In this document: positions 1 to 44,195 of the stretch, piece after piece | Layout: every line of letters starts with the position of its first letter | Numbering within the stretch: the first letter of the stretch is position 1 | Source: a virus | Lineage: Duplodnaviria > Heunggongvirae > Uroviricota > Caudoviricetes | Direction: 5' to 3' (one strand) | DNA length: 44,195 nucleotides | Virus record (IMG/VR): IMGVR_UViG_2541047814_000002 | The notes under the pieces: model-generated | The model's database searches: none | What the model saw: the letters and a program-made list of their open reading frames with translations, nothing else | Told to the model about the DNA's origin: nothing | Made by a program: the position numbers and the translations under genes

Positions 1-91
1 CACAACATCCGAGGACAGCAACACCCGATACTTTTTCCTGGCTTCCAGCAACGGGGTTTCTTCCTCCGTTGCATATACAGCTCACCTTTTT

Positions 92-385
92 TCACCCACG
101 ATTAACCAACAGCCAGACCAGCAGACACGCCACCACCGGCACAGCAAAATCCATCAGGCTTGCCACATCCCAAGCTCGCGGATCAAAACCGCCCCACCAC
201 GGCATATTCATTCGCTTGCCATGCCCGAACATTTCAATCCAGCGATATTCTGCCTGGGTATGTTCACGCGCAATGAAGAACGTACAACCGGCTATCGCTC
301 CGTAAGCCCAGTTTCCGGTAAAAAGACCAACCAGTATCTGCGCAGCCACAGCACAAAGCGCATGAAGTAAGGGGCTTATATCCAT
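92..385 (-). CDS. hypothetical small membrane protein (97 aa) downstream of the tail fiber gene
   Basis: ORF with hydrophobic N- and C-terminal segments; start is 12 nt downstream of the stop of the preceding minus-strand ORF; no recognisable homology. Confidence 0.3.
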   Translation of the reverse strand: MDISPLLHALCAVAAQILVGLFTGNWAYGAIAGCTFFIAREHTQAEYRWIEMFGHGKRMNMPWWGGFDPRAWDVASLMDFAVPVVACLLVWLLVNRG

Positions 386-397
386 TATTTCCTCCTT

Positions 398-676
398 TCA
401 GCTCCATTCCCGAAGCGGTGTTTCCAGCTCCACGACATAATCAGAGAATACAGAAACATCAAACAAGTCATCAAGAATGCGAATGTTGACAAAATAACCG
501 TCATTCCGGACACAGACAGGTTCTCCCTCTTCTGTTACCCCTGTTTCTGTGTAGGTGAAACCAATTTCATCGACTAACAGTTTATTCTGGAGGTCTTCAT
601 CCTCCTCCCAGTCAAGAGATGACAGGAAGGCCTTAAACTGCAGTTTGTCATGAAACTTCAAAGTTAAATCTTTCAT
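398..676 (-). CDS. hypothetical acidic protein (92 aa), translationally coupled to the tail fiber gene
   Basis: Start codon overlaps the stf stop (673..676); occupies the position where lambda has tfa but is much shorter and unrecognised. Confidence 0.35.
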   Translation of the reverse strand: MKDLTLKFHDKLQFKAFLSSLDWEEDEDLQNKLLVDEIGFTYTETGVTEEGEPVCVRNDGYFVNIRILDDLFDVSVFSDYVVELETPLREWS

Positions 677-2733
677 ACGACCTCTTTTAATTGCCTGTCA
701 TTTAATTCTTTATGCCATATGCGGAAATTGCGAATATGGCCAAACAGATGTCGTTCTCCAGTATTCGTCTGCCCTCCAAATCGGATATTTTTATCAGCGG
801 TCACACCATTATATTCACAATAAACTTCATTAACCGCTTTACCATTTGTCACCACATGAAAGTGACCATCAGCTTTTGCAATACATCCAAATGTGGTTTT
901 CTCTGCAAATACATCTGTCGCTGCGCTATTAACATACAAGCCTGAAGGGTTTGACAGACTCATATATAACTTACCACTACCTCTGTTGATTGCTGCAATT
1001 GCTGATTGCCCGGTATTGGCTGCTGCTATATCCCACACGCGGGGTGCGGCGTTTGGTGCAATATCCCAGTTTTTATGAATCTCAAGTAAAAAAGTAAATG
1101 GTAACTTATAAAGATTATTTCTGGTGGGGATACTAACCAAATCACTGGCTCTTGTCGTTGCGCTGCCTCCTGAAATAATAAATGATGATACACACGGCCC
1201 ATTCTCTACTTGTGGGGTGGCAAGATAAATATAGTCACCAGATACTGTTGCCCCACCCCGCTCAGGAGAATACTGTATCTGAGAGCCTATTTTTAACTCA
1301 CCATCAATTGCCTGAATCGTTGCCTCTGCAAAAATCCAGCCTGTGGTCTTATCCTTCCTGACTCGTGCCGTAATTCTGCCGGCAGCCCCACCTGTCATAT
1401 TAATTTCAAGCGTTTGCGTATCAATGTACGCATCGCCAAGAAAAGTTGTTGCACTACCATCATACTTATCAAACCGTATACGTAACCTTACCTGTCGTTC
1501 TGTTTTAAAACGGCATGAGGTTGTCACGTACTTGTTATCGCCTGAGACATCAACTGACTTTGTTGCAGCAATTGATGCCATATTAATAGCCGAAGTTTGC
1601 CCAACCAGAGAATCGTTGCAGACAAACTTTCCATAAGTAAAACCAAAACTATCTGTCCCGGTTTCGGGCACATCCATGTTTGATGACTTCCCCCAGCTGG
1701 CTGGACTTTCCGAATTGAGCATGTAGTTCGTTCTTTGTCCCTCAATAAGCAGGCCATCACACTCAAATCGCGGCTCATTAATTTCCGCCGTTTTCAGTTC
1801 GCCAGATTTGTTGATATATGTTGCCGTTGATGCGCGACTGAAATTAACCTGTTTATCACTGGCGACCTGAACCACATCGTCACCAATAGCTATTTTTTTA
1901 TAGCCCGGAGAAAAACCCGCAATCATATCCAGTGAATCGTTAAACGGTATCCACACATCAGGCAGCGGCGGCACTATATTCGCATAGGGCTCTGCAGTCA
2001 CTTCCGCTGCGACTTCTGCGCGGTCTGCCGCCTTTTCAGCCCGTGTCGCTGCCGACAGAGCCTCATCCTTTTTCTGCCCGGCCTTTGTTGCGTCTGCTGC
2101 GGCCTCCCGCGCTTTTGTGGTGGCGACTCCGGCATTTTCAGCGGCTGACTCTGCATTACGGCGGGAAGCCTCTTCACTGTCTGCGGAGGCTTCTTCTGAC
2201 GCACGGGCATTTGTCTCTGAACGTTCTGCCGCTGTTGCTGCGTTTTGTGCGGCTGTTTTTGAAGAAGCTGCCGCTTTCGCGCTGTTACCTGCATTCGTCT
2301 CTGATGTTTTCGCCGCATTCCTGGACGATGCCGCTGCTGTTTCTGATTTCTTTGCTGCCGCTGCGCTCTGAGAGGCGGCTTCAGCGTTGCGTGCCACCTC
2401 TTCCACCATCTTTTCAAAACGATACAGTGCCTCCGGACGAACATCATCTTCTGTTGCAGCGCCCAGAAAATCATTCAATGTCCCCGGCTTAGAATCCTCA
2501 TACACGGTGATGGCCCCGGCATGTGAAGGCGGAAAACCTTCAACCAGCAGGATAACGCTGTACTGGCCATACTCGACATCCATGCTGTAACGTCCGGCTT
2601 CATCCGGATTTTCTGAGGCCACCGTGTTCACCACAACCGTGGTGCTGTTACGTTTTGCTTTGAGCTGAATGGTGCAGTTCTGTATCGGTTTTCCTGCACC
2701 GTCTTTCAGCACGCCTGAAATCTGTACTGCCAT
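673..2733 (-). CDS. stf: side tail fiber protein (Stf-like) with lambda Stf-type N-terminus, Ala/Ser-rich coiled-coil stalk and divergent C-terminal domain
   Basis: N-terminus MAVQISGVLKDGAGKPIQNCTIQLKAKRNSTTVVVNTV...GRYSMDVEYGQYSVIL matches remembered lambda Stf N-terminal domain; long low-complexity Ala-rich region; ATG at 2731..2733 (ORF track extends to a GTG at 2739). Confidence 0.8.
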   Translation of the reverse strand: MAVQISGVLKDGAGKPIQNCTIQLKAKRNSTTVVVNTVASENPDEAGRYSMDVEYGQYSVILLVEGFPPSHAGAITVYEDSKPGTLNDFLGAATEDDVRPEALYRFEKMVEEVARNAEAASQSAAAAKKSETAAASSRNAAKTSETNAGNSAKAAASSKTAAQNAATAAERSETNARASEEASADSEEASRRNAESAAENAGVATTKAREAAADATKAGQKKDEALSAATRAEKAADRAEVAAEVTAEPYANIVPPLPDVWIPFNDSLDMIAGFSPGYKKIAIGDDVVQVASDKQVNFSRASTATYINKSGELKTAEINEPRFECDGLLIEGQRTNYMLNSESPASWGKSSNMDVPETGTDSFGFTYGKFVCNDSLVGQTSAINMASIAATKSVDVSGDNKYVTTSCRFKTERQVRLRIRFDKYDGSATTFLGDAYIDTQTLEINMTGGAAGRITARVRKDKTTGWIFAEATIQAIDGELKIGSQIQYSPERGGATVSGDYIYLATPQVENGPCVSSFIISGGSATTRASDLVSIPTRNNLYKLPFTFLLEIHKNWDIAPNAAPRVWDIAAANTGQSAIAAINRGSGKLYMSLSNPSGLYVNSAATDVFAEKTTFGCIAKADGHFHVVTNGKAVNEVYCEYNGVTADKNIRFGGQTNTGERHLFGHIRNFRIWHKELNDRQLKEVV

Positions 2734-2743
2734 ATTCACTCCA

Positions 2744-2773
2744 CAAATAAAAAAGGCGCCATTTCTGGCGCCC
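2744..2773 (-). terminator. intrinsic terminator between J and stf
   Basis: Minus-strand hairpin GGCGCC-AGAAAT-GGCGCC (2755..2772) followed by TTTTTTATTT. Confidence 0.45.
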
Positions 2774-2791
2774 GTATCTGGGTTATAAAAT

Positions 2792-5700
2792 TCAACTGAT
2801 ACTGATACCGGCTGTAGATTTCTTCATCACAACAACAAGAAGGTCGCTGATACTGGTCGTTGGCGTCCAGTTATTAGCACCATATGAAGAAACATTGAAA
2901 GTCAGGGTGACATGGCCGTGTCCGGCAGGCATATCAATGACTGATGAAAATACCCTGCTGACATCCGTCGCGGGTTGCTGAAAGATTTCCTGTCCGTTCT
3001 TCAGTACCTGCAGCTTACAGGTTGAATACCAGTATGACTGTTGGTTGTTGCTGTTGAAGTTTTCATGCTTACCCCCACGAAACAGAACGGGGGGGACTAC
3101 TATCTGACGGTCAAAAGCCTGGTCATCGTACACAGTGACCGTTATTGTACCGCTGGCATAACTGCCATTTCTCGGAAAGGCTTTTCCCACCGTTTTGACA
3201 ATATCACCTTCAATCTGGTTAGCTGACAGTTTTCCCAGAATCCGACAGTTCTGATTAATCGTGACGTTGTTGAGCGTCCCGGAGTTCGCGTTCACGTTAC
3301 CGCTGATATCCGCATTTTTCGCAGAAAGTCGACCATCAGGTGTCAGTGAAAACGTTGGGGGATTGCCACCGCTGGTAATGGTGGGAGCCGTCAGATATTT
3401 CAGGAACACTTCGTTCATGAATATCTGATCGCCCTGCCCAACAAACATCGGCTTTGTGTTGCCATTCGCAGGATTAATCATCGCAATCCTGTCCGCCGCC
3501 AGCAGCACCTGACTCTGCATACCGTCAGGAGTATTCTCAACACCGGCACCAATACCCGCGATATAAAGGCGTCCGTCCTGCATCTGCTGCAGCTTCACAG
3601 CCCACATGCTGTTCAGGTTATTATTTGTATCAACCTGAACCTTCTGTATCTGCTGGATCGCTGCACTCTGGTCTTCCAGTTTCTTATTGACGGTCTGCGT
3701 GATTTCATTGCTGACACCCGTAATGGACGTCCTGATTTCAGCCAGGTCAGGCGCAAGCTGACCGTTATCAATCTGCGTCCACAACTCCTGAGCCAGATGG
3801 GTTTTCCCTATCTCTCCTTTGAAAAAATTCAGATAGCCGGATGCATCATCACTCGGCTGGCCAACAGCCTCCACAAATGCCGATTTGCCAACGGTGTTCA
3901 CACTGCGGATGTAAAAATAATAATCATGGCCCGGTTTGATATTGATACTGGCGGCTATCCAGTACAGCGCCGTGCCAAGATAGCGTGCTGTGGTTTCAAC
4001 CTGCCTGATATCCGCAATCCGCTTTTCCGAGAACCAGAACTCAAACTGTACCGTCGGATCATAAACCGCAAGATGCGGCGTGGCGGTTATCTGAAAATAC
4101 CCCGGTGTCAGCTCAATCTGCGACGGCGCTGCCGGTGCGGCAATCCGGAACGATACCGATGCCGGATCGCCCTGCTGCCCCCACGCATTTACCGCCCGGA
4201 CTGTCAGCCTGTAGTTCCCCAGCGCCAGTTGCCTGAAGCGGTATGTGGTTTCCGTCGTCCGGGCCGTGCTGACCAGCCGCTCACTGCCGTCATCCGCTGC
4301 CACGGTCAGGCGAAGCATAAAGCTCACCCCCTTCACCACCTTCGGCGTGTCCCAGCGCGCCAGCACCTGATATTCCCCGCTGTCTGCGGTGACTTCGGCA
4401 GTCAGGTGCTGCACCGCTGGCGGCGTGACACCATTCACCGTGCCGCTCTGGTCGCCGTCAAAGTGCGCCCCGTTATCCACGATGGCCTCTTTTTCCGGTA
4501 CATGCTGCACGGCAGTGATGGCATACGTGCCGTCATCGTTCTCACGGATACTCACACAGCGGAACAGGCGCTGGCGCAACGTTGGCAACTTCAGCCCCCA
4601 CACGCTGTATTCTGCAACGCCGTCAGGAACACGGCTCACTTTTACCTTCACGCCGTCGGTGACGGACTGGACCTCCACGCTGACCGGATTCCCCTGTCCG
4701 TCAGCCAGGCTTATCAGCGTGGTGCCGGAGGATGGCAGCGTGATTTCACGGTCGAGCGTCAGTGTCCGCGTCTGGTTGTTCACCGCCAGCACGCGCCCGC
4801 CGATGCTGATCCCCGCATAGTCATCATCACAGATTTCAATGACATCGCCCGGTACATGGCGAAGCCCTTCTGCACCCACGCTGAAGTCCACGGTCTGCGT
4901 TTCCAGCAGCTCCGTTTTAATCAGCCACAGCCCGGCGCGGTGTGCCTGCCCCCGGCTGGTACAGCCAAAGGCATCCATCTTCGTGACGTTACGACCGTAA
5001 CGGGCAATGGCCTGCGTGTCCTCCACAAGCTCTGTCGCCGTCTCCCAGCCGTTATCCGGGTCAATCCAGTTCACCTCAACGGCATTATGGCGGTCTTTCA
5101 GGGCGCTGAAGCTGTAGCGGAACGGCGCGCCATCATCCGGCATCACCACATTACTGCGGTTATAGGTCCACACCTTATCCGACGGTCGGTCCTGCACGAA
5201 TGTCAGCGTCTGCCCGTTCCATACCGGCATACAGCGCATCGCCGAGCAAAAATCACTGAGCACATCCCACGCCTTGCGCTGTGTGGTCAGGTACGCATTA
5301 CAGGTGATGCGCGGCTCCGTGCCGCCAAAGCCGTCCGGCACTGACTGGTCGCAATTCTGGCCGATGACATACAGCGCCCATTTATCCACATCTGCCGCAC
5401 CAAGACGTTTCCCCATGCCGTAGCGCGGATGGGTCAGCATATCCCACAGACACCAGGCCATGTTGTTGCTGTATGCTGGCTTAAACGTTCCGTCCCAGAT
5501 ACCGCTGTATTGCCGCGTCTGCGGGTTATAGTTCGACGGCACCTGCAGAATGCGCCCGCGAAGATGATAATTACGGCTCACCTGCTGGCTGCCGAACTGC
5601 TCCGAGTCCACCTGTACGCCGACCAGTGCCGTGTTCGGGTAGCACTGTTTCACATCGATGATTTCGGTGTATGACGACCAGAGCGTTTTGTTCTGCAACT

Positions 5701-6274
5701 GGTCTGTGGTGCTGTCCGGCGTCATCCTGCGCATCCGGATATTAAACGGGCGCGGCGGCAGGTTATCCACCACCACCGAGGCCAGATACTGCGACGTGGT
5801 TTTGCCCTTAATGGTGATGTCTTTTTCCGTCACCCAGCCACCGTTACGTTGAATCTGAACCAGCAGGCGGACTTCCGATGGATTCCTGTCCCCCTTTGAG
5901 GTGGTTTCCACCAGTGCCTGCACGCCGAAAGTAAAACGCAGACGGTCAATGTTTGCCGACGTGATGGTCCGGGTGATCGGCGTGTCATATTTCACTTCTG
6001 TACCGAGCACCGTCTCGGAGCCGGAGGATTCAAATCCCTCCGGCGGAGTCTGCTCCTGCTCACCGGCCCGGAACACCACCGTGACGCCGAATATATTGGT
6101 ATTCCCCTCACTGTCCAGCACCGGCGTACTGTTCAGCAGCACGCTTTTTAATCCATCCACCGGACCTTCAACCGGCCCTTCGCTGATGGCGTCTATCACG
6201 CTCAGCATCTGGGATGATTTCAGGTTGTCCTTCGCTTCGCGCGGGGTATGCCCCTTACTGCTGCCTTTACCCAT
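2792..6274 (-). CDS. J: tail tip host-specificity protein J
   Basis: 1160-aa ORF; N-terminus [20 protein letters not shown] and most of the length match remembered lambda J; C-terminal receptor-binding region diverges. Confidence 0.95.
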
Positions 6275-6334
6275 TCCTCATGCTCCATAAACGATAAAAC
6301 CGCCCGGAGGCGGTTTCACATAAAACATTTTGCA

Positions 6335-7006
6335 TCAGCGACCAATCACCACAACCTGACCACCATCCCCTTCGTCTGCCGTGCTGATCTCCTGAGAAAC
6401 CACGCGTGACCCCACGCGCATTTCACCGTACAGAACCGGCAGAACATTGCCCTGGGCAACCATGTTATCCAGTGAGGAGAAATAGGTGTTCTGTTTGCCG
6501 TTATCCGTTGTCTGTGTACGGGGAGTTCTGGCTTTCGGTGCCAGCATCTGCGCCACACCACCGAGCACCATACTGGCACCGAGAGAAAACAGGATGCCGG
6601 TCATACCACCGGCCCCAATGGCTGCCCCCCATGCTGCAAGGGTGGCTCCGGCGGTAAAGAATGATCCGGCAATGGCGGCAGCCCCCAGGACAATCTGGAA
6701 TACGCCACCTGACTTGGCCCCGGCGACTCTGGGAACAATATGAATCACAGCGCCATCAGGCAGAGTCTCATGTAACTGCGCCGTTAACCCGGACGTGCTG
6801 ACGTCCCGCCCGGCAATCCGTACCTGATACCAGCCGTCGCTCAGTTTCTGACGAAACACCGGGAGCTGTGTGGCCAGTGCGCGGATGGCTTCAGCCCCCG
6901 TTTTCACACGAAGGTCGATGCGGCGGCCAAATCGTTGTAAATCCCCGTAAAGGCAGATGCGCGCCATGCCCGGTGACGCCAGAGGGAGTGTGTGCGTCGC
7001 TGCCAT
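6335..7006 (-). CDS. I: tail assembly protein I
   Basis: 223 aa, MAATHTLPLASPGMARICLYGDLQRFGRRIDL... matches lambda I. Confidence 0.9.
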   Translation of the reverse strand: MAATHTLPLASPGMARICLYGDLQRFGRRIDLRVKTGAEAIRALATQLPVFRQKLSDGWYQVRIAGRDVSTSGLTAQLHETLPDGAVIHIVPRVAGAKSGGVFQIVLGAAAIAGSFFTAGATLAAWGAAIGAGGMTGILFSLGASMVLGGVAQMLAPKARTPRTQTTDNGKQNTYFSSLDNMVAQGNVLPVLYGEMRVGSRVVSQEISTADEGDGGQVVVIGR

Positions 7007-7647
7007 TTGTCGGTATACCTCTCTCGTTTACTCAGTTGTTCAGGAATATGGTGCAGCAGCTCGCCGTCACCACAGTAAATAGCGGCATGATTCGGCACCG
7101 ATGAACCAAAGCAGCACAGCAGCACATCGCCCGGCTGCGCCGCTGACAACGGCACCTGATACAGCCCTGTGGCCTCCAGATTATCAAGATAGAGATTCTG
7201 GCCGTTACGCCACCAGTCATCCTCACGATGAAAGTCCGGCATCTCAATCCCCGCCAGATGGTAAGCGTCCCGGAACAGCGTGTAACAGTCCGTCACCCCG
7301 TGCTCAAAGCGCCGCCCGGTGAGATGCGGCACACAGCGGAACTTATGAATCGCCCCCCGGCAGACCAGCCACCACGGCAAATCACTCTGCACCTGCAGCC
7401 GCCGGTCGGCCTCACTCAGCCAGGGCAGACCACCGGGATGACTGTGGACCAGCGCCACAATCTCACCCTGCATCTCTGCCTGCAGCCAGTCCTCCGGAGC
7501 CATCCGGAAATACGCCTCCGGCTCACCGGAGATATTCACGCAGGGAAAATATCTTTCCCCCTCCGGCGCTCTCACCACGAAGCCGCACGACTCCGCTGGC
7601 GCACATCGCCGGGCATGCGCCAGAATCGCTGATTCTGTCTCTGTCAT
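6904..7647 (-). CDS. K: tail assembly protein K (NlpC/P60-type)
   Basis: MTETESAILAHARRCAPAESCGFVV... matches lambda K; overlaps I as in lambda. Confidence 0.9.
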   Translation of the reverse strand: MTETESAILAHARRCAPAESCGFVVRAPEGERYFPCVNISGEPEAYFRMAPEDWLQAEMQGEIVALVHSHPGGLPWLSEADRRLQVQSDLPWWLVCRGAIHKFRCVPHLTGRRFEHGVTDCYTLFRDAYHLAGIEMPDFHREDDWWRNGQNLYLDNLEATGLYQVPLSAAQPGDVLLCCFGSSVPNHAAIYCGDGELLHHIPEQLSKRERYTDKWQRRTHSLWRHRAWRASAFTGIYNDLAAASTFV

Positions 7648-7652
7648 GGGAT

Positions 7653-8351
7653 TTACTGCGAAAGTTTGTTAATGGAAAGGAAGCCGCCAAAGTTGCCGAC
7701 GTTATTGCGAAACTTACAGCCGCTCAGGCATTTGCTGCATTTATCCTTCGTGATATCGGAAGTCGGCTGATCATATTCATCCGCGACCGCCGGACCGTGA
7801 TAACCGCACTCATCACCGCGATAGGTCCAGGTGCAGGTATTAGCCAGCATGATGCGCCCCGGAAAAACGGCACCATCCGTTTCCGTCGGTGTGGACAGTA
7901 CAAAGGAGGCACTCACCGCGCTCAGTTCGCTGCACTGCTCGATGCGCCAGCGGCTGATCACCTCCTGCTCCGGATCGGCGTCGCTGTTTCCGTTGACGAA
8001 GTTCACCGCATCCAGAAAACGGGCGTAAACCTTACGCCTGACCACCGTTCCGCCGACCAGACTCTGCAGATCTTCCACCATCCCGGTGACCATACCGTAC
8101 AGGTTAGAAACCGTCAGCGTGGGGCGCGTACTGGTGCCTTTGCCATTCAGTTCAAAACTACTCCCCTGAATGGGATACGGCTGATACTGTCGCCCCTGCC
8201 AGGTGACCGGCTCACCTTTTTCGTTCTGCTCATTACAGAAAAAATAACGTTCTCCACCGACCTCTGTCAGATCGATTTCCCAGAGCACCACGCTGGCCGA
8301 CTGCTCCGCACGGGTGCATTCATTCAATGTTTCCTGCCGGATATCCTGCAT
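7653..8351 (-). CDS. L: minor tail protein L
   Basis: 232 aa, lambda L-like sequence with Cys cluster; gene order M-L-K-I-J. Confidence 0.9.
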   Translation of the reverse strand: MQDIRQETLNECTRAEQSASVVLWEIDLTEVGGERYFFCNEQNEKGEPVTWQGRQYQPYPIQGSSFELNGKGTSTRPTLTVSNLYGMVTGMVEDLQSLVGGTVVRRKVYARFLDAVNFVNGNSDADPEQEVISRWRIEQCSELSAVSASFVLSTPTETDGAVFPGRIMLANTCTWTYRGDECGYHGPAVADEYDQPTSDITKDKCSKCLSGCKFRNNVGNFGGFLSINKLSQ

Positions 8352-8680
8352 CAGTTCACCACCTGTTCAAACTCTGCGCTGAACTCAACACGCAGCATAC
8401 TGACCCGCGACGACCATTTTGCGCAGGTCACCTTTATCTGCCTGTAACCATAAGGCGGCGTCCACAGAAAGGCCTTCCAGCCCCCGTGCTCAGCCAGAAA
8501 CGACTCCAGCGCCGTGGCCTCCTCACGGGAGACAGACAGCGTCACGCTGTACGTTTTCAGGTCAGCGTTCAGCCCGGCAGGCGCACGCTGGGAATAGCCA
8601 TCACCAAAGCGCACCTCCCTGACGGAAGGAGCCGATGTCACATCCATCCCGGGTTTCACTTTCCAGCGGAAGGTTTTCAT
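8351..8680 (-). CDS. M: minor tail protein M
   Basis: 109 aa matching lambda M; stop overlaps L start. Confidence 0.9.
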   Translation of the reverse strand: MKTFRWKVKPGMDVTSAPSVREVRFGDGYSQRAPAGLNADLKTYSVTLSVSREEATALESFLAEHGGWKAFLWTPPYGYRQIKVTCAKWSSRVSMLRVEFSAEFEQVVN

Positions 8681-9813
8681 CGTCCACCTCCGGAGAACAG
8701 ACCACCATCGCGCATCTGTGCCTGGATTTCATCACGGGCACCCTTGCGGGCCATGTCATACACCGCCTTCATCATCTGTGGACCTGGCAGACCATTCGTA
8801 CCGTCGTTCTGAATCACCACGTTGTTGTTCTGCTCAAACCTGATACCCTCTGAACGCCGCATTTGCGCCGGACTTCCGGTGCCACCGACATAACCGCCGG
8901 TGGCATAGCCGCGCATCAGCCGGTAGAGATTTCCCACGCCAATCCGGCTGGTTGCCTCCTTCGTGAAGACAAATTCACCACGGTGAACAATCCCCGCTGG
9001 CTCATATTTGCCGCCGGTTCCCGTAAATCCTCCGGTTGCAAAATGGAGTTTCGCCGCAGCGGCCTGAATGGCTGTACCGCCTGACGCGGATGCGCCGCCA
9101 CCAACAGCCCCGCCAATAGCGCTGCCGATACTCCCGACAATCCCCACCATTGCCTGCTTAAGCAGAATTTCTGTCATCATGGACAGCACGGAACGGGTGA
9201 AGCTGCGCCAGTTCTGTTCACTGCCGGTCAGCATCGCCGCCATATTCTGCGCAATACCATCAAAGGTCTGCGTGGCAGCACTTTTAACCTGCGACATACT
9301 GTCCGTGGCACTCTCTTCCCACTCACTCCAGCCGGACTTCAGGCCTGCCATCCAGTTCCCGCGAAGCAGGTCTTCAGCCGCCCAGGTCTTTTTCTGCTCT
9401 GACATGACGTTATTCAGCGCCAGAGGATTATCGCCATACTGTTCCTTCAGGCGCTGTTCCGTGGCTTCCCGTTCTGCCTGCCGGTCAGTCAGCCCCCGGC
9501 TTTTCGCATCAATAGCGGCCCGTTTTGCCCGTTGCTGCTGTGCGAATTTATCCGCCTGCTGCGCCAGCGCGTTCAGGCGCTCCTGATACGTAACCTTGTC
9601 GCCAAGTGCAGCCAGCTGGCGTTTGTACTCCAGCGTCTCATCTTTATGCGCCAGCAGGGATTTCTCCTGTGCAGACAGCTGGCGACGTTGCGCCGCCTCC
9701 TCCAGTACCGCGAACTGACTCTCCGCCTTCCACAAATCCCGGCGCTGCTGGCTGATTTTCTCATTTGCTCCGGCATGCTTCTCCAGCGTCCGGAGTTCAG
9801 CCTGAAGCGTCAG
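8677..9813 (-). pseudogene. H: tail tape measure protein H, C-terminal fragment (gene split by IS insertion)
   Basis: Translation ...LTLQAELRTLEKHAGANEKISQQRRDLWKAESQFAVLEE... to GGLFSGGGR matches the C-terminal half of lambda H; frame is closed by a stop at the IS boundary (9814..9816). Confidence 0.9.
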
Positions 9814-9907
9814 CTATGAGACGACAATAACTCAGTCCGCCTGGCGCCGATTATTCTGGCCGGTTTTGTAACCTGAGTGTCATTTACATGATCCAACAGG
9901 AAATGGC

Positions 9908-11407
9908 GTGACGCTCAATACTTCTCAGGTCAGTTACTATATGACTCAGCGTAAGAAAGGTATAACTCAGCATATCTCGGCCATGAAGGCTGGTATCTCA
10001 GTCCGTTCTGGTCGTCGGATCGAAAAAGGAGAGTGGGCAAAAAACAGTGTTCGGCACTGGCGCACACGCAAAGATCCTCTGGAAGCTGTGTGGGACAGCA
10101 TGCTTGTTCCTCTGTTGAAAGAGAGGCCGGCTCTGACACCAACAACTCTGCTGGAGATGCTACAGGATAAATATCCCGGCCAGTACCCCAACAGCCTTCG
10201 AAGAACAATGCAACGGCGGGTCCGCGAATGGAAGCTACAGTATGGTGCAGAGCAGGAGGTCATGTTCCGCCAGCGACATCAGCCCGGTCTGCGAGGTCTG
10301 TCGGACTTTACTGAACTGAAAGGTGTAGTTGTCACCATCGCCGGTAAGTTGTTGGCGCATAAGTTGTATCACTTCCGTCTGGAATGGAGCCACTGGAGCT
10401 GGATGCGGGTTGTGCTGGGTGGTGAGAGCTTCTCTGCTCTGGCTGAAGGTCTGCAGGAAGCCCTCGGACAACTGGGCGGAGTGCCGGTAGAACATAAAAC
10501 GGACAGCCTGAGGGCAGCATGGAAACAACAGGGCGAAGATGGACGCCGCGAGCTGACTGAGCGTTATGCTGCTCTCTGTCAGCACTACGGAATGCAGGGC
10601 GTACACAATAATGCCGGTCGGGGCCACGAAAATGGCTCGGTTGAAAGTGCCCACGGACATCTGAAAAGGCGTATCTGTCAGGCGCTGATACTGCGGGGCA
10701 GTAACGACTTCAGCACCATAGAAGAATATCAGGCCTTCATCACTCAGCAGGTTATGCGGCACAACCGTAACAATCAGGATCTGGTCAAGGAAGAACGTCT
10801 TCATCTGAAACCGCTGCCGCTTCGTCGCAGTGCTGACTATGATGAGCTGACTGTGAGGGTTAGCCGCAGCAGTACCATCAATGTGAAGCACGTCGTCTAC
10901 AGCGTACCTTCCCGGCTTGTAGGTCAACTGTTACGGGTCCGGTTATGGGACGATCGTCTGAGCTGTTACGTTGGCAGCAGCGAGGTCATGAGCTGCCCAC
11001 GTGTCAGACCAGAAAAAGGGAAGACGCGGGCCCGTCGTATCGACTTCCGACATGTGATCGACAGTCTGGCAAAAAAGCCCGGTGCGTTCTGCCATGCAAC
11101 GCTGAGAAATGACATCCTGCCAGACGATGAATGGCGGAGGCTGTGGCGTCGCTTATGTAATCATCTGGAACCCGACATGGCAGGCAGGCTGATGGTACAT
11201 GCTCTGAAACTGGCTGCAGGATACGACGATATCTCAGTCGTGGCAAAAGGTATGGAGCAGATGCTGAATACCCCGGGAAACGTGGATCTGCACCGGCTGA
11301 TGCGCTTCCTGGGTATAAAGGAAAAGGCGTTGCCGGTAGTCAATGTGAAACAGCATAACCTGAGCAGTTATGAGCAACTACTGCGTGGCAAGGGAGGTTC
11401 GCAGTGA
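9908..11407 (+). CDS. istA: IS21-family transposase IstA
   Basis: 499-aa ORF with N-terminal HTH-like region and transposase-like core; followed by overlapping istB; exact start (GTG at 9908 or downstream ATG) uncertain. Confidence 0.8.
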   Translation: MTLNTSQVSYYMTQRKKGITQHISAMKAGISVRSGRRIEKGEWAKNSVRHWRTRKDPLEAVWDSMLVPLLKERPALTPTTLLEMLQDKYPGQYPNSLRRTMQRRVREWKLQYGAEQEVMFRQRHQPGLRGLSDFTELKGVVVTIAGKLLAHKLYHFRLEWSHWSWMRVVLGGESFSALAEGLQEALGQLGGVPVEHKTDSLRAAWKQQGEDGRRELTERYAALCQHYGMQGVHNNAGRGHENGSVESAHGHLKRRICQALILRGSNDFSTIEEYQAFITQQVMRHNRNNQDLVKEERLHLKPLPLRRSADYDELTVRVSRSSTINVKHVVYSVPSRLVGQLLRVRLWDDRLSCYVGSSEVMSCPRVRPEKGKTRARRIDFRHVIDSLAKKPGAFCHATLRNDILPDDEWRRLWRRLCNHLEPDMAGRLMVHALKLAAGYDDISVVAKGMEQMLNTPGNVDLHRLMRFLGIKEKALPVVNVKQHNLSSYEQLLRGKGGSQ

Positions 11408-12159
11408 GCAATATCCATCACCTTGAACGCAGCCTGCGTAAACTACGCCTGACACGAGTTGGAGCTGAATGGCACGCTCTGGAAAAACGAGCACTGGCAG
11501 AAGGCTGGACACCATCGCGCTATCTTCTGACGCTATGCAATGAAGAACTCCTGTGGCGCGAGAGTGAAAAACTGCGTCGTTATAAAAAGGAGGCCCGGTT
11601 GCCAGTTGCCAAAACGCTAAGCGAATACGACTTCAGTCAGGTGCCGGAACTGAATGGAGCTCAGTTCCGGCAACTCTGTGAAACGACAGACTGGGTTGAT
11701 GCAGGAGAAAACGTTCTGCTGTTCGGAGCCAGCGGGTTGGGGAAAAGCCATCTGGCGGCAGCGATCGTGGATGGCGTAGTAGGCCAGGGCTACCGGGCCC
11801 GGTTCTACAGCGCAGGAGAGTTGTTGCAGGAACTACGTAAAGCCAGAGCGCAGTTGAAACTGAATGAGCTGCTACTGAAACTGGATCGCTACCGGGTGAT
11901 AGTGGTGGATGATCTTGGCTATGTCAAACGCGACAGCGCCGAAACGGGAGTACTGTTCGAGTTAATAGCGCATCGCTATGAACGTGGGAGCCTGGTGATA
12001 ACCAGTAACCATCCGTTCAGCATGTGGGGCAGCATCTTCGTGGATGAGACTATGGCGGTGGCGGCGGCAGACCGGCTGATCCATCACGGATATATGTTCG
12101 AACTGAAAGGTGAAAGCTACAGGAAAAAGACAGCGAAGGCAGTAACAAGCGCGACTTGA
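11404..12159 (+). CDS. istB: IS21-family ATP-binding helper protein IstB
   Basis: 251 aa with Walker A GASGLGKSHLA and Walker B VIVVDDLGY; ATGA overlap with istA stop. Confidence 0.9.
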   Translation: MSNIHHLERSLRKLRLTRVGAEWHALEKRALAEGWTPSRYLLTLCNEELLWRESEKLRRYKKEARLPVAKTLSEYDFSQVPELNGAQFRQLCETTDWVDAGENVLLFGASGLGKSHLAAAIVDGVVGQGYRARFYSAGELLQELRKARAQLKLNELLLKLDRYRVIVVDDLGYVKRDSAETGVLFELIAHRYERGSLVITSNHPFSMWGSIFVDETMAVAAADRLIHHGYMFELKGESYRKKTAKAVTSAT

Positions 12160-12224
12160 TGTCGCACTGAAGGGTGCGGCCAGTATAGTTGGCGCGAGTC
12201 GGCAAAACTAGTTGACGTCTAATA

Positions 12225-13654
12225 GTCAGCAGGGCAGCATGAGCACTGTCTTCCTGACGATCGCCCGCAGACACCTTCACGCCGGACTGTTTCGGCTTTT
12301 TCAGCGTCGCTTCATAATCCTTTTTCGCCGCCGCCATCAGCGTGTTGTAATCTGCCTGCAGGATTTTCCCGTCTTTCAGTGCCTTGTTCAGTTCTTCCTG
12401 ACGGGCGGTATATTTCTCCAGCGGTGTCTGCAGCCGTTCGTAAGCCTTCTGCGCCTCTTCGGTATATTTCAGCCGTGATGCTTCGGTATCGCTCTGCTGC
12501 TGCGCATTTTTGTCCTGTTGACTCTGCTGTTCAGCCTTCTTTCGGGCGGCTTCAAGCGCAAGACGGGCCTTTTCACGATCATCCCAGTAACGCGCCCGCG
12601 CTTCATCGTTAACAAAATAATCATCCTTGCGCAGATTCCAGATGTCGTCCGCTTTCTTAAACGCAGCCTCTGCCTTAATCAGCATCTCCTGAGCGGTATC
12701 AGGACGACCAATATCCAGCACCGCATCCCACATGGATTTGAATGCCCGTGCTGTCCTGTCTGCCCAGGTTTCCAGCGTGCCCATGTTCTCTTTCAGGCGT
12801 CGGGTCTGGTCATCAAACCCTTTCGTTGCGGCCTCGTTCGCCGCCTGCAATGCCCCGGATTCATCGCCGGAACGCTGCAACTGAGCAACATACGCAATCT
12901 GCTCCGCCGTTACGTTATGGAACTGGCGCGCCATCGCCGTCAGCCCCGACGTCGGGTCAGTGGTCAGCTTCCCGAAGGCTTCAGCGACCTTGTCCACCTC
13001 CACGCCGGATGCAGAGGAGAAACGCGCCACACTCTGGCTGATGGATGCAATCTGAGCCTCACCGCTTACTCCCGCCTTAACCAGTGCGCTGAGTGACTCG
13101 CTGGTCTGGTTAAACGTCAGCCCTGCCGCCTGCCCGGCTCTGGACAGGACCAGCATACGATCTGCCGTCAGACCCGACTGATTGCCGGAAAGGACCAGCG
13201 TTTTGTTGAAATCGGACAGGGTTGAGTTACCCTGATACCAGGCATACGCCAGCGCACCGGTCGCCACCGCCAGCGAGGTGGCCCCGACCATCGGCAGGGT
13301 GATCGCACCGGCAAGCCCCCGGAACATGGGGATCATCCCGCCGAAGGAGTCCTTAACCTGACCACCCTGTTGCAGCAGGATCAGCCACGGGCTTTGCCCG
13401 CCTGCAAGCTGCGTGGCCACGTCGGTGAACTGTGCAGGCAGCATACGCATGGCGGCTTTATACTGCCCGACGGAAATCCCCGCTTTCTGTGCAGCCAGCG
13501 CCTGTCGGCTCAGCGACTGTTCAACGACTGCCGCTGTTTTTTTCGCATCACTTTCCGTACCGGAAAAATGACGCCTGACTCTGGCCATCTGCTCGTCAAA
13601 TCTGGCCGCATCCAGACTTAAATCAACGACCAGATCGCCTACCGGTTCAGCCAT
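12225..13654 (-). pseudogene. H: tail tape measure protein H, N-terminal fragment (gene split by IS insertion)
   Basis: MAEPVGDLVVDLSLDAARFDEQMARVRRHF... through ...SAHAALLT matches the lambda H N-terminal part; the ORF-track ORF 12050..13654 continues 57 codons into IS sequence (read-through artefact). Confidence 0.9.
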
Positions 13655-14081
13655 ACCGGACTCCTCCTGCGATCCCTTCTGATACTGTCATCAGCATTAC
13701 GTCATCCTCCGTCATGCCCGCCATATCCGGGGAAGCGGGGATAACTTCATTTCCGTCCGGGTCAAAGCGGACGCCTCCGGTAAGCCCTGCCGCTTTCTGC
13801 ATCAGCACATCATCTTCAGGCTCTTCGTCATCCTCACGCCGGTTCAGCAAACTGAAATCCAGCGGATGCATATCCGGATCGCTGAAAAACAGGCTGAGCA
13901 CAGTGTACGTCAGCCCGGAAAAGTGCATATCCAGCAGAACATCATGAAAATAATGGGTACTGTAAAAGCGGTGCCAGTCGGCATACTCCGTGGATGACAT
14001 CCCGGCAAGCATGGCGCGCCAGTCAGGTCGCCCCATCTCTCGCGCCAGTTTCAGGGCAAAACTCAGCTCACCGTCGAACAC
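13647..14081 (-). CDS. T: tail assembly protein T reading frame (expressed as G-T fusion by -1 frameshift)
   Basis: 144 aa matching lambda T; overlaps 3' end of G in the -1 frame. Confidence 0.85.
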   Translation of the reverse strand: MFDGELSFALKLAREMGRPDWRAMLAGMSSTEYADWHRFYSTHYFHDVLLDMHFSGLTYTVLSLFFSDPDMHPLDFSLLNRREDDEEPEDDVLMQKAAGLTGGVRFDPDGNEVIPASPDMAGMTEDDVMLMTVSEGIAGGVRYG

Positions 14082-14485
14082 TTTCCCGCAGAAACAGGCT
14101 CTGCAGGCCCGGAGTCCTCTGCCTGGTCAGGGGCATCATTCACCACAAACCCATACATACCGGACAGCCGGTACACCACGTTTTCAGCATGAGAAATTGC
14201 CTCCGCGGGCCAGGTGGTAAGCACTTCCTGCTCAATCTGTTTAACGGCTTCATTCATGGAAGGCTGCTTTGTCTTCTGCGGATGGTTATGCCACAGGGAC
14301 ATCGCCACCACAAAAGCACCGGTTCTGATGGCGTCTTCCACAGTAACCTGCCGGTTGCTGTCTGACTCCGCCTGTTCTGCCTGCTGTTTCATCAGGGCGA
14401 GATGCTCAATACGCTGCAGGGCTGACAGTTCAGAAAGCGTGACGGTCACGCCGTTATGTTCAAATGATTCGGTTTTCAGGAACAT
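14063..14485 (-). CDS. G: tail assembly chaperone G
   Basis: 140 aa, MFLKTESFEHNGVTVTLSELSALQRIEHLALMKQ... matches lambda G. Confidence 0.9.
   Translation of the reverse strand: MFLKTESFEHNGVTVTLSELSALQRIEHLALMKQQAEQAESDSNRQVTVEDAIRTGAFVVAMSLWHNHPQKTKQPSMNEAVKQIEQEVLTTWPAEAISHAENVVYRLSGMYGFVVNDAPDQAEDSGPAEPVSAGKCSTVS
14081..14087 (-). other. G-T programmed -1 ribosomal frameshift slippery heptamer (G GGA AAG)
   Basis: Plus-strand CTTTCCC = minus-strand GGGAAAG at the G/T overlap, the canonical lambda slippery sequence. Confidence 0.7.
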
Positions 14486-14500
14486 CGCTGACTCTCCGGA

Positions 14501-15241
14501 TTAACTGTCGGTGACAGTGATTTCTGCAACCGCAGCAAGTTCACCATTACCGGATACAACCGGAATGTTGACCTTGCCTGCAGCAACGCCGTTCACGGTG
14601 ATGGTCATACCACTGACCGACACGGTGGCTTTTGTTTTATCCGCTGACACCGCACGGAAGCTCTTGTCAGTTGCGCCCTCCGGCTGGAAGGCCACGGTCA
14701 GCGTGGTGCTCTGCCCTTTCACCACCGAGGAGCTGGCAGGCGTCACGGTCATACCGGTTGCCGCCGTCACCGTACTGCGATCTTCTGCCATTGACGGACG
14801 GCCCACATTGGTGACCTTCACCGTACGGGTGATCACTTCCTTCGCCGTCACCGCCTTACCGATACTGCTGACCCAGCCACGGAACACATCGACCGTGCCG
14901 TTCGGGAAGCGGATTTTATAGGCACGGGTATCACCTTCATTAAACCACGCCAGCAGCGCCTGCTGCCCCTGCTCTCCGGGCATCCACGCCAGCGTGAAGC
15001 TGGTATCTCCGGCGGATTTCTGCCCCTGCCCGGTCGCGGTCCAGTCCGCATCTTCATCATCGAGATAACTGTCGTCATAGGACTCAGCGGTCAGTTCGCC
15101 GGGCGTCAGGTCTTTAATTTTTGCCAGACGCGACCAGTCATTGTCTGAAAGCGGGTTTGCATAAGGGTCGCCGCTCCCGTTATAAACCCACAGTGTGGTC
15201 CCGGCCCCTTTCACCGGTGCCAGAGGATTTGGTGTTGGCAT
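14501..15241 (-). CDS. V: major tail protein V
   Basis: [20 protein letters not shown]... matches lambda V including C-terminal Ig-like domain; ATG at 15239..15241 chosen because U stops at 15249. Confidence 0.9.
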
Positions 15242-15248
15242 ATCGTCC

Positions 15249-15644
15249 TCACATTTCATAGGTAATGACATAAGTCAGATCGGCTGAACTCCACAGGCCC
15301 GCATCATCGTCGCGCCGGTAGTCATAGCCACTGGCCACCATACTGGTGATCAAATCTGACAGTGCCGGGATATCGCTCATCACCGGATAAATCCGGGACT
15401 CCATCCACGAATCCAGCTCTGAATCCGGCACCTGAGCAGGCAGGAAAACTTCAATATGCAGCTCCGCCTGCCAGGTATCGCTGTCCAGCTCTTCGCCCGT
15501 GTATTCAGCGCCGGTGAGATAAACGGCAATTGCCGGAAAATCTTCCTCATCAAAAACAGCAGGGCGACCATCAAAAAGCGTCGCCCCGGTGTCATGCTTC
15601 TCCAGTGCATCCAGTACGGCTGCACGGAGTTCAGTATGTTTCAT
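15249..15644 (-). CDS. U: tail terminator protein U
   Basis: 131 aa, [43 protein letters not shown]... matches lambda U. Confidence 0.9.
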
Positions 15645-16219
15645 CGCTTTATTACCATTCTCAGTTGATGCTGCAGCGCATAGCCCAGCTCTTTCGGAAG
15701 ACGCTCACGCCGTATCCGCTCAATATTCTGTTTAAACGCCGTGGTCAGCGGCACCGCCATCGGGATTTTCACCACATCAATGGGGTAACGGTTTTTCCCG
15801 GCCACACGCTGCATGACATGCCACCGGCCATTTTTCAGTTGCTGAATAAACGCGCCGGGAATACGACGGTTTCCCACCACAAGCACGCTGCCGCCACCTT
15901 TCAGGGATGAACGCTGCCCCTTTTTACGACGCCTGCGTCGGGACAGGACAACCCGCGCGTTACCCAGCCTGATTACGGGCAAATCCCCCCGGTTAACTTT
16001 GATTCTGGCCTGCGGATTTTTGACCGTGGCCCTTTTCAGCCTGGCCCTTTCCTTTACCAGTTTCCGGCGTACCTTTGTCTCACGGGCAACCAGTGACGCC
16101 GACTGCGATATCGCGGATGAAGCAACGCGGTTAATGGCCATTGCGGCGGCACCAGGCACTGCCGTTTTGCTGATACGGCTGAGGTTTTCAACGGCCTGCT
16201 CAAGACCTTTTATGGCCAT
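15641..16219 (-). CDS. Z: tail completion protein Z
   Basis: MAIKGLEQAVENLSRISKTAVPGAAAMAINR... matches lambda Z; start set at internal ATG 16217..16219. Confidence 0.85.
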   Translation of the reverse strand: MAIKGLEQAVENLSRISKTAVPGAAAMAINRVASSAISQSASLVARETKVRRKLVKERARLKRATVKNPQARIKVNRGDLPVIRLGNARVVLSRRRRRKKGQRSSLKGGGSVLVVGNRRIPGAFIQQLKNGRWHVMQRVAGKNRYPIDVVKIPMAVPLTTAFKQNIERIRRERLPKELGYALQHQLRMVIKR

Positions 16220-16230
16220 ACATCCCCCTT

Positions 16231-16584
16231 TCAGCGGCGACGGCTGGCGGCAGGTGGTTGCCCCCGGTTGAGCCAGAGATAACAACTCCCTCCGTCATCC
16301 GGAGAAACACGGTCCACCCAGAACATCTCGCCGTTAATGGTCAGCGTGTCACCACGCCGTACAGCACAAACCGTATCCGTAAGCACAAATAATGACGGGT
16401 TACTTCCTTCAATACGGATCCCACTACTGGCAAAACCCAGCGACTCCGGATCGTCAAAAACGCCATGAACCTCGCCGCCACGCTGTGCACCGGAGGTGAA
16501 CTGCGCACTGATGCCCATCACTTCAACAATCGTACTGTCCACCCCGGCAAGGGCGGCATCAAAGGCATTCTGAAAATCACGCAT
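16231..16584 (-). CDS. FII: head-tail connector protein FII
   Basis: Lambda FII-like C-terminus (...RGDTLTI..FWVDRVSPDDGGSC.LWL.RG.PPA..RRR); start ATG overlaps FI stop. Confidence 0.85.
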   Translation of the reverse strand: MRDFQNAFDAALAGVDSTIVEVMGISAQFTSGAQRGGEVHGVFDDPESLGFASSGIRIEGSNPSLFVLTDTVCAVRRGDTLTINGEMFWVDRVSPDDGGSCYLWLNRGQPPAASRRR

Positions 16585-16951
16585 AAACAGCCATTCCACC
16601 ATCAACGTGTGTTTTTGCATCTGAGGACATAATCAGAATCACCCGACCAACATCCGCAAGCTCAACGGATTCCCCCGTTTCACCATCAACGCCACAGAGA
16701 TGGAGGCAGGTCAGAACTCTGATGCGCGTTAACGCGCCGGATGTTTCCTCACGAACATCATGAGCCGCGGTTTCCCGCTCCCGGATATCCATATTCATAA
16801 CCTGTACATCATCGCCGGATGACTGCATTTCCTCTTCCCATTCTGCCACCCGCTGCGCTATCTCTGCGGCACTCCCGGATATATCCGGCTCACGCCCCAG
16901 AATCAGGGCCAGTTCATCAAGCCGTTTCAGATTTTGCTCTTTCGTTGCCAT
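16577..16951 (-). CDS. FI: DNA packaging protein FI
   Basis: Position between E and FII, size and acidic character like lambda FI; sequence more diverged. Confidence 0.75.
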   Translation of the reverse strand: MATKEQNLKRLDELALILGREPDISGSAAEIAQRVAEWEEEMQSSGDDVQVMNMDIRERETAAHDVREETSGALTRIRVLTCLHLCGVDGETGESVELADVGRVILIMSSDAKTHVDGGMAVYA

Positions 16952-17002
16952 ATCAGCCCCCTGTGAAAAAAGACACGGGGGCATTTCGCCCCCGCTCACG
17001 GA

Positions 17003-18031
17003 TTATTTCACCTGTACCACCACAAACTCATCCGGGTCCGGCAACACCATCAGCGGCGCGGACTGCGTCATGGTAAATTCACGGGCGGGATCCCCTACCG
17101 TCAGCCAGTGTTTCGGATAACGGGAAGAGGCCACCACACCTTCGGACAACGCCTGAGCATCCTGAATGGCACCGTAACAACGGATCCCATCTGCAGCAGT
17201 ATTCCCCAGAACCAGCATGCCATCTGGAAGATAACGTTTTTCGGTACCGTCTTCTGCTATATAAGACGTTTTCGCCACCACAATGGCCAGATCGCCGTAA
17301 TACCCCTTGAAGGACACCACTGCGCCCAGATCTTTCACTGCCGTTTCGAGTTGAGAATTTGAACCGCGACGGGTATCCAGTTTTTCGCGGAACAGCTTAA
17401 AACCATTCAGAAGACGCCAGACGGTACCGTCCATAATGGCAATATTCACAAGACCGCTGGCCAGGTCGCAGTAGAGGTCAATATCATGTGTAGGATCGAA
17501 CGTGTCACGATCCTGTTTTGACCACTCCTTACCACTACCCTGAGTGATGTTATTCTTCGTCGACCTGCCAAAATCGACCTCAATTTTCTCGAACTGGTCT
17601 CCTTCCATGGTGTATTTGCCATACAACACAGCATTTACCGCCTGCATTTCTTCCACCTGGACAATCGCGTGCTCTTCCTGTTTGAGGTTATCGGTAATGA
17701 TACGCAGACGGCGGTAAGCCGGATCATTCAGTTGAGATGGATCTTCACCAGGAAGGCGCTCAACCGCCTGCTGGTAATTAAATTCGTGTTTCGGCTTGAC
17801 GTAGCCCGGACGCAACACGCGGGTTTCACCACCACGATGACGCAGCACTTTTCCTTCAACAACCGGGGAGACATAGGCCGCCACCGGCGTTTTTCCGGTA
17901 ATTTTGTCCAGCATCACCTCTTCGGTATGGAAATTCACCGTACGGCGGAAAAACAGCTCCAGAAACAGCGCACGAAATTTAACTTTTTGTTCGGTATAAC
18001 CGAGTAACTGGCGGGTCGTAAACAATCCCAT
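17003..18031 (-). CDS. E: major capsid protein E
   Basis: 342 aa with extensive identity to lambda E (PGYVKPKHE..., TRRGSNS.LETAVKDLG..., PAREFTM.QSAPLM). Confidence 0.95.
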   Translation of the reverse strand: MGLFTTRQLLGYTEQKVKFRALFLELFFRRTVNFHTEEVMLDKITGKTPVAAYVSPVVEGKVLRHRGGETRVLRPGYVKPKHEFNYQQAVERLPGEDPSQLNDPAYRRLRIITDNLKQEEHAIVQVEEMQAVNAVLYGKYTMEGDQFEKIEVDFGRSTKNNITQGSGKEWSKQDRDTFDPTHDIDLYCDLASGLVNIAIMDGTVWRLLNGFKLFREKLDTRRGSNSQLETAVKDLGAVVSFKGYYGDLAIVVAKTSYIAEDGTEKRYLPDGMLVLGNTAADGIRCYGAIQDAQALSEGVVASSRYPKHWLTVGDPAREFTMTQSAPLMVLPDPDEFVVVQVK

Positions 18032-18088
18032 AAATCAGTTCCTTTCATTCAGAAATCAGTCAGGCCACCGCGGTGGCCTGATAACGTG

Positions 18089-18436
18089 TTACGGCAGCGC
18101 CGCGTGACTCAGGGCACTGCCAGCAAAGGCGTTGGCCTTTTTGTGTTCATCCACACTTTCAGGCCAGTGGATTGCCTCCGTCGCAAAGGTTCCCGACTTG
18201 TAATACGTCAGCGCCGTCTCTGTGCCTTCAAGCGGCAGTACCAGTATGCCAACCGCACTACCGGCTTTCTGTCCGTCCCAGACCACCAGTTTCCCGGTGG
18301 CTTCATCCAGCATCAGGGGCGTCAGTGCCGGTGTTGGCGAGGAAATCCCGCTGCTGCCTGTGGCGGTATGAGCCGGATCATTACCGGCAAAAATACGTAC
18401 TTCCGCACGCTGTTCAGTGATGGTTTTCGTCACCAT
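18089..18436 (-). CDS. D: head decoration protein D
   Basis: 115 aa, lambda D-like (DPAHTAT..., TPLMLD, AFAGSA). Confidence 0.9.
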   Translation of the reverse strand: MVTKTITEQRAEVRIFAGNDPAHTATGSSGISSPTPALTPLMLDEATGKLVVWDGQKAGSAVGILVLPLEGTETALTYYKSGTFATEAIHWPESVDEHKKANAFAGSALSHAALP

Positions 18437-18472
18437 ATTGTAAAAACCTCCTATTGATGGTCAGCACTGACT

Positions 18473-19978
18473 TCATGGCATGGCCATGAGCATTTTCACG
18501 TCCGCATCACCGTCTGCTGACGTCTGTGCCACGCCACCCTGTACCGCTGCCGGTGAATGGTTCGCCATGAAATGTTCAAACATGGCGGTTGTGGATGCAG
18601 AGACCGGTTCTGCCTTACCTGATCCCGCAGCCAGCACAGCCCGGGCGCTCTCCACTGTCATTCCCGGGCAGGCAGCCAGCTGTTCAGCCTGCGCCTCAGC
18701 CCCTTTTGCCTCATCCAGTGCCATGATCTGATCACGGAGTGATGGTCCGGCATCCGCCTGCGGTGAAGCAGCCAGGATCGGGCGGGCTTTTTCCACCGTC
18801 ATCTCCGGCATCGCCGCCAGCGTTGCCGCCAGTTGTTCACGACCGTTCGCTTCTTCACACACCATAATGCGATCGGCTTCACTCTGCGTGGATGCCACCG
18901 GCTGCTGCGGTGCCGCCGCGGCCAGAATCGCCCGGGCCTGTTCAACGCTCATGCCCTGTTGTCCTGCCAGCATCGTGGCAAGCTGTTCACGTCCTTTCGC
19001 TTCCTGGCATGTCAGGATCCCCATCACTCGCTGGTTCTCCTGCGCGGCGGCTTCCGTTGCAGTTAATTGCGGCATAGTGCCTCCTCTGACATTACTGTTC
19101 AGCGCCGTGGCCATCACACTGATGGCATCCGACGCATTGATTAATTCATCCGCCAGCCCGGCCTCAATGCCGGACTGACCTTCAAAAACGGCAGCCTCTG
19201 TTCCCGTGACGGCATCAACAGACAGACCGGTATACATCGCCACTTTTTCGGCAAACATCCGGCGCGCCGCATCAATCCGCTGCTGCATGTCCTGGCGAAC
19301 CTCTGCCGGCAACGCTTCAAACTGATTGCCATCCACCTTGTGCGCCCCTGAGTAAATCAGCGTGATATCCACACCGGCCTGCGCCAGATGACCGGCATAG
19401 CTGACATGGCTCATCATCACGCCAATGGAGCCGATACGGGATGTCTGGGTAACCAGCCGTCGGGAGCAGGCCGACGCCAGCAGCATGGCTGCAGAACAGG
19501 CCGTGTCATTGCACAGTGCCCAGACCGGCTTCTGCTGACGGAGGCGGTAAATCATGTCAGCGCAGTCAAACGCGCCGGCGGCCTGCCCGCCCGGACTGTC
19601 AATGTCCAGCAGTACGCCCCGCACCTGGCTATCCGCCATTGCCTGCTGAAGACAGGCGACAATGCCGTCATAGCCTGTCATTCCGGAAAATGGCCGCATA
19701 CCACCCAGCCGGTGCACCAGCGTGCCGGTCACCGGCAGTACAGCAATACCGTTCACCACCCGGTAAACACGGGCCGGTCGTTTACCTCCGGCCATGTACT
19801 CGTCCGTTTCAGCCAGCATTCCGGGAGCATCAAACTGTACCTGCTGTTGTGGTACCGAAAGACTTGCTGCCCCCATCTCGCGCCCGAGCGCGCAAAAGAA
19901 AACCCGCGCATAGGCGGGCTCCAGAAGCAGCGGTTCATTGAATGCTGCGGCAATAATGTGTGAAAGATTACGTCTCAC
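18473..19978 (-). CDS. C: head maturation protease C (S49 family) with nested scaffold Nu3 region
   Basis: N-terminal protease domain matches lambda C (AFNEPL.LEPAYARVFFCAL, VWAL.ND.CSA, GSIGVMM.H); C-terminal part carries three tandem Nu3-like repeats. Confidence 0.9.
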   Translation of the reverse strand: MRRNLSHIIAAAFNEPLLLEPAYARVFFCALGREMGAASLSVPQQQVQFDAPGMLAETDEYMAGGKRPARVYRVVNGIAVLPVTGTLVHRLGGMRPFSGMTGYDGIVACLQQAMADSQVRGVLLDIDSPGGQAAGAFDCADMIYRLRQQKPVWALCNDTACSAAMLLASACSRRLVTQTSRIGSIGVMMSHVSYAGHLAQAGVDITLIYSGAHKVDGNQFEALPAEVRQDMQQRIDAARRMFAEKVAMYTGLSVDAVTGTEAAVFEGQSGIEAGLADELINASDAISVMATALNSNVRGGTMPQLTATEAAAQENQRVMGILTCQEAKGREQLATMLAGQQGMSVEQARAILAAAAPQQPVASTQSEADRIMVCEEANGREQLAATLAAMPEMTVEKARPILAASPQADAGPSLRDQIMALDEAKGAEAQAEQLAACPGMTVESARAVLAAGSGKAEPVSASTTAMFEHFMANHSPAAVQGGVAQTSADGDADVKMLMAMP

Positions 19979-21560
19979 GTGGTGTTGTCTCCTCTTCCGG
20001 CCTGCGACTCTCCGCTATCTGCTGCTGATACGCCTGCTCTATCCACACCGGACGTGAGAGTCCGGCTTTTTGCCGCTCAGCAGATTCCCTGACCTGCTGG
20101 CGGAAAATGTCCTGATAATCCTCGCCCATCAGCGCCAGCTCTTTCTCATACGTGCTCAGTCCGGCCTCAATGCGCATCACTGATTCCTGGACTTCCTTGA
20201 GCCCGTCAATGGCCATTCTTCCGGCACCAATCCACTCTGCCCGTGACCAGGCTGATCGCGCCTGATAAAAATCAAAACGTGCCCGTGGCGGACGAATAAT
20301 CCCCCGAAGAAGTGCCTCTTCCAGCCAGCAGGAAAACATCTGCGTGGCCAGCCGGGCCGCAATAAATTTTCGCCGCCCCATAAAATAGCGCCACGACTCA
20401 TTGGCGGAGGCGCGGGCACTTGAGTAACTGACCTTCGAGTAATCACGGGACAACTGTTCGTAGGAAACGCCAAGACCGGCGGCGATATACCGCAGCAGCG
20501 CCTGTTCAAGCGCAGAAAATCCATTGTCTGAATCCTGCGCAGTCTGTAGTTTCAGATCATCACCAGGGAAAAGGTGCGGAATTTTGACACCGCCCAGTGT
20601 CACGTTATTCGTGTCATACCAGCTGGAAAACTTCTCCAGAATATTAATAAGCGGATTATCCTTCTGCTCCTGTGGCGCGCCGGCGATATATTCAAAGGCC
20701 TTTTCGGTATCAAGTTCACTTTCAATCGTCGCTGCATACATCGCCTTCACTATGGCCGACTGAAGCTGTGTTGCCTGCAGGGAATCGAGCATCTTCAGCC
20801 GTTCCATGACGCTGTAAAACTGATTAGCCCCACGGGTCTGCCCGTCCTCCACCGGCTCGAAAATATGCAGCATGGCCGGACGCCCGGTGGGAAGTTCACG
20901 CGGGATCCGTTCCCATCGTCCACTACCAGAGAACGGAAAATCATCCTCACAGATATGGTACGCGACGGCACGGCCATATCGATCGACCTCCACACCGGCC
21001 CGCAGAAAACGGTTCCCCATACCGTGTCCAGGCGTGTCCACCCGTTTCGGACTCACGGCTTTAAAACGCGTACGGAATAACTGCGTGGTTTCCGTATCCC
21101 AGACCGGCTGCACAAAGATTTCGCCGTTAAACGCATGAACGCCCACACCTTCACGGATAAATTCCGTGAACGTGCGTTTTCCTTCCACGTCGATCTCGCC
21201 AAACATCCCTTCGGCGTATTCCGACCAGGCCGCCTCCACCTCATCGACAAAGCTTTTTGCTGCGGTCTCCCGCATCCCCAGCCAGCGCCAGTTCGGACGG
21301 TAGCTGATCAGAAACATATGCCCGACAATGTGATCCTTATGCAGAGCCACCGCATTAGCCGCTATTCCGTTATTGCGCACCAGATCATCTGCCCGGGCAT
21401 TCCCCAGACGCAACGCGGGCAGCAGGGCCGCATCGGCACTCTGCGCCGGTGGCAACCACTCAGCCATTTGCCCGCCAAATCCTGCACCGCCCCCGTTGTA
21501 GCTGAGACTCTCACGAAGCGGAACGCCGTTCACATCAATCAGGACAGGCGTTCGTTTCAT
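19968..21560 (-). CDS. B: portal protein B
   Basis: MKRTPVLIDVNGVPLRESLSYNGGGAGFGGQMAEW... matches lambda B; ATG at 21558..21560 overlaps W stop. Confidence 0.95.
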   Translation of the reverse strand: MKRTPVLIDVNGVPLRESLSYNGGGAGFGGQMAEWLPPAQSADAALLPALRLGNARADDLVRNNGIAANAVALHKDHIVGHMFLISYRPNWRWLGMRETAAKSFVDEVEAAWSEYAEGMFGEIDVEGKRTFTEFIREGVGVHAFNGEIFVQPVWDTETTQLFRTRFKAVSPKRVDTPGHGMGNRFLRAGVEVDRYGRAVAYHICEDDFPFSGSGRWERIPRELPTGRPAMLHIFEPVEDGQTRGANQFYSVMERLKMLDSLQATQLQSAIVKAMYAATIESELDTEKAFEYIAGAPQEQKDNPLINILEKFSSWYDTNNVTLGGVKIPHLFPGDDLKLQTAQDSDNGFSALEQALLRYIAAGLGVSYEQLSRDYSKVSYSSARASANESWRYFMGRRKFIAARLATQMFSCWLEEALLRGIIRPPRARFDFYQARSAWSRAEWIGAGRMAIDGLKEVQESVMRIEAGLSTYEKELALMGEDYQDIFRQQVRESAERQKAGLSRPVWIEQAYQQQIAESRRPEEETTPRET

Positions 21561-21763
21561 AACCTCACTCCCAGCGGACGACGGCGACACCGGGTTGTCC
21601 CCAGTACCGACTCCGCATCATTGATCGCCCGGTTAAGCTCATCCAGAGAAGCCGCCGTATATTCAATTCTGCGACCATCTTTCTGGACAGACACCACCCG
21701 TTTACCGGTTAATAAATCAAGGCGCGCCTGACGCAGCGCCTGCAGTTCAGCGACTGTAACCAT
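21557..21763 (-). CDS. W: head-tail joining protein W
   Basis: 68 aa with TGKRV..VQKDGRR.E.TA.S motif as in lambda W. Confidence 0.9.
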   Translation of the reverse strand: MVTVAELQALRQARLDLLTGKRVVSVQKDGRRIEYTAASLDELNRAINDAESVLGTTRCRRRPLGVRL

Positions 21764-23675
21764 TCACTCCTCCGGACAGCTTCGCTGCCAGTTCTTTAAG
21801 GGTTGGCCGGGTCGTCTCTTCTTCCCGGGATTTTGCCAGTACAGCCAGATCAAGCTGCCAGCGTTGCACGGACACACGTAATGCCGCGTAGGCATACACC
21901 AGGCAGTCCAGCGCTTCGTTACGCCGCTTTTTGTTATCCCACAGCAGACGCATCTTTCCTTTTTCCCACTTCTCCACAAGCTCTTCCGCGACCAGTTGCT
22001 GCGCCTCTGTCTGCGAAAAAATCTCCGGATCATCAGGAAAACGGATAGCATACGACGTGGCTTCATCCACAGGCGTGGGATCGGCTTTCATACGGGCATA
22101 GAGAATTTCTTTTGCGGTGTCCGTCCCCACTTCACACAGATACACGCCCCGCTGATTGCGGGTTTTTGGCATGGTGATCACCGGCTTGCCATAGACAGAT
22201 GCGCCTTTTACCGGCAGCACCCGGAAAACACCGTGTTTTTTTGACCTCTGATAAACGATTTCGCCATCGATCCCCCCGATGTCCCAGCAGACACGGGAAA
22301 TGGTCATTTCGGTTCCGTCTGCATGGCGGTATTTTTTGTTGATCGCCGCATCCACACGTAACAGCGTCTCTTCCTCATCGGGACGCCCCATAATGATGAT
22401 TTTATCCACCAGAAAGGCTTCCTCTCCCGGAGCCCATCCCCAGACATACATCTCAAAACGGTTTCGCTGCGAGTCAATGCCCGCCGTCAGATAAACCACC
22501 CGGGCAGGCACCGCCGCCGTGTAACGCACAACCTTATCCATCAGCACCTGGTGATCGAGTTTTTCGCCCACAGCCTCTTCCCAGGTCTCGCCCAGCGTGG
22601 TGTTCACAAAGGTTTTCAGGCCGTTGGGATCTTTCAGTGCATCCAGCCAGTCATAGACAATCTGTACCCAGGTGGTGAACGGACTGTACGCCGTCCAGAT
22701 ATGGAAAGTGATGGAGCGCGGCGGCGGAATTTCATCACCCCGGGCGCTGAAAAACATCAGGCCGTCACGGGTCCACATGCCCGTGTTTTCACAGATCCAC
22801 CGCCCGTTACTCTGGTCAAGCTCAGACTGATGGATCACACAGCCATGATGCTCACAAAGGTAGAAAACACTTTCTGGCTTATTCTTCTCCCACTTAAGAC
22901 CGAAAGGCGAGGCATCATCGCCAAATTTCAGATACTGCTCCTCCCCACAGTGCGGACAGGGCACATAAAAACGCATGAAGTGTGCCGACTCGTTAGCGGC
23001 TTTTTCGATCTGGCAGGAGCCTTTGATTTTAGGCGTCGAGCCGCGAATGGATTTTGGCCATACAGAGCCCTCAATACGTTTATCCCCCAGCAGGGTTGGC
23101 GAACCCTCTTTTTCAACATCCGGTTCGAACGAGGAAAGCTCGTCATAACAGACCACATCCACGGATTTTTCACGGTAGTTTTTTGCTGCCGCACCACCCA
23201 GACACCAGAACCCCACACCGGAGGAAAAACGCTTCAGGGTGAGCGTATTATCGCGGTGTTTTCTTCCGAACCATGGAGCCAGCTCCAGCAATGCAGGAAC
23301 ATCCCTTATCGTTGGCTCAACATGAGATTTCATAAAATCTTCAGCAGCTGAGTCCGTGGGCTGAAAAAGAAGGCTGTTGCGTGATTTATGCTCAATAAAA
23401 TAAGCCTCCACTCCCAGCAACATCTTTGTATAACCAACACGGGCAGATTTAATCAGGTTAACCGTGCGAATCAGATCGTTGCCCATACAGTTCATGATGC
23501 CAACCTGAAACGGCAGTGTTTCCCATCGCCCCGGGGTATAAGACGACTCTTTAGGAAGGTAATAATGTTTATTGGCCCACTGAACTGTCGTCAGTGGAAC
23601 AGGAATAATGAGAGATAAAAGCCCTGTAGCTATCGCACCGGCTGCATTAGCTGCCTTCTGCGCGTCTGAAATCAT
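21747..23675 (-). CDS. A: terminase large subunit A
   Basis: Extensive lambda A identity ([42 protein letters not shown]); start set at internal ATG 23673..23675, overlapping Nu1 end as in lambda. Confidence 0.9.
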
Positions 23676-24195
23676 CGATCCACCCGCCCACGTTTTCACC
23701 GGCCTTAGCTGCAACATTGGAGGCTTTCGCGATTTCAGTTTTCACCACATCAAGGTGTGATGGTGAAATGTCCGGATATTTACGCTGTAATGTCAACGGC
23801 ACACGCACAAGTATCCCCGAAATCTCCTGTGCCACACGTTGCAGAATGAAGGTAAACAGTTCAGTTTCCAGCACTACTCCGTCTTCACGGGCATTTTTCA
23901 GTTCCTGCGCATCTGCCTGCGCTTTTGTGAGCCGGTAGCGTTCATAGTCAATGGTGCCGGGTTGTAAATCTGACTCCGCTGCCGCACGCAAATCGTCCAG
24001 TTCTTTGCGGAGCTTTTCGTTTTCGATATCAGTTTCCCTCTGCGCATACCACTGAATTGCCATGGCAGTATCAAATACAGATTCAATGCCCTTACTACCT
24101 TTGGAGGCGCAAGGGAGTCCCTGAGACTGCCAGCGTTCAATCGTCCGCGGGTCCACGTTGAAAATTTCGGCAAGCCTCTTTTTATTAACCTTCAT
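23647..24195 (-). CDS. nu1: terminase small subunit Nu1
   Basis: 182 aa, [12 protein letters not shown]...[10 protein letters not shown]...[13 protein letters not shown] matches lambda Nu1. Confidence 0.9.
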
Positions 24196-24371
24196 GAAAA
24201 CAACCCATTATCAAATACAAGGCCCGACATGAAAACGCCAGAAAAAGGCATTTTCGGACACTTTCATGTCGGACCTTTACGGATGCAATATTAAAAAAAA
24301 CAAAAAGTTATATTCGAGAAGTACCGACACGATTTTCCCTGAAAAATTTTCATAAATAGTGAAAAACCGCG

Positions 24372-24383
24372 AGGTCGCCGCCC
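24372..24383. other. cosN cohesive-end site (12-nt lambda-type cohesive end), with cosB/cosQ flanks
   Basis: AGGTCGCCGCCC is the reverse complement of the lambda cohesive end GGGCGGCGACCT; flanking sequence matches the start of the lambda genome on the minus strand. Confidence 0.85.
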
Positions 24384-24531
24384 CGTAACCTGTTGGATCG
24401 ACGGAAAGGACCCGAAAACGAGAATAATTATCACTTACAGCAAGAATCGAATCTGATCTATTATGGTGCTTGCTATTATGTGCCGGCACAAGTGCGTCGT
24501 TTACCGTCATTTCACACAGAGGCATCATCAA

Positions 24532-24783
24532 ATGAAAATCAGAAATATTCTCGCTATCTCCCTTGCGACATCATCCTTCAGTTGCCTGGCATTTAAATCC
24601 TCGCCCAATGTGCTACCAGGACCAACGAATCAACTAACTGCGGTAGAAAGTAAAATTATCGGACATTTTTATGCCCCACACAGTACATTACCCGGAACAA
24701 CCATCACAGGGACATGTGACGCCTCCCCCGTCCCGGGATGCACCTGTCCGTTTTGTACTATGCTGCGTAGCCAAAACCGATAA
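24532..24783 (+). CDS. hypothetical small secreted Cys-rich protein (83 aa)
   Basis: ATG at 24532 followed by signal-peptide-like MKIRNILAISLATSSFSCLA; Cys cluster GTCDASPVPGCTCPFC; located in cargo region between cos and bor. Confidence 0.3.
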   Translation: MKIRNILAISLATSSFSCLAFKSSPNVLPGPTNQLTAVESKIIGHFYAPHSTLPGTTITGTCDASPVPGCTCPFCTMLRSQNR

Positions 24784-25146
24784 CATCCGCATTTACCTGG
24801 TATTCCATGATGAGTTCACGCAGCGACTGATAGAGGAAGGAAAGATGGTTAGTAAAAGCAAGGCGCATTGCCGCCGCATGCTGCAGGCATTGCAACAGAC
24901 GAGAGCAGGTATTTTTGACCAGTTGGAAAACTGCCAGCATACTTTGCCCGAGTATATCGCCATCTCATCGGAAACCAGTGCAACTCTTATTCATCGGGTT
25001 CCACCAGAGAAAAAGAAGAAATGAACAGTGAGGCGTTGTGTGGCATACAACGCCTTCTTCCATCATTCCTCGTCAGCCATGACAAAAATATAACCGCTGG
25101 CTCTTTCATTTTTCTCCTGCTTCCAGCCCCTCTCTACCTGGAAGCA

Positions 25147-25473
25147 TCAAGGACGTGACGGCGTAAAGATAAATTGTCTCTTCACTCCCTGACAGGGGCG
25201 ATTCTTTTCAAATCGCCATTTCGCCATGGCCTTCACCACTTCATCACGAAACAAATTATGAGGCTCTGAGCGGAGAAAAACGATCCGTGTCACAGTCCCA
25301 TCAGCACCAATATCGAACTTAACCTCAACCAGCCCCTTGATATAATTTGCTGCAGCATATTCCGGATATCGTGGATACACCGTCACTAATTGCCGGGGCT
25401 CATCAGCTTTTTGCTGCGAGCATCCCACTGCCAGGACAGATAACAGAAAAAGTAGTAAAAGGCGTCTTTTCAT
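25147..25473 (-). CDS. TonB C-terminal-domain-like lipoprotein
   Basis: Lipoprotein signal MKRRLLLLFLLSVLAVGC; remainder resembles the TonB C-terminal domain (YP.YP..A....I.G.V.VKFDI.ADG.V......L.S.P...F..EV.KAM.KWRF). Confidence 0.6.
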   Translation of the reverse strand: MKRRLLLLFLLSVLAVGCSQQKADEPRQLVTVYPRYPEYAAANYIKGLVEVKFDIGADGTVTRIVFLRSEPHNLFRDEVVKAMAKWRFEKNRPCQGVKRQFIFTPSRP

Positions 25474-25953
25474 TTTTATTCCTACGGGTCTTATTCTGAC
25501 AATATATCCTGTGTTCCAGACTGCCACATCACCACATCCTGTGCCATTATCTGACTCACATTACATACATCGCATCGGGATACAGTAGTAGCACTTTCTG
25601 TAATACAGCTTCCTGTTTCTTCCACCATCGCACCGGGATAAACCCGCGAATCATTAACGCGGTAAAAACCCGGTGTGCATCGTTTTTAATTATTCCCGCA
25701 CACTCACGCAGAAGGAATTCCCCGTCGGGCTACGGTCATGGTTAATGCGGGAATACGGCGACGATACAGCGCAGCTAAAAGGGTAATGGACGGATAGACC
25801 GGTTTATTTCATTCCACAGGATTCTGAGTGTCCCCAACTTCCTCCAATAGTCTGAGCCCACCTGTGTAGTTTTAATTTTCATCAATCCATTTAACTATCG
25901 TTTAATTGTTGTCACATAGGATTCTGCCGTTTTTAACAATGCAGGATAATAAG

Positions 25954-26247
25954 ATGAAAAAAATGTTGTTTTCTGCCGCTCTGGCAATGCTTATTACAGG
26001 ATGTGCTCAACAGACGTTTACTGTTGGAAACAAACCTACAGCAGTAACACCAAAGGAAACCATCACCCATCATTTCTTCGTTTCGGGAATTGGGCAGAAG
26101 AAAACTGTCGATGCAGCAAAAATTTGTGGTGGTGCAGAAAATGTTGTTAAAACAGAAACCCAGCAAACATTCGTAAATGGATTGCTCGGTTTTATTACTT
26201 TAGGCATTTATACTCCGCTGGAAGCGCGTGTGTATTGCTCACAATAA
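25954..26247 (+). CDS. bor: Bor lipoprotein (serum-resistance, Iss family)
   Basis: 97 aa, MKKMLFSAALAMLITGCAQQTFTV.NKP.AV.PKETITHHFFVSGIGQKKTVDAAKICGG... matches lambda Bor. Confidence 0.9.
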   Translation: MKKMLFSAALAMLITGCAQQTFTVGNKPTAVTPKETITHHFFVSGIGQKKTVDAAKICGGAENVVKTETQQTFVNGLLGFITLGIYTPLEARVYCSQ

Positions 26248-26278
26248 TTGCATGAGTTGCCCATCGATATGGGCAGCT

Positions 26279-26740
26279 CTATCTGCACTGCTCATTAATA
26301 TACTTCTGGGTTCCTTCCAGTTGTTTTTGCATAGTGATCAGCCTCTCTCTGAGGGTGAAATAATCCCGTTCAGCGGTGTCTGCCAGTCGGGGGGAGGCTG
26401 CATTATCCACGCCGGAGGCGGTGGTGGCTTCACGCACTGACTGACAGACTGCTTTGATGTGCAACCGACGACGACCAGCGGCAACATCATCACGCAGAGC
26501 ATCATTTTCAGCTTTCGCATCAGCTAACTCCTTCGTGTATTTTGCATCGAGCGCAGCAACATCACGCTGACGCATCTGTATGTCAGTAATTACCGCGTTC
26601 GCCAGCGTCAGTTCTCTGGCATTTTTGTCGCGCTGGGCTTTGTAGGTAATGGCGTTATCACGGTAATGATTAACAGCCCATGACAGGCAGACGATGATGC
26701 AGATAACCAGAGCGGAGATAATCGCGGTTACTCTGTTCAT
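26279..26740 (-). CDS. Rz: i-spanin Rz
   Basis: [44 protein letters not shown]... matches lambda Rz. Confidence 0.9.
26338..26520 (-). CDS. Rz1: o-spanin Rz1 (lipoprotein, embedded in +1 frame of Rz)
   Basis: 60 aa, .[58 protein letters not shown] matches lambda Rz1. Confidence 0.85.
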
Positions 26741-27234
26741 TGCTGACCCCACAAACAGATTTCACGCTCAATCTCACGACGAGTCATGAGACCTTTCCAT
26801 TGCTTACCGCCAGCATATGTCCAGCGACGTAGCTGATCACATGCGCCTTTGATATCGCCCTGGTTTATTTTGCGAAGAAGCGTCGATGTTCTGAAATTGC
26901 CAGCACCCACGTTGTAAACGAATGAGTAAAGAGCGCCGCGCATTGTTTCCGGTATATCGACTTTGATGTACGGGTTAATTTGTCTGGCGACCGTGGCAAG
27001 GTCTTTATTCAGGAGGGCTTTGCATTCTGCTTTGGTATACGTTTTACCGAGCATGATGTCTTTTCCTGTATGCCCGTGACATACAGTCCATACACCAACA
27101 ATATCTTTGTATGGTATGTAGCTGACACCTTCCAGACCATCGTTACCACTTGGGCCAGTGATTAACACTGATGCTATAGCAATTGCTCCGCCACCAATAG
27201 CAGCAGCAACGGCTTTTCGTAATGATGGAGGCAT
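26737..27234 (-). CDS. R: SAR endolysin (T4-lysozyme-like, GH24) with N-terminal signal-anchor-release domain
   Basis: N-terminal Gly/Ala-rich weakly hydrophobic segment [18 protein letters not shown] followed by lysozyme catalytic region (E..D..T); resembles phage 21 R rather than lambda R transglycosylase. Confidence 0.85.
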
Positions 27235-27449
27235 TATTCACCTCTCGCAGCCTTGCGCTTATCTTCTTTAATCTTGAAATAAAGGTTTGTCAGGTACGTC
27301 AGCAGGCCAAATACCAGGCTACCCAGCACACCTATTGCCGCCCACTGTGAGGGCGTGACTTTATCGAGCAACTGTAAAAACCAGTACCCGGCACTACCTG
27401 CTGAGGTACCATAGGCGACACCCGTTGTTAACTTATCCATGGATTTCAT
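27234..27449 (-). CDS. S: pinholin (S21-type) with dual start motif
   Basis: 71 aa, MKSMDK...[18 protein letters not shown]...[35 protein letters not shown] resembles phage 21 S pinholin. Confidence 0.85.
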
Positions 27450-27574
27450 AACCCCACCTCGCAGACAAAGCGGGTGTAAATTAAGGGGATACTACGTATC
27501 GCAATAAAGGCAGAAACGTAACAGATTCGGAGTCAGTGAATAACTCAGGTATTGGGTTATCAGCTAATATCGAG

Positions 27575-27612
27575 ACTCAAAAAATGGAAAAACCCGCTCG
27601 ACGGCGGGTTTA
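27575..27612 (-). terminator. candidate intrinsic terminator upstream of S
   Basis: Minus-strand hairpin AACCCGC..GCGGGTT followed by TTTTTCCATTTTTTGA. Confidence 0.4.
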
Positions 27613-28037
27613 AGCTGTGTGACGAAGTAACCACTCTTAACAGCATAACCAATTTTTTACGTACGTAAACTACTAAATGATATTTGTGAGAATGCCACCG
27701 AGTGTTCAAAACACCACCACAAATGCATAAGAAAACTTCAACAAATAACCAGTTAATAATTTCCAATGTTATTTTTAGTTTGTTTAAATTAAGCTAAAGA
27801 ATTATAGAGCACTTATAAATAAGTGCCATTAATATAAATTAGCTAATAGATTTATTTTTGTTCAGACAAGAGCCATGAATAGGATTAGATAGAAAAGGTT
27901 CAGATAAAAATAGAGATCTACTTCACAAATTAAATGAGAAACTAAAACTTACATCTTGAAATAATCACATTGATTAGATGAATATTTATCGCGCAGTGAC
28001 ATCATTTTTTAATAATAGTTCAAAAAAAGGGCGTACA

Positions 28038-29120
28038 ATGAAAAAATTAACAGTGGCAATTTCTGCTGTAGCTGCATCAGTACTGATGGCGATGTCTGCT
28101 CAGGCAGCTGAAATTTATAATAAAGACAGTAACAAGCTGGATCTATACGGGAAAGTTAATGCCAAGCACTACTTCTCCTCTAATGATGCAGATGATGGTG
28201 ATACTACTTATGCCCGTCTTGGCTTCAAAGGTGAAACCCAAATCAACGATCAACTGACTGGTTTCGGTCAGTGGGAATATGAATTCAAAGGCAACCGTGC
28301 TGAATCTCAAGGTTCTTCCAAAGACAAAACCCGTCTTGCATTTGCAGGCCTGAAATTTGGTGATTACGGCTCAATCGATTACGGCCGTAACTACGGTGTA
28401 GCATACGACATCGGTGCGTGGACTGACGTTCTGCCAGAATTCGGTGGTGATACCTGGACCCAAACAGATGTGTTCATGACTGGTCGCACTACTGGTGTTG
28501 CAACTTATCGTAACAACGACTTCTTTGGTCTGGTCGATGGCCTGAACTTTGCTGCTCAGTATCAGGGTAAAAATGACCGCACTGACGTAACTGAAGCCAA
28601 TGGTGATGGTTTCGGTTTCTCCACTACTTATGAGTATGAAGGATTCGGCGTGGGTGCAACCTATGCTAAATCAGATCGCACTGACGGTCAGGTCGCCTAT
28701 GGTAAGAGCAAATTCAATGCCTCCGGCAAAAATGCGGAAGTATGGGCTGCAGGCCTGAAATATGATGCGAACAATATCTATCTGGCTACCACATATTCTG
28801 AAACTCAGAATATGACCGTTTTTGGTAATAACCATATTGCAAACAAAGCACAAAACTTTGAAGCAGTAGCACAATATCAGTTTGACTTCGGTCTGCGTCC
28901 ATCTGTTGCTTACCTTCAGTCAAAAGGTAAAGACCTTGGTGTTCATGGTGACCGAGACTTAGTCAAGTATGTCGATGTCGGTGCTACTTACTACTTTAAT
29001 AAAAACATGTCCACTTTTGTTGATTACAAAATCAACTTAATTGACGATAGTAAGTTTACCAAAACAGCTGGTATTGATACCGACGACATCGTCGCTGTAG
29101 GTCTGGTTTATCAGTTCTAA
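28038..29120 (+). CDS. nmpC: outer membrane porin, NmpC/Lc (OmpC-family) type
   Basis: 360 aa with signal peptide [38 protein letters not shown] start and C-terminal VAVGLVYQF; located between Q and S as in DLP12 and PA-2. Confidence 0.9.
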
Positions 29121-29137
29121 TCTGACTTACGAAAAAG

Positions 29138-29172
29138 ATATGTTGCGGGAGGCTTTGCCTCCGCAACATATA
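29138..29172 (-). terminator. candidate late-region terminator (tR'-like) between Q and porin
   Basis: Long perfect hairpin ATATGTTGCGGAGG-CAAAG-CCTCCCGCAACATAT followed on the minus strand by TCTTTTTCG. Confidence 0.35.
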
Positions 29173-29257
29173 AGTGGAGCCCTCAAGCCACTTCCTTTAG
29201 AAGCACTACCTTGCTTCTTACTATATAAACCTTCTGTTATATATTACCCTTTATTTT

Positions 29258-29282
29258 GGGGGCGTTTCCACGCCCCATTTTT
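29258..29282 (+). terminator. candidate intrinsic terminator downstream of porin gene
   Basis: Plus-strand hairpin GGGGCGT-TTCC-ACGCCCC followed by ATTTTTAA. Confidence 0.4.
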
Positions 29283-29308
29283 AATAACTTTTAGTAAACA
29301 ATTGCATA

Positions 29309-29692
29309 TCAATTAGAATTATTAGCAACGATATCCATATCTAACCGGATATCTAATGCCATTAACATCCCTTCAATTATGCCCTCAGCCTTCTGTAACC
29401 TTTTCCCGATATAACCATCCGAGCAGCAATGCTTACTTGCCAGTGACATGAATGTCATACCACATACATAATAATCTACTAATAAATCGTGTAAATCGCT
29501 GTTGTTCTTTTTCAGACGGGCCATGCACCCGCAAATGATCATCGCGTCATCGTCACAACATTGCGGGCGAGATTTTACTTTTGAAGGAATTAATCCCTTA
29601 AAACCGGCGGCAATGGACGACCAGGTCACATCTTCATGATTATTAGCCGCCCACGCACCCCAACGCTCAAGAACCATCTGAATATCACGCAT
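29309..29692 (-). CDS. Q: late gene antiterminator Q (DLP12 QuuD / phage 82-type)
   Basis: 127 aa from ATG 29690..29692, [22 protein letters not shown]... with Cys-rich region; position upstream of lysis cassette. Confidence 0.8.
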
Positions 29693-29914
29693 CAACTTAC
29701 TCCACAAAAATCAGACCAGAACGCCAATTACAAGCAAAAATCAACAAAACAGTATTAGTTGATTGTTATCTCTGACTTCATACTCCTGTTCCTGTCAGGG
29801 TTTTGGCGTAATTCTTCAGTATTCGGTAATCGGTCAAAACAGAACCGAGGAAACGATATAAGCGCAGACGCCCCCAGCGGTGGCGAAGAAGTTCTGCCAT
29901 ATTAAACTCAAACA

Positions 29915-30277
29915 TCATTCATTCCCCATTTCGGTGATGGTCAGTTCCAGCCTCCCACCTTTGGTAACAGGCATCTTCACAACGCGGTAATCAACGACCT
30001 GAGCATCATCCAGCCAGAAACCTGCTTTAGTGAGTGCGTCAAAAGCGGCTTTTTGCAGATTATCCAGGTCACGGCGACGGCGATCCGGCATGTGGCACTC
30101 AATGCGGATTTTCACAGGCATAGCCAGGCCGATATCCAGCATTGCGTTTTTAATGATTCGGGCGACGTTATCGCGGTATGCCTGCCCCTCTGCGCTGACG
30201 TGCGTGCGCCCGCGATTATGGCGGTAATAGCGATTATTGCTCGGAGGCCAGGGTAATGTGATGCTGTAGGTATTCAC
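29915..30277 (-). CDS. rusA: Holliday junction resolvase RusA
   Basis: 120 aa, [35 protein letters not shown]... matches E. coli RusA. Confidence 0.9.
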
Positions 30278-30296
30278 GCCTTAATAACCCCCTCTT

Positions 30297-30491
30297 TCAG
30301 CCACATAACCTGTGTTCTCGCCATACCTTCCAGCGCGCATTCTTTTGCATATGCAGCATCGACTTGCTTGGCATGCCCTTTACCGGCAATCTTCTGTATG
30401 CGCTAAACCTAGATAGAATCCACTCTGTGCACATTGAAGCCCGCTCTATGCTTTCTTTCAGGTATTGAAGGGATTGAGATGGGCTAAGCAT
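30297..30491 (-). CDS. hypothetical small protein (64 aa), nin region
   Basis: ORF tightly packed between flanking genes (start overlaps upstream stop); no homology recognised. Confidence 0.3.
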
Positions 30492-30831
30492 TATTGGCCT
30501 CCTGCATCAGGAGAAAGACAATCATGGCGGCGCGGAGAGGTCTGGTATCAAATATTGGGCTTACGCCTTTTGCATCCACACACCATTCAGTTAACTGGTC
30601 TAAGATAGAAATCCTGTATTTCTCAATAATCGGCCATGAAGCGCTCGGATCATTGCAGTAGTCAGGCAAATGATTTAATGGCTCAAAAGTTGTATCAGCA
30701 TTTCCGTAATACCATTTGTTGGTGTTATTCCCTGATGTTTCCGGTTTACTTGCCCAAAGGCCTTTAAAAATTATGTCTCCTACCATTCTGTTAATTTCAA
30801 AATCACTTAACTGTGAATAATCCATTGTCAT
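30484..30831 (-). CDS. hypothetical nin-region protein (115 aa)
   Basis: ORF start overlaps ninE stop; occupies the ybcO-like position of DLP12; not recognised. Confidence 0.5.
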
Positions 30832-31004
30832 TTCCTCGCACGATATCTTAGCCACCGGATATCCCACAGGTGGGCTGTGTAATTGAAGGTTTTTACGTCA
30901 GATTCTTTTGGGATTAGCTTGCGTTTATTTCTGGAGCGTTTCGTTGGAAGGTATTTGCAGTTTTCGCAGATTATGTCGGTGATGCTTCGTCGCTGTCGTC
31001 TCAT
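30828..31004 (-). CDS. ninE: NinE
   Basis: [52 protein letters not shown]... matches lambda NinE. Confidence 0.8.
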
Positions 31005-31528
31005 GCAGCCCTCCTGACGCCCTGCCCGATCGCCATCAATGCCGCTTTGGATACGGTAGTAAACATCCGTCGAGGACTGATGAACGGTCGCCAAATCAGC
31101 AGCATGGAGCCTTTGCTGTTTCCCTTCTTCTCCAGCCCTGTCGATGGTTCGATAAAATTAATCCGTCCATCAGTGATAATACGAACTTCGTCAACACTCT
31201 CCAGAGCCTTGCTGAACCATCCGACAGACATATCCTCTGGCACAAGCATCACTACCGTCTGTCGCTGTTGTATACACTGCTCAGCGGCTTTTTCCACCCA
31301 CGGCCTGATATTGCTGTACGGTGGGTTATTCCAGATTGCACCGTGGCTTACCCACTCAGAATTGAGCGCGTCGTCGTCCTCAGTTAGCCAGTGAGCGCAC
31401 AGAGCATTTTTGTCGCTCGCTGCCGAATCCAGCCAGAATCCAAACTCAATATCCAGTGCATCAAAAAGCCAAAGCGGCGTTTGCCAGCAGTCCTTGTCGT
31501 GTGCTGGCGTATTTGATTTGATAGTCAT
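31001..31528 (-). CDS. phage DNA N6-adenine methyltransferase (Dam-like, orphan)
   Basis: NPPY catalytic motif (WNNPPYSN) and [13 protein letters not shown]-terminus typical of phage N6-adenine MTases; no adjacent restriction gene. Confidence 0.75.
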
Positions 31529-31965
31529 GCAGCCCGATCTCCCCATCGCGCTTTCCATTCGAGAGCCAGTCGCGCTTCGTCTGACCACTTAACGCCACGC
31601 TCTGTACCGAATGCCTGTATAAGCTCTAATAGCTCCGCAAATTCGCTTACACGCATCCTGCTGGTTGACTGGCCTATTACCACAAAGCCATTCCCGGCAA
31701 GGTTAGGAACAACATCCTGCTGCTTTAATGCTGCGGTAAACACACACTTCCAGCTTTCTGCATCCAGCCAGCGACCATGCCATTCAACCTGACGAGAGAC
31801 GTCACCTAAGCAGGCCCATAGCTTCCTGTTTTGGTCTAAGCTGCGGTTGCGTTCCTGAATGGTTACTACGATTGGTTTGGTTGGGTCTGGAAGGATTTGC
31901 TGTACTGCGTGAATAGCGTTTTGCTGATGTGCCGGAGATCGAATTTCAAAGGTTAGTTTTTTCAT
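31525..31965 (-). CDS. ninB: NinB recombination protein
   Basis: MKKLTFEIRSPAHQQNAIHAVQQILPDPTKPIVVTIQERNRSLDQNRKLWACLGDV... matches lambda NinB. Confidence 0.9.
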   Translation of the reverse strand: MKKLTFEIRSPAHQQNAIHAVQQILPDPTKPIVVTIQERNRSLDQNRKLWACLGDVSRQVEWHGRWLDAESWKCVFTAALKQQDVVPNLAGNGFVVIGQSTSRMRVSEFAELLELIQAFGTERGVKWSDEARLALEWKARWGDRAA

Positions 31966-32038
31966 GACTTCCCTCTCCCCCAAATAAAAAGGCCTGCGAT
32001 TACCTGCAGGCCTGTTATTAGCTCAGTGATGTAGATGG

Positions 32039-32329
32039 TCATCTTTTAACTCCATATACCGCCAATATCCGTTTCATCGTGGCACTCTGGCGACACTCCT
32101 TAAAAATCAGGTTCGTGCTCATCTTTCCTTCCCGTTCTTCCTTGGTAGCAAACCGGTAATACACCGTTCGCCAGACCTTACCTTCGATAACCAGAAGACC
32201 TGCCCGTGCCATTTTAGCCGCGGCCTGATTTATGCTGGTTACTGTTGCGCCTGTTAGCGCGGCAACGTCCGGCGCACAGAAGCTATTATGCGTCCCCAGG
32301 TAATGAATAATTGCCTCTTTGCCCGTCAT
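32039..32329 (-). CDS. ren: Ren (rex-exclusion escape protein)
   Basis: 96 aa, MTGKEAIIHYLGTHNSFCAPDVAALTGATVTSINQAAAKMARAGLLVIEGKVWRTVYYRF matches lambda Ren. Confidence 0.9.
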   Translation of the reverse strand: MTGKEAIIHYLGTHNSFCAPDVAALTGATVTSINQAAAKMARAGLLVIEGKVWRTVYYRFATKEEREGKMSTNLIFKECRQSATMKRILAVYGVKR

Positions 32330-33027
32330 ACACTTGCTCCTTTCAGTCCTAACTTAGCTTTAATTTCTGCGATCTTCGCCAGCGCCTGAACACGATTTAG
32401 AGGTCTGCCGCCCATGACAGGAAGTTGTTTTACTGGTTCAGGTATCGTCTCACCACGGTTAATTCGCGCTGTCATACAGGTCAGTTCATCGGCAGCCTTG
32501 CGTCGTAATTCCGCGTCAGTCAGCGCATTGGCCCGCATGTTCTGGTACAGGTTGGTAACCAGCCAGTAGTGCGCGTTCGATTTCCACGGATAAGACTCTG
32601 CATCCGGATACAGGCCTCGCTTCCGGCAATACTCGTAAACCATATCAACCAGCTCGCTGACGTTTGGCAGTCCGGCGATAACGGATGCTTCTTCCCGGCA
32701 CCATGCAACAAACTGCCCGGGTGATGGCAGAAATGGTCGATTCTGCCGACGGGCTACGCGCATTCCTGCGTTAACCTGTTCCATTGTGGTGATCCCGTTT
32801 TCCCGGAAAGCCAGAACCCACTGGCGGCGGATTTCGTTCAGTTCGTTCTGGTCACGGTTAGCCAGACTCGCCGGGAAAGTTGCCAGTAACTGGCTGAACA
32901 CACCGTTGATGATCTGCGCTACCTGCTGTACCTGCGGCTTTTCGTCGTACTGTTCCGGCATGTTGTTGGCGATCCGACGCATCTGCTCACGGTCAAAATT
33001 AACCATCTGTGCGGCGATGTTTTTCAT
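32326..33027 (-). CDS. P: replication protein P (DnaB loader)
   Basis: 233 aa, MKNIAAQMVNFDREQMRRIANNMPEQYDEKPQVQQVAQIING... matches lambda P. Confidence 0.95.
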   Translation of the reverse strand: MKNIAAQMVNFDREQMRRIANNMPEQYDEKPQVQQVAQIINGVFSQLLATFPASLANRDQNELNEIRRQWVLAFRENGITTMEQVNAGMRVARRQNRPFLPSPGQFVAWCREEASVIAGLPNVSELVDMVYEYCRKRGLYPDAESYPWKSNAHYWLVTNLYQNMRANALTDAELRRKAADELTCMTARINRGETIPEPVKQLPVMGGRPLNRVQALAKIAEIKAKLGLKGASV

Positions 33028-33923
33028 AAATCCACCCCGTAAATCCAGTCAGTGTTTGTCAGGTCGAGTTTTGGTTTGCAGGCTGTCACACCTGCCTGTT
33101 GCTTGTTACGGTTGATTTCGAGCTGGGTCCACTTGTCGCGGAGTTTGGCCGGGCTCAGCACGTTACCGGACCAGAAGTTGTCCTGGCATGCCCAGCGGAA
33201 CAGTACACACATGTCGCGATGGTTACGTCCGTCACGTTCACGCATCAGGCGGATATCGTTAGCCCACCCTGCAAAATTCGGTTTTCTGGCTGATGGCGCG
33301 ATGGTCTTCACCATGTCAAACATCCATTCTGCGGCGGTCAGGTCTTCTGCTGTCCCCCACTTGCTGCCGCTCTGAATTGCAGCATCCGGTTTCACCACAG
33401 AAAGGTCGTTTTCTGGCTGGTCAGAGGATTCGCCAGAATTCTCTGACGAATAATCTTTTCTTTTTTCTTTTGTAATAGTGTCTTTTGTGTCCCCCTGTTT
33501 TGAGGGATAGCAATCCCCCAATTTGAGGGATGTTTTATCCCTCGTTTTAGGGGATTTTCCCTCGTTTTGAGGGATACACCATTCTGAGATGTTTTTATTT
33601 GGTCCAAACATGCCGCCTTGCTGCTTGATAATATTCATTCTGACGAGTTCTAACTTGGCTTCATTGCACCGTTTGACGGGTAACTTTGTAATCTCGCTAA
33701 GTTGAGAATCGGTGATTCTGTCCATTGGTTTATTCCATCCATAGGTTTTACGCAGAATGGCAAGCAGCACTTTAAACTGTCGCTTGGTCAGATCTGCGCC
33801 TGAATAAGCCTCAAGCAGCATATTTGATAGTCTGGCGTAACCATCATCGAGATCTGCCACATTACGCTCCTGTTTGGCAAAGTTACCTCTGCAGAAGTTG
33901 AGTATTTTTGCTGTATTTGTCAT
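33024..33923 (-). CDS. O: replication initiator protein O
   Basis: 299 aa, MTNTAKILNFCRGNFAKQERNVADLDDGYARLSN... matches lambda O; contains ori iterons. Confidence 0.95.
   Translation of the reverse strand: MTNTAKILNFCRGNFAKQERNVADLDDGYARLSNMLLEAYSGADLTKRQFKVLLAILRKTYGWNKPMDRITDSQLSEITKLPVKRCNEAKLELVRMNIIKQQGGMFGPNKNISEWCIPQNEGKSPKTRDKTSLKLGDCYPSKQGDTKDTITKEKRKDYSSENSGESSDQPENDLSVVKPDAAIQSGSKWGTAEDLTAAEWMFDMVKTIAPSARKPNFAGWANDIRLMRERDGRNHRDMCVLFRWACQDNFWSGNVLSPAKLRDKWTQLEINRNKQQAGVTACKPKLDLTNTDWIYGVDL
33490..33575. repeat. ori-lambda iterons (four ~19-bp O-binding repeats) plus adjacent AT-rich region
   Basis: Repeated TCCCTCAAAACAGGGGGA-type palindromic iterons (ATCCCTCAAAACGAGGGAA etc., read on the minus strand) inside O. 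Confidence 0.8.
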
Positions 33924-33933
33924 AATGACTCCT

Positions 33934-34012
33934 GTGGATTGATCCAGTAATGACCTCAGAATTCCATCTGGATTTGTTCAGAACGCTCGGTTGCCGCCGG
34001 GCGTTTTTTATT
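33934..34012 (+). ncRNA. oop: oop antisense RNA (antisense to cII 3' end)
   Basis: Plus-strand GATTGATCCAGTAATGACCTCAGAATTCCATCTGGATTTGTTCAGAACGCTCGGTTGCCGCCGGGCGTTTTTTATT matches the remembered lambda oop RNA including its terminator. Confidence 0.7.
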
Positions 34013-34252
34013 GGTGAGTCCATCAAGCGCATACTTAAAAGCCCTGCTAATCGGACTGATGTCTGATGCCATTCCGAAAGCACACAAGACCGAAGCAATA
34101 AATCTCCAGTCCGTTCTGCTTATCTTCGATTCATGACAGCCAATCATCTTTGCCAGACCGCGCTGGGTAATAGCTGACAGATTGATAAGTAAATCTGTTT
34201 CTGCGCGATCAACGTCACGCTGTGATAGTTTGCTGTAACTTGTTCTTTCCAT
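33956..34252 (-). CDS. cII: transcriptional activator cII (lambda-like C-terminus, divergent N-terminal half)
   Basis: C-terminal ...LTNKKRPAATERSEQIQMEF identical to lambda cII tail; HTH region differs. Confidence 0.8.
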   Translation of the reverse strand: MERTSYSKLSQRDVDRAETDLLINLSAITQRGLAKMIGCHESKISRTDWRFIASVLCAFGMASDISPISRAFKYALDGLTNKKRPAATERSEQIQMEF

Positions 34253-34393
34253 TTCTTAAGATTTCCAATAGTGAATAGTTAGTTGAAAGGTATGCGTGGA
34301 AACGCATATGGCCTTAGTTGGTCAGATATCTTGGAACTCGCTTTTCAGCGACGTAGGACGAATGTCCGTTGTTACAAAGAGCGGATCCGCTTA

Positions 34394-34609
34394 TTAAGCG
34401 GCTTTGTGTTCCGGCGGGAACACGTCATCAAGACTGACTTTTGCGCCTAACTTGTTTAGGCACGCAACAAGAGCACGGCATGTTTTAAGGTCTGGGAAGC
34501 GACGACCAGATTCCCAATGTCCGATAGCTCCCTGTGTGCATCCAACTGCCTTAGCAAGTGTTGTTTGAGAGATATTCAGTGACTCTCGATATTTTCGTAG
34601 GTTGCTCAT
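34394..34609 (-). CDS. cro: Cro-type repressor (HTH, non-lambda specificity)
   Basis: 71 aa from ATG 34607..34609, MSNLRKYRESLNISQTTLAKAVGCTQGAIGHWESGRRFP... HTH; divergent from cI across operator region. Confidence 0.75.
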   Translation of the reverse strand: MSNLRKYRESLNISQTTLAKAVGCTQGAIGHWESGRRFPDLKTCRALVACLNKLGAKVSLDDVFPPEHKAA

Positions 34610-34720
34610 ATGCCCTCCATAGTAAACACGAATAAAAAAATACAATATGTACTTTGCGAATACAAGTAAAAATACACATTGTGCATGGATGGTTCCAGTA
34701 CAGAGCGTAATAATAAGGAC
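34610..34720. promoter_or_regulatory. OR operator / pR-pRM divergent promoter region
   Basis: Intergenic region between divergent cro and cI; repeated AATACA(A/C) half-sites and near-palindromes TACAATATGTAC and CACATTGTG. Confidence 0.5.
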
Positions 34721-35380
34721 ATGAAAATGAAATGGTATGAACTGGCTAGATCCAGAATGAAAGAGCTCGGCATAACTCAAGAGAAGTTAGCCGAAGAGCT
34801 AGGTATGACGCAGGGTGGGATTGGACACTGGTTGCGCGGATCTCGTCATCCATCTCTTAGTGATATTGGTGTGGTGTTTAAATACCTTGGTATTGATAAC
34901 ATATCATTCAACCACGACGGGACATTTTCACCTGTTGGCGAATACTCATCGGCCCCAGTTAAAAAACAATATGAGTACCCTGTTTTTTCTCATGTTCAGG
35001 CTGGGATGTTCTCTCCAGAACTCAGAACCTTTACCAAAGGCGATGCGGAGAGATTGGTAAGCACAACCAAAAAAGCCAGTGACTCTGCATTCTGGCTTGA
35101 GGTTGAAGGTAACTCAATGACCGCACCAACAGGTTCCAAACCCAGCTTTCCTGACGGGATGTTAATTCTGGTTGACCCTGAGCAAGCTGTTGAGCCCGGC
35201 GATTTCTGCATAGCCAGACTTGGTGGTGATGAATTTACCTTCAAGAAACTGATCAGGGATAGCGGTCAGGTGTTTCTACAGCCACTAAACCCACAATACC
35301 CAATGATCCCATGCAATGAGAGTTGTTCCGTTGTGGGGAAAGTTATCGCCAGCCAATGGCCTGAAGAGACGTTTGGGTGA
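34721..35380 (+). CDS. cI: cI repressor with lambda-type C-terminal (LexA-like autocleavage) domain and non-lambda N-terminal DNA-binding domain
   Basis: C-terminal ~140 aa ([27 protein letters not shown]...[22 protein letters not shown]) match lambda cI; N-terminal HTH is different. Confidence 0.9.
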
Positions 35381-35419
35381 TGAAACCACTTTTATCTACA
35401 ATTTACAGGGCGGTAAACA

Positions 35420-35977
35420 TTGGCAAAAATAGATGATTATCAGCCAAGCCAAGTAGAAGTTGATAAAGTACTTTATTGTAAAAAAATAGTTAACTTTTCT
35501 GGCGTTAAATGGAAACAGAAACCAAGTCGCTCTGATATGTGGCTACAAGCCCATATCATCCCCTTGGATGAGGATTGTATACCTATACAAGGGCTAAAGT
35601 TTGAACTGAAATGGAAACCAGATCAGGATTCAGAACCTGATGACCCGATTTCTTACCCTAAAATAAATATTATTGCTTTCTATCATAACAAGAGGGTTTT
35701 CGCGGTAGATACCTATCACTTTGACAAACACACGAATAGTTACAAGGTCGATCATCCGAAGTACCAAGATATCATTTACGGTGCTCACTACCATGTATAC
35801 TATGAAGAAGCTGGATACTATAGTGATAGAATAGCGTTTCCAATCGAAGATGACATAAACCCAGATGACCTGGTAGGGTATTGGAATTACTTCTGTAAAC
35901 ATCTGAACATAACTTACTCTGGGAGAATACCTTTACCGCTTGAAGATGAGTCGGGGCAAATGGGGTTTGGAATATGA
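35420..35977 (+). CDS. hypothetical protein (185 aa), first gene of an operon in the rexA position
   Basis: ORF 39 nt downstream of cI on the same strand; TTG start in the ORF track (start uncertain); acidic, Tyr/His-rich; no recognisable homology; AT-rich coding sequence. Confidence 0.65.
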   Translation: MAKIDDYQPSQVEVDKVLYCKKIVNFSGVKWKQKPSRSDMWLQAHIIPLDEDCIPIQGLKFELKWKPDQDSEPDDPISYPKINIIAFYHNKRVFAVDTYHFDKHTNSYKVDHPKYQDIIYGAHYHVYYEEAGYYSDRIAFPIEDDINPDDLVGYWNYFCKHLNITYSGRIPLPLEDESGQMGFGI

Positions 35978-36726
35978 TGTGCTCAACAGTGATCTCACAA
36001 CTAGGTTTCGAATGCCATCCAATAGGCAAGACCTTGAGAATTATCAGTCCATTCACTTACTGTGATGATGGAGAGCATGTCGGTGCCTTTATCCGTGAAG
36101 TCAATGGTAGGTATTTAGTTAGTGACAGATGCGATGCCTTAATGAATATGGAGGCAAGAGGGATCTCGCTTACCAAAAAACGACTTGATGAGATACGACA
36201 ATTACTGCTTAAAGAAGGCGCAGAACTCAATGCTCGAGGAGAAATCATTGCTTGGGCAACAGAAAAGGATGTCGGTGCGATTACATCGAACATAATTAGA
36301 GCTGGTATACTCGCATCAACTTTGTCGTTAGACTGGTATCAGCCAGTTCAAGCTGAAAAGTTTGAAAGTATGGTTATTGATTATCTATATCACACAGAGC
36401 TTAGAGACGCACTTTCTCTTCGTGAAAACGTATATGGCTTGAGTGGACATCAAATTACCGTCCCTGTAACAATAAAAACCGACATACCTAAATACGTTTT
36501 TACATCAAGCGTGAAACACGGAGGAAGCTGGAATAGTGCTTACTCATTGCTTGGGAAACTAATTGATCTTAAAGCTTCAAGTGAGGAGTATAACAACAGA
36601 TTTGTTGTTATAGACAGCGAAGCAATTGGTGATCAAATGCAACAACTCTCCTTACTCTTCCATGAATCAAGCCAAGTTCTACCATTCTCCAAAAGAGAGA
36701 CTTGGGTTAAGAGACTTGCAGCATAA
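35974..36726 (+). CDS. hypothetical protein (250 aa), second gene of an operon in the rexB position
   Basis: ATG overlaps upstream stop (ATGA); followed by intrinsic terminator; no recognisable homology. Confidence 0.7.
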   Translation: MMCSTVISQLGFECHPIGKTLRIISPFTYCDDGEHVGAFIREVNGRYLVSDRCDALMNMEARGISLTKKRLDEIRQLLLKEGAELNARGEIIAWATEKDVGAITSNIIRAGILASTLSLDWYQPVQAEKFESMVIDYLYHTELRDALSLRENVYGLSGHQITVPVTIKTDIPKYVFTSSVKHGGSWNSAYSLLGKLIDLKASSEEYNNRFVVIDSEAIGDQMQQLSLLFHESSQVLPFSKRETWVKRLAA

Positions 36727-36729
36727 TAC

Positions 36730-36758
36730 AACCCGGCCTCAGCGCCGGGTTTTCTTTG
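36730..36758 (+). terminator. intrinsic terminator ending the cI-immunity operon
   Basis: Hairpin CCCGGC-CTCAGC-GCCGGG followed by TTTTCTTTG immediately after stop at 36726. Confidence 0.6.
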
Positions 36759-36929
36759 CCTCACGTTCGCCCACCTAAAAACACATAACCAATTATATTT
36801 ATTGAAAAATAAATAGATGCAACCCACTAAACCACGCAATTCTGATCTCTCCTTACATCGCCGAGGCAATACATCCACGCTAAAAAACAACACTATTAAA
36901 TACAAAGCGTTATAAAAAACCACGCCAAC

Positions 36930-36980
36930 TTACAACAAATTGTATTGATCTTGTAAAGTACATATCGTACTATTTAACCG
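36930..36980 (+). promoter_or_regulatory. candidate pL promoter with OL operators
   Basis: GTACATATCGTAC (36958..36970) closely resembles the OR half-palindrome; candidate -35 TTGATC and -10 TACTAT with 17-nt spacer. Confidence 0.4.
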
Positions 36981-37019
36981 TCAGCAGGACGCTGGAAGCC
37001 AAATGGAACAGACTGGCAG

Positions 37020-37064
37020 GCTCTTTAAACAACGTCGACTCTCGACTACGTGGCTGAAAAGCCA
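37020..37064 (+). promoter_or_regulatory. candidate nutL (boxA GCTCTTTAAAC, boxB hairpin GGCTGAAAAGCC)
   Basis: boxA-like sequence resembling rrn/lambda boxA, followed ~20 nt later by a short hairpin with GAAAA loop, ~100 nt upstream of N. Confidence 0.4.
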
Positions 37065-37162
37065 GATCACCCAACCACATAAGCTGTGGGATGCAATGCC
37101 GAAGCAACCGTCTCAGGAGGAGCTTCGAGATTGCATCGCCAAAGTTTATTCGGGAGGAATCC

Positions 37163-37435
37163 ATGTCCAGAAAAACAGAATTTAAAGGCACCGCAGCTTC
37201 TCGCCGTAGAGCTCGTCGCGCAAATCTGCAAAGTCAGGAGGCGATCAGCTCCGACAAGCTACACAGGCCAACCCCTTCACGAGTGGTCTTGCAATGCAAG
37301 CTCAAACCAGCAATGAGAGCAGAAGTGATAACTCTGACAACGTTGACCAGAAAATATGAAGGTTCAACTTGTCTTCCGAACGTAGCTCTTTACGCGGCAG
37401 GCTACCGGAAATCAAAACAACTGACGGCGAGATGA
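37163..37435 (+). CDS. N: antitermination protein N (P22-like C-terminus, Arg-rich N-terminal motif)
   Basis: ATG preceded by GGGAGG; Arg-rich motif TAASRRRARRANLQ; C-terminal LPNVALYAAGYRKSKQLTAR resembles P22 gene 24/N. Confidence 0.75.
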   Translation: MSRKTEFKGTAASRRRARRANLQSQEAISSDKLHRPTPSRVVLQCKLKPAMRAEVITLTTLTRKYEGSTCLPNVALYAAGYRKSKQLTAR

Positions 37436-37451
37436 TAAATTCATTTGCTAA

Positions 37452-38033
37452 TTACTTGTTTTTGCCATGCTTATCCTGAGCGATAAGTTCATCCATAAGG
37501 CTGTCTGCCTTCCCGGCAAACCTAATGTAGCACTCATGTCTATAGCTTTCAGGGATAACGAAACGGTCGGTATCAGGATATCCAACAGCAGGAGGCCTTC
37601 GAACGAGGAGTCCTTTTTTGAGCAATGAAATTGATTCATGAGCGCCCTTTTCCGTTTGTAGCTGGTTATTAGCGGCTACAGCGAATGCCAAATACGCTCT
37701 TTCTCCAAGAGTTAACGAATCAAACAAATCTTGCACATATTTTTCTTCTTTAGATTTGCGCTTCTGAGCAGCGAATACCTCAATTCTTTCAGTCACAGCG
37801 TGATAAGCGGAATTAACAACGCCGTTAAGCACATAGCTAACGCAAAACAACAGGATGTAATACATCCAGTAATGAGGAAGGATTTCTGGATTATGCAGGT
37901 TTATCCATTCTTTTACGCTTACCGGCATAACAATAATCAATATGATCAGGATGATTAGCATATGAATCAACTGTTTAAGTGTCATTCCTTGCAGGAAAAA
38001 ATGCATTAGTTCCTGCCACCATGAGTTGTTCAT
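37452..38033 (-). CDS. sieB: superinfection exclusion protein SieB
   Basis: 193 aa membrane protein MNNSWWQELMHFFLQGMTLKQLIHMLIILIILIIVMPV... matching lambda SieB. Confidence 0.85.
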   Translation of the reverse strand: MNNSWWQELMHFFLQGMTLKQLIHMLIILIILIIVMPVSVKEWINLHNPEILPHYWMYYILLFCVSYVLNGVVNSAYHAVTERIEVFAAQKRKSKEEKYVQDLFDSLTLGERAYLAFAVAANNQLQTEKGAHESISLLKKGLLVRRPPAVGYPDTDRFVIPESYRHECYIRFAGKADSLMDELIAQDKHGKNK

Positions 38034-38246
38034 CGGCGTTTCTCTTTTGCTCTCTGTAGGGGTGAATAGAGTTTATCCGATTTCTCGTTGTAGGGGTACA
38101 CGAGAACCACCGAGCCTGATGTGGTTAAAAGACAGGCACAATCTTTACTACCGCAATCCACTATTTAAGGTGATATATGGAAGAAGAATTTGAAGAGTTC
38201 GAAGAGCATCCTCAAGATGTGATGGAACAATACCAGGACTATCCGT

Positions 38247-38447
38247 ATGACTACGACTATTGATACAAATCAATGGTGTGGACAATTCAAACGATGCAAT
38301 GGATGCAAGCTGCAATCGGAATGCATGGTTAAGCCTGAAGAAATGTTTCCTGTAATGGAAGATGGGAAATATGTCGATAAATGGGCAATACGAACGACGG
38401 CAATGATTGCCAGAGAACTTGGTAAACAGAACAACAAAGCTGCCTGA
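38247..38447 (+). CDS. ral: restriction alleviation protein Ral
   Basis: 66 aa MTTTID.NQWCGQFKRCNGCKLQSECMVKPEEMFPVMEDGKYVDKWAIRTTAMIARELGKQNNKAA matches lambda Ral. Confidence 0.85.
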   Translation: MTTTIDTNQWCGQFKRCNGCKLQSECMVKPEEMFPVMEDGKYVDKWAIRTTAMIARELGKQNNKAA

Positions 38448-38629
38448 TAGTGGCCTTTATTTTTGGCATAAATAACAGAATAAACACTGCACTGTGTATT
38501 CATTCCAACGAGTGAATACACGGAGCAATGTCGCTCGTAACTAAACAGGAGCCGACTTGTTCTGATTATTGGAAATCTTCTTTGCCCTCCAGTGTGAGGG
38601 CGATTTTTTATCTATGAGGATATGAATAG

Positions 38630-38998
38630 ATGTCAAACATCAAAAAATACATCATTGATTACGACTGGAAAGCATCAATAGAAATTGAAATTGACCATGA
38701 CGTAATGACAGAGGAAAAACTTCACCAGATTAATAATTTCTGGTCAGACTCTGAATACCGACTCAATAAACACGGCTCTGTATTAAATGCTGTATTAATC
38801 ATGCTGGCGCAACATGCTCTGCTTATAGCAATTTCAAGCGACTTAAATGCATATGGTGTTGTGTGTGAGTTCGACTGGAATGATGGAAATGGTCAGGAAG
38901 GATGGCCTCCAATGGATGGTAGTGAAGGAATAAGAATTACCGATATCGATACATCAGGAATATTTGATTCAGATGATATGACTATCAAGGCCGCCTGA
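38630..38998 (+). CDS. ea10: Ea10 protein
   Basis: 122 aa, position and sequence as lambda Ea10. Confidence 0.8.
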   Translation: MSNIKKYIIDYDWKASIEIEIDHDVMTEEKLHQINNFWSDSEYRLNKHGSVLNAVLIMLAQHALLIAISSDLNAYGVVCEFDWNDGNGQEGWPPMDGSEGIRITDIDTSGIFDSDDMTIKAA

Positions 38999-39070
38999 GC
39001 GCGGCGTTACCGCATACCAATTACGCTTCACTCGAGGCGTTTTTCGTTATGTATAAATAAGGAGCACACC

Positions 39071-39235
39071 ATGCAATATGCCATTGCAGGGTGGCCTGTT
39101 GCTGGCTGCCCTTCCGAATCTTTACTTGAACGAATCACCCGTAAATTACGTGACGGATGGAAACGCCTTATCGACATACTTAATCAGCCAGGAGTCCCAA
39201 AAAATGGATCAAACAATTATGGCTATCCAGACTAA
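39071..39235 (+). CDS. cIII: cIII (FtsH inhibitor)
   Basis: 54 aa [53 protein letters not shown] matches lambda cIII (below ORF-track size cutoff, found by reading the sequence). Confidence 0.85.
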   Translation: MQYAIAGWPVAGCPSESLLERITRKLRDGWKRLIDILNQPGVPKNGSNNYGYPD

Positions 39236-39347
39236 ATTCACTATCGCCACTTTTATTGGCGATGAAAAGATGTTTCGTGAGGCCGTCGACGCTTATAAAA
39301 AATGGATATTAATACTGAAACTGAGATCAAGCAAAAGCATTCACTAA
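39204..39347 (+). CDS. kil: Kil (FtsZ inhibitor)
   Basis: 47 aa [47 protein letters not shown], overlapping cIII 3' end as in lambda. Confidence 0.75.
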
Positions 39348-39422
39348 CCCCCTTTCCTGTTTTCCTAATCAGCCTGGCATTTCGCGGGCGATATTTTCAC
39401 AGCCATTTTCAGGAGTTCAGCC

Positions 39423-39719
39423 ATGAACGCTTATTACATTCAGGATCGTCTTGAGGCTCAGAGCTGGGCGCGTCACTACCAGCAGATCGCCCGTGAAGAG
39501 AAAGAGGCAGAACTGGCAGACGACATGGAAAAAGGCCTGCCCCAGCACCTGTTTGAATCGCTATGCATCGATCATTTACAACGCCACGGGGCCAGCAAAA
39601 AAGCCATTACCCGTGCGTTTGATGACGATGTTGAGTTTCAGGAGCGCATAGCAGAACACATCCGGTACATAGTTGAAACCATTGCTCACCATCAGGCTGA
39701 TATTGATTCAGAGGTATAA
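39423..39719 (+). CDS. gam: Gam (RecBCD inhibitor), short form
   Basis: 98 aa [59 protein letters not shown] matches lambda GamS. Confidence 0.9.
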
Positions 39720-39724
39720 AACGG

Positions 39725-40510
39725 ATGAGTACAGCACTCGCAACGCTGGCAGGGAAGCTGGCTGAACGTGTCGGCATGGATTCTGTCGACCCACAGGAAC
39801 TGATCACCACTCTTCGCCAGACGGCATTTAAAGGTGATGCCAGCGATGCGCAGTTCATCGCATTGTTGATCGTCGCCAACCAGTACGGCCTTAATCCGTG
39901 GACGAAAGAAATTTACGCCTTCCCTGATAAGCAGAACGGCATTGTTCCGGTGGTGGGCGTTGATGGCTGGTCCCGCATCATCAATGAAAACCAGCAGTTT
40001 GATGGTATGGACTTTGAGCAGGACAATGAATCATGTACATGCCGGATTTACCGCAAAGACCGCAATCATCCGATCTGCGTTACCGAGTGGATGGATGAAT
40101 GCCGCCGCGAACCATTCAAAACCCGCGAAGGCAGAGAAATCACGGGGCCGTGGCAGTCGCATCCCAAACGGATGTTACGGCATAAAGCCATGATTCAGTG
40201 TGCCCGTCTGGCCTTCGGATTTGCTGGTATCTATGACAAGGATGAAGCCGAGCGCATTGTCGAAAATACCGCATACACTGCAGAACGTCAGCCGGAACGC
40301 GACATCACTCCGGTTAACGATGAAACCATGCAGGAGATTAACACTCTGCTGATTGCCCTGGACAAAACATGGGATGACGACTTATTGCCGCTCTGTTCCC
40401 AGATATTTCGCCGCGACATTCGCGCATCGTCAGAACTGACACAGGCCGAAGCAGTGAAAGCTCTTGGATTCCTGAAACAGAAAGCCACTGAGCAGAAGGT
40501 GGCAGCATGA
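39725..40510 (+). CDS. bet: Bet (Red-beta single-strand annealing protein)
   Basis: 261 aa [59 protein letters not shown]... matches lambda Bet. Confidence 0.95.
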
Positions 40511-41187
40511 CACCGGACATTATCCTGCAGCGTACCGGGATCGACGTGAGAGCTGTCGAACAGGGGGATGATGCATGGCACAAATTACGGCTCGGCGTCA
40601 TCACCGCTTCAGAAGTTCACAACGTGATAGCAAAGCCCCGCTCAGGAAAGAAGTGGCCTGACATGAAAATGTCCTACTTCCACACCCTGCTGGCTGAGGT
40701 TTGCACCGGTGTGGCTCCGGAAGTTAATGCTAAGGCGCTGGCGTGGGGAAAACAGTACGAGAACGACGCCAGAACCCTGTTTGAATTCACTTCCGGCGTG
40801 AATGTTACTGAATCCCCGATCATCTATCGCGACGAAAGTATGCGCACCGCCTGCTCTCCCGATGGTTTATGCAGTGACGGCAATGGCCTTGAGCTGAAAT
40901 GCCCGTTTACCTCCCGGGATTTCATGAAGTTCCGGCTCGGTGGTTTCGAGGCCATAAAGTCGGCTTACATGGCCCAGGTGCAGTACAGCATGTGGGTGAC
41001 ACGAAAAGATGCCTGGTACTTTGCCAACTATGACCCACGAATGAAGCGTGAAGGCCTGCATTATGTCGTGGTTGAGCGGGATGAAAAGTACATGGCGAGT
41101 TTTGACGAGATGGTGCCGGAGTTCATCGAAAAAATGGACGAAGCACTGGCTGAAATTGGTTTTGTATTTGGAGAGCAATGGCGATGA
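40507..41187 (+). CDS. exo: Exo (lambda exonuclease, Red-alpha)
   Basis: 226 aa [65 protein letters not shown]... matches lambda Exo. Confidence 0.95.
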
Positions 41188-41366
41188 CCCATCCTCACGA
41201 TAATATCCGGGTAGGCGCGATCACTTTCGTCTACTCCGTTACAAAGCGAGGCTGGGTATTTCACGGTCTTTCTGTTATCCGAAATCCGCTGAAAGCCCAG
41301 CGGCTGGCTGAGGAGATAAATAATAAACGGGGGGCGGTATGCACAAAGCATCTCCTGTTGAGTTAA
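41178..41366 (+). CDS. small early-left ORF (lambda orf60a-like)
   Basis: 62-aa ORF directly after exo, same position as lambda orf60a. Confidence 0.55.
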
Positions 41367-41530
41367 GAACGAGTATTGATTTGGCACATAGCCTTGCTCA
41401 AATTGGAGTCAGGTTTGTGCCAATACCAGCAGAAACAGACGAAGAATTTCATACGTTAGCCACATCCCTTTCACAAAAGCTGGAAATGATGGTGGCGAAA
41501 GCAGAAGCAGATGAGAGAGACCAGGTATGA
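41339..41530 (+). CDS. small early-left ORF (lambda orf63-like)
   Basis: 63-aa ORF in same operon; position as lambda orf63. Confidence 0.55.
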   Translation: MHKASPVELRTSIDLAHSLAQIGVRFVPIPAETDEEFHTLATSLSQKLEMMVAKAEADERDQV

Positions 41531-41916
41531 CAACCACTGAATGCATTTTTCTGGCAGCGGGCTTCATATTCTGTGTGCTTATGCTTGCCGACATGGGGCT
41601 TGTTCAGTGACACCTCAGCAAGAAAACGCCCTTCGCAGCATTGCCCGTCAGGCTAATTCTGAAATCAAAAAAGTCAGACAGCAGTTTCCAAAAACGTCAA
41701 TGACATTTGCCGTAGCGTACTGAAGAAGCACCGCGAAACGGTAACGCTGAAGGGATTCACACCGACTCATTTAAGCCTGGCAATCGGCATGTTAAACGGC
41801 GTCTTTAAGGAACGATGAACATGAAAAGCAAAATTATCAGGGAGCTACAGGCTCCTTTTTTATTGTTCGCATTCACCCTCAAGCGTATTAACCAACAGTT
41901 CAGGGATTAATGAAAG

Positions 41917-42138
41917 ATGGCAGACATCATTGATTCAGCATCAGAAATAGAAGAATTACAGCGCAACACAGCAATAAAAATGCGCCGCCTGAACTACCTG
42001 GCTGTATCTGCCACTCATTGTTGTGAGTGTGGCGATCCGATAGATGAACGAAGACGCCTGGCCGTTCAGGGTTGTCGGACTTGCGCCAGTTGCCAGCAAG
42101 ATCTGGAGCTTATCCGCAAACAAAGGGGGATTAAGTGA
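41917..42138 (+). CDS. TraR/DksA-family C4 zinc-finger protein (lambda Orf73-like)
   Basis: 73 aa with CxxC...CxxC (CCECGDPIDERRRLAVQGCRTCASC) typical of TraR-like RNA polymerase-binding proteins. Confidence 0.7.
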   Translation: MADIIDSASEIEELQRNTAIKMRRLNYLAVSATHCCECGDPIDERRRLAVQGCRTCASCQQDLELIRKQRGIK

Positions 42139-42464
42139 TGGCTAACCTGCAACTTGCTGTTAAAAGTGAATACTTCGATGCCATGATTCGCGGAGAGAAA
42201 ACGGAAGAGTATCGCTTGTGTAATGACTACTGGAATAAGCGAATTATGTTCCGGGAATATGACCGCCTGATTATCACAAAGGGATATCCGAAGCGCGACG
42301 ATTCCAGTCGCAGAATTGATGTTCCGTATGACGGATATGAAGTGAAGACAATCACACATCCGCACTTTGGCGATAAACCGGTAAAGGTGTTCGCTATAAA
42401 GGTGAATATCAGCACTGAATATCAATCCGCACAACACAAGGTCAAGAATGTTCAGAGTGATTGA
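42135..42464 (+). CDS. hypothetical protein (109 aa)
   Basis: ORF with ATGA coupling to upstream gene; not recognised. Confidence 0.5.
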   Translation: MMANLQLAVKSEYFDAMIRGEKTEEYRLCNDYWNKRIMFREYDRLIITKGYPKRDDSSRRIDVPYDGYEVKTITHPHFGDKPVKVFAIKVNISTEYQSAQHKVKNVQSD

Positions 42465-42687
42465 CCCTAACACCTGGTACGTCGACCACCACGGCACTCC
42501 CTGCAAAATCCTGCGTTCTACCCACAACAAAGTTCACTACATCCGAAAAGGCAGAACATGTATCGCCAGCATGTTCCGCTTTAATCATGACTTTGAACCT
42601 GTGAATAAAGCTGATGCAGATCGGATAGCAGAAGAGATCGAAACGGCAGAACACATTAAGAAGTTACGTGACATGCGCAGGAAATAG
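42448..42687 (+). CDS. hypothetical protein (79 aa)
   Basis: ORF overlapping upstream gene end; not recognised. Confidence 0.45.
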   Translation: MFRVIDPNTWYVDHHGTPCKILRSTHNKVHYIRKGRTCIASMFRFNHDFEPVNKADADRIAEEIETAEHIKKLRDMRRK

Positions 42688-42826
42688 AAAAATTGATAAA
42701 TTCAATACTGCATTTCTCAGCATTAAATTTATCTCTATGACCAGTCAAGAGATGTACCTGCCATGAGCTTAATATCATGTCAGATATATCGGTCACAAAC
42801 TCCCTCAGCAGCTAAGAGGAGGACAA

Positions 42827-43063
42827 ATGTCTCGACTAATCACTTTACAGGACTGGGCTAAAGAAGAATTTGGGGACTTAGCACCAAGTGAGCGAGTTCT
42901 GAAAAAATACGCGCAAGGGAAAATGATGGCCCCACCCGCTATAAAAGTTGGTCGCTACTGGATGATTGACCGAAATTCCCGTTTTGTAGGAACGCTTGCA
43001 GAACCGCAACTCCCAATAAACGCAAACCCAAAACTCCAAAGGATAATCGCTGATGGCTGCTAG
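42827..43063 (+). CDS. xis: excisionase-like protein (non-lambda Xis type)
   Basis: 78 aa immediately upstream of and overlapping int; strong RBS AAGAGGAGG; sequence unlike lambda Xis but in the canonical position. Confidence 0.6.
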   Translation: MSRLITLQDWAKEEFGDLAPSERVLKKYAQGKMMAPPAIKVGRYWMIDRNSRFVGTLAEPQLPINANPKLQRIIADGC

Positions 43064-44195
43064 ACCCCGATCTCACAAAATCTCTATACCCAATTTATAT
43101 TGCAAATTAGATAAGCGAACCGGAAAGGTATATTGGCAATACAAACATCCACTATCCGGTCGTTTTCATAGCTTAGGAACTGATGAGAATGAAGCAAAAC
43201 AAGTTGCTACTGAAGCAAATACCATTATTGCTGAACAACGTACCAGACAAATATTAAGCGTCAATGAGCGTCTGGAAAGAATGAAAGGCAGGCGCTCAGA
43301 CATTACGGTGACAGAATGGCTTGATAAATATATTTCTATCCAAGAGGACAGGCTGCAACATAATGAACTAAGACCCAACTCCTATCGGCAAAAAGGCAAA
43401 CCCATTCGTCTTTTCCGTGAGCATTGTGGAATGCAACACCTCAAGGATATTACCGCACTTGATATTGCCGAAATAATTGATGCTGTAAAGGCTGAAGGTC
43501 ATAACAGGATGGCGCAAGTCGTGAGAATGGTGTTGATCGACGTCTTCAAAGAAGCACAACACGCAGGACATGTTCCGCCAGGATTTAACCCAGCGCAGGC
43601 AACAAAACAACCACGAAATCGAGTAAACCGCCAAAGATTGTCACTGCCCGAATGGCAGGCAATATTTGACAGCGTAAGCAGACGGCAGCCCTATTTAAAA
43701 TGCGGCATGCTACTTGCTCTTGTTACTGGACAACGTTTAGGCGATATCTGCAATTTGAAATTCTCTGATATATGGGACGACATGTTGCACATTACTCAGG
43801 AAAAAACCGGTTCAAAACTTGCTATTCCGCTTAACCTGAAATGCGATGCTCTGAATATTACCCTTCGTGAAGTTATATCTCAGTGCAGGGATGCTGTTGT
43901 TAGTAAATATCTGGTCCATTACCGTCACACTACCTCTCAAGCAAACAGAGGAGACCAGGTTTCTGCGAATACTCTGACAACGGCTTTTAAAAAGGCCCGG
44001 GAAAAATGTGGCATAAAATGGGAGCAAGGAACTGCGCCCACATTTCATGAGCAGCGATCTCTGTCAGAACGGTTATATCGGGAACAGGGTCTGGATACGC
44101 AAAAGTTGTTAGGCCATAAATCCAGAAAAATGACCGACCGATACAATGATGATCGTGGTAAAGACTGGATTATCGTAGATATCAAAACAGCATAG
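43053..44195 (+). CDS. int: tyrosine integrase (lambda-family Int, non-lambda att specificity)
   Basis: 380 aa; catalytic-domain motifs align with lambda Int (LA.VTGQR.GD.C...W.D........Q.KTG.K.AIP, TFHE.RSLS.RLY, LLGHKS..M...Y.DDRG..W); stop codon is the last triplet of the window. Confidence 0.9.
   Translation: MAARPRSHKISIPNLYCKLDKRTGKVYWQYKHPLSGRFHSLGTDENEAKQVATEANTIIAEQRTRQILSVNERLERMKGRRSDITVTEWLDKYISIQEDRLQHNELRPNSYRQKGKPIRLFREHCGMQHLKDITALDIAEIIDAVKAEGHNRMAQVVRMVLIDVFKEAQHAGHVPPGFNPAQATKQPRNRVNRQRLSLPEWQAIFDSVSRRQPYLKCGMLLALVTGQRLGDICNLKFSDIWDDMLHITQEKTGSKLAIPLNLKCDALNITLREVISQCRDAVVSKYLVHYRHTTSQANRGDQVSANTLTTAFKKAREKCGIKWEQGTAPTFHEQRSLSERLYREQGLDTQKLLGHKSRKMTDRYNDDRGKDWIIVDIKTA

What the first reader, a model, noticed from the sequence alone, without database searches (positions are those of the whole stretch)
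673..2733. Stf-like side tail fiber with lambda-type N-terminus and divergent C-terminal domain, directly after J; lom and tfa absent
The first ~100 aa match the lambda Stf N-terminal domain, followed by a long Ala/Ser-rich stalk, which also generates long spurious antisense ORFs. The C-terminal ~400 aa are not lambda-like, consistent with a swapped receptor-binding module. In lambda, lom lies between J and stf and tfa follows stf. Here stf follows J after a terminator hairpin, and tfa is replaced by two small unrecognised ORFs (398..676 and 92..385), one predicted to be membrane-embedded.
Basis: partly seen in the sequence, partly recalled or inferred. Interest (0 to 1): 0.5.

Follow-up and report, generated by a model that had tools for sequence, protein, structure and literature searches.

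The report
Phage 21 mosaic side tail fibre
This is the already-sequenced and annotated side tail fibre gene of coliphage 21, a lambda-type attachment domain fused to a sugar-binding-type tip module common in coliphages; the one open point is the role of a small uncharacterised gene that always follows it.

Summary
Window 673-2733 (-) encodes a 686-aa side tail fibre directly after J. Its first ~115 aa are lambda Stf-like, followed by an Ala-rich stalk and a ~430-aa C-terminal module with no similarity to lambda Stf. No lom is present and no intact tfa.

It is not new. The 2.8 kb is 100% identical to phage 21 (annotated "side tail fiber") and occurs in about 450 of 5,426 complete E. coli genomes.

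The C-module has two parts: a domain matching NCBIfam GTA_spike_fiber (the RcGTA head spike fibre, which binds capsule polysaccharide) and a probable LamG/ConA-like end domain. The same module forms the lateral tail fibres of T1-like, T5-like, Dhillon-, Queuo- and rV5-like coliphages and of P2-like prophages. It most likely gives reversible binding to a surface glycan; this is inferred.

The 92-aa ORF (398-676) is translationally coupled to stf. Its family follows fibre genes with this module in nearly every locus examined, so it is probably a fibre accessory factor. It has no similarity to Tfa and no solved structural relative.

The 97-aa membrane protein (92-385) also follows receptor-binding genes in unrelated phages.

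A 20-24-codon tfa relic at window 1-72 marks the recombination scar. Interest is low to moderate.

The parts
2792..6274 (-). J, the central tail fibre / host-specificity protein (context; upstream neighbour of stf)
   Evidence: Pfam J-specific domains, including Ig_GpJ_C. Annotated as central tail fiber in phage 21.
2744..2773 (-). Intrinsic-terminator-like hairpin (GGGCGCC-AGAAAT-GGCGCC) plus T-run between J and stf. The GGAG ribosome-binding site follows at 2739-2742.
   Evidence: Terminator scan, sequence, RNA fold -21.4 kcal/mol with z -4.5. Annotated as a terminator in OL657228.
673..2733 (-). stf, side tail fibre, 686 aa (stop codon at 673-675)
   Evidence: 100% identical to phage 21 CPT_21_22 'side tail fiber'. 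Matches PHROG 1419 and 3279 tail fibre families.
2452..2733 (-). Stf aa 1-94: lambda-type collar/attachment domain
   Evidence: PDB 9E7M chain Ta (Ur-lambda Stf N-domain), E 1e-49. PF08400. In Ur-lambda, 12 copies form a collar at the gpV/gpM junction (PMC12617516).
1984..2388 (-). Stf aa 116-250: Ala/Ser/Thr/Glu-rich stalk, presumed trimeric coiled coil. It is the source of the spurious alternative-frame ORFs.
   Evidence: 36% Ala. Compositionally similar to the lambda Stf stalk, 53% identity over 107 aa. Alternative-frame ORFs listed. No tandem DNA repeat.
1099..1968 (-). Stf aa 256-545: conserved junction PLPDVWIPFNDSLDM followed by the GTA-head-spike-fibre-like domain
   Evidence: NCBIfam NF048003, 55.3 bits against a cut-off of 36. 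RcGTA Rcc01080 at E 1e-9 with the single sequence and 2e-70 with a family profile. E217 gp45 and Pa193 gp46 at about E 1e-21. Alignments.
676..1098 (-). Stf aa 546-686: variable distal domain, probably a LamG/ConA-like jelly roll, ending in the conserved motif GHIRNFRIWHKELNDRQL
   Evidence: Pfam Laminin_G_3 at 23.9-25.1 bits, below the 27.6 cut-off. Only 40-48% identity between end-domain types while the middle domain stays at 79% or more. The terminal motif is shared with classical LamG_3 tails.
398..676 (-). gp23 (phage 21 CPT_21_23), 92 aa, acidic (pI 4.1), soluble. Its start overlaps the stf stop (ATGA).
   Evidence: Sequence. PHROG 1361. Family motif M[KR]D..L[KR]F...GY[FH]VN.R...P.R.WA. 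Directly follows a fibre gene carrying the module in 103 of 110 loci. AF2 model pLDDT 87.9.
92..385 (-). gp24 (phage 21 CPT_21_24), 97 aa, small membrane protein, 12 nt after gp23 with an AGGAGG ribosome-binding site
   Evidence: Hydropathy maxima at aa 1-25 and 73-95. Annotated with 2 TMDs. PHROG 1443. Homologues sit directly after the tailspike in P22-like JEP4 and after the fibre assembly gene in phiHAP-1.
1..72 (-). Relic of the 3' end of a tfa (tail fibre assembly) gene, running off the window start
   Evidence: tblastn against lambda Tfa aa 156-175: 80% identity, E 2e-4. Translations. The same relic, starting at Tfa aa 156, follows gp24 in 29 of 80 related loci.

Best explanation
Window 673-2733 (-) is the intact side tail fibre gene of a phage-21-type lambdoid prophage. 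It is a mosaic protein.

- Residues 1-94 are the lambda Stf collar domain that docks the fibre at the tail-tube/tip junction. This is shown by homology to a solved structure.
- Residues ~116-250 form a short Ala-rich stalk, inferred to be a coiled coil.
- Residues ~256-686 are a two-domain distal cassette: a GTA-head-spike-fibre-like domain plus a probable LamG/ConA-like end domain. This cassette replaces lambda's gp37-like distal rod and OmpC-binding tip.

The same cassette is the distal part of the lateral tail fibres of T1-like, T5-like, Dhillon-, Queuo- and rV5-like coliphages and of P2-like prophages.

By analogy with the capsule-binding RcGTA head spike fibre, and with the O-antigen-targeting role assigned to lateral fibres of T1/T5-like phages, it most likely mediates reversible, non-essential primary adsorption to a surface polysaccharide (LPS O-antigen or core, or capsule). 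This would hold the virion near the cell while J finds its terminal receptor. That step is inferred, not shown.

The cassette arrived by recombination. The left junction is at the conserved PLPDVWIPFNDSL motif and the right junction is inside tfa at about Tfa aa 156, where a relic remains.

The cassette carries its own downstream genes in place of tfa:
- gp23 (92 aa, cytoplasmic, translationally coupled to stf) is most likely a dedicated fibre accessory factor, either a folding/trimerisation helper or a small fibre-bound subunit.
- gp24 (97 aa, membrane) is a separate small membrane protein of unknown role that recurs after receptor-binding genes. Possible roles are exclusion or receptor masking.
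For: Identity and annotation:
- 100% match to phage 21 and PhiR63_2.
- Found in 450 of 5,426 complete E. coli genomes.

N-terminal domain:
-. Its collar function in Ur-lambda is described in PMC12617516.

C-module family:
- NF048003 scored above its cut-off.
- A family profile hits RcGTA Rcc01080 at 2e-70, E217 gp45 at 3e-22, Pa193 gp46 at 2e-21 and the Sf11 Dit appendage at 6e-12.
- Weak Laminin_G_3 and CBM40 signals fall on the end domain.

Glycan role of relatives:
- The RcGTA head fibre binds capsule polysaccharide (PMC7296036; PMC10218006).
- Lateral fibres of Drexlerviridae and T5-like phages are assigned to O-antigen recognition (PMC8594841).
- The window Stf is 53% identical over 551 aa to the BASEL phage KarlJaspers lateral tail fibre (about 90% over the last ~170 aa by my reading of the alignment) and 37% identical to a T5-like 'Stf'.
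- The module is present in 228 phage records.

Mosaic joints:
- The conserved junction and alternative N-termini (P2 H-type, PF03406) are.

gp23 linkage:
- ATGA overlap with stf.
- Adjacent to the fibre gene in all 80 close loci that have enough DNA.
- 103 of 110 gp23-family ORFs follow a module-bearing fibre. Of the 7 others, 3 lack upstream DNA. Two of the remaining four were read (L164, L170) and both have the domain; L167 and L168 gave the same hit values as L164 and were not read.
- Homologues sit next to lateral or side tail fibre genes in 145 phage records.
- In a P2-like prophage, the H-fusion is followed by gp23 and gp24, with no ORF of 80 aa or more in the gpG position.
Against: - No receptor or binding data exist for this fibre type.
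- The AF2 model of the C-module failed (pLDDT 46.6), so neither the fold nor the absence of a catalytic site is shown.
- Laminin_G_3 scores below Pfam's cut-off.
- gp23 sequence types do not track the fibre tip types one-to-one. gp23 type 1 pairs with three tip types. KarlJaspers has about 90% the same tip (my reading of the alignment) but a gp23 that is only 51% identical.
- Only 6-7 of 44 diverse bacterial loci with the GTA-spike-like domain have a gp23-family gene, and R. capsulatus has none. gp23 is therefore not obligatory for that domain.
- Adjacency could reflect hitch-hiking within one recombination cassette.
Confidence: 0.6

Rival explanations
1. The distal module is an enzyme (a polysaccharide depolymerase or glycanase, as in tailspikes) rather than a passive lectin-like binder.
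For: The Pfam clan of the weak end-domain hit is 'ConA-like lectin/glucanases'. Many lateral fibres of coliphages carry glycan-hydrolysing domains (PMC8594841). Three depolymerase PDB chains gave weak hits (E 0.08-0.17).
Against: The depolymerase hits fall only on the low-complexity stalk (aa 107-162) and are not significant. No beta-helix, hydrolase, esterase or lyase family hits the module in Pfam, NCBIfam or PDB. The only characterised relative, the RcGTA head fibre, is described as a binder.
Confidence: 0.1
2. The fibre tip recognises an outer-membrane protein (as lambda Stf does with OmpC), not a glycan.
For: Lambda Stf and many T-even fibres use porins (PMC12617516; PMC8594841). Phage 21 was propagated on rough K-12-type laboratory strains (PMC9119081).
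Against: The tip is unrelated to lambda's. Its relatives are capsule-binding or assigned to O-antigen. The high tip diversity (40-48% identity between types) resembles serotype tracking.
Confidence: 0.15
3. gp23 and gp24 are cargo genes (superinfection exclusion or lysogenic conversion) that merely travel in the same recombination cassette and have no role in fibre biogenesis.
For: Neither resembles Tfa. gp23 types are not matched to tip types. Most remote fibres with the domain lack gp23. gp24 also follows a P22-type tailspike in the slot just upstream of int, which holds conversion genes in P22 itself (background knowledge).
Against: gp23 is cytoplasmic and acidic, with no signal or TM segment, and is translationally coupled to stf. 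It is retained in strictly virulent T1-, T5- and Dhillon-type phages, where lysogenic conversion is irrelevant. No PADLOC defence family matches either protein. For gp24 alone this rival remains quite plausible.
Confidence: 0.25
4. The gene is a decaying, non-functional remnant like the frameshifted stf of laboratory lambda.
For: Laboratory lambda carries a broken stf. Some relatives have IS elements inserted in this stf (L035-L037).
Against: The reading frame is intact over 686 aa. It is identical in hundreds of genomes: a 90%-identity cluster of 2,232 sequences and 326 E. coli records at 99% identity or more. It has a ribosome-binding site and coupled downstream genes.
Confidence: 0.03

Closest known systems
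Bacteriophage lambda (Ur-lambda) side tail fibre Stf with its chaperone Tfa
   Same: Same gene position downstream of J. The N-terminal collar domain aligns to lambda Stf aa 1-94 at E 1e-49, and identity is 74% over aa 1-158. An Ala/Ser-rich stalk follows. A relic of tfa lies downstream.
   Different: The stalk is much shorter. Lambda's hinge, gp37-like distal rod and OmpC-binding tip are absent and replaced by an unrelated ~430-aa module. There is no lom and no intact tfa; gp23 and gp24 occupy the tfa position.
Lateral tail fibres of virulent coliphages: Drexlerviridae (e.g. BASEL Bas06 KarlJaspers), T5-like Markadamsvirinae, Dhillonvirus, Queuovirinae, rV5-like
   Same: Same distal cassette: 53% identity over 551 aa to KarlJaspers (about 90% over the last ~170 aa by reading of the alignment) and 37% to T5-like EC142. 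The same conserved junction motif is present. A gp23-family gene lies directly downstream, often followed by a second fibre gene with a Peptidase_S74 chaperone domain.
   Different: The N-terminal attachment domains differ, because they dock to different tails. Those phages are virulent. The window lacks the second S74-type fibre gene that many of them carry, as do many E. coli prophages.
RcGTA head spike fibre Rcc01080 (NCBIfam NF048003 GTA_spike_fiber)
   Same: Homologous ~240-aa domain (E 1e-9 with the single sequence, 2e-70 with a family profile). It is the only relative with an experimentally assigned activity, binding of capsular polysaccharide.
   Different: Rcc01080 is a monomer attached to capsid vertices through an N-terminal (I/L)-G repeat. 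It has only ~40 aa after the domain (no LamG-like end domain), and no gp23-family gene was found next to it (L217).
Peripheral domains of E217 gp45 / Pa193 gp46 baseplate wedge proteins and of the Sf11 distal tail protein gp17
   Same: Same domain family by profile search (E 3e-22, 2e-21, 6e-12). In each case it is a surface-exposed appendage of the adsorption apparatus.
   Different: The domain is inserted in baseplate or Dit proteins rather than at the end of a fibre. Its function there is undescribed; the Sf11 authors call it an appendage of unknown function.
Tfa / P2 gpG / Mu U tail-fibre assembly chaperones (comparison for gp23)
   Same: The gene sits immediately downstream of the fibre gene. 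It occupies the slot where tfa (lambdoid) or G (P2-like) normally sits.
   Different: No sequence similarity, about half the size, a different predicted fold (small beta-alpha-alpha-beta-beta) and no solved relative. Any chaperone activity is untested.

Membership tests
Lambda-type side tail fibre (Stf; Pfam PF08400 N-terminal family) | N-terminal collar domain homologous to lambda Stf aa 1-94 | tested here: met
   PF08400 E 1e-68, 230 bits against a cut-off of 26.6. PDB 9E7M E 1e-49. 74% identity over 158 aa.
Lambda-type side tail fibre (Stf; Pfam PF08400 N-terminal family) | Encoded in the late operon downstream of the central fibre gene J | tested here: met
   J at 2792-6274 (-) and stf at 673-2733 (-), 58 nt apart.
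Lambda-type side tail fibre (Stf; Pfam PF08400 N-terminal family) | Lambda-like distal rod and receptor-binding tip, with a dependent Tfa chaperone gene | tested here: not met
   No similarity to lambda orf-314 or Tfa apart from a 20-24-codon tfa relic. The protein is therefore a member by its N-terminal half only.
Lambda-type side tail fibre (Stf; Pfam PF08400 N-terminal family) | Trimeric fibres visible on the virion that accelerate adsorption | not testable with these tools
   Needs EM and adsorption assays on phage 21 or PhiR63_2.
GTA head-spike-fibre domain family (NCBIfam NF048003) | HMM score above the curated cut-off | tested here: met
   55.3 bits against a cut-off of 36, aa 329-529. 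Reciprocal profile hit to Rcc01080 at 2e-70.
GTA head-spike-fibre domain family (NCBIfam NF048003) | Family motifs PRF[DE], GLLIE.QRTN, (N)GW, and [YL]W/ATPQ.E.G...S[YF]I..(..)TRA.D | tested here: met
   The window has EPRFE, GLLIEGQRTN, TGWIF and IYLATPQVENGPCVSSFIISGGSATTRASD. The last two are divergent but align.
GTA head-spike-fibre domain family (NCBIfam NF048003) | Attachment to capsid vertices (being a head spike) | tested here: not met
   The N-terminus is the lambda tail-collar domain, not the (I/L)-G repeat that binds the head-spike base. The PGAP name 'head spike fiber domain-containing' describes a domain, not a location.
GTA head-spike-fibre domain family (NCBIfam NF048003) | Binding of surface polysaccharide | not testable with these tools
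   Known only for RcGTA (PMC7296036, PMC10218006).
Laminin_G_3 / ConA-like lectin-glucanase superfamily (end domain, aa 546-686) | Pfam PF13385 score above the gathering threshold, or a jelly-roll fold | tested here: inconclusive
   23.9-25.1 bits against 27.6. Close relatives P0073 and P0087 carry precomputed PF13385 hits. The terminal motif resembles LamG_3 tails. The AF2 model was too poor to test the fold.
Tailspike/depolymerase receptor-binding proteins | Beta-helix or other catalytic domain | tested here: not met
   No such family hits in Pfam, NCBIfam or PDB. The depolymerase hits at E about 0.1 lie in the Ala-rich stalk.
Tfa/gpG-type tail fibre assembly chaperones (for gp23) | Sequence homology to Tfa/gpG (Pfam Caudo_TAP and related families) | tested here: not met
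   No BLASTP alignment to lambda Tfa. No Pfam or NCBIfam family.
Tfa/gpG-type tail fibre assembly chaperones (for gp23) | Gene immediately downstream of, and co-inherited with, the fibre gene | tested here: met
   ATGA overlap. Adjacent in 103 of 110 loci. Occupies the G slot in a P2-like prophage.
Tfa/gpG-type tail fibre assembly chaperones (for gp23) | Required for folding or trimerisation of the fibre tip | not testable with these tools
   Needs co-expression or deletion experiments.

The most novel reading that the evidence does not exclude
The gp23 family (PHROG 1361/18574; ~90-100 aa; motif M[KR]D..L[KR]F...GY[FH]VN.R...P.R.WA) may be a previously unrecognised class of tail-fibre accessory protein, either a chaperone or a small fibre-bound subunit. 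It would be dedicated to fibres built on the GTA-spike-like/LamG cassette and would functionally replace Tfa/gpG in lambdoid, P2-like, T1-like and T5-like phages.
Probability: 0.4. Interest if true: 0.45.

Novelty: already known. Interest (0 to 1): 0.25.

Why it matters
As a finding it is ordinary. Tail-fibre mosaicism in lambdoid phages is textbook, and this exact gene is already deposited and annotated.

The practical value is modest. The analysis defines the joints of a portable distal fibre cassette: the left joint at PLPDVWIPFNDSL and the right joint at Tfa aa ~156. It also shows the cassette travels with a small conserved gene, gp23. Anyone grafting this tip onto lambda-based delivery particles or other engineered phages would probably need to co-transfer gp23.

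The cassette occurs in about 8% of complete E. coli genomes and in many therapeutic-type coliphages. Its receptor and the roles of gp23 and gp24 are still untested.

Tried and rejected
1. AlphaFold2 of Stf aa 250-686 with a 19-sequence alignment (72-100% identity) gave mean pLDDT 46.6. I did not use it for fold searches, so the lectin-versus-enzyme question could not be settled structurally.

3. I first thought gp23 co-varies with the fibre tip (note 2). Typing at 85% identity refuted a one-to-one relation, and KarlJaspers is a further counter-example. That idea is withdrawn.

4. Large PKD- and TPR-repeat proteins hit the gp23 profile (E down to 5e-13). Pfam scans show them to be repeat proteins, and I judge the hits to be summed motif matches rather than fusions.

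5. I tested whether gp23 accompanies the RcGTA head spike fibre. It does not in R. capsulatus (L217), and it is present in only 6-7 of 44 diverse loci.

6. PADLOC defence models gave no hit for gp23 or gp24.

7. The search for related loci failed on the broad gp23 alignment in both collections. One single-protein scan found nothing.

8. No tandem DNA repeat underlies the stalk.

9. Literature searches found no receptor or functional study of this Stf type or of gp23/gp24.
Full report
**What is there.** Window 1-2800 is 100% identical to Escherichia phage 21 (OL657228.1, 19167-21966) and to phages ev017 and PhiR63_2. In the phage 21 record the three minus-strand genes are annotated as follows:
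- CPT_21_22 'side tail fiber' (window 673-2733)
- CPT_21_23 'hypothetical protein' (398-676)
- CPT_21_24 'putative membrane protein', 2 TMDs (92-385)

The rest of the window (20000-44195) is 100% identical to PhiR63_2 rather than phage 21. The window is therefore a prophage or phage with phage-21-type tail genes in a different early-region background. The same 2.8 kb is present at 80% coverage or more in 450 of 5,426 complete E. coli genomes, with 326 records at 99% identity or more.

**Check of the observation.**
- The stf ORF runs 673-2739 with a GTG start. The annotated ATG at 2733 gives MAVQISGV..., matching lambda's MAVKISGV.
- Residues 1-131 match PF08400 at E 1e-68. Residues 1-94 match the solved Ur-lambda Stf collar domain (PDB 9E7M) at E 1e-49.
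- In Ur-lambda this domain forms a 12-copy collar at the gpV/gpM junction, with three collar domains feeding each of four trimeric fibres (PMC12617516).
- Residues 116-250 are 36% Ala in a local GC peak. This produces the long alternative-frame ORFs on both strands. Lambda has the same artefact annotated as orf206b.
- The last ~430 aa have no similarity to lambda orf-314.
- J stops at 2792. A GC-rich hairpin (2773-2754) with a T-run, then a GGAG ribosome-binding site, precede stf.
- No lom homologue occurs anywhere in the window. In contrast, 41 of 80 related loci do carry a lom homologue between J and stf, so its absence is a lineage trait.

**One correction.** tfa is not completely gone. Window 72..13 (-) encodes ATEEETPLLEARKKYRVLLS, which is 80% identical to lambda Tfa aa 156-175 (E 2e-4). 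The same relic begins at exactly Tfa aa 156 and usually extends to the Tfa C-terminus. It follows the gp24 gene in 29 of 80 related loci. In phage 21 it is cut short where sitD begins, immediately beyond window position 1. This is the right-hand scar of the module swap.

**Anatomy of the C-terminal module.**
- Alignment of relatives shows an invariant junction, PLPDVWIPFNDSLDM (aa 256-270). After it the sequence is shared by proteins with quite different N-termini: lambda Stf type, P2 gpH type (PF12571), and PF03406 type.
- Residues ~297-543 match NCBIfam NF048003 'GTA_spike_fiber' at 55.3 bits, cut-off 36. They match the RcGTA head spike fibre Rcc01080 at E 1e-9.
- A profile built from diverse family members raises the Rcc01080 match to 2e-70. 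It also detects the domain in E217 baseplate protein gp45 (aa 199-392, PDB 8ENV/8EON, 3e-22), Pa193 gp46 (9B45, 2e-21) and the Sf11 distal tail protein gp17 (9OCC, aa 217-404, 6e-12).
- In the RcGTA entries only residues 2-10 of the fibre are modelled (PMC7296036). In Sf11 the matching region is an unmodelled 'extra appendage of unknown function' (PMC12724387). The E217 and Pa193 entries are therefore the likely solved examples of the fold.
- Residues 546-686 are the variable end. Tip types are only 40-48% identical to each other, while the middle domain stays at 79% identity or more.
- The end domain scores just under Pfam's threshold for Laminin_G_3 (ConA-like lectin/glucanase). Its terminal motif (GHIRNFRIWHKELNDRQL) aligns with classical LamG_3 tails in remote relatives.

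**Distribution.**
- The module occurs in 228 phage records. These include lambdoid phages, T1-like Drexlerviridae, Dhillonvirus, Queuovirinae, T5-like Markadamsvirinae and rV5-like myophages, with remote copies in Aeromonas, Synechococcus and Rhodobacter phages.
- The lateral tail fibre of BASEL phage KarlJaspers is 53% identical over 551 aa, and about 90% over the last ~170 aa by my reading of the alignment. A T5-like 'Stf' is 37% identical.

**Likely function.** The only relative with an assigned activity is the RcGTA head spike fibre, which binds capsular polysaccharide. For T5-like phages, lateral fibres bind specific O-antigens as a non-essential primary receptor. The BASEL authors consider the same likely, though never directly demonstrated, for Drexlerviridae (PMC8594841). 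No enzymatic family hits the module.

I therefore infer that this fibre gives reversible primary adsorption to a surface glycan. The variable LamG-like end would set the specificity. This is inference by homology, and no experiment on this fibre type was found. My attempt to predict the structure failed for lack of alignment depth (pLDDT 46.6), so an enzymatic tip is not excluded.

**The two downstream ORFs: gp23.**
- gp23 is 92 aa, pI 4.1, with no hydrophobic segment. Its ATG overlaps the stf stop codon (ATGA).
- It belongs to a well-defined family with invariant D3, L6, F8, G60, N64, R66, R89 and W91. An exhaustive search found 97 cluster representatives at E 1e-3 or better. A few of those are repeat-protein artefacts.
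- All named members are 'hypothetical'. PHROGs 1361 and 18574 have no assigned function.
- In all 80 close loci with enough DNA, it lies directly after stf.
- Across more distant viral contigs, 103 of 110 gp23-family ORFs lie directly after an ORF carrying the fibre module. Of the 7 others, 3 lack upstream DNA. I read two of the remaining four (L164, L170) and both have the domain; L167 and L168 gave the same hit values as L164 and were not read. One of the two read has a leucine-rich-repeat end instead of the LamG-like end.
- Homologues sit beside lateral or side tail fibre genes in 145 phage records, including strictly virulent T1-like, T5-like and Dhillon-type phages.
- In a P2-like prophage the gene order is V-W-J-I-H(fusion)-gp23-gp24, with no ORF of 80 aa or more in the gpG position.

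This conserved, translationally coupled adjacency across phage families argues for a functional tie to the fibre. There are limits:
- gp23 types do not map one-to-one onto tip types.
- KarlJaspers shares the tip but has a gp23 only 51% identical.
- Only 6-7 of 44 diverse bacterial loci with the domain have a gp23-family gene, and the R. capsulatus locus has none.
- gp23 has no similarity to Tfa. Its confident AF2 model (pLDDT 87.9; beta-alpha-alpha-beta-beta) has no solved relative.

**The two downstream ORFs: gp24.**
- gp24 is 97 aa with hydrophobic N- and C-terminal segments. It stays 78-100% identical across the related loci regardless of fibre type.
- It is sometimes separated from gp23 by an extra fibre gene carrying a Peptidase_S74 chaperone domain.
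- Its homologues also lie directly after the tailspike gene of P22-like phage JEP4, and after the fibre assembly gene of Halomonas myophage phiHAP-1.
- It is therefore a recurrent small membrane protein encoded after receptor-binding genes. Its role is unknown. No PADLOC model matches it.

**Verdict.** The feature is an already sequenced, annotated and widespread mosaic side tail fibre.

The residual novelty is small. It lies in the uncharacterised gp23 family as a probable fibre accessory factor, and in the unknown receptor of this common cassette.

Noticed in passing
window 1-72 (-), continuing beyond the window start: A 20-24-codon relic of the 3' end of a tfa gene (lambda Tfa aa 156-175, 80% identity) lies just downstream of gp24. 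The same relic, starting at Tfa aa 156, follows gp24 in 29 of 80 related loci. This marks a recurrent recombination joint.
   Followed up: yes
window 92-385 (-); L261 3989-4288; L262 3501-3806: Homologues of the small membrane protein gp24 lie directly after the tailspike gene of P22-like phage JEP4 (77% identity). A remote one (39% identity) lies after the tail fibre assembly gene of Halomonas myophage phiHAP-1. Function is unknown.
   Followed up: partly
L048 5602-6642; L085 5315-6313; L263 3770-4447; L264 4289-6019: In many related loci a second fibre-like gene with a C-terminal Peptidase_S74 (intramolecular chaperone) domain follows the gp23 homologue. In the E. coli prophage loci it lies between gp23 and gp24. 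The window and phage 21 lack it.
   Followed up: partly
L083 999-3415 (phage 1W); L035-L037: In phages 1W, 3W, 4A7 and Lambda_4C10 the match to this stf stops about 44 codons short of the 3' end. In 1W, three 'mobile element protein' genes (IS-type) lie in that gap, separating stf from gp23 and gp24. L035-L037 show a similar truncation.
   Followed up: no
L048 7206-7796 (-): A Pin/Hin-type DNA invertase gene lies just beyond gp24 and the tfa relic in some related prophages. This recalls the invertible fibre segments of e14, Mu and P1. I did not look for inversion sites.
   Followed up: no
window 20000-44195: This half of the window is 100% identical to phage PhiR63_2 (PV340574.1, from E. coli ECOR13), which was the top hit; phage 21 was not among the six listed. 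The element therefore looks like a mosaic of phage-21-type tail genes with a different early region. Features under the match include an OmpD/NmpC-type porin gene.
   Followed up: partly
just outside window position 1 (L001 2551-6000): In phage 21 the convergent sitABCD iron/manganese transporter operon ends immediately beyond the window start. It truncates the tfa relic.
   Followed up: partly
L003-L082 (e.g. L075 2272-2868): 41 of 80 related prophage loci with this Stf type carry a lom homologue (about 45% identical to lambda Lom) between J and stf. The lack of lom in the window is therefore lineage-specific, not a property of this fibre type.
   Followed up: yes
window 69-305 (+): A 78-aa TTG-start ORF lies antisense to gp24. 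A longer antisense ORF with a nearly identical stretch is present in L048. I take it to be a by-product of the conserved gp24 sequence rather than a gene.
   Followed up: no

What the first reader, a model, noticed from the sequence alone, without database searches (positions are those of the whole stretch)
9809..12229. IS21-family element inserted in tape measure gene H with intact 5-bp target-site duplication
The H reading frame is interrupted at codon ~476 by a ~2.4-kb element carrying istA and istB on the opposite strand. The 5-bp direct repeat GTCAG flanks it at 9809..9813 and 12225..12229. Deleting the element plus one repeat copy in silico restores ...AALLTLQAEL..., a contiguous 853-codon H like lambda. 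The clean duplication and otherwise intact prophage suggest a recent insertion that should abolish tail assembly, so the prophage is likely cryptic for infectious particles while still able to express lysogenic-conversion and immunity genes.
Basis: seen in the sequence. Interest (0 to 1): 0.6.

Follow-up and report, generated by a model that had tools for sequence, protein, structure and literature searches.

The report
ISEc10 insertion splitting prophage tape-measure gene
A known, active E. coli jumping gene (ISEc10) has recently landed in the tail-length gene of an otherwise complete phage 21-like prophage, which should stop it making tails; this is an ordinary event of a well-known kind.

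Summary
A 2,410-bp copy of ISEc10 (IS21 family; istA 9908-11407, istB 11404-12159, + strand) interrupts the lambda-type tape-measure gene H (- strand). It is 100% identical to copies in E. coli CFT073 and hundreds of other genomes. One correction: the target-site duplication is 6 bp, GTCAGC (9809-9814 and 12225-12230), not 5 bp, so the element is 9815-12224. This held in 11 of 11 independent copies and at two empty sites. Removing the element plus one repeat restores an 853-codon H, identical to the H of E. coli ATCC 11775 and 2 residues from phage 21 H.

The host is a phage 21-like, icd-integrating lambdoid prophage. All 61 other compared genes have intact reading frames, and cos is intact. 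The window is cut short on the left: phage 21 carries sitABCD and attP beyond it.

The junction is absent from 5,426 complete E. coli genomes. The chimeric ORF was found only in assembly GCA_000458975.1, so the insertion is private and recent.

Loss of tail assembly is a sound inference: the truncated product lacks the C-terminal tip anchor. It was not tested, and H from another prophage could rescue it. This is a known kind of event and of low interest.

The parts
9809..9814 (.). Left copy of the 6-bp target-site duplication GTCAGC
   Evidence: The empty sites in ATCC 11775 (L001 12188-12193) and phage 21 (L011 12154-12159) hold one copy.
9815..12224 (+). ISEc10 (IS21 family), 2,410 bp, ends 5'-TATGAGACG...CGTCTAATA-3'
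   Evidence: 100% identity to copies in CFT073 and many other genomes. PGAP names them 'IS21-like element ISEc10 family'. fix the termini.
9815..9862 (+). Left imperfect terminal inverted repeat (IRL)
   Evidence: pair I1: 49-nt arms, 71% complementary, the longest inverted repeat in the region. The outermost base of each reported arm is target DNA.
9908..11407 (+). istA, transposase, 499 aa, intact
   Evidence: NF033546 at 227 bits (cut-off 160). PF22483. Same coordinates within the element as the PGAP istA WP_000174402.1 in 100%-identical copies.
11404..12159 (+). istB, AAA+ helper ATPase, 251 aa, intact; its GTG start overlaps the istA stop by 4 nt
   Evidence: NF038214 at 266.7 bits (cut-off 200). 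PF01695, E=9.5e-62. Walker A GASGLGKS and Walker B VIVVDD are visible in the translation.
12177..12224 (+). Right imperfect terminal inverted repeat (IRR)
   Evidence: pair I1.
12225..12230 (.). Right copy of the 6-bp target-site duplication GTCAGC
12225..13654 (-). 5' part of tape-measure gene H (codons 1-477). The frame runs on into the IS to a stop at 12050, giving a 534-aa chimera (477 H residues plus 57 IS-derived)
   Evidence: Pfam TMP_2 on this product.
8677..9808 (-). 3' part of H (end of codon 477 to 853 plus stop), with no start of its own at the junction. It holds the Tape_meas_lam_C domain and the C-terminal tip-anchoring helix
   Evidence: The position of the helix in lambda gpH (residues 818-842) is from PMC10721106.

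Best explanation
A full-length, intact copy of the known insertion sequence ISEc10 (IS21 family) transposed into the tape-measure gene H of a phage 21-like lambdoid prophage integrated at icd. It duplicated 6 bp of target, GTCAGC. The event is recent and private to one sequenced strain (assembly GCA_000458975.1). H is now split. The upstream part encodes 477 H residues fused to 57 residues of IS-derived sequence. The downstream part, which holds the lambda-type C-terminal domain and the helix that anchors H in the tail tip, has no translation start of its own at the junction. V polymerises around H anchored in the J/I/L/K/M tip complex, so tails should not form. On induction the prophage would be expected to excise, replicate, package DNA into heads and lyse the cell, releasing tailless, non-infectious heads. 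Its repressor, exclusion genes and cargo genes are untouched. Shown here: the identity of the element, its termini, the duplication, the empty site, the restored frame, the intactness of the other genes and the rarity of the junction. Inferred: the tailless phenotype and the continued expression of the other genes.
For: The IS is 100% identical over its whole length to copies annotated as ISEc10 in CFT073 and others; 491 records hold copies at >=99%. IstA and IstB score above the curated NCBIfam equivalog cut-offs. 49-nt imperfect inverted repeats sit at the ends. A 6-bp duplication was seen in 11 of 11 independent copies and is implied by the 6-nt overlap at two empty sites. The restored H is 853 aa, identical to ATCC 11775 H and 2 aa from phage 21 H. 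The empty site occurs at 100% identity in many genomes. The junction occurs in 0 of 5,426 complete genomes, and the chimeric ORF on one contig only. All 61 other CDS have intact frames and cos is intact. The structural region is 99.3-99.98% identical to functional phage 21. ISEc10 makes new insertions in CFT073 in the laboratory (PMC7482066). In lambda, gpH residues 818-842 form the coiled coil held in the tail tip by gpI, and the V tube assembles around H (PMC10721106; PMC3224144).
Against: No experiment on this strain was available, so the phenotype is inferred from lambda. Genomes that carry this H sequence hold a median of 2 places matching it, and up to 8. A second lambdoid prophage in the same cell could therefore supply H in trans or repair the gene by recombination. 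The rest of the source genome could not be inspected. The source is a scaffold-level assembly, so the placement of a repeated element rests on the assembler, although a clean 6-bp duplication is not what a misjoin produces.
Confidence: 0.9

Rival explanations
1. The insertion is real, but the prophage still gives infectious particles, because H is supplied in trans by another lambdoid prophage or the gene is repaired by recombination with one. It would be helper-dependent rather than dead.
For: The 1-kb H segment around the site is found at a median of 2 and up to 8 places per genome in 3,715 of 5,426 genomes. Lambdoid tail genes are highly similar between phages.
Against: Whether the source strain holds a second compatible H could not be checked. 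Particles rescued in trans would still package the interrupted genome (41.8 kb plus 2.4 kb plus the roughly 5.6 kb beyond the window), and their progeny would again lack tails in a naive host.
Confidence: 0.12
2. The element is 2,411 bp starting at the C at 9814, with a 5-bp duplication GTCAG.
For: All seven 100%-identical E. coli copies examined, and the window, have C before TATGAG.
Against: That base always equals the 6th base after the right end (11 of 11). It is G in three of those cases, L008 and L009 and L013, and T, G, C or A at four truncated ends. The related Klebsiella-phage copy aligns only from query base 2. The right end does not carry the matching G. Both empty sites overlap by 6 nt.
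Confidence: 0.02
3. The IS is an assembly artefact: a repeat copy placed wrongly in a scaffold.
For: The source is a scaffold-level assembly, and ISEc10 is multicopy in many strains, up to 22 places per genome.
Against: Both junctions are clean to the base. A perfect 6-bp duplication of the length typical for this element flanks it, and removal restores the frame exactly. A misjoin would not create a target duplication.
Confidence: 0.02
4. The insertion is old and fixed in a lineage, a step in prophage domestication, rather than recent.
For: None directly. Retention of cargo genes such as iss and sitABCD could favour immobilising the prophage.
Against: No other gene in the window has decayed. 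The IS has no difference from copies elsewhere. The junction is in 0 of 5,426 complete genomes, and the chimeric ORF is on one contig.
Confidence: 0.04

Closest known systems
ISEc10 (IS21 family) as annotated in E. coli CFT073 and many other genomes
   Same: 100% nucleotide identity over the whole element. Same istA and istB coordinates within the element as the PGAP calls WP_000174402.1 and WP_000065240.1. Same ends, and a 6-bp duplication at other sites.
   Different: Only the insertion site. This one was not seen in any of 5,426 complete E. coli genomes.
Escherichia phage 21 (OL657228.1), an icd-integrating lambdoid phage carrying sitABCD
   Same: The late region from the side tail fibre to Nu1/cos is 99.3-99.98% identical. 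The lysis genes are 98.2% identical, the int-to-ral region 97.6% and the replication genes 96.2%. H is 853 aa with 2 differences, and the side tail fibre is identical.
   Different: A different immunity region (window 34285-38152) and a different nin/Q region with a porin gene (27451-31524). H is interrupted here. The window lacks the sitABCD-to-attP segment.
The same prophage without the IS in E. coli ATCC 11775 (NZ_CP033092.2) and about 218 other complete genomes
   Same: 7 SNPs in 41.8 kb, the same gene content and the same chromosomal context, from sitD to int next to icd.
   Different: H is uninterrupted there, so it serves as the empty site.
ISEc10 insertion in another tape-measure gene, E. 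coli 510016 (NZ_CP025851.1)
   Same: The same IS (99.7% over the part matched) splits a prophage tape-measure gene, with a clean duplication (A)TCAGCG.
   Different: A different tape-measure family and site. The IS is in the same orientation as the gene, and an IS100 lies next to it.

Membership tests
IS21 family | istA encodes an IS21-type DDE transposase | tested here: met
   NF033546 (equivalog) at 227 bits against a cut-off of 160, covering profile positions 2-293 of 294. PF22483 Mu-transpos_C_2.
IS21 family | istB, directly downstream, encodes an AAA+ helper ATPase | tested here: met
   NF038214 at 266.7 bits against a cut-off of 200. PF01695 IstB_IS21 at E=9.5e-62. 4-nt overlap with the istA stop.
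IS21 family | Imperfect terminal inverted repeats at both ends | tested here: met
   49-nt arms, 71% complementary, exactly at the ends; the longest inverted repeat pair in the region.
IS21 family | Short target-site duplication (4-8 bp, range recalled from ISfinder's family description) | tested here: met
   6 bp here and in 10 other copies. Two empty sites confirm it.
IS21 family | Ends usually 5'-TG...CA-3' (typical rather than defining; recalled from memory) | tested here: not met
   The ends are 5'-TATGAG...CTAATA-3'. This is a property of all ISEc10 copies, not of this one. It does not outweigh the protein and architecture criteria.
ISEc10 (named element) | Near-identity to the ISfinder reference sequence | not testable with these tools
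   ISfinder was not available. Proxy: 100% identity to copies that PGAP labels 'IS21-like element ISEc10 family'.
Lambda-type tape-measure protein H | N-terminal TMP_2 and C-terminal Tape_meas_lam_C domains in one ~853-aa protein encoded after G/T and before M | tested here: met
   PF06791 on the 5' fragment and PF09718 on the 3' fragment, with gene order G, T, H', IS, 'H, M, L. The restored protein is 853 aa, identical to the ATCC 11775 tape-measure protein.

The most novel reading that the evidence does not exclude
The split of H is not just damage but is selected. Immobilising a phage 21-like prophage would keep its cargo (iss, a porin, sitABCD just outside the window, and a possible defence pair after cI) while removing the cost of making infectious phage. 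Alternatively, ISEc10 may have a real preference for tape-measure genes, since two independent hits were seen. Nothing here tests selection or target bias beyond two anecdotes.
Probability: 0.04. Interest if true: 0.3.

Novelty: already known. Interest (0 to 1): 0.1.

Why it matters
The finding matters mainly for annotation. The locus should be recorded as an ISEc10 insertion with a 6-bp duplication in a tape-measure pseudogene, within a phage 21-like prophage that is otherwise complete. Prophage-calling tools would probably score this region as intact, yet it is probably unable to make infectious particles on its own. It is a clean, datable example of the first step of prophage decay by an IS that is known to be active. 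It adds nothing new about IS21-family transposition or tail assembly.

Tried and rejected
- **5-bp duplication and 2,411-bp element:** rejected by comparing flanks of independent copies and two empty sites.
- **'Prophage already defective at the tail fibre':** I considered this because PGAP marks the side tail fibre as a truncated pseudogene in ATCC 11775. It is rejected: the window has a complete ORF at 673-2739 whose 686 aa are identical to the phage 21 side tail fibre.
- **Same junction in complete E. coli genomes:** none found.
- **ISEc10 in deposited phage genomes:** only an 85.7%-identical relative in Klebsiella phages.
- **Promoter and terminator scan of the IS** for polarity or outward promoters: nothing above the shuffled background worth using.
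- **Scan of species-representative genomes for the left end:** 6 loci, only one full-length copy. It was useful for the termini but not for the host range.
- **Literature on phage 21 and sitABCD:** nothing relevant was listed.
Full report
**Observation**

The sequence shows GTCAG at 9809-9813 and again at 12225-12229. Between the two copies lie two + strand ORFs: 9908-11407 (499 aa) and 11404-12159 (251 aa). The interrupted gene lies on the - strand.

The first ORF scores 227 bits on the NCBIfam equivalog for IS21-family transposase (cut-off 160). The second scores 266.7 bits on the IstB helper ATPase equivalog (cut-off 200). Pfam gives IstB_IS21 at E=9.5e-62. The longest inverted repeat in the region lies exactly at the element's ends, with 49-nt arms that are 71% complementary.

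Deleting 9814-12229 in silico gives a single 853-codon frame reading ...AHAALLTLQAEL....

**Identity of the element**

The 2,411 bases 9814-12224 match 954 records of complete E. coli genomes. 491 of them match at >=99%, and many match at 100% over the full length, including CFT073, which has 7 places. PGAP labels the genes there 'IS21-like element ISEc10 family transposase' and '...helper ATPase IstB'.

ISEc10 is an active element. New ISEc10-istB insertions next to lpp were selected in CFT073 in the laboratory (PMC7482066). It is also reported in the afa promoter of ST131 strains (PMC8764528).

**Exact termini**

I compared the flanks of the window copy with seven other E. coli copies and a related Klebsiella-phage copy. 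I added a full-length 89.7%-identical copy in L015 and a 63-bp mini-element in Citrobacter braakii.

- In all 11 cases the base before TATGAG equals the 6th base after ...CGTCTAATA. That base is C in 8 cases and G in 3.
- At four further truncated left ends the base is T, G, C or A.
- The Klebsiella-phage relative aligns only from base 2 of my query.
- Alignment of the window to the uninterrupted prophage in ATCC 11775 and to phage 21 shows a 6-nt overlap at the junction.

So the element is 9815-12224 (2,410 bp, 5'-TATGAG...CTAATA-3'). The duplication is 6 bp, GTCAGC, at 9809-9814 and 12225-12230.

**The host gene and the prophage**

The restored H is identical to the annotated tape-measure protein of E. 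coli ATCC 11775 and differs at 2 of 853 residues from phage 21 H. The 5' fragment carries Pfam TMP_2 and the 3' fragment carries Tape_meas_lam_C. The gene order is G, T, H', istB, istA, 'H, M, L.

| Window segment | Compared with | Result |
|---|---|---|
| Whole window minus the IS | ATCC 11775 prophage between sitD and icd | 7 SNPs in 41.8 kb |
| Side tail fibre to Nu1/cos | Phage 21 | 99.3-99.98% identical |
| Lysis genes | Phage 21 | 98.2% identical |
| Replication genes | Phage 21 | 96.2% identical |
| int-to-ral region | Phage 21 | 97.6% identical |
| Immunity region (34285-38152) | Phage 21 | different |
| nin/Q/porin region (27451-31524) | Phage 21 | different apart from a 195-nt match at 93.8% (30819-31012) |

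All 61 other CDS mapped from ATCC 11775 are open in the window, with 5 amino-acid changes in total. The cos site is intact, and an N antiterminator is present.

The side tail fibre is marked as a truncated pseudogene by PGAP in ATCC 11775. In the window it is a complete ORF (673-2739), identical in all 686 residues to the phage 21 side tail fibre.

So 'otherwise intact' holds for what the window contains. The window itself stops right after sitD. In phage 21, sitABCD, an icd' remnant and attP lie beyond that point. About 5.6 kb of the prophage is therefore outside the window.

**Age and distribution**

- The uninterrupted site occurs at 100% identity in many genomes, including CFT073, Nissle 1917 and UTI89.
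- 218 complete genomes carry at least 80% of the adjacent 25 kb.
- No record among 5,426 complete genomes spans the IS-H junction.
- The exact 534-aa chimeric ORF is on record on one contig only: KE700797.1 of assembly GCA_000458975.1, evidently the source of the window.

Together with an IS that has no differences from copies elsewhere and a perfect duplication, this points to a recent, strain-private insertion.

**Consequence (inferred)**

The upstream fragment encodes 477 H residues followed by 57 residues read from the IS. The downstream fragment has no start at the junction.

In lambda, tail assembly begins at J with I, L, K and G/GT adding H, and V polymerises on that scaffold (PMC3224144). 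The C-terminal helix of gpH (residues 818-842) sits in the tip lumen, held by gpI, and the V tube wraps the H oligomer that sets tail length (PMC10721106).

A product lacking residues 478-853 cannot be anchored in the tip, so no tails are expected. Heads, DNA packaging and lysis should be unaffected. The M start overlaps the H stop, so translational coupling to M may also be lost; this is inference only. The promoter and terminator scan gave nothing usable about polarity.

Immunity, exclusion and cargo genes (cI, sieB, iss, the porin) have intact reading frames. Expression was not tested.

**Caveats**

Genomes that carry this H segment hold a median of 2 places matching it. Another lambdoid prophage in the same cell could therefore supply H or repair the gene by recombination. 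The rest of the source genome could not be inspected.

The source is a scaffold-level assembly. However, a base-perfect 6-bp duplication of the length typical of the element is not what a misassembly produces.

**Comparison with what is known, and verdict**

This is a known IS (ISEc10) doing a known thing, gene disruption with a target-site duplication, in a known phage type (phage 21-like). The only departure from the usual IS21-family description is the ends, TA...TA rather than TG...CA (the latter recalled from memory). That is a property of all ISEc10 copies.

The finding is correct and well read by the first stage, apart from the 5-bp versus 6-bp detail. It is ordinary. Novelty: already known. 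Interest: 0.1.

Noticed in passing
L013 1344-1406 (Citrobacter braakii ATCC 51113, NZ_NAEW01000004.1): A 63-bp miniature element made of the first 25 nt and last 25 nt of ISEc10 joined by 13 nt, flanked by a 6-bp duplication CACCTG. It looks like a MITE-like derivative that ISEc10-type transposase could mobilise. L016 holds a similar left end without a right end nearby.
   Followed up: partly
L009 (E. coli 510016, NZ_CP025851.1) about 3007-5416: An independent ISEc10 insertion in a different prophage tape-measure gene, with duplication (A)TCAGCG, directly followed by an IS100 copy. It is a second case of this IS splitting a tape-measure gene.
   Followed up: partly
window 35420-36726 (+): Two genes right after cI, in the position of lambda rexAB (185 aa, and 250 aa with DUF1828), weakly match the PADLOC candidate defence system PDC-M24: A at E=4.8e-4 and B at E=4.7e-10. 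This may be a prophage-borne defence pair.
   Followed up: partly
window 673-2739 (-): Complete side tail fibre gene (686 aa from the ATG; phage_tail_N plus a weak, sub-threshold Laminin_G_3 match at the C-terminus), 100% identical to phage 21 stf. In ATCC 11775, PGAP annotates only a 120-aa N-terminal 'incomplete' pseudogene here and leaves 1.7 kb unannotated, which is an annotation artefact.
   Followed up: yes
window 1 and 44195 (edges): The window starts on the base after the sitD stop and ends on the last base of int. In phage 21, sitABCD, an icd' remnant and attP are part of the phage genome. The window is therefore a prophage call cut short by about 5.6 kb, and the sit iron/manganese transporter is phage cargo.
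   Followed up: partly
window 27451-31524, including 28038-29120 (+): The nin/Q region differs from phage 21 and carries an OmpC-type porin gene between Q and the lysis genes. iss (a bor homologue, 25954-26247) and a TonB C-terminal-domain gene (25147-25473) lie between the lysis genes and cos. This is lysogenic-conversion cargo.
   Followed up: no
Flanks of ISEc10 copies: window, L002-L009, L013, L015: The duplicated base next to the left end is C in 8 of 11 copies and G in 3. The first base of the duplication is G or C in 10 of 11. This suggests a target preference of the form S-N4-S. One copy (L006) has a mismatch in its duplication (ACGGAC against CCGGAC).
   Followed up: no

Follow-up and report, generated by a model that had tools for sequence, protein, structure and literature searches.

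The head gene operon of the window (the whole stretch of 44,195 nucleotides that was analysed, a Caudoviricetes record from IMG/VR) contains a homologue of the lambda C gene in which a module of approximately 45 residues occurs in three consecutive copies, and this tandem triplication is confirmed. The gene is gene 5 of Escherichia phage 21, for which the GenBank record (M81255) has marked the three repeats as Tri boxes since the early 1990s (1993). The triplication is, therefore, already known and not a new discovery; our analysis adds to the M81255 annotation the distribution of the module, the range of its copy number, its age, the selection on it and its predicted fold. As the best joint explanation we favour, with reasonable though not high confidence, that the Tri boxes of gene 5 and gene 6 represent an old, fixed triplication of a self-folding docking module, of which the favoured partner would be the E-type capsid protein.

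Gene 5, the nested gene 6 and the Tri boxes

Gene 5 (18473..19978, minus strand) is an open reading frame of 501 aa with a GTG start codon that overlaps the end of the portal gene. Its product matches the Pfam family Peptidase_S49 (PF01343; E 3.7e-35), with a domain at aa 146-293 (19100..19543, minus strand) scoring 121.6 bits (cut-off 24.9), and the PHROGs family phrog_53, “head maturation protease” (E 1.7e-228). Lambda C also possesses an S49 domain; it is ca. 54% identical to the window protein over aa 3-346, and in the protein alignment the S49 part is colinear without long gaps. Upstream lies the portal gene (19968-21590, minus strand), which corresponds in the alignment to the M81255 portal gene and carries the annotation “phage portal protein” in matching genomes, and downstream follow, both on the minus strand, a lambda-D-type decoration gene (HDPD, PF02924; 18089-18436) and an E-type major capsid gene (Phage_cap_E, PF03864; 17003-18031). 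This order of portal, C-like, D-like and E-like genes is shared with lambda and places gene 5 where a C/Nu3 gene is located. The suggestion of the earlier note that this is a C/Nu3 scaffold region is thus borne out, by the S49 domain as well as by the gene position, and from its sequence we regard the gene 5 product as a predicted prohead protease of the S49 family whose C-terminal part is a scaffold region. For the IS21-family insertion, direct or inverted repeats marking its ends were not resolved.

In a tblastn search the best match among phage records was Escherichia phage 21 (M81255.1; 99.8% over 501 aa). The complete 8134 bp of this “Bacteriophage 21 head gene operon” (positions 1-8134) correspond to window positions 24549-16416 at 99.914% identity (blastn), so that a window coordinate equals 24550 minus the M81255 position, and the annotated gp5 translation (CDS 4572..6077) has zero amino-acid differences from the window protein. 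Besides gene 5, M81255 annotates a nested, in-frame gene 6 (5475..6077), within which three repeat_regions are labelled “function unknown; putative”: the “Tri1 box” (5542-5645), the “Tri box” (5682-5792) and the “Tri3 box” (5823-5936). The protein, the nested gene 6 start and the three annotated repeats are the same in the window, without any sequence difference. The paper behind this record is presumably Smith & Feiss (Gene, 1993).

Gene 6 (18473..19075, minus strand; taken from the M81255 CDS) is a predicted Nu3 analogue, i.e., a scaffolding protein of 200 aa in frame with gene 5 and starting at Met302. Its in-frame internal start is preceded by a Shine-Dalgarno sequence, GGAGG (19082..19086, minus strand; RBS 5464-5468 in M81255), where the minus strand reads agaGGAGGcactATG and the aligned lambda counterpart, at lambda coordinate 5342, cAGGAGGgcgaATG. 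Directly before Met302 (window position 19075) stands agaGGAGGcact, and before Met309 of lambda (5342) cAGGAGGgcga; in the protein alignment Met302, with GGAGG-n4-ATG, falls on lambda Met309, with AGGAGG-n4-ATG. In J02459, nu3 is annotated from 5132 (201 aa), where the Shine-Dalgarno sequence is poor. Counted from the starts with a Shine-Dalgarno sequence, the scaffold would comprise 200 aa in the window vs. 131 aa in lambda. Gene 6 is a putative separate scaffold protein made from an internal in-frame start.

Projected onto the window, the Tri boxes lie at 19008-18905, 18868-18758 and 18727-18614 and coincide with units that were found independently. All three units are on the minus strand: unit 1 (18887-19042; aa 313-364) encloses the Tri1 box and is the positional counterpart of the single copy of lambda, unit 2 (18746-18886; aa 365-411) encloses the Tri box, and unit 3 (18599-18745; aa 412-460), in which the KGRE loop is degenerate (KGAE), encloses the Tri3 box. 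The three motif copies reported earlier at 18617-19030 are confirmed; this span lies inside that of the units and approximates the 18614-19008 covered by the Tri boxes. In local protein alignments the unit pairs score 85-101, compared to 25 ± 5 after shuffling (z 12-16; none of 2000 shuffles scored as high). A non-circular test was provided by a profile HMM constructed from 56 single-copy relatives only, which, when run on the window protein, finds three domains at aa 317-358 (69.0 bits), 370-408 (59.0 bits) and 417-452 (50.5 bits), whereas 200 shuffled versions of the 200-aa tail score 7.0 bits at most. A compositional artefact as the source of the repeat was also considered; these profile matches relative to the shuffles, together with the purifying selection discussed below, speak against it. 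The DNA of the units is ca. 70-74% identical over partial stretches only. This similarity is significant for the adjacent pairs, with 71/101 matching positions for units 1 and 2 (z 10.6) and 44/60 for units 2 and 3 (z 5.1), and weak for units 1 and 3 (31/42; z 2.4).

Copy number, age and selection

Lambda C (J02459/LC730321) is a protein of 439 aa with exactly one unit (aa 356-404), compared to three in the window gene, and both the single copy in lambda and the excess length of ca. 60 aa that had been proposed are correct: the window protein is 62 aa longer. This difference results from two extra units (96 aa) less a 36-aa linker, rich in Ser, Thr, Ala and Asp, that lies between the Nu3 start and the unit in lambda and is absent from the window protein. 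The lambda unit is closest to unit 1 (57% identity), with which it has the N-terminal helix RVMGIL in common. Most phages possess one copy, as lambda does: this holds for 57 of the 59 full-length proteins (at least 380 aa) among the best 150 matches of the module; of the remaining two, one has two copies (P0163) and the other three (P0093).

The earlier note regarded the triplication as a repeat expansion that is prone to slippage and could alter capsid assembly. Indeed, the copy number varies among relatives, with one copy in lambda, two, three or four in others. In E. coli prophages with the same gene family and module, followed by D-like and E-like genes, two-copy forms (P0022, P0016/P0018, H160) and a four-copy form (P0026/L008) differ from the window in this respect. 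P0022 combines units 1 and 2 in a clean in-register hybrid, as would be expected of unequal recombination, and H160 (E. coli O157:H7 strain 7636) has lost exactly the 49 aa of unit 2, so that 70% of the query is covered. The units of the four-copy form are more uniform (74-84% amino acid identity) and are detected by Tandem Repeats Finder (period 138, 3.7 copies, 77% matches). In the three-copy lineage of the window, however, neighbouring units are only 46-50% identical at the protein and ca. 70% at the DNA level, and Tandem Repeats Finder reports no array at the repeats in the window, because the units are too diverged. P0022, P0016/P0018 and P0026/L008 come from metagenome and genome fragments. 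A homology search with the 200-aa tail, which yielded mostly truncated gene calls on short contigs, served to find variants, whereas the copy-number statistics were taken from the profile search of representative proteins described below.

The stability of the three-copy form within E. coli also argues against slippage. At a threshold of at least 90% identity, 1866 out of the 5426 complete genomes of E. coli possess the three-copy gene, often more than once per genome, and of the 1872 E. coli records with the repeat region, 1871 have a full-length best place (at least 80% covered). Among the matches listed there are two deletion variants, i.e., H160 and H159 (GN02270), the latter with a 19-aa deletion inside unit 2 and still 89% of the query covered. 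The prophage of H160 is decayed and its capsid gene is a pseudogene; consequently, the two-copy E. coli forms (P0022, P0016, H160) say little about how well the loss of a unit is tolerated.

A comparison with a Salmonella relative bears on the age of the triplication. Units at the same position are 83, 73 and 59% identical (units 1, 2 and 3, respectively), which exceeds the 46-50% between neighbours within one protein. Since each unit is closer to its positional counterpart than to its neighbours, the triplication predates the split from the Salmonella relative. A comparison of the window with an E. coli allele of 95% identity gives a pN/pS of 0.15 for the repeats and of 0.13 for the protease part, although these values are based on small counts (13 synonymous and 6 non-synonymous differences). 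The repeats are thus apparently under purifying selection, like the protease domain. Phage 21, a long-studied and viable lambdoid phage, has the identical protein, and the decoration and major capsid genes of the window share their Pfam families with lambda D and E, so that neither these nor the pN/pS values bear out an altered capsid assembly. A recent, slippage-prone expansion with a copy number that changes capsid assembly is, therefore, largely refuted and very improbable. The sequence comparisons rather point to a triplication that is old, fixed and selected, with rare recombinational losses and a younger expansion in one lineage. Hence, the earlier interpretation is partly supported: it was right about a triplication relative to lambda, but slippage and an altered capsid assembly find no support.

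Distribution and predicted fold of the module

The consensus of the module comprises ca. 45 residues, D-x-I-L-A-x-x-E-A-K-G-R-E-x-L-A-x-x-L-A-x-x-P-G-M-T-V-E-x-A-x-x-x-L-A-A-A-P. A profile built from 15 diverse units and searched against 1.84 billion representative proteins matches 1469 clusters at E ≤ 1e-3. In the 57 single-copy full-length proteins mentioned above the unit is located 35-65 aa from the C-terminus, and the sequence that follows is far less conserved than the unit itself. In a few short scaffold-like proteins the module occurs twice, within surrounding sequences that are unrelated, which points to independent duplications. Stand-alone scaffold genes of ca. 130 aa (P0089, P0092) were also considered, but these lie no more than ca. 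100 nt from the end of a contig and are indistinguishable from nested calls on truncated C genes. On two short contigs the gene for the module protein is followed by an HDPD gene and a further gene, which is Phage_cap_E in one and has no family recorded in the other. The module is the best-conserved element of C/Nu3-type scaffold regions, usually present in one copy and occasionally in two to four.

No Pfam family covers the unit, and searching the PDB sequences with the 200-aa scaffold yielded a chance match only (E 1.7). For a single unit AlphaFold2 predicts a compact bundle of three helices (residues 2-10, 19-26 and 33-42; pLDDT 81.7, pTM 0.60), and in the model of the 200-aa scaffold this three-helix pattern appears three times, with a pLDDT of 70-80 in each unit. 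Between the units the pLDDT drops below 50 at residues 57-63, and it averages 62 over the 10 residues that separate units 2 and 3. The pTM of the 200-aa model is 0.26, which implies that the units have no fixed packing relative to each other and also makes whole-chain Foldseek comparison meaningless; a Foldseek search of this model against the PDB gave nothing at E ≤ 0.001. Among the predicted viral structures of BFVD, Foldseek matched S49 prohead proteases and scaffolds from phages that are unrelated, a cyanophage among them, at TM 0.73-0.77. These models suggest that each unit is an autonomous three-helix mini-domain and that flexible linkers connect the units like beads on a string. In a title cited in PMC11922011, Medina et al. 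(2011) describe lambda gpNu3 as intrinsically disordered, which is not easily reconciled with a folded mini-domain.

Positions of the module that are invariant or nearly so carry mainly hydrophobic residues or Ala and resemble core positions, and the charged loop E-A-K-G-R-E is conserved as well. In the window this loop is changed to ANGRE in unit 2 and to AKGAE in unit 3. Such degeneration of the candidate contact loops, together with the missing 36-residue linker of lambda, could be taken to mean that the extra units are mainly spacers, which replace this low-complexity linker and tune the length or volume of the scaffold without adding binding sites. Units 2 and 3, however, keep the full hydrophobic core pattern and their 59 and 50.5 bits against the single-copy profile, they are under purifying selection, and their positional counterparts in Salmonella are 73 and 59% identical. 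Conservation of the fold would not be expected of a mere spacer, and we consider such a role unlikely.

The stretch L-A-x-x-P-G-M-T-V-x-x-A-x-x-I-L resembles the consensus of helix-hairpin-helix (HhH) motifs, which would make the units nucleic-acid-binding elements. The Pfam family HHH (PF00633) indeed matches aa 427-450 with E 0.097, and one of the 15 units reaches E 0.0023; however, the former match, with 13.0 bits, falls short of the gathering cut-off (24), and no match exists for 14 of the 15 units. Moreover, the second Gly of the hairpin is replaced by Thr or Ser, and the RuvA matches listed by name concern domain III, a protein-binding three-helix bundle, and not the HhH domain. Scaffolding protein, furthermore, is removed from the head before the DNA enters. 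An HhH function is, therefore, the least probable of the readings considered here and can practically be set aside.

A proposed docking role for the units and its parallels in other scaffolds

Since the protease and the scaffold share the unit region, we propose that it has a role in docking. Most likely, the region common to gp5 and gp6 would be a docking element by which scaffold and protease co-assemble inside the growing shell. The contact we favour would be made with the inner face or the N-arm of the E-type major capsid protein, via the surface loop E-A-K-G-R-E. In line with such a partner, lambda Nu3 interacts with E in two-hybrid tests (PMC3224144), and on one of the two short contigs described above Phage_cap_E comes after the HDPD gene. 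Three copies would render the scaffold of the phage 21 type trivalent, and after assembly the protease would degrade the unit region, as in lambda. In view of the substitutions ANGRE and AKGAE, units 2 and 3 may not be equivalent binders.

The tail that follows the units is relevant to the choice of partner. It covers aa 461-501 (18476..18598, minus strand) and consists of one predicted helix (TTAMFEHFMANHS), an acidic stretch of low confidence and a terminal LMAMP; in the AlphaFold2 model of the 200-aa protein the helix spans residues 160-173, and pLDDT is below 50 at residues 174-195 and 197-200. In relatives the tail is 35-65 aa long and weakly conserved, with a “hydrophobic-x-x-x-M” motif. 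In the scaffolds of P22 and the herpesviruses the determinant that binds the capsid resides at the extreme C-terminus. By analogy, shell binding of this type would in the window be a task of the tail rather than of the units, which counts against docking of the units to the shell. The units would then be docking modules for self-association, between scaffolds or between scaffold and protease, or for the portal. Consistent with this, all relatives possess, at a conserved position behind the units, a tail containing a short helix, and two-hybrid experiments showed that lambda Nu3 interacts with E, with C and with itself, while incorporation of the portal requires Nu3 (PMC3224144). The tail is, however, poorly conserved next to the unit. 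We regard this division of labour as possible, though less probable than not. As the partner of the units we still favour the capsid protein, with self-association or portal binding nearly as likely.

A more general proposal is offered as tentative. The Tri box may be an uncharacterised, self-folding three-helix “scaffold docking” domain that S49-protease/Nu3-type scaffolds in ca. 1500 sequence clusters have in common, in phages of enterobacteria as well as of cyanobacteria. The number of copies, one to four, apparently reached through several duplications that were independent of each other, would determine the valency of scaffold and protease in their contact with an E-type shell or the portal, and thereby the stoichiometry. 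As a discovery the triplication has small value, since roughly one in three complete E. coli genomes carries the three-copy gene, and the repeats have been known since the early 1990s. Its residual value lies in the repeated unit, which is better conserved than any other part of lambda-type scaffolding proteins and falls outside the Pfam families. The natural series with one, two, three and four copies could be used to probe the effect of scaffold valency on procapsid assembly and on packaging of the protease.

Several known systems resemble the proposed arrangement. In predicted fold class and beads-on-a-string layout the units are similar to tandem three-helix-bundle modules, such as the staphylococcal protein A domains, GA modules and UBA/CUE domains. 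The nested pair of gene 5 and gene 6 can be likened to herpesvirus UL26/UL26.5, a protease-scaffold pair with a common C-terminus of which the protease is co-packaged (general knowledge and PMC11922011). No sequence or fold match to the P22-type coat-binding helix-turn-helix or to the herpesvirus pair was obtained for the scaffold or the unit of the window. By analogy, the C-terminal domain of the P22 scaffolding protein is nonetheless a small helical scaffold element that recruits it to the capsid protein, as proposed for the unit (general knowledge and PMC11922011). The P22 and herpesvirus elements, however, are single and situated at the extreme C-terminus, whereas the element in the window is internal, repeated and, in the model, a three-helix bundle.

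Copy-number variants and unit-like segments

A relative of the window's prohead protease/scaffold gene carries four of the ~45-residue units (L008; positions 1-1043 of contig ABNWJB010000046.1, GCA_032727965.1). Its last three units are far more similar to each other (74-84% at the amino acid level, about 75% at the DNA level), and Tandem Repeats Finder (TRF) described the repeats as 3.7 copies with a period of 138. Because these three units are so much alike, a separate, younger expansion or homogenisation of units is suggested for this sister lineage. The locus of E. coli O157:H7 strain 7636 (NZ_CP038421.1, 2123856-2127169) has two units, unit 2 being gone as a stretch of exactly 49 amino acids. 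A truncated major capsid pseudogene adjoins this two-copy allele, and the deletion is therefore placed in a decaying prophage.

Within the protease domain of the window protein, the segment of amino acids 242-256 (window 19211-19255), FAEKVAMYTGLSVDA, with FAQKVSAYTGLSVQV as its lambda counterpart, bears a weak likeness to the unit's helix-turn-helix core, LA..LA..PGMTVE.A; its match to the unit scored 1.0 bit and was not significant. Three lambda-type C proteins in the representative library (P0120, P0122, and P0130) are 582, 535, and 844 amino acids long, respectively. They have unrelated C- or N-terminal extensions past the usual end and are probably frameshift or gene-fusion calls.

Identity and other genes of the prophage

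Window 19200-44195 shows 100% identity to Escherichia phage PhiR63_2 (PV340574.1), whose host is E. coli ECOR13, and a head gene 100% identical to that of the window occurs in ATCC 11775, the type strain of E. coli. The prophage contains a full-length Gram-negative porin gene on the plus strand (27978-29120; Porin_1, E 2.2e-151), labelled OmpD/NmpC/OmpC in matching phage records, and a lambda-type integrase gene (43053-44195) that reaches the window end.

The minus-strand tail tape-measure gene (8677-13654) appears to be in two pieces, i.e., an N-terminal TMP_2 part (12050-13654) and a Tape_meas_lam_C part (8677-9735). Two plus-strand ORFs separate these parts, one of 499 amino acids (9908-11407) matching the Mu-transposase C-terminal domain and one of 251 amino acids (11404-12159) matching IstB_IS21 (E 9.5e-62). 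This pair looks like an IS21-family insertion, which would render the prophage tail-defective.

The start of lambda nu3

In lambda (J02459) the nu3 start is annotated at 5132, giving a product of 201 amino acids, and the Shine-Dalgarno sequence there is poor. A strong AGGAGG-n4-ATG is located at 5342 (Met309). Judged from the sequence, a 131-aa Nu3 looks like a better-supported lambda product than the 201-aa form; the Met309 start is the exact alignment partner of the start of gene 6, the nested scaffold gene of phage 21.

What the first reader, a model, noticed from the sequence alone, without database searches (positions are those of the whole stretch)
25147..25473. Cargo lipoprotein with a TonB C-terminal-like domain between cos and bor
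A ~108-aa protein with a lipoprotein signal (LAVGC lipobox) has a mature part resembling the periplasmic C-terminal domain of TonB (YP..A......G.V.VKFDI..DG.V). It sits on the opposite strand to the neighbouring structural and lysis genes, in the cargo region next to bor. A phage-encoded TonB-C mimic could interfere with TonB-dependent outer-membrane receptors, which would affect superinfection by phages or colicins that use them, or iron uptake. Lipoproteins such as T5 Llp and Cor are known to block FhuA, but a TonB-domain version is not something I recognise as characterised.
Basis: partly seen in the sequence, partly recalled or inferred. Interest (0 to 1): 0.6.

Follow-up and report, generated by a model that had tools for sequence, protein, structure and literature searches.

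The report
Phage lipoprotein carrying a TonB C-terminal domain
A lambdoid prophage (identical here to classical phage 21) encodes a small outer-membrane lipoprotein that is essentially just the receptor-binding end of the bacterial energy-coupling protein TonB; it is real, selected and common in E. coli, already labelled "TonB family protein" in databases, but its function, most likely a powerless TonB decoy, has not been tested.

Summary
The ORF is real: window 25147-25473, minus strand, 108 aa. It has a lipoprotein signal (MKRRLLLLFLLSVLAVGC|SQQ) followed by a complete TonB C-terminal domain. Support: Pfam PF03544 E=7e-13; gapless alignment to E. coli TonB 151-230; AlphaFold model matching BtuB- and FhuA-bound TonB at about 1 Å. 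It lacks TonB's membrane anchor and proline-rich spacer, so it cannot transduce energy.

The gene lies on the same strand as the lysis and terminase genes; bor is the gene on the opposite strand.

The gene is 100% identical in phage 21 and occurs in 1225 of 5426 complete E. coli genomes. A 72%-identical variant occurs in 415 more, and a 41% relative sits after the lysis genes of a Klebsiella phage. dN/dS of about 0.13 shows purifying selection.

Databases already call it "TonB family protein" or "TonB C-terminal domain protein". I found no functional study.

Best guess, inferred only: an outer-membrane-tethered, non-energised TonB decoy that caps TonB boxes and blocks TonB-dependent import of phages, colicins and siderophores.

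In passing, I found an unannotated conserved structured-RNA candidate just upstream. Interest is moderate.

The parts
25147..25473 (-). Coding sequence of the 108-aa TonB-C lipoprotein (stop codon included)
   Evidence: ORF list and translation. It is 100% identical to phage 21 CPT_21_73. dN/dS is 0.12-0.13 against the 72%-identical variant.
25420..25473 (-). Signal peptide and lipobox (residues 1-18: MKRRLLLLFLLSVLAVGC). Cys18 is the predicted lipidated residue. Ser at +2 predicts sorting to the outer membrane.
   Evidence: Read directly from the sequence. The lipobox Cys is invariant in the 8-sequence family alignment and a lipobox is present in more distant relatives. No lipoprotein predictor was available. 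The +2 sorting rule is established knowledge, not tested here.
25165..25404 (-). TonB C-terminal domain (residues 24-103), equivalent to E. coli TonB residues 151-230. It includes the YP motif (Y36 P37) and strand beta3 (residues 94-103).
   Evidence: Pfam PF03544. Gapless alignment to PDB entries 1u07, 2gsk and 2grx. AlphaFold model with pLDDT above 95 over residues 25-105. Foldseek rmsd of 0.9-1.5 Å to TonB C-terminal domains.
25480..25483 (-). Ribosome-binding site AGGA, 6 nt upstream of the ATG
   Evidence: Sequence. Phage 21 annotates an RBS at the same place.
25631..25767 (-). Context, not shown to belong to the gene: a conserved structured-RNA candidate in the late-transcript sense, 160-290 nt upstream of the gene
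   Evidence: Alignments A3 and A6. RNAalifold gives -39.6 kcal/mol on this strand against -16.6 on the other. Seven pairs carry compensatory changes, reached by 0 of 500 shuffles. No Rfam match.
25951..26247 (+). Context: bor/iss lipoprotein gene. It is the neighbour that really lies on the opposite strand.
   Evidence: Pfam Lambda_Bor E=1e-30.
26279..26752 (-). Context: Rz i-spanin gene with embedded Rz1 o-spanin (26338-26520). The phage therefore already has a complete spanin pair.
   Evidence: ORF list and the phage 21 annotation.
24372..24383 (-). Context: cos cohesive-end sequence GGGCGGCGACCT
   Evidence: Unique exact match. The phage 21 genome ends here.

Best explanation
The gene encodes a small lipoprotein. 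After signal-peptidase II cleavage it is lipidated at Cys18. [quoted passage not shown] Its roughly 90-residue mature part is a complete TonB C-terminal domain on a very short tether.

It lacks TonB's N-terminal transmembrane helix and proline-rich spacer, so it cannot couple to ExbB/ExbD or deliver energy.

The most likely activity is that of a decoy. It would bind, by beta-strand augmentation on its exposed beta3 edge, the TonB-box segments that TonB-dependent outer-membrane transporters (and group B colicins) extend into the periplasm. This would lock out the real, energised TonB. The result would be a block on TonB-dependent entry of competing phages (T1/phi80-type), colicins and microcins, and as a side effect of siderophores and vitamin B12.

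It is probably made mainly from the Q-antiterminated late transcript, together with the lysis genes.

Shown: the gene, the domain, the fold, purifying selection, and the conserved position and orientation. Inferred: lipidation and outer-membrane location, TonB-box binding, the inhibitory effect, and the timing of expression.
For: Identity:
- Pfam TonB_C E=7.3e-13 and TIGR01352 above its cutoff.
- Gapless alignment of residues 24-103 to E. coli TonB 151-230.
- The YP motif and the positions of TonB aromatic residues F180, F202, W213, Y215 and F230 are kept as F53, F75, W86, F88 and F103 (mapping).
- AlphaFold model pLDDT 87.8. Best structural matches include TonB bound to BtuB (2gsk_B, rmsd 1.0 Å) and to FhuA (2grx_C, rmsd 0.9 Å).
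- The protein ends at the equivalent of TonB residue 235, with prolines at positions 105 and 108. It therefore covers about the same span as the 81-residue TonB chain solved in the BtuB complex, chain residues 1-78 of which align to query residues 26-103.

Not an energy transducer:
- The NCBIfam TonB equivalog models score at most 69 bits against cutoffs of 265-448, and only over their C-terminal parts.
- The N-terminus is a lipoprotein signal.

A real, selected gene:
- dN/dS is 0.12-0.13 at dS of about 1.4.
- It is found in 1225 and 415 of 5426 E. coli genomes for the two variants.
- Length and lipobox are conserved.
- In 75 of 80 contigs it lies after Rz on the same strand. The same placement is seen in a Klebsiella phage with an unrelated lysis cassette.

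Mechanistic precedent:
- Exported TonB fragments 33-239, 103-239 and 122-239 inhibit the TonB system (10.1101/2020.01.05.895219).
[quoted passage not shown] It is present in all such transporters and in TonB-dependent colicins. It can extend 20-30 Å into the periplasm. Contact with it does not need energised TonB (PMC11658791).
Against: - There is no experimental or expression evidence of any kind.
- A TonB blocker would starve a lysogen of iron and B12. Yet the gene sits in about a quarter of E. coli genomes, including Nissle 1917. So it is either not made in lysogens, made at low level, or not inhibitory.
- If it is only made late in lytic growth, the benefit of excluding other phages or colicins is unclear.
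- The receptor reported for phage 21 is LamB, a TonB-independent porin (PMC11336670). Self-receptor masking in the manner of Llp or Cor therefore does not apply.
- Homologues at 35-48% identity sit in non-phage chromosomal contexts in Raoultella and Erwinia. This suggests a housekeeping role for this lipoprotein family that need not be inhibitory.
- The residue equivalent to TonB Q160, the classic TonB-box cross-linking and suppressor site, is not conserved (Y33 here, L in variant 2). R166 is replaced by Y39.
- No promoter, Fur box or terminator was found that would define its regulation.
Confidence: 0.4

Rival explanations
1. It is a late-expressed envelope accessory protein with a role other than inhibition. 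The TonB-like fold would serve as a generic periplasmic binding module for peptidoglycan or some outer-membrane protein. It might help lysis, outer-membrane integrity or virion release. The chromosomal homologues would do the same housekeeping job.
For: The gene is always co-oriented with, and directly downstream of, the lysis cassette. This holds even in a Klebsiella phage with unrelated lysis genes. No own promoter was found. Chromosomal homologues exist in Raoultella and Erwinia beside envelope-type genes such as glycine-zipper and DUF1440 proteins.
Against: The phage already has a complete holin, endolysin and Rz/Rz1 set. The domain is closest in sequence and shape to bona fide TonB in its transporter-bound form. 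The post-lysis slot is also simply the usual cargo slot, as for bor. No specific partner can be named.
Confidence: 0.2
2. It is a narrow-spectrum decoy or immunity factor. It would not shut down TonB transport generally. Instead it would trap the N-terminal TonB box of incoming group B colicins or microcins, or bind one particular transporter. This would protect the induced or lysogenic cell at little cost to iron uptake.
For: The structural arguments are the same as for the main model. TonB-dependent colicins carry their own TonB boxes (PMC11658791). High prevalence in strains that depend on siderophores argues against a global block.
Against: TonB-box recognition is mostly backbone beta-pairing with little sequence specificity (PMC11658791). 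Nothing in the sequence points to a particular target. It is untested.
Confidence: 0.15
3. It is a dead remnant of a captured tonB gene, as some annotations imply ("TonB fragment", "partial tonB-like membrane protein"), with no function.
For: Annotation wording in ev017 and Perceval. The gene covers only the last third of TonB.
Against: dN/dS is 0.12-0.13 with nearly saturated synonymous change. It has gained a lipoprotein signal with a conserved lipobox. The length is a fixed 108 aa in both variants. It is only 38-40% identical to E. coli TonB, so it is not a recent capture. A wider family of similar short lipoproteins exists.
Confidence: 0.03
4. It is a spanin component, as PHROG 1267 labels the family ("Rz-like spanin").
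For: Best PHROG hit is phrog_1267, E=5e-43. It is an outer-membrane lipoprotein encoded next to the lysis genes.
Against: A separate Rz/Rz1 pair is present at 26279-26752 and 26338-26520. The protein is a globular TonB domain, not a short proline-rich o-spanin, and it has no C-terminal membrane helix as a unimolecular spanin would. The label most likely comes from position and lipobox alone.
Confidence: 0.02

Closest known systems
C-terminal domain of E. coli TonB (residues about 150-239; PDB 1U07, 1XX3, 2GSK, 2GRX)
   Same: Same fold and same Pfam family. It is 38-40% identical over a gapless 80 residues. The YP motif and core aromatic residues are kept, and strand beta3, which pairs with the TonB box, is present.
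   Different: There is no N-terminal transmembrane helix and no proline-rich spacer. Instead it has a lipoprotein signal and a tether of about 6-14 residues, so it is anchored to the opposite (outer) membrane and cannot be energised by ExbB/ExbD. It lacks the last four TonB residues. The Q160 and R166 equivalents differ.
Engineered periplasmic TonB fragments (TonB 33-239, 103-239, 122-239 exported with a signal peptide)
   Same: These are TonB C-terminal domains delivered to the periplasm without the membrane anchor. They inhibit TonB-dependent transport, an effect attributed to blocking TonB-transporter contacts (10.1101/2020.01.05.895219). This is the direct functional precedent.
   Different: They are laboratory constructs, soluble and overexpressed. 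The phage protein is natural, lipid-anchored at the outer membrane, and of unknown abundance. Its inhibitory activity is untested.
Phage superinfection-exclusion lipoproteins Llp (T5) and Cor (phi80, N15, HK022)
   Same: Small phage-encoded outer-membrane lipoproteins that act from the periplasmic side on a TonB-dependent transporter (FhuA) to block entry of phages and colicins (Llp: bioRxiv 10.64898/2026.03.26.714494; Cor from general knowledge).
   Different: There is no detectable sequence relationship; TonB_C is the only Pfam hit. Llp and Cor mask the phage's own receptor. Here the receptor reported for phage 21 is a porin, and the predicted target is the generic TonB box rather than one receptor.
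Bor/Iss lipoprotein, the neighbouring lambdoid cargo gene
   Same: A small outer-membrane lipoprotein encoded in the same region between lysis genes and cos. Both genes occur together in 45 of 80 contigs.
   Different: It belongs to an unrelated family (Lambda_Bor). It lies on the opposite strand, and in lambda-like HK629 a consensus promoter is annotated upstream of it on its own strand. It is linked to serum resistance (the RefSeq product name for this neighbour is 'increased serum survival lipoprotein Iss'; the phenotype itself is from general knowledge).

Membership tests
TonB_C domain family (Pfam PF03544 / TIGR01352) | Profile match above the curated cutoff | tested here: met
   PF03544 scores 49.2 bits against 24.6. 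TIGR01352 scores 47.4 bits against 27.1.
TonB_C domain family (Pfam PF03544 / TIGR01352) | [quoted passage not shown] | tested here: met
   AlphaFold model pLDDT 87.8 with strands at 47-55, 61-70 and 94-103 and a helix at 76-83. Foldseek 1u07_A gives TM 0.91 and 2gsk_B gives rmsd 1.0 Å. Y36 P37 align with Y163 P164.
TonB energy transducer (TonB proper; NCBIfam PRK10819 equivalogs) | Full-length match above the equivalog cutoff | tested here: not met
   Best score is 69.2 bits against a cutoff of 315. Only profile positions of about 150-240 match.
TonB energy transducer (TonB proper; NCBIfam PRK10819 equivalogs) | N-terminal transmembrane anchor that couples to ExbB/ExbD, plus a proline-rich periplasmic spacer | tested here: not met
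   The N-terminus is an 18-residue lipoprotein signal. Only about 6-14 residues separate Cys18 from the domain, and there is no proline-rich stretch.
TonB energy transducer (TonB proper; NCBIfam PRK10819 equivalogs) | [quoted passage not shown] | not testable with these tools
   Strand beta3 and the overall binding-competent shape are present. No complex prediction or binding assay was possible.
Bacterial lipoproteins (signal peptidase II substrates) | Positively charged n-region, hydrophobic core, and a lipobox ending in Cys | tested here: met
   MKRR-LLLLFLLSVL-AVGC by inspection. The Cys is invariant in the family alignment. No dedicated predictor was run. Lipidation itself is not testable here.
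Llp/Cor superinfection-exclusion lipoproteins | Sequence or fold relationship to Llp or Cor | tested here: not met
   TonB_C is the only Pfam hit. All significant structural matches are TonB, FusB or TolA-type domains.
Llp/Cor superinfection-exclusion lipoproteins | Blocks the phage's own TonB-dependent receptor | tested here: not met
   Phage 21, which carries the identical gene, is reported to use LamB, with OmpC and OmpF after evolution (PMC11336670). The blocking activity itself is not testable here.
Spanins (the PHROG 1267 label 'Rz-like spanin') | An o-spanin embedded in or adjacent to its i-spanin partner, or a unimolecular spanin with a C-terminal membrane helix | tested here: not met
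   A separate Rz/Rz1 pair is present. This protein is 320-2069 nt downstream of Rz, is globular, and has no C-terminal hydrophobic segment.
Known anti-phage defence systems (PADLOC) | Match to any defence-system protein model | tested here: not met
   No hit at E<=1.

The most novel reading that the evidence does not exclude
Lambdoid phages of E. coli, including classical phage 21 and prophages of Nissle 1917 and Stx1 phages, carry a natural outer-membrane-tethered TonB decoy. A single small protein would shut the whole TonB-dependent import route from the periplasmic side. This would be a generic exclusion mechanism against TonB-dependent phages, group B colicins, microcins and possibly siderophore-conjugated antibiotics. 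It would be mechanistically distinct from receptor-specific blockers such as Llp and Cor.
Probability: 0.3. Interest if true: 0.7.

Novelty: new variant of a known kind. Interest (0 to 1): 0.5.

Why it matters
If the decoy model holds, about a quarter of E. coli strains carry a phage gene able to modulate the whole TonB-dependent uptake route. That route serves iron, vitamin B12, colicins, microcins, several phages, and siderophore-antibiotic conjugates. This would bear on phage-phage and bacteriocin competition in the gut, on phage-therapy host range, and possibly on susceptibility to "Trojan horse" antibiotics. It would also give TonB researchers a natural, minimal, membrane-mislocalised TonB C-terminal domain for dissecting what TonB-box binding does without energy. 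If the model fails, the protein remains an easily testable, very common prophage gene of unknown function in a classical model phage.

Tried and rejected
Regulation and RNA:
- A sigma-70 promoter and terminator scan of 24200-26400 found nothing on the gene's strand upstream of it. The only strong site is an antisense one inside the gene.
- A Fur-box search of the window with up to 3 mismatches found none. There is thus no sign of iron regulation.
- Rfam gave nothing relevant at E<=1 over 23500-28500 or at E<=10 over 25560-25820.
- The svsR sRNA of the related NC-SV prophage was considered as an explanation for the conserved upstream element. It was rejected because svsR lies at the cI gene (PMC12803456).

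Protein searches:
- PADLOC gave no hit.
- Single-sequence AlphaFold gave a poor model (pLDDT 50.8). It was replaced by an alignment-based run.
- The word-indexed homologue search returned only close E. coli relatives. Distant relatives needed the exhaustive search.
- The first locus search, with an 18-sequence alignment, failed for lack of a conserved stretch. It was repeated with 8 sequences.

Literature:
- They covered accession numbers, annotation phrases, and combinations of TonB, prophage and lipoprotein. None found a paper on this protein.

Explanations rejected: pseudogene or remnant, and the spanin label (see rivals).

Full report
**What is there**

Window positions 25147-25473 on the minus strand hold an ATG-started ORF of 108 codons. 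An AGGA ribosome-binding site lies six bases upstream. The product is MKRRLLLLFLLSVLAVGCSQQKADEPRQLVTVYPRYPEYAAANYIKGLVEVKFDIGADGTVTRIVFLRSEPHNLFRDEVVKAMAKWRFEKNRPCQGVKRQFIFTPSRP.

The first 18 residues have the layout of a lipoprotein signal: a basic n-region, a hydrophobic core and a lipobox ending in Cys18. Ser at +2 predicts, by the established Lol sorting rule, transfer to the outer membrane. That is a prediction, not a result.

**The TonB resemblance is real**

- Pfam TonB_C scores E=7.3e-13, 49.2 bits against a gathering score of 24.6, over residues 33-99.
- TIGR01352 also passes its cutoff.
- Against PDB sequences, residues 24-103 align without a gap to E. coli TonB, E of about 1e-14. 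Counting back from the known C-terminus gives TonB residues 151-230.
- With that offset of +127, Y36-P37 match the YP motif Y163-P164. F53, F75, W86, F88 and F103 match F180, F202, W213, Y215 and F230.
- Q160 and R166 are not kept (Y33 and Y39).
- A single-sequence AlphaFold run was poor. A 25-sequence alignment gave pLDDT 87.8, above 95 over residues 25-105.
- Foldseek's twelve significant PDB hits (E <= 0.001) are all TonB or TonB-like (FusB, TonB2) C-terminal domains. They include TonB bound to BtuB (2gsk_B, rmsd 1.0 Å, 40% identity) and to FhuA (2grx_C, rmsd 0.9 Å).

**It is not a TonB**

The NCBIfam TonB equivalog models reach at most 69 bits against cutoffs of 265-448, and match only their C-terminal parts. 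The protein has no transmembrane anchor and no proline-rich spacer. It is a TonB head on a lipid anchor, predicted to sit on the wrong membrane for energy coupling.

**Surroundings and the strand error**

The window is a lambdoid prophage, about 100% identical over 24 kb to Escherichia phage PhiR63_2. From this gene to cos it is base-for-base identical to the right end of phage 21.

On the minus strand the order is:
- S, R and Rz/Rz1 (27449-26279)
- bor, on the plus strand (25951-26247; Pfam Lambda_Bor)
- a conserved non-coding element
- the TonB-C gene
- two tiny ORFs
- cos (GGGCGGCGACCT, 24372-24383)
- Nu1 and the large terminase

So the gene is on the same strand as the lysis and packaging genes.

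In 80 related viral contigs the gene is always co-oriented with Rz and with Nu1. Rz is found in 75 contigs, at a median gap of 809 nt. Nu1 is found in 69 contigs, at a median gap of 956 nt. bor is present in only 45.

I found no sigma-70-like promoter on its strand upstream, no Fur box and no canonical terminator. The curated phage 21 record annotates no promoter there either. The simplest reading is transcription as part of the Q-antiterminated late operon. A weak promoter of its own cannot be excluded.

**Distribution and selection**

- The identical gene is in phage 21 ("TonB C-terminal domain protein"), ev017, Perceval ("TonB fragment") and three PhiR phages.
- It is in 1225 of 5426 complete E. 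coli genomes as WP_000830178.1 "TonB family protein", including Nissle 1917 next to iss.
- The exact protein is on at least 1000 contigs and carries only generic names.
- A second variant, 72% identical and also 108 aa with a lipobox, is in 415 genomes. It occurs in Stx1a phages, JLK-2012 and Lys8385Vzw. It again lies between Rz and the terminase genes, and there without bor.
- Between the two variants dS is about 1.4 and dN/dS is 0.12-0.13. This is a protein under purifying selection, not a tonB remnant.
- A 41%-identical lipoprotein lies directly after the holin-lysozyme-spanin genes of Klebsiella phage ST13-OXA48phi12.4.
- An exhaustive profile-free search found a wider set of proteins of about 105-130 aa, 35-46% identical, most with a lipobox and one TonB_C domain.
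- In Raoultella and Erwinia these sit in ordinary chromosomal contexts (LacI, glycine-zipper, DUF1440, DUF1722 and MlrA neighbours; araA).

**How it most likely works**

Published work provides the following:
- The TonB box is present in all TonB-dependent transporters and colicins.
- It can extend 20-30 Å into the periplasm.
- It can be contacted by unenergised TonB (PMC11658791).
- Exported TonB fragments lacking the anchor inhibit the TonB system (10.1101/2020.01.05.895219).

The phage protein keeps beta3. It ends just after it with two prolines. Its short tether would hold it within a few nanometres of the inner face of the outer membrane, where TonB boxes emerge.

I therefore favour a non-energised decoy that caps TonB boxes and blocks TonB-dependent import (confidence about 0.4). 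All steps beyond domain identity are inference.

Arguments against:
- The cost to iron and B12 uptake, in strains where the gene is very common.
- The unclear benefit if it is made only late in lytic growth.
- The receptor reported for phage 21 is the porin LamB, so the protein does not mask its own receptor as Llp and Cor do.
- The chromosomal homologues hint at a non-inhibitory housekeeping role.
- The Q160 equivalent is not conserved.

Rivals:
- A late envelope accessory protein (0.2).
- A narrow colicin/microcin or single-transporter decoy (0.15).
- A remnant (0.03).
- A spanin, as PHROG 1267 labels it (0.02). The phage already has Rz/Rz1.

**Comparison with known things, and novelty**

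By domain it is a member of the TonB_C family. By architecture it fails the defining features of TonB proper. It would work like laboratory dominant-negative TonB fragments. In outcome it would resemble Llp and Cor, to which it is unrelated in sequence and fold.

The gene and its domain are already annotated in public records. Ten literature searches found no functional study. I rate it a new variant of a known kind with moderate interest: a common, easily testable gene in a classical phage with a plausible and distinctive mechanism, but so far only a hypothesis.

**Seen in passing**

A non-coding stretch about 160-290 nt upstream of the gene (window about 25631-25767, late-transcript sense) is far more conserved than the coding sequence.

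Sixteen diverse copies fold into a common multi-stem structure:
- The consensus energy is -39.6 kcal/mol on this strand against -16.6 on the other.
- 97% of cells are paired.
- Seven pairs carry compensatory changes; 0 of 500 shuffles reach this.
- Many G-U pairs are valid only on this strand.

It matches no Rfam family. It occurs in 432 phage records, only 15 of which carry the TonB-C gene. It is in 4583 of 5426 E. coli genomes, including K-12 and 695 plasmid sites, and none of the 25 copies listed from across that ranking carries an annotation. It is therefore independent of the TonB-C gene, and may be the more novel object here.

Also noted:
- A prophage porin gene lies between Q and the lysis genes.
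- An IS21-family element splits the tape-measure gene, so this prophage copy is probably tail-defective.

Noticed in passing
window 25631-25767 (minus strand); the most widely shared part is about 25677-25767: A conserved, unannotated structured-RNA candidate in the late-transcript sense, between bor and the TonB-C gene.
- Sixteen diverse copies share a multi-stem fold at -39.6 kcal/mol, against -16.6 on the other strand.
- Seven pairs carry compensatory changes (0 of 500 shuffles), and many G-U pairs are valid only on this strand.
- No Rfam match.
- It is present in 432 phage records, including lambda-like, Stx and Salmonella ES18 phages.
- It is present in 4583 of 5426 E. coli genomes, including K-12 and 695 plasmid sites; none of the 25 copies listed carries an annotation.
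- It is independent of the TonB-C gene.
- In HK629 its 5' part overlaps an annotated consensus promoter on the bor strand.
   Followed up: partly
window 27978-29120 (plus strand): A prophage-encoded general porin: 380 aa, Pfam Porin_1 E=2e-151. It lies between the Q region and the lysis genes, preceded by a very AT-rich stretch of 27-30% GC. With bor and the TonB-C lipoprotein, this makes three outer-membrane cargo genes within 4 kb.
   Followed up: partly
window 9908-12159 (plus strand), within 8677-13654: An IS21-family element (an ORF with a Mu-transposase C-terminal domain hit, plus IstB, PF01695 E=1e-61) interrupts the tail tape-measure gene. The N-terminal part is at 12050-13654 and the C-terminal part at 8677-9735. 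This prophage copy is probably unable to build tails, yet its TonB-C gene is intact.
   Followed up: partly
window 25319-25346 (plus strand), inside the TonB-C coding sequence: The best sigma-70-like promoter match in the region: TTAACC, 16 nt, TATAAT, with an upstream TG (10 of 12). It points antisense to the TonB-C gene, towards the conserved element and bor. It could drive an antisense or bor-directed transcript.
   Followed up: no
L003 6738-7301 (Raoultella ornithinolytica) and L093 1232-1858 (Klebsiella phage ST13-OXA48phi12.4): A DUF1440 (YagU-like) membrane protein lies next to the chromosomal TonB-C lipoprotein homologue in Raoultella. A DUF1440 protein is also cargo about 3 kb upstream of the TonB-C homologue in the Klebsiella phage. 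This may be a coincidence or a shared cargo block.
   Followed up: no
window 24532-24783 (plus strand): An unannotated 83-aa ORF on the strand opposite the late genes, between the TonB-C gene and cos. It has a signal-peptide-like N-terminus (MKIRNILAISLATSSFSCLA) and several cysteines. It has no Pfam hit and is not annotated in phage 21 or RefSeq.
   Followed up: no

Follow-up and report, generated by a model that had tools for sequence, protein, structure and literature searches.

The window analysed here is a stretch of 44,195 nucleotides of Caudoviricetes DNA (IMG/VR record IMGVR_UViG_2541047814_000002), in which the surrounding prophage looks complete, with tail genes through to int at icd. 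The genes at and next to the locus of interest are as follows.

29309..29692, minus strand: Q antiterminator gene of the QuuD type, 127 aa (Pfam PF06530)
28038..29120, plus strand: porin gene, OmpC-family, intact, between Q and the S21-type holin gene
27234..27449, minus strand: S21-type holin gene S (Pfam PF04971, P21 S)
26737..27234, minus strand: SAR-type lysozyme gene R (Pfam PF00959)
26279..26752, minus strand: Rz with embedded Rz1 frame (Pfam PF03245)
26279..27449, minus strand: the whole lysis cassette S-R-Rz, from the three Pfam matches
25906..26247: bor/iss homologue

The interval 27450..29310 is precisely the gap between the start of S (27449) and the stop of Q (29309), and gene positions, Pfam matches and RefSeq annotation together give the order Q, antisense porin, S of a lambdoid phage, i.e. 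the NmpC/Lc-type placement. A sequence-only reading of this DNA had described an intact NmpC/Lc-type porin gene lying antisense between Q and S, which is borne out by the strands and gene positions and by alignment of the ORF to the full Pfam Porin_1 profile (1-337/337, E=2e-151). The ORF also passes the NCBIfam 'porin OmpC' model (521 bits, cutoff 484), and in the PDB it is matched best by OmpC, OmpK36 and OmpK37; alignment to structures of OmpC and OmpK36 covers residues 24-360, as expected of a full-length 16-strand porin domain. ATG 28038 is the most likely start codon (360 aa, beginning MKKLTV...), in agreement with Lc and RefSeq; some phage records instead list a 380-aa ORF, which begins at the in-frame ATG 27978. 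The protein has a 23-aa signal peptide followed by AEIYN and ends in ...VYQF, with an aromatic residue at the C-terminus; a signal peptide of 23 aa is likewise annotated in the PA-2 record, and the N-terminal 60 residues of the porin and of PA-2 Lc are identical. Over the full length identity to Lc is 91%, the window porin being five residues shorter, with the differences bunched at residues ~181-235, 264-270 and 337-352, stretches that may represent external surface loops under selection.

The locus recurs at 100% identity in the prophage at icd of E. coli ATCC 11775, and at 99.9% in phages ev017 and PhiR57_1; RefSeq names the lysis genes of the identical prophage essD, rrrD and rzpD. Across a 2.56 kb block, identity is 93% to the lc record of phage PA-2 (J02580) and ~91% to quuD-nmpC::IS5-essD of the K-12 prophage DLP12, in which IS5 lies inside the porin. 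With the locus scored at ≥80% coverage and porin intactness left unscored per genome, the block is present in 2395 of 5426 complete E. coli genomes (~44%). A repeat search of the window gave no flanking direct or inverted repeats marking the borders of the porin cassette. The window locus is therefore the long-known nmpC/lc porin gene of lambda-like E. coli prophages, reversed between Q and the lysis genes, a classical lysogenic-conversion gene of lambdoid coliphages that is textbook material, described as early as the 1980s.

Three elements flank the porin on the plus strand, and one hairpin separates it from Q.

27673..28037, plus strand: AT-rich porin control region, GC 25-31%
~27910..27930, plus-strand control region: CRP-like site TGTGAAGTAGATCTCT, annotated as CRP/CAP in the PA-2 record J02580 and placed on the window by alignment
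29259..29285, plus strand: porin-side intrinsic terminator, GGGGCGUUUCCACGCCCC then AUUUUUAAU, from the terminator scan, 140 nt past the stop codon
29138..29172 (29130..29172 with its U-run), minus strand: Q-side hairpin, a 15-bp bulged stem, then CUUUUUCG

The suggestion that the porin has an AT-rich upstream region of its own thus holds, GC falling to 25-31%, and a promoter scan of this control region gave no strong sigma-70 consensus. The PA-2 record carries a second 'CRP site', which maps to the invariant transcribed region of the late promoter described below; the spacing of its half-sites is 8 nt instead of 6, and it was not taken as a CRP site. Lc of PA-2 is a lysogenic-conversion porin, and expression of the window porin in the lysogen is supported by analogy with its close homologues NmpC and Lc: NmpC makes up ~2% of the proteome in K-12 NCM3722, a strain with an intact copy, and goes up under carbon limitation in that strain. 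The porin-side hairpin at 29259..29285 (fold -13.8 kcal/mol, z=-2.5) is followed on the minus strand by CAAAAUAAAG, without a U-run, and probably marks the end of the porin mRNA. The Q-side hairpin is the stronger fold (-22.3 kcal/mol, z=-4.0), with CUUUUUCG after the stem on the minus strand only; on the plus strand it is followed by AAGUGGAG, again without a U-run.

The Q product matches PF06530 (E=8e-54) and the PHROG 'anti-termination protein Q-like' (E=7e-53), is ~82% identical to Q of 933W/Sp5 over residues 1-120, and matches the Q21 structures 6p18 and 6jnx distantly (E=4e-8); these matches point to a member of the Q21/Q933W family of late antiterminators (PF06530). The program-made ORF for Q reaches back to a TTG at 29707.

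Between the porin control region and S lies a compact set of minus-strand elements which, as judged from sequence, probably make up the late control module of this phage.

27642..27669, minus strand: putative late promoter PR' (-35 TTTACG at 27669..27664, 16-nt spacer, -10 TATGCT at 27647..27642)
27669..27656, minus strand: 14-nt perfect palindrome TTTACGTACGTAAA, candidate Q-binding element
27613..27639, minus strand: near-invariant initial transcribed region TAAGAGTGGTTACTTCGTCACACAGCTT, with a predicted +1 at ~27635; candidate sigma-dependent pause region
27575..27612 (stem 27590..27612), minus strand: tR' hairpin AAACCCGCCGUCGAGCGGGUUU then UUCCAUUUUUU, from terminator scan and fold

No other sequence in the window matches a mapped late promoter of this Q family, and the matching segment (27669..27635) lies past the porin in the late direction, ~185 nt before S. 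The palindrome occurs in single copy, and the 21-nt core of the module (27619..27639) is likewise unique in the window and had no matches in 100 shuffles; no second copy of module or palindrome was found anywhere in the window, including near Q. The hexamers are weak, at 4/6 and 4/6 (8/12), and fall under the promoter-scan threshold. A scan match at 27829..27801 (ATGGCA-17-TATAAT) had been considered as PR' and was dropped, since homology to Stx phages puts the promoter 160 nt further on. The stem at 27590..27612 is followed on the minus strand by UUUUUCCAUUUUUU, and hairpin and U-run stop short of the S start at 27449, so that an intrinsic terminator stands upstream of the lysis genes. An Rfam search of 27000..29800 at a permissive E-value returned only chance-level matches to sau-19 and the Trp leader, far under their gathering scores.

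Assignment of the module draws chiefly on the Shiga toxin phages, in which the promoter is experimentally mapped. The stretch 27672..27588 (minus strand) aligns at 78% identity, across 85 nt, with the sequence in which Q ends in Sp5 and P13374. For Sp5, Sy et al. 2020 located the PR' start by dRNA-seq, together with a 3' end 258 nt downstream. Applying a +142 shift between versions of the Sakai genome, a value deduced from internal consistency and not from a record, the mapped start is an A 7 nt past a -10 TATCAT that matches the window -10, and the mapped 3' end is the last T of the tR' U-run. The matching first hairpin is leaky in Sp5, where a 258-nt RNA is made; the strength of tR' in the window is assumed. 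A TAG before TTTACG was rejected as the stop codon of Q933W, translation continuing to a TAA inside the palindrome.

Further support comes from K-12, where the DLP12 module and tR' are base-for-base identical to those of the window (the PA-2 module differs at one base). IS019, a K-12 small RNA of 67 nt in the essD direction that is recorded as experimentally verified, lies at 3716..3783 of L129, spans the DLP12 module and ends in the tR' U-run; its published left end is 14 nt upstream of the predicted +1. IS019 is the DLP12 counterpart of lambda 6S RNA, which offers a simple origin for this small-RNA candidate, and by analogy with the identical K-12 module the PR'-tR' unit of the window would be expected to give the same kind of short transcript. 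Another prophage small RNA, svsR, which limits phage infection, is located at cI and is unrelated to the module.

Across phages, at least 120 IMG/VR contigs contain the module core. In ~95 of the 120 a Q gene could be seen upstream, always of the QuuD/Q933W family and on the same strand; these Q genes are 39-100% identical and lie 17 to ~2460 nt from the core. The intervening cargo, variable in the distance it imposes, is mostly reverse-oriented, and in relatives the promoter matching the mapped PR' shifts away from Q whenever cargo is present. Occupants of the gap include the porin, Kiwa, a KAP NTPase (PDC-S20), an HNH-like PDC-M68A protein, a hydrolase, lipoproteins and several gene sets without known function. 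The transcribed region remains ~90% identical even between distant Q clades, and every module variant has a hairpin with a U-run at the tR' position, including variants in which the hairpin sequence has been replaced. Among 60 distinct loci, by contrast, the palindrome in the -35/spacer region differs from one Q clade to the next, all 10 clades having their own, and Q identity correlates with upstream identity (Spearman 0.63; 0.53 for pairs with different cargo). Q may load at a clade-specific palindrome; linkage could account for part of the agreement between palindrome and Q clade, though this agreement persists across different cargos. Q21 itself has direct repeats as its binding element.

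Taken together, these data favour a reading, to which we assign a probability of roughly 0.8, in which the porin occupies a slot between Q and PR' and not between PR' and S, so that late transcription would start at PR', past the porin, and proceed without crossing it. In the prophage state the porin would be transcribed rightward from its own AT-rich and probably CRP-responsive promoter, with its mRNA most likely ending at the plus-strand terminator 29259..29285. Unmodified leftward transcripts leaving Q would meet the minus-strand terminator at 29172..29130 and end there before entering the porin antisense. Late transcription would begin ~400 nt beyond the porin start codon (-35 at 27669, -10 at 27647, +1 near 27635), over a candidate sigma-dependent pause element in the initial transcribed region; without Q it would stop ~50-60 nt on, at tR' (27612..27575), giving a short RNA, and with Q loaded at the palindrome in the promoter spacer RNA polymerase would pass tR' into S-R-Rz and the structural genes. 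Because PR' lies beyond the porin in the late direction, Q-modified late transcripts would not cross it, and antisense crossing should be possible only for N-modified early transcripts that run past Q.

The sequence-only reading had the Q-modified late transcript forced through some 1.8 kb antisense to the porin. This is probably wrong: a sequence matching the mapped PR' lies at 27669..27635, and both its homology and the K-12 short RNA IS019 put the promoter downstream of the porin, an arrangement that reading had itself named as telling against it. Both of the hairpins that it had listed as terminators for Q to override are present, each with a U-run on the minus strand. That role probably belongs to the one at 27590..27612 alone, as tR'; the Q-side hairpin at 29138..29172 is not tR', because it lies upstream of the PR' module, and it would act on early (PR/N) transcripts leaving Q rather than on late ones.

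Lambda, 21, 82 and 933W have their late promoter immediately behind Q, and on that pattern PR' would lie just behind Q here as well, with 29172..29138 serving as tR' and a late transcript that crosses the porin antisense and then overrides 27612..27590 too. The strength of the Q-side hairpin, with its U-run on the late strand only, speaks for such a layout, and Sy et al. 2020 place the late promoter directly behind Q in Stx phages. However, no promoter-like site was found by the promoter scan either between Q and this hairpin or across the whole Q-porin spacer (29308..29121), although the same scan also missed the weak PR' homologue; the spacer resembles no late-promoter region and is found only in porin-bearing phages. 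Given also the single copy of module and palindrome, far from Q, and the displacement of the mapped-type promoter in cargo-bearing relatives, we regard a promoter adjoining Q as very improbable. A less improbable, though still unlikely, possibility is that the lysis genes are expressed mainly from an RpoE-dependent promoter, essDp, with Q acting together with sigma-E as proposed for DLP12, and that 27669..27575 is only a terminator or small-RNA unit. The window does hold a sigma-E-like promoter at the right place, on the minus strand at 27989..28021 (GAACT-17 nt-TCACT, +1 near 27989), which corresponds to the literature +1 of DLP12 'essDp', and a genomic-SELEX holoenzyme peak, from the table for the stationary-phase sigma RpoS, falls between insH and essD. 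In Q21-type antitermination a sigma-70-dependent promoter-proximal pause is required, which counts against a sigma-E start, and the sigma-E motif lies outside the module common to Stx phages. Pasqua 2021 cites control of the DLP12 SRRz operon by Q and RpoE, and numbers its reporter -121..+650 from the essDp start. Its primer Pdlp12Fw (-121 from the start of Rueggeberg 2015) maps to 28091..28110, and the position of the +1 near 27989, i.e. an RpoE-type start ~350 nt upstream of the predicted PR' +1, is deduced from that primer numbering. The reporter fragment, which drives SRRz, begins inside the porin signal-peptide codons and hence lacks the Q-porin spacer; such fragments also hold the PR' module, so that a response to Q cannot separate the two promoters, and essDp, too, would lie beyond the porin coding sequence in the late direction and so does not rescue the idea of antisense read-through.

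As regards the porin itself, its very AT-rich upstream region is typical of H-NS targets, and the K-12 copy was inactivated by IS5 without a growth defect, as would fit a silent passenger, xenogeneically silenced or decaying, with no role in the lysogen. Against this, the window gene is intact and full length, the locus is present in the 2395 genomes counted above (with the same threshold and porin intactness unscored), NmpC is abundant in the K-12 strain with an intact copy, and the bunching of differences from Lc suggests surface loops under selection; we give this account hardly any credence. At somewhat less than even odds, the porin may be one occupant of a general Q-PR' cargo slot, whose genes are kept outside the late unit, with a Q-clade-specific palindromic loading site at PR' and a short PR' RNA that may act in trans like StxS. 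Genes of the gap, including the defence systems in related phages, are probably prophage-state genes shielded from late transcription. Such a cargo slot has apparently not been described formally so far, and a literature search for a Q-adjacent defence hotspot gave nothing specific. The late promoter of the QuuD/Q933W-type Q family appears as a portable module that cargo can part from its Q, and therefore a PR' adjoining Q should not be assumed in annotation.

Among known systems, a close counterpart of the locus is PA-2 lc (GenBank J02580; Blasband, Marcotte and Schnaitman 1986), which has the same order and orientation, from the end of Q through the antisense porin to S, R and Rz. DLP12 nmpC (quuD-nmpC-essD) is the same locus; in MG1655 it belongs to a defective prophage and has the porin interrupted by IS5, whereas the window porin is intact. 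Stx phages of the 933W/Sp5 type have a homologous promoter (TTTACG, 16 nt, TATnnT) with a palindrome of the same design, and an initial transcribed region and first hairpin with U-run near-identical to those of the window. In these phages, however, the module overlaps the last Q codons and has its cargo (tRNAs, stx) behind it in sense orientation, whereas in the window 1.64 kb of antisense cargo stands in front of it. The match to the 258-nt Sp5 unit is confined to its first ~85 nt, so that the 200 nt at the 3' end of StxS, which hold the 74-nt active small RNA, are absent from the window; neither this 74-nt 3' fragment with its seed nor any Rfam family match was found. Finally, the porin resembles the reverse-oriented lambdoid morons of the bor type in being a single gene with its own promoter, antisense to the late operon and presumably expressed in the lysogen. 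The two differ in placement: bor follows Rz within the late transcription unit and so is crossed antisense by late transcripts, whereas the window porin, by the present analysis, lies outside that unit.

Positions 27450..29310 separate the start of S from the stop of Q, the two flanking genes being:

27234..27449, minus strand: P21-type holin gene (S)
29309..29692, minus strand: Q gene

The single long plus-strand ORF in this gap encodes a complete general porin, bearing out the sequence-only reading of an intact OmpC-family gene antisense to both neighbours: it matches the entire Pfam Porin_1 profile (E=2e-151), its score exceeds the cutoff of NCBIfam 'porin OmpC', and its residues 24-360 align with the OmpC and OmpK36 structures. 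By comparison with PA-2 Lc and RefSeq the start is likely ATG 28038 (MKKLTV...); an in-frame ATG at 27978 adds 20 codons to the ORF (27978..28037, plus strand) and accounts for the 380-aa 'OmpD' annotation in several phage GenBank records. The AT-rich stretch noticed upstream of the gene is also present, GC falling to 25-31%. A CRP-like site annotated in the PA-2 record precedes the start codon by ~110 nt (window ~27910..27930), and fits the behaviour of NmpC in K-12 NCM3722, where nmpC is intact and the protein makes up ~2% of the proteome and increases under carbon limitation.

Sequence comparison identifies the locus as the classical nmpC/lc. Order and orientation are those of the PA-2 lc record J02580 (1986; DNA 93% and protein 91% identical), and quuD-nmpC::IS5-essD of DLP12 is the K-12 counterpart (~91% identity). 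Phages ev017 and PhiR57_1 share the 2.56 kb block at 99.9% identity and about a dozen others at 99-99.6%, while a prophage integrated beside icd in E. coli ATCC 11775 matches it at 100%. Of 5426 complete E. coli genomes, 2395 carry the block at ≥80% coverage. The porin, its position, its orientation and its role in lysogenic conversion are thus already known. S and the porin also share a perfect 13-nt inverted repeat (27407..27419 and 28692..28704), such that both mRNAs contain GTCGCCTATGGTA, encoding VAYG; this is probably coincidence.

The sequence-only reading further held that the late transcript must cross the porin, assuming that PR' abuts Q. A promoter scan of the 188-nt Q-porin spacer, which is found only in porin-bearing phages (36 records), revealed no promoter-like site. 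When the porin-S spacer was used as query in a search for distant matches, window 27672..27588 (minus strand) matched hundreds of Stx phages at ~78%, the Stx-phage counterpart being the terminal stretch of the Q gene. Alignment of the window with P13374 and Sakai Sp5 gave a common unit of TTTACG, a 16-nt spacer and TATGCT (TATCAT in Sp5), followed by G(T/A)TAAGAGTGGTTAC..., a hairpin (AACCCGCC...GCGGGTT) and a U-run. By homology to Sp5 and P13374, the features in the window (all minus strand) would be:

27669..27664: PR' -35
27647..27642: PR' -10
near 27635: PR' +1
27612..27575: terminator after PR', beyond which S begins at 27449

The hexamers are weak (8/12). For Sp5, Sy et al. 2020 used dRNA-seq to determine where transcription from PR' starts and Term-seq to locate the tR' 3' end, 258 nt away. 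With a +142 shift between Sakai genome versions applied to their positions, the start is the A 7 nt after TATCAT and the 3' end the last T of the terminator U-run, placements that corroborate each other. The first hairpin of the Sp5 unit, counterpart of the one after PR' in the window, is passed by part of the polymerase, which continues to a second terminator. The Q proteins of Sp5 and the window are ~82% identical over 120 residues. Homology therefore places the predicted PR' of the window at 27669..27642, past the porin in the late direction, and leaves obligatory transcription across the porin unsupported.

Evidence from K-12 MG1655 points the same way. The DLP12 copy of the module (the PR'-tR' unit) is identical to that of the window, and the PA-2 copy differs by one base. 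Romero et al. 2014 list an sRNA of 67 nt, IS019, in the nmpC-essD interval with the orientation of essD (576438-576505), recorded as verified earlier by Raghavan 2011 and Conway 2014. Moved by +777 to NC_000913.3, IS019 occupies 577215..577282 (3716..3783 of the DLP12-bearing segment, L129), equivalent to window 27649..27580; its left end lies 14 nt before the predicted PR' +1 and its right end within the U-run after the hairpin, so that it coincides with the DLP12 PR'-tR' unit. In DLP12, IS019 probably corresponds to the 6S RNA of lambda or to the 5' part of StxS. Pasqua et al. 2021, who cite control of the SRRz operon by Q and RpoE, found SRRz promoter activity in a fragment whose start within the signal-peptide codons of the porin leaves out the Q-porin spacer. 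The 'essDp' start of Rueggeberg, located from the Pasqua 2021 numbering near window 27989 at a GAACT-17-TCACT motif, would likewise lie on the S side of the porin coding sequence.

Q (leftward) and the porin (rightward) are convergent, and in the arrangement we propose their terminators would be crossed. Both hairpins that the sequence-only reading had Q override, 29138..29172 and 27575..27612, are present with U-runs on the minus strand only; the latter (27590..27612) would be tR', overridden by Q as suggested, whereas the former would lie upstream of PR'. Porin mRNA would read through the hairpin at 29138..29171, which has no U-run on the plus strand, and terminate at 29259..29285; unmodified Q transcripts would cross the hairpin at 29276..29259 and terminate at 29172..29130. 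The porin promoter and PR' would stand back to back, ~300 nt apart, and Q-modified polymerase, starting at PR', would never meet the porin. Since the window has an N-like gene (37163..37435), N-modified early transcripts could conceivably pass Q and run antisense over the porin.

A bor/iss lipoprotein gene (25906..26247, plus strand; Lambda_Bor E=2e-30; iss in RefSeq), just past Rz and antisense to the late operon, is inside the late transcription unit, whereas the porin would be outside it. A 126-aa ORF (25147..25527, minus strand) matches the Pfam TonB C-terminal domain (E=1e-12) and the PHROGs 'Rz-like spanin' family; other annotation names it a partial TonB-like protein of CP-933N. Between cI and N, in the position of lambda rexAB, lie two genes without an assigned function (35420..36726, plus strand; one PHROG unknown, the other DUF1828), which may be further prophage-state cargo or a defence pair.

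The 21-nt module core, single in the window and absent from 100 shuffles, was found in at least 120 IMG/VR contigs. Among the matches listed, ~95 of 120 carry a same-strand QuuD/Q933W-family gene upstream (39-100% identical), a set baited by the module and hence no measure of the frequency of Q genes without it in this family; most of the remainder have little DNA upstream of the core. The distance from Q stop to module varies in these matches from 17 nt to ~2.46 kb, which makes the tie between module and Q one of function rather than position. The gap holds ~20 different cargos of 0.6-2.5 kb among the matches listed, window 27673..29308 being one instance, and in all but two the longest ORFs oppose the Q/module strand. 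Cargos include:

porin
KwaA/KwaB (Kiwa), E=2e-150
KAP NTPase (PDC-S20), E=1e-177
HNH-like PDC-M68A protein
alpha/beta hydrolase
lipoproteins
several sets of 2-3 genes, function unknown

In the laboratory phage 434B (OL657227, 2521..6112) the DLP12 Q-nmpC::IS5-S segment is present as a substitution, so that 1.2 kb of IS5 within the porin, between Q and PR', is compatible with phage viability. A limited literature search found no published description of a mobile PR' module with a Q-to-PR' cargo gap; this side result, with its clade-specific palindrome and mostly reverse-oriented cargo including defence genes, may merit separate follow-up.

The listed Q proteins fall into 10 clades when clustered at 75% identity, and the palindrome in the PR' -35/spacer differs from clade to clade:

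27656..27669, minus strand: TTTACG(T/A)(A/T)CGTAAA, listed also as TTTACGTACGTAAA, QuuD/Q933W clade
other clades: GCGGTCCGC, GCGTACGC, TGGAATTCCA, ATTCGTTACGAAT

Each is followed by an A-tract, at window 27656..27669 (minus strand) and the same position in the contigs. Among the matches listed, the more alike two Q proteins are, the more alike are positions -47..-9 (Spearman 0.63; 0.53 for different-cargo pairs); the initial transcribed region is ~90% identical throughout, and a hairpin and U-run after it are retained even where the hairpin sequence is replaced. Such co-variation is the pattern expected if the palindrome were a Q-loading site, and makes this dyad-symmetric sequence a candidate for the element bound by Q. 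The last codons of Q in Sp5 include the -35 and part of the palindrome. The binding element of Q21 consists of direct repeats, unlike the dyad-symmetric palindrome at PR'.

Follow-up and report, generated by a model that had tools for sequence, protein, structure and literature searches.

What does a DNA methyltransferase gene do in the nin region of an E. coli prophage, and which site would its product modify? The question arises from a window of 44,195 nucleotides (the whole stretch of DNA that was analysed), in which the first-pass annotation had recognized an orphan N6-adenine DNA methyltransferase with an NPPY motif between ninB and ninE, and had proposed that such an enzyme might protect phage DNA from restriction, alter host gene expression, or be expressed on induction to modify progeny DNA. 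The window, which begins just past sitD and ends with the integrase gene adjoining icd, is a lambda-like prophage, 99.9% identical to the prophages of E. coli ATCC 11775 and Nissle 1917. The minus strand carries, in this order, cro, cII, O, P, ren, a terminator hairpin, ninB, the methyltransferase gene (dam), ninE, ninX, a DUF1364 remnant, rusA, ylcG and Q (quuD), and the plus strand carries cI, a two-gene insert, N, ral, cIII, kil, gam, bet, exo, xis and int. The DUF1364 remnant is a partial pseudogene at about 30274-30363 (minus strand), and a second trace of decay, a truncated tail-fibre gene, lies at about 2370-2733 (minus strand) at the prophage end by sitD, both sets of coordinates being transferred from sister annotations. 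The late and lysis region holds two cargo genes: one for an OmpC-like porin, with Q on one side and the lysis genes on the other (28038-29120, plus strand), and iss, a bor-like serum-survival lipoprotein gene adjoining the Rz-type gene (25954-26247, plus strand).

The position given by the first-pass annotation, 31001-31528, is exact, and to it we add the strand, which had been left unstated: the open reading frame runs on the minus strand from an ATG at 31528-31526 to a TGA at 31003-31001, i.e. 175 codons plus the stop. Its product matches Pfam PF05869 (“DNA N-6-adenine-methyltransferase (Dam)”) over profile positions 1-167 of 169, with E = 3.7e-65 and 219 bits for a cut-off of 28.1 bits, and the NCBIfam equivalog TIGR01712 (“phage N-6-adenine-methyltransferase”) with 1.2e-79 and 265.6 bits for a cut-off of 97 bits. 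These matches are far above chance, and the protein is a full-length member of the PF05869/TIGR01712 family. The NPPY codons, read from the sequence at 31316..31327 (minus strand), encode residues 68-71, the catalytic motif IV, which is invariant in the T1, HP1 and VT2 enzymes and in 41 homologs; together with the two family matches, they bear out the claim of an NPPY-motif N6-adenine methyltransferase. Loss of catalytic residues was looked for by aligning the protein with the T1, HP1 and VT2 enzymes, and none is lost: besides NPPY, all the other family-invariant residues are kept (D13, W15, T17, P18, L33, D34, A37, R122, F125, I126, T130, G131, N137 and K139). We infer functional roles for the residues of the D-x-W-x-T-P, L-D-x-x-A and R122 to K139 stretches, the L-D-x-x-A stretch being taken as the cofactor-binding motif I. 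A longer form of 195 aa, starting from a GTG at 31588, was rejected because the Pfam profile starts at residue 4 of the 175-aa form, and also because the ATG is the start used by RefSeq and all homologs and makes an ATGA overlap with the ninB stop. Overall, we have little doubt about the enzymatic identity of the product.

The gene is tightly packed between its neighbours. Upstream lies ninB, which encodes an orf-family recombination mediator (31525..31965, minus strand, following the RefSeq annotation; PF05772, 1.3e-54), and downstream lies ninE (30828..31004, minus strand; PF05322, 1.8e-41), so that the location that had been given holds, with an ATGA junction on each side. Such packing by gene overlaps is typical of nin regions (PMC8022706), and the overlaps on both sides suggest that translation of the gene is coupled to that of its neighbours. 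At the left boundary, the string GGGCTGCATGA (31525..31535, minus strand) contains the ATGA overlap of the ninB stop with the methyltransferase start, and at the right boundary the string GGGCTGCATGA (31001..31011, minus strand) contains the overlap of the methyltransferase stop with the ninE start, both read from the sequence. The same 11 nt are thus found at the start and at the stop of the gene, and NinB and the methyltransferase both end in Arg-Ala-Ala-stop. When the methyltransferase gene was deleted between the repeats in a synthetic sequence, the product matched phage JEP4 (Lederbergvirus) in one piece, with 97.5% identity over 404 nt. JEP4 (L007 1655-1730) has the exact empty site, where ninB is followed directly by ninE via an ATGA overlap, and lambda carries ninC and ninD in the same slot. 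From the empty site of JEP4 and the other occupants in lambda, the methyltransferase gene appears as a precise cassette in a variable slot, a behaviour that fits the known mosaic exchange at lambdoid gene boundaries and is not a new mechanism. A GATC site (31536-31539) falls within the likely ribosome-binding stretch of the gene (GGAGATCGGGCTGCATG), and a second one lies near its 3′ end at 31028; no significance is attached to either.

The designation as an orphan holds within the prophage. In the annotation of two near-identical RefSeq prophage copies, RusA and lambda Exo are the only endonucleases and no restriction endonuclease is present, and PADLOC ranks its oMTase model (“orphan methyltransferase”, 1.6e-19) first for the protein, in agreement with the earlier statement that no cognate endonuclease is found nearby. 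Membership in a defence or restriction-modification system was considered and rejected, PADLOC matches to Type II methyltransferases being weak and no nuclease partner being found in the prophage. A Ral antirestriction gene is present in the early-left operon (38247-38447, plus strand; PF11058, 1.7e-48); with Ral and a Dam-type methyltransferase, the prophage carries two functions related to restriction evasion. As a separate observation, the place that rexA/rexB occupy in lambda, immediately downstream of cI, is taken here by two genes of the same orientation (35420-35977 and 35974-36726, plus strand). Their products, of 185 aa with a weak DUF6978 match and of 250 aa with DUF1828, give weak matches (E = 4.8e-4 and 4.7e-10) to PDC-M24 A/B, a candidate defence pair of PADLOC, and the two genes may form a prophage-encoded defence module.

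The first-pass annotation had left the target specificity to be looked up, and near-identity to a known enzyme offers a candidate. The protein is identical at 174 of 175 residues to that of orf32 of the Stx2 phage VT2-Sakai (M.EcoVT2Dam), the sole substitution being D51 here for A51 there, in a column without a majority residue among the 41 homologs. It is also 99.4% identical to the product of the 933W gene and 98.3% to that of the phage 434 gene. In the passage of PMC6602927 that cites Radlinska & Bujnicki (2001), M.EcoVT2Dam of prophage VT2-Sa is described as an orphan methyltransferase with the target 5′-GATC-3′. More distant members of PF05869 are phage T1 Dam and HP1 Dam (7.1e-75 for the latter), 32% and 35% identical to the present protein, respectively, which share with it D13, W15, T17-P18, L33-D34, A37, NPPYS and the R122..F125-I126..T130-G131..N137..K139 series. 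For T1 Dam, GATC specificity has been shown by experiment: T1 DNA from a dam- host stays DpnI-sensitive, and deletion of its dam gene leaves GATC unmethylated (PMC10470545). From the near-identity to M.EcoVT2Dam and the T1 Dam experiments, the predicted substrate is most likely the adenine of GATC, which is also the host Dam site.

The protein has a class I SAM-dependent methyltransferase fold. Its AlphaFold model, built with 41 homologs in the alignment, reaches a pLDDT of 79 and a pTM of 0.79, the NPPY loop being weaker (mean pLDDT of 56 for residues 61-70). A phmmer search against all PDB chains found no solved relative and returned chance-level matches alone, among which SdiA (E = 0.31) and a DHH protein (E = 0.69) were rejected as such. 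With its 175 aa, the methyltransferase is essentially a bare catalytic domain, without a separate target-recognition domain, and the conserved R122-K139 loop would be a candidate GATC reader.

The anatomy of the region points to the time at which the gene is expressed. Between ren and ninB, we found and folded a GC-rich, intrinsic terminator-like hairpin with a U-tract (31980..32013, minus strand; hairpin and U-tract at 32013-31990), which we take to be a lambda tR2-type terminator; only 2 aligned positions of the ren-ninB intergenic region differ from lambda. An N-type antiterminator gene is also present (37163..37435, plus strand; PF25694, 1.5e-32), and N would be needed for read-through of the terminator into the nin genes. 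Located in the interval between the replication genes and Q, with a tR2-type terminator upstream, an N gene in the prophage and ATGA overlaps on both sides, the gene has the anatomy of a nin-region delayed-early gene, and, as it lies downstream of the terminator in a prophage endowed with N, it is probably made on induction. Expression on induction, as the first-pass annotation proposed, is consistent with this arrangement, i.e. a terminator near-identical to that of lambda and the N gene, and with the precedent of Phi24B, whose dam product is 100% identical to the VT2-Sakai protein and whose dam expression changed significantly on induction (PMC3342100).

Taken as a whole, the locus is best explained, and very likely so, as encoding a GATC methyltransferase, expressed from a delayed-early nin gene and probably acting in a top-up role. 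The product would be a solitary S-adenosylmethionine-dependent N6-adenine methyltransferase of the phage T1/HP1/VT2 ‘Dam’ family, one link in the nin operon. Under cI repression, the gene would, by analogy with lambda, probably be silent; upon induction, transcripts from the early rightward promoter would reach it as soon as N allows RNA polymerase through the tR2-type terminator that precedes ninB. The enzyme would then top up GATC methylation on phage DNA that replicates fast enough to outpace host Dam, such that packaged genomes would be fully methylated. The usual rationale for GATC methylation by phages is protection from nucleases that cut unmethylated GATC. Full methylation would provide this protection, and possibly also protection from MutH/SeqA-type readers of un- or hemi-methylated GATC.

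Evidence from other phages supports a shortfall of host methylation. In lambda and P22, host Dam leaves virion DNA undermethylated (PMC8022706), and T1 dam-minus progeny is just partly methylated by host Dam, with a burst size of ~60% even in a Dam+ host (PMC10470545). Because of this shortfall in T1 deprived of its own dam, completing GATC methylation is the best-supported role, and we hold the top-up and anti-restriction role with moderate confidence. The function of phage Dam enzymes is still poorly understood (PMC7556043). Avoidance of GATC was looked for as a sign of restriction-linked selection and gave no clear signal in the prophage: with 134 sites observed vs 200 expected, GATC is mildly depleted, and its ratio of 0.67 does not stand out among 4-bp palindromes, GGCC and CGCG having similar values. 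Clustering of GATC, looked for as a sign of selection or regulation, amounted to one loose group of sites among the late genes (18725-18871), with none of note close to the methyltransferase gene.

A more specific version of the function combines the reading of GATC via the R122-K139 loop, perhaps as a dimer and in a manner unlike that of structurally characterised adenine methyltransferases, with a selective value in Dam+ hosts that would come from shielding against MutH and SeqA rather than from anti-restriction. MutH and SeqA act at un- or hemi-methylated GATC. Shielding recombining or replicating phage DNA from them would explain the fixed place of the gene beside the recombination genes ninB and rusA; we nevertheless regard this combined proposal as unlikely.

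Would the present prophage still profit from such an enzyme? The gene could be an evolutionary passenger without present function in its host, an intact gene in a prophage that is past making infectious particles. A 2.4-kb IS21-family element (9814-12225), comprising an IstA-like ORF of 499 aa (9908-11407) and IstB (11404-12159; PF01695, 9.5e-62), interrupts the tape-measure gene, and a prophage with a split tape-measure gene probably cannot build tails. The tail-fibre gene is a truncated pseudogene in the sister-copy annotation, and the Nissle prophage copy is reported not to be inducible (PMC5987069), which, with the IS21-family insertion, makes infectious progeny doubtful. The proposal that the enzyme modifies progeny DNA calls for a qualification: expression on induction fits the anatomy, but the modification of progeny may be moot in the present prophage, with its split tape-measure gene. 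Against a mere passenger, the methyltransferase ORF is intact with all its family-invariant residues, it differs from that of VT2-Sakai by 8 synonymous vs 1 non-synonymous changes, and the identical allele is found in isolated phages. In addition, the IS21-family element looks recent since it is missing from other prophage copies, those of Nissle 1917 and ATCC 11775. A passenger gene without present function thus appears improbable, about as much so as the combined loop and shielding proposal.

A main role in the lysogen would require that the gene be expressed at a low level under repression, supplementing host Dam and thereby stabilising lysogeny or adjusting promoters of the host or the prophage by epigenetic means. 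In lysogen cultures of Phi24B, the product of dam has been detected, and the authors suggest a supplement to host Dam in lysogens (PMC3342100); the same paper, citing Murphy et al. (2008), reports that host Dam is required for stable 933W lysogeny. However, a signal in lysogen cultures can stem from spontaneously induced cells, and the gene lies behind both cI-repressed early transcription and a tR2-type terminator. Nor is there a convincing internal promoter: the promoter-like hits in the region number 7 vs 8.5 expected from shuffled sequence, and the minus-strand consensus hits at 31203-31176 and 30999-30970, considered as sources of lysogenic expression, were rejected with scores of just 9/12. 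Finally, host Dam already methylates 99.9% of chromosomal GATC sites (PMC6602927), which makes the altered host gene expression raised by the first-pass annotation unlikely, and we rate a lysogen-centred role as slightly less credible than a passenger gene.

Least probable is another or a relaxed specificity, with adenines methylated outside GATC and the phage shielded against several restriction systems: some prophage methyltransferases are very relaxed, e.g. the Serratia prophage OS31 enzyme (PMC7556043), the classical DpnI/MboI assay for Dam-like enzymes would not exclude extra sites, and the present protein has no separate target-recognition domain, but it is 99.4% identical to a GATC-assigned enzyme, the distant T1 and HP1 members are assigned GATC too, and no unexplained m6A motif appears in the methylomes of strains with two copies of the VT2-type gene, in uninduced cultures (PMC6602927).

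The gene itself is intact, conserved and very common. At ≥95% identity, i.e. at least that value over its 528 bp, it is found in 1566 of 5426 complete E. coli genomes (about 29%), and it is 100% identical in Nissle 1917, ATCC 25922, NU14, S88-type strains and others, where it is always annotated and always between NinB and NinE. The phage records ev207, ev017 and PhiR57_1 carry the surrounding 5.5 kb with 100% identity, and tblastn found relatives in 2158 phage records. The first-pass annotation thus described a real gene correctly and read it rightly in outline. It is an already known gene, ordinary for lambda-like E. coli prophages, which RefSeq annotates as “phage N-6-adenine-methyltransferase”; such a gene, one residue from a cloned enzyme, has little discovery value.

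Its probable specificity has practical consequences. If the target is the host Dam site, no new motif would arise in a Dam+ cell, and the methylome of a Dam+ lysogen would offer no motif that could be assigned to the methyltransferase; in PMC6602927, Dam and its phage homologs are stated to have been indistinguishable. The first-pass annotation had proposed that the lack of an attributable motif in methylome data would speak against the enzyme, a test that is uninformative outside a dam- host. In dam- derivatives of strains with such prophages, GATC methylation may return when the prophage is induced, and it can then confound assays based on DpnI/MboI as well as work for which dam- DNA is required.

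We finally compared the enzyme with known systems. With E. coli Dam and T4 Dam (alpha class), it has in common the predicted target, the chemistry and the solitary nature. Sequence homology to EcoDam or T4 Dam, as expected of the classical Dam family (EcoDam, T4 Dam and DpnM, alpha class), was not found, and the present enzyme would thus share the Dam specificity without belonging to that family. Phage T1 Dam (YP_003925.1) is likewise a solitary GATC methylase, shown to finish the methylation that is only partial with host Dam, with NPPYS and the invariant residues common to both, but it is 237 aa long, owing to an N-terminal extension and an internal insertion, and belongs to a virulent phage without a nin operon. 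The Dam of Haemophilus phage HP1 (orf13, NP_043482.1), cited as a phage Dam-like enzyme (PMC7556043), is of similar size (173 aa) and of the same PF05869 family, whereas HP1 is a P2-like phage of a different host with its dam gene outside a nin-type operon. The closest counterpart is M.EcoVT2Dam of VT2-Sakai, whose gene is also present in 933W, Phi24B and phage 434: as here, it encodes 175 aa and is flanked by ninB and ninE, which it overlaps in the same way. The two differ in their carriers, VT2-Sakai being an Stx phage, whereas the present gene resides in a lambda-like, non-Stx element at icd whose P replication gene is of the lambda type and whose antiterminator is of the QuuD type.

Follow-up and report, generated by a model that had tools for sequence, protein, structure and literature searches.

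The immunity switch analysed here is of the VT2-Sakai type, which controls the Stx2 prophages of O157:H7. A VT2-Sa CI repressor with a lambda-like C-terminal and a non-lambda N-terminal part was already described by Fattah et al. in 2000, as related in a later paper (PMC10742460). In that paper, Sedhom & Solomon (2023) also attribute cross-immunity between lambda and VT2-Sa to Fattah et al., and they measured weak binding of lambda CI to VT2-Sa operators (3.7–6.4 uM). For cII, the C-terminal tail is described as an FtsH degradation tag (PMC5869508, citing Kobiler 2002). A literature search for prior accounts of general shuffling between N-terminal (NTD) and C-terminal domains (CTD) of lambdoid repressors returned nothing specific.

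Layout and immunity type of the switch region

Taken as a whole, the explanation in which we place high confidence is that the window (the entire stretch of DNA analysed, 44,195 nucleotides) represents a lambda-like prophage in reverse orientation, with an immunity switch of the VT2-Sakai type. The specificity unit would be small, comprising cro and OR with codons 1–83 of cI (34385–34969), together with OL (about 36899–36971); Cro and the cI NTD, with a common recognition helix, would read operators of the form ARTACA-N3-YGT. In the cI hinge, this unit would be joined to a lambda-family module (lambda residues 101–236), which carries the Ala-Gly cleavage site and the Ser/Lys autoprotease as well as the interfaces for dimer and tetramer formation. 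Given such a module, repression, cooperativity and RecA-triggered induction are expected to be lambda-like, on other operators. cII would stand apart, as a 21/HK022-type activator connected to a lambda-type oop-O-P module at a point 8 nt past the oop terminator, and would for that reason end in lambda's FtsH degradation tag. The switch region contains the following features:

33956–34252, minus strand: cII gene
34394–34609, minus strand: cro gene (71 aa; HTH_3, all-helical, VT2-Sakai kind)
34639–34711: OR, between the divergent cro and cI, with 15-bp ARTACA-N3-YGT sites at 34639–34653, 34671–34685 and 34697–34711
34721–35380, plus strand: cI gene
36730–36851, plus strand: lambda-homologous island, 90% identical to lambda 35826–35708
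36730–36751: t_imm-like terminator hairpin (terminator-like site), closing the cI operon
36899–36971: OL, upstream of N, with ARTACA-N3-YGT sites at 36899–36913, 36932–36946 (reverse strand) and 36957–36971
37163–37435: N gene, downstream of OL

Nearly identical phages to the window are PhiR63_2, ev017 and ev207. More than 60 phage records match the immunity region at 96.6–100% nucleotide identity, and the VT2-Sakai immunity type occurs in 776 of the 5426 complete genomes of E. coli. Membership of this group is evident from the cI NTD (81 of 81 residues identical), from Cro (100%) and from operator positions that are those annotated in VT2-Sakai (AP000422); the OL/N region (36729–37435) is 93% identical to VT2-Sakai. 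Measured against the imm-lambda group, the cI NTD reaches 20.5% identity, Cro does not align, and the best operator match in the window carries at least 6 of 17 mismatches from the TATCACCGC-type site. The first-pass annotation had held that Cro and the operators are unlike those of lambda, and the comparison agrees: by alignment, no similarity between Cro and lambda Cro was detectable, and the window contains no lambda-like operators.

All six OR and OL sites fit ARTACA-N3-YGT. The motif occurs nine times in the window (0.94 expected), with seven of the nine matches inside OR or OL; OR and OL of lambda contain no copy of it, also when one mismatch is allowed. Cro is identical throughout VT2-Sakai-type phages and 69% identical to phage L Cro, and its recognition helix, TQGAIGHW, matches TQGGIGHW of the cI NTD. 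The centres of OR1 and OR2 are 32 bp apart, compared with 24 bp in lambda, so that pairwise cooperativity of the lambda style is not guaranteed. A consensus promoter scan called none of PR, PRM and PL; from visual inspection and the parallel with the VT2-Sakai annotation, we propose TTGTAT-17-TATTTT on the minus strand as candidate PR, a putative PRM –10 box at about 34709–34714, and TTGATC-17-TACTAT as candidate PL.

Two phages with lambda cI and cro, mEp234 and HK97, match the window at 33916–34384 and at 34970–35376, and not between, which delimits the specificity core. Hetero-immunity towards lambda is a prediction from sequence. The operator sequences give no explanation for the reported lambda/VT2-Sa cross-immunity.

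The junction inside cI

The two parts of cI, as delimited by comparison with lambda, are:

34721–34969, plus strand: 5′ part, HTH_3 DNA-binding domain of VT2-Sakai type, not lambda-like
34970–35380, plus strand: 3′ part, hinge/cleavage-site region and S24 C-terminal domain (residues 84–219), lambda-family module

A second in-frame ATG of cI lies at 34727.

That cI combines a lambda-like CTD with a different NTD, separated by a sharp breakpoint, had been noticed at first pass, and alignment with lambda confirmed it. Residues 84–219 are identical to lambda cI 102–237 (101–236 in mature numbering) at 135 of 136 positions (99.3%), whereas residues 1–83 agree at 17 of 83 (20.5%). At the DNA level, 34970–35381 aligns without gaps to lambda 37637–37226 at 93.4% identity, and upstream of 34970 the cI DNA has no alignable match to lambda. 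The maximum chi-square breakpoint falls at aligned nucleotide 249/250, at codon 84 (Tyr, corresponding to Tyr101 of mature lambda cI), with a value of 231, compared with a maximum of 24.6 among 2000 permutations, which is a sharp step rather than uniform divergence.

This junction falls at a structural boundary, in the NTD–CTD hinge, where the self-cleaving fragment 101–236 begins (PDB 8gmu, 2ho0). The alignment to 8gmu_A covers exactly residues 84–219, with further matches to 2ho0 and 1f39, and Pfam places HTH_3 at residues 11–58 (1.9e-10) and Peptidase_S24 in the C-terminal domain (1.1e-28). The S24 domain keeps the Ala-Gly cleavage site (VQAG) and a Ser/Lys dyad, with GNSMT and FKKL retained, and the predicted cleavage bond is Ala94–Gly95. 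Since this site and the rest of the domain are retained bar one substitution relative to lambda (W to L, at window residue 112), lambda-like RecA-dependent induction of this cI may fairly be inferred.

A contrast of this kind could also arise in place, from one ancestral cI whose NTD diverged fast under immunity selection while purifying selection froze the CTD. Both NTDs are HTH_3 domains with Gln33, Gln44 and the helix-turn-helix glycines in common, and the CTD is indeed under extreme purifying selection (27 of 412 nt differ from lambda, of which 26 are synonymous and one non-synonymous; dS 0.37, dN/dS 0.008). Divergence in place predicts, however, equal synonymous divergence on both sides, and synonymous sites are saturated before codon 84 and about 80% conserved after it. 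Conserved residues are encoded by identical codons in 3 of 15 cases in the NTD versus 103 of 129 in the CTD, a difference with p = 6.5e-6. Third codon positions agree at 34% versus 82%. The step is accordingly one of recombination and not of fast local divergence. Moreover, CTDs that are nearly the same occur in several genera on NTDs of three unrelated classes. We regard divergence without recombination as very improbable and rejected it on the synonymous-codon test.

Just as hard to credit is a recent origin of the lambda-like pieces, whether in an assembly chimera or in a cross with lambda itself that left a hybrid of the imm434 or imm21 kind, in nature or in the laboratory. O, P and ren at 97.3% identity to lambda and a cII tail matching at 62 of 63 nt would suit such an origin, as would the almost identical cII of classical lambda imm21 hybrids. 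Against it, the cI CTD is 27 nt removed from lambda and closest to other VT2-Sakai-type phages (98.5–100%), and the same arrangement recurs in the more than 60 independent phage records and the 776 complete E. coli genomes; the 27 CTD differences and this wide distribution led us to discard it. A CTD dS of 0.37, set against a pS of 0.078 in O, points to a shared cI half that is old, with no recent exchange with lambda. The lambda-like halves of cI and cII seen at first pass are real, but the phage is of the known VT2-Sakai type and no new hybrid with lambda.

With recombination as the preferred reading, the cI hinge junction is an old, recurrent reassortment point. Across Enterobacterales, DNA-binding domains of at least three classes are connected to near-identical CTDs at the same linker junction. 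Six of ten multi-member CTD clusters (≥97% identity) mix at least two NTD classes, and 48 cross-class NTD pairs share CTDs at ≥95% identity. Within E. coli phages, CTD alleles track NTD type (96.8–100% among Sakai-type phages, 92–95% to lambda-immune phages). The NTD is 100% identical to that of VT2-Sakai, and its nearest relatives outside its own type are 48–55% identical (Salmonella g341c/BIS08P22/L c2). The VT2-Sakai switch exemplifies a common domain swap, and its mosaic cI is real, ordinary and already known, the VT2-Sa description dating from 2000. It offers a clean textbook case of modular phage evolution, with a within-gene junction exactly at a functional domain edge; its discovery value is small, the arrangement having been in print for VT2-Sa since 2000 and the cII boundary being the one long known from imm21.

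A single conserved module for induction and oligomerisation stands behind two common E. coli immunity types, and knowledge of lambda cI cleavage and cooperativity is, through this common module, probably transferable to VT2-Sakai-type phages. By inclusion-exclusion, a minimum of about 185 among the 5426 complete E. coli genomes contain both lambda-type and Sakai-type repressors. In O157:H7 strain Z1769, an example that was checked, a CP-933H-like cryptic prophage carries a lambda-type cI, and a Sakai-type CTD copy is found at another place in the chromosome. That the two repressors form mixed dimers or tetramers in vivo is a speculative and rather unlikely proposition. If they did, how stable the Stx2 prophage is, or at what threshold it is induced, would be coupled to the repressor of a cryptic prophage, and mixed oligomers might account for the lambda/VT2-Sa 'cross-immunity' that has been reported. 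It would be worth looking for cross-talk between repressors in polylysogens.

The cII tail, oop and the replication module

At the other end of the switch region, cII and its surroundings are subdivided as follows:

33898–33926: pO-like promoter of oop, promoter-like site in the O leader
33934–34010, plus strand: oop antisense RNA, homology-inferred, overlapping the cII tail
33956–34018, minus strand: cII tail (last 20 codons and stop), lambda allele, FtsH degradation tag by homology
33980–34007: oop terminator hairpin followed by a T-run, inside the cII 3′ end
34019–34252, minus strand: cII body (residues 1–78), phage 21/HK022/933W type

cII (Pfam Phage_CII, PF05269; 7e-34, residues 1–92) is 43% identical to lambda cII overall, and its last 20 residues, LTNKKRPAATERSEQIQMEF, are those of lambda (20 of 20 aa, 62 of 63 nt), including the C-terminal 16-residue tag. 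The body is 82–96% identical in amino acids to the cII proteins of HK022, 933W, 21, VT2-Sakai and mEp234. From 34018, lambda DNA homology runs unbroken through O, P and ren to 31525 (97.3%). The oop region is 97% identical to lambda, and an equivalent oop position is annotated in HK633 and P22; an Rfam search of 33000–38500 for oop, nut and other RNA families gave matches at chance level only, oop having no Rfam model.

The first reading of a lambda tail on cII, joined at a sharp recombination-type junction, stands: the junction is found 8 nt further on than the oop 3′ end, shortly ahead of the C-terminal FtsH tag, and it is the classical lambda/phage 21 homology boundary. The cII junction has no part in immunity specificity and is unlinked to immunity type, since the phage 21/HK022/933W-type cII body is also found with lambda cI/cro, in mEp234 and HK97. 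At the start of cII, in the –35 region of PRE, the activator site TTGCTGTAACTTGT (plus strand, 34230–34243) contains the repeat TTGC-N6-TTGT, a 7 of 8 match to the lambda repeat, and fits ttgynnnnnnttgy as annotated in phage 21. This cII type probably still reads TTGC-N6-TTGY.

We lean towards the view that the oop RNA and the boundary of the replication module, and not protein-domain logic, determined where the cII junction lies, so that the tail would simply follow the oop-O-P module that a phage has. Lambda homology begins 8 nt beyond the oop 3′ end and continues into O, P and ren, and HK633 has a further junction inside oop. Moreover, among the phages compared, the tail allele goes with the downstream module and not with the cII body: VT2-Sakai, HK97 and mEp234 combine an HK022-type tail, ITKKKSPAATEDFKQIDMQF, with P22/HK022-type replication genes. 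The correlation is not strict, however, as 933W carries a variant of the HK022-type tail, ITKKKSPVAAGDSKQIDMQF, before lambda-like O and P, and all cII tail alleles are still related, so that protein function constrains the tails too. A boundary set by oop is also compatible with one set by protein domains, residue 78 being the end of the ordered cII core and the start of the tag region.

Comparison with described phages

The VT2-Sakai/VT2-Sa (Sp5) Stx2 phage (AP000422; Miyamoto 1999, Makino 1999, Fattah et al. 2000) is closest in its switch, with cI 99.5% identical (217 of 218 aa over its annotated length), Cro at 100%, all six operators in common and N/OL at 93% nucleotide identity. It differs in its HK022-type cII tail, its HK022/P22-type O and P and its cargo after cI; in the window, these places are taken by a lambda-type tail with oop, O and P, and by a DUF6978/DUF1828 pair.

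Lambda itself has the same gene order. It agrees with the window in cI from the hinge through the CTD (99.3% aa), in the stretch of cII tail, oop, O, P and ren (97% nt) and in the t_imm island. Its cI NTD, Cro fold family, operators, N/nutL and cII body are, in contrast, unrelated or distantly related, and its rexAB is replaced in the window. In phage 21 and the lambda imm21 hybrid, this cII body likewise leads into a lambda-like tail followed by oop, O and P. Phage 21 is colinear with the window over 32542–34284 at 96.3%, and its head and tail genes are 99.6% identical, but its cI, cro and operators are its own and its cII tail, LTKKKRPVCKTERSEQIQMEF, is slightly different.

The wild lambda-immunity phages (HK97, mEp234, HK106 and ev099; the set of Degnan et al. 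2007) have the CTD family in common with the window (92–95% nt) and carry variable cargo in the rex slot, with 21/HK022-type cII in mEp234 and HK97; unlike the window, they keep the lambda NTD, Cro and operators. Finally, the repressors of Salmonella g341c/BIS08P22 have the same architecture and length (217 aa) and are relatives from end to end (NTD 48%, CTD 80%), but their recognition helix, TKGAVSHW, differs, so that their immunity is presumably another one.

The cI junction and the age of its two halves

Relative to the lambda map, the lambda-like genome in the window is reversed, and the region of interest holds O, listed with the cII tail below, and three further genes:

33956-34252, minus strand: cII
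34394-34609, minus strand: cro
34721-35380, plus strand: cI

Blastn against lambda aligned 31525-34018 with lambda 41084-38591 (97.3% identity), 34970-35381 with lambda 37637-37226 (93.4% identity, 27 mismatches, no gaps) and 36730-36851 with lambda 35826-35708 (90% identity), and the intervals 34019-34969 and 35382-36729 were not alignable to lambda by this search. The first-pass annotation had described cI and cII as lambda-type C-terminal parts joined to non-lambda N-terminal halves, and both patterns were recovered: residues 84-219 of cI match lambda cI at 135 of 136 positions (the sole substitution being W to L at window residue 112), whereas residues 1-83 match at 17 of 83, and cII, at 43% identity with lambda overall, is identical to it over the last 20 residues. 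Both junctions are abrupt switches in pairwise nucleotide alignments with lambda. For cI, a maximum chi-square scan of the codon-guided alignment placed the switch at aligned nt 249/250 (chi-square 231, against a maximum of 24.6 over 2000 permutations), so divergence is not uniform; the mosaic observation is real and statistically unambiguous.

The cI switch falls at codon 84 (Tyr), equivalent to Tyr101 of lambda in mature numbering. In lambda cI, a hinge that bears the Ala111-Gly112 cleavage site links the N-terminal domain (NTD; residues 1-92) to the C-terminal domain (CTD; 132-236), and the shared block begins at lambda residue 101, ten residues ahead of the cleavage site. Since PDB chain 8gmu_A (136 residues) aligns with exactly residues 84-219 of the window's cI, and 2ho0/2hnf are entered as 'cI101-229', the natural junction coincides with the N-terminal edge of the structurally studied self-cleaving fragment. 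All that RecA-dependent cleavage, dimerisation and cooperativity would require lies on the lambda-like side.

Had the NTD instead diverged in place over the same period as the rest of cI, residues left unchanged should mostly have kept their codon. However, the codon is the same at only 3 of 15 such residues N-terminally, compared with 103 of 129 C-terminally (Fisher p = 6.5e-6), and third-position identity was 34% versus 82%. These figures rule out fast local divergence of the NTD, and argue that the two halves of cI differ in age and hence were joined by recombination. A recent exchange with lambda itself can likewise be ruled out as the source: the shared part carries 26 synonymous changes and 1 non-synonymous change relative to lambda (pS 0.29, dS 0.37, dN/dS 0.008), against a pS of only 0.078 for O, and the window's CTD allele is closest to those of other phages of the type of VT2-Sakai, a Stx2 phage (96.8-100% nucleotide identity), with the CTDs of lambda-immunity phages (lambda, HK97, mEp234, HK106, ev099 and others) all at 92-95%. 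The window is therefore not the lambda-derived hybrid that had been claimed.

The cII tail and the oop boundary

The cII body (residues 1-78) is of the phage 21/HK022/933W/VT2-Sakai type (82-96% amino-acid identity), and bodies of the phage 21/HK022 type accompany several kinds of immunity, among them that of lambda itself (mEp234 and HK97). In an alignment of nine phages, the segment formed by the cII tail and the antisense RNA oop had two main alleles: the lambda-type tail LTNKKRPAATERSEQIQMEF occurs in the window, in lambda and, nearly, in the Salmonella phage BIS08P22, and the HK022-type tail ITKKKSPAATEDFKQIDMQF in VT2-Sakai, HK022, HK97 and mEp234, 933W having a closely similar form, ITKKKSPVAAGDSKQIDMQF. 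The neighbouring features are:

33024-33923, minus strand: O, 99% amino-acid identity with lambda O
33898-33926, plus strand: pO-like promoter (promoter-like site)
about 33934-34010, plus strand: predicted oop antisense RNA (pO-like promoter plus terminator)
33980-34007 plus T-run, plus strand: strong terminator-like site

An oop RNA is annotated at the equivalent place in the HK633 and P22 records, and homology with lambda sets in 8 nt past the 3' terminus of the window's oop. For most of the compared phages, the allele of the tail tracks the downstream replication module and not the cII body, the exception being 933W, whose HK022-type variant tail precedes lambda-like O and P. Recombination at domain boundaries, as originally proposed, thus stands for cI and also fits cII, but the cII junction is better explained as the boundary between oop and the replication module. 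Over the whole of cII and O the window runs colinear with native phage 21 (96.3%), and cII of the lambda imm21 hybrid is nearly the same; what looked like a 'mosaic cII' is therefore the right-hand edge of lambda/21 non-homology, a classical boundary. The tail does, even so, have functional meaning. Within the beginning of cII, at 34230-34243, is a predicted CII target, TTGCTGTAACTTGT, and the phage 21 CII site is annotated as ttgynnnnnnttgy; the activator target appears conserved, and so no new specificity follows from cII having a 'non-lambda DNA-binding half'.

The specificity core and its operators

Two phages with the cI and cro of lambda, mEp234 and HK97, align with the window over 33916-34384 (cII and the cro-cII spacer) and 34970-35376, but not between, and the unit defining the immunity type is thus only 34385-34969 (cro, the operator region OR and the cI NTD) together with OL. 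A common recognition helix in Cro and the cI NTD (TQGAIGHW versus TQGGIGHW; 35% identity, E = 9e-13) is what two proteins that read one set of operators should have. The window's cro and operators are unlike those of lambda: Cro gave no match in alignment with lambda Cro, no lambda-type operator was found in the window, and the motif ARTACA-N3-YGT was not found in lambda OR and OL with one mismatch allowed. In the window this motif has nine matches (0.94 expected), seven of them in OR or OL. Six sites that fit it coincide with annotated VT2-Sakai operators; they and the putative promoters are:

34639, 34671, 34697: predicted OR sites (motif fit and VT2-Sakai operator annotation)
36899, about 36935-36946 (reverse strand), 36957: predicted OL sites (motif fit and VT2-Sakai annotation)
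minus strand, overlapping the 34639 site: putative PR, TTGTAT-17-TATTTT
-10 at about 34709-34714: putative PRM
overlapping the 36957 site: putative PL, TTGATC-17-TACTAT

PRM would start near the ATG at 34721, giving a leaderless message as in lambda, with the middle OR site at about -43. From centre to centre, the sites lie 32 and 26 bp apart in OR (34639-34711) and 25 and 33 bp apart in OL (36899-36971), unlike those of lambda (24 and 23 bp); relative to the promoter-proximal site, the order of the two spacings is reversed between OR and OL. A half-site-like sequence, AATACAAGTAAAAAT, is present at 34659-34673, between the first two OR sites. Among the contacts of lambda cI known from established structural work, Gln33 and Gln44 are kept in the window, and changes affect Ser45, Ala49, Asn52, Asn55 and the N-terminal arm. 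With the contact residues mostly changed, the operator specificity of the window's cI is expected to differ from lambda's, and hetero-immunity towards lambda is a prediction from sequence.

Spread of the hinge junction, genome setting and known systems

With the C-terminal module as query, 293 proteins in a large collection had E-values of 1e-40 or better. The best 120 of these, together with lambda and the window, gave 114 full-length sequences that were split at the junction, and their N-terminal parts formed three large classes ('SRLGNYE' type, 44; Sakai/g341c type, 40; lambda type, 26) and two small ones. Six of ten multi-member CTD clusters (at least 97% identity) contained two or three NTD classes, 48 cross-class pairs had CTDs at least 95% identical, and C-terminal identity inside one NTD class falls below 60%. 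The cI hinge is thus a point of recurrent reassortment, and this holds for E. coli, Salmonella, Providencia and the Citrobacter/Klebsiella/Enterobacter group.

Across 5426 complete E. coli genomes, the module occurs at the DNA level at 1435 places in 1211 genomes, the Sakai-type core at 802 places in 776 and the lambda-type core at 636 places in 620; because 802 and 636 together come close to 1435, these cores account for essentially all module copies. Inclusion-exclusion puts the genomes that carry both immunity types, with near-identical CTDs, at no fewer than about 185 of the 5426. In E. coli O157:H7 Z1769 (NZ_CP062780), a lambda-type cI (234/237 residues identical with lambda; within 24576-26002 of the retrieved stretch) sits with lambda-type Cro and lambda cII in a degraded prophage adjoining tRNA-Thr and proA, its C-terminal module 3-4 residues off the window's and VT2-Sakai's. 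A second CTD copy on this chromosome, at 2.04 Mb and 98.5% identical with the window's, is taken to be Sakai-type, judged from its CTD allele. Cross-talk between co-resident repressors with a common oligomerisation and cleavage module is a testable idea.

Window 19500-44195 is 100% identical with Escherichia phage PhiR63_2 and 99.4-99.8% with ev017 and ev207, and the 1.9 kb around cII-cro-cI are 100% identical in ev207, ev017, PhiR57_1 and PhiR63_2. Head and tail genes are 99.6% identical with phage 21. The genome as a whole is mosaic (1-24400 versus 24400-44195), its head genes being 66-69% identical to lambda and 99.6% to phage 21, its tail genes 95-96% and its early left and replication regions 97% identical with lambda. 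The segment 36729-37435, including N, has 93% nucleotide identity with VT2-Sakai. Since lambda homology is back only from 38054, beyond the SieB-family gene, the non-lambda stretch extends from N to cII and encloses two small islands that resemble lambda: the cI CTD and t_imm, the terminator closing the cI operon. Further features are:

9815-12224: IS21-family element, 2410 bp, with the direct repeat GTCAGC (6 bp) on both flanks
9908-11407: IstA-like ORF of this element
11404-12159: IstB of this element (Pfam 9.5e-62)
35420-36726, plus strand: two overlapping ORFs of 185 aa (weak DUF6978 match) and 250 aa (DUF1828)
37163-37435, plus strand: N of the 933W/H-19B/VT2-Sakai type, not lambda N
37452-38033, minus strand: SieB-family superinfection-exclusion gene, next after N

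The IS21-family element splits a lambda-H-like tape-measure gene. Phage 21, ev017 and PhiR63_2 lack the element, and the window thus resembles a prophage copy in which a tail gene has been disrupted. The ORF pair at 35420-36726, probably co-transcribed with cI in the lysogen, occupies the exact place of lambda rexA-rexB, from the cI stop to the conserved t_imm island, and matches a PADLOC candidate defence pair (PDC-M24A, E 4.8e-4; PDC-M24B, E 4.7e-10) as well as PHROGs 2017 and 1960, of unknown function. In related phages this slot holds other cargo: ev099 has an NYN protein there, mEp234 has HicA/HicB/HicC, and HK97 has gp48/gp49.

As relayed in PMC10742460, Fattah et al. 2000 (Genes Genet Syst 75:223) described the CI proteins of VT2-Sa (VT2-Sakai) and lambda as highly homologous C-terminally, and the two phages as cross-immune, which was tentatively put down to a few common recognition-helix residues. 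Binding of lambda CI to VT2-Sa operators is weak, with sites assayed one at a time: the apparent KD is 3.7-6.4 uM, versus 0.2-0.35 uM on its own OR1 and OL1 and 3.07 uM on OR3 (Sedhom & Solomon 2023, PMC10742460). A 2022 survey (PMC8951638) grouped lambda CI with CI of the VT2-Sakai type in a single clade, the two being 61% identical overall. Window 33912-35378 is 96.6% identical with VT2-Sakai, the Morioka V526 Stx1/Stx2 phages and many other O157:H7 Stx phages, and the six operators and the same cI, cro and cII are annotated in VT2-Sakai; the immunity arrangement is a published, widespread type.
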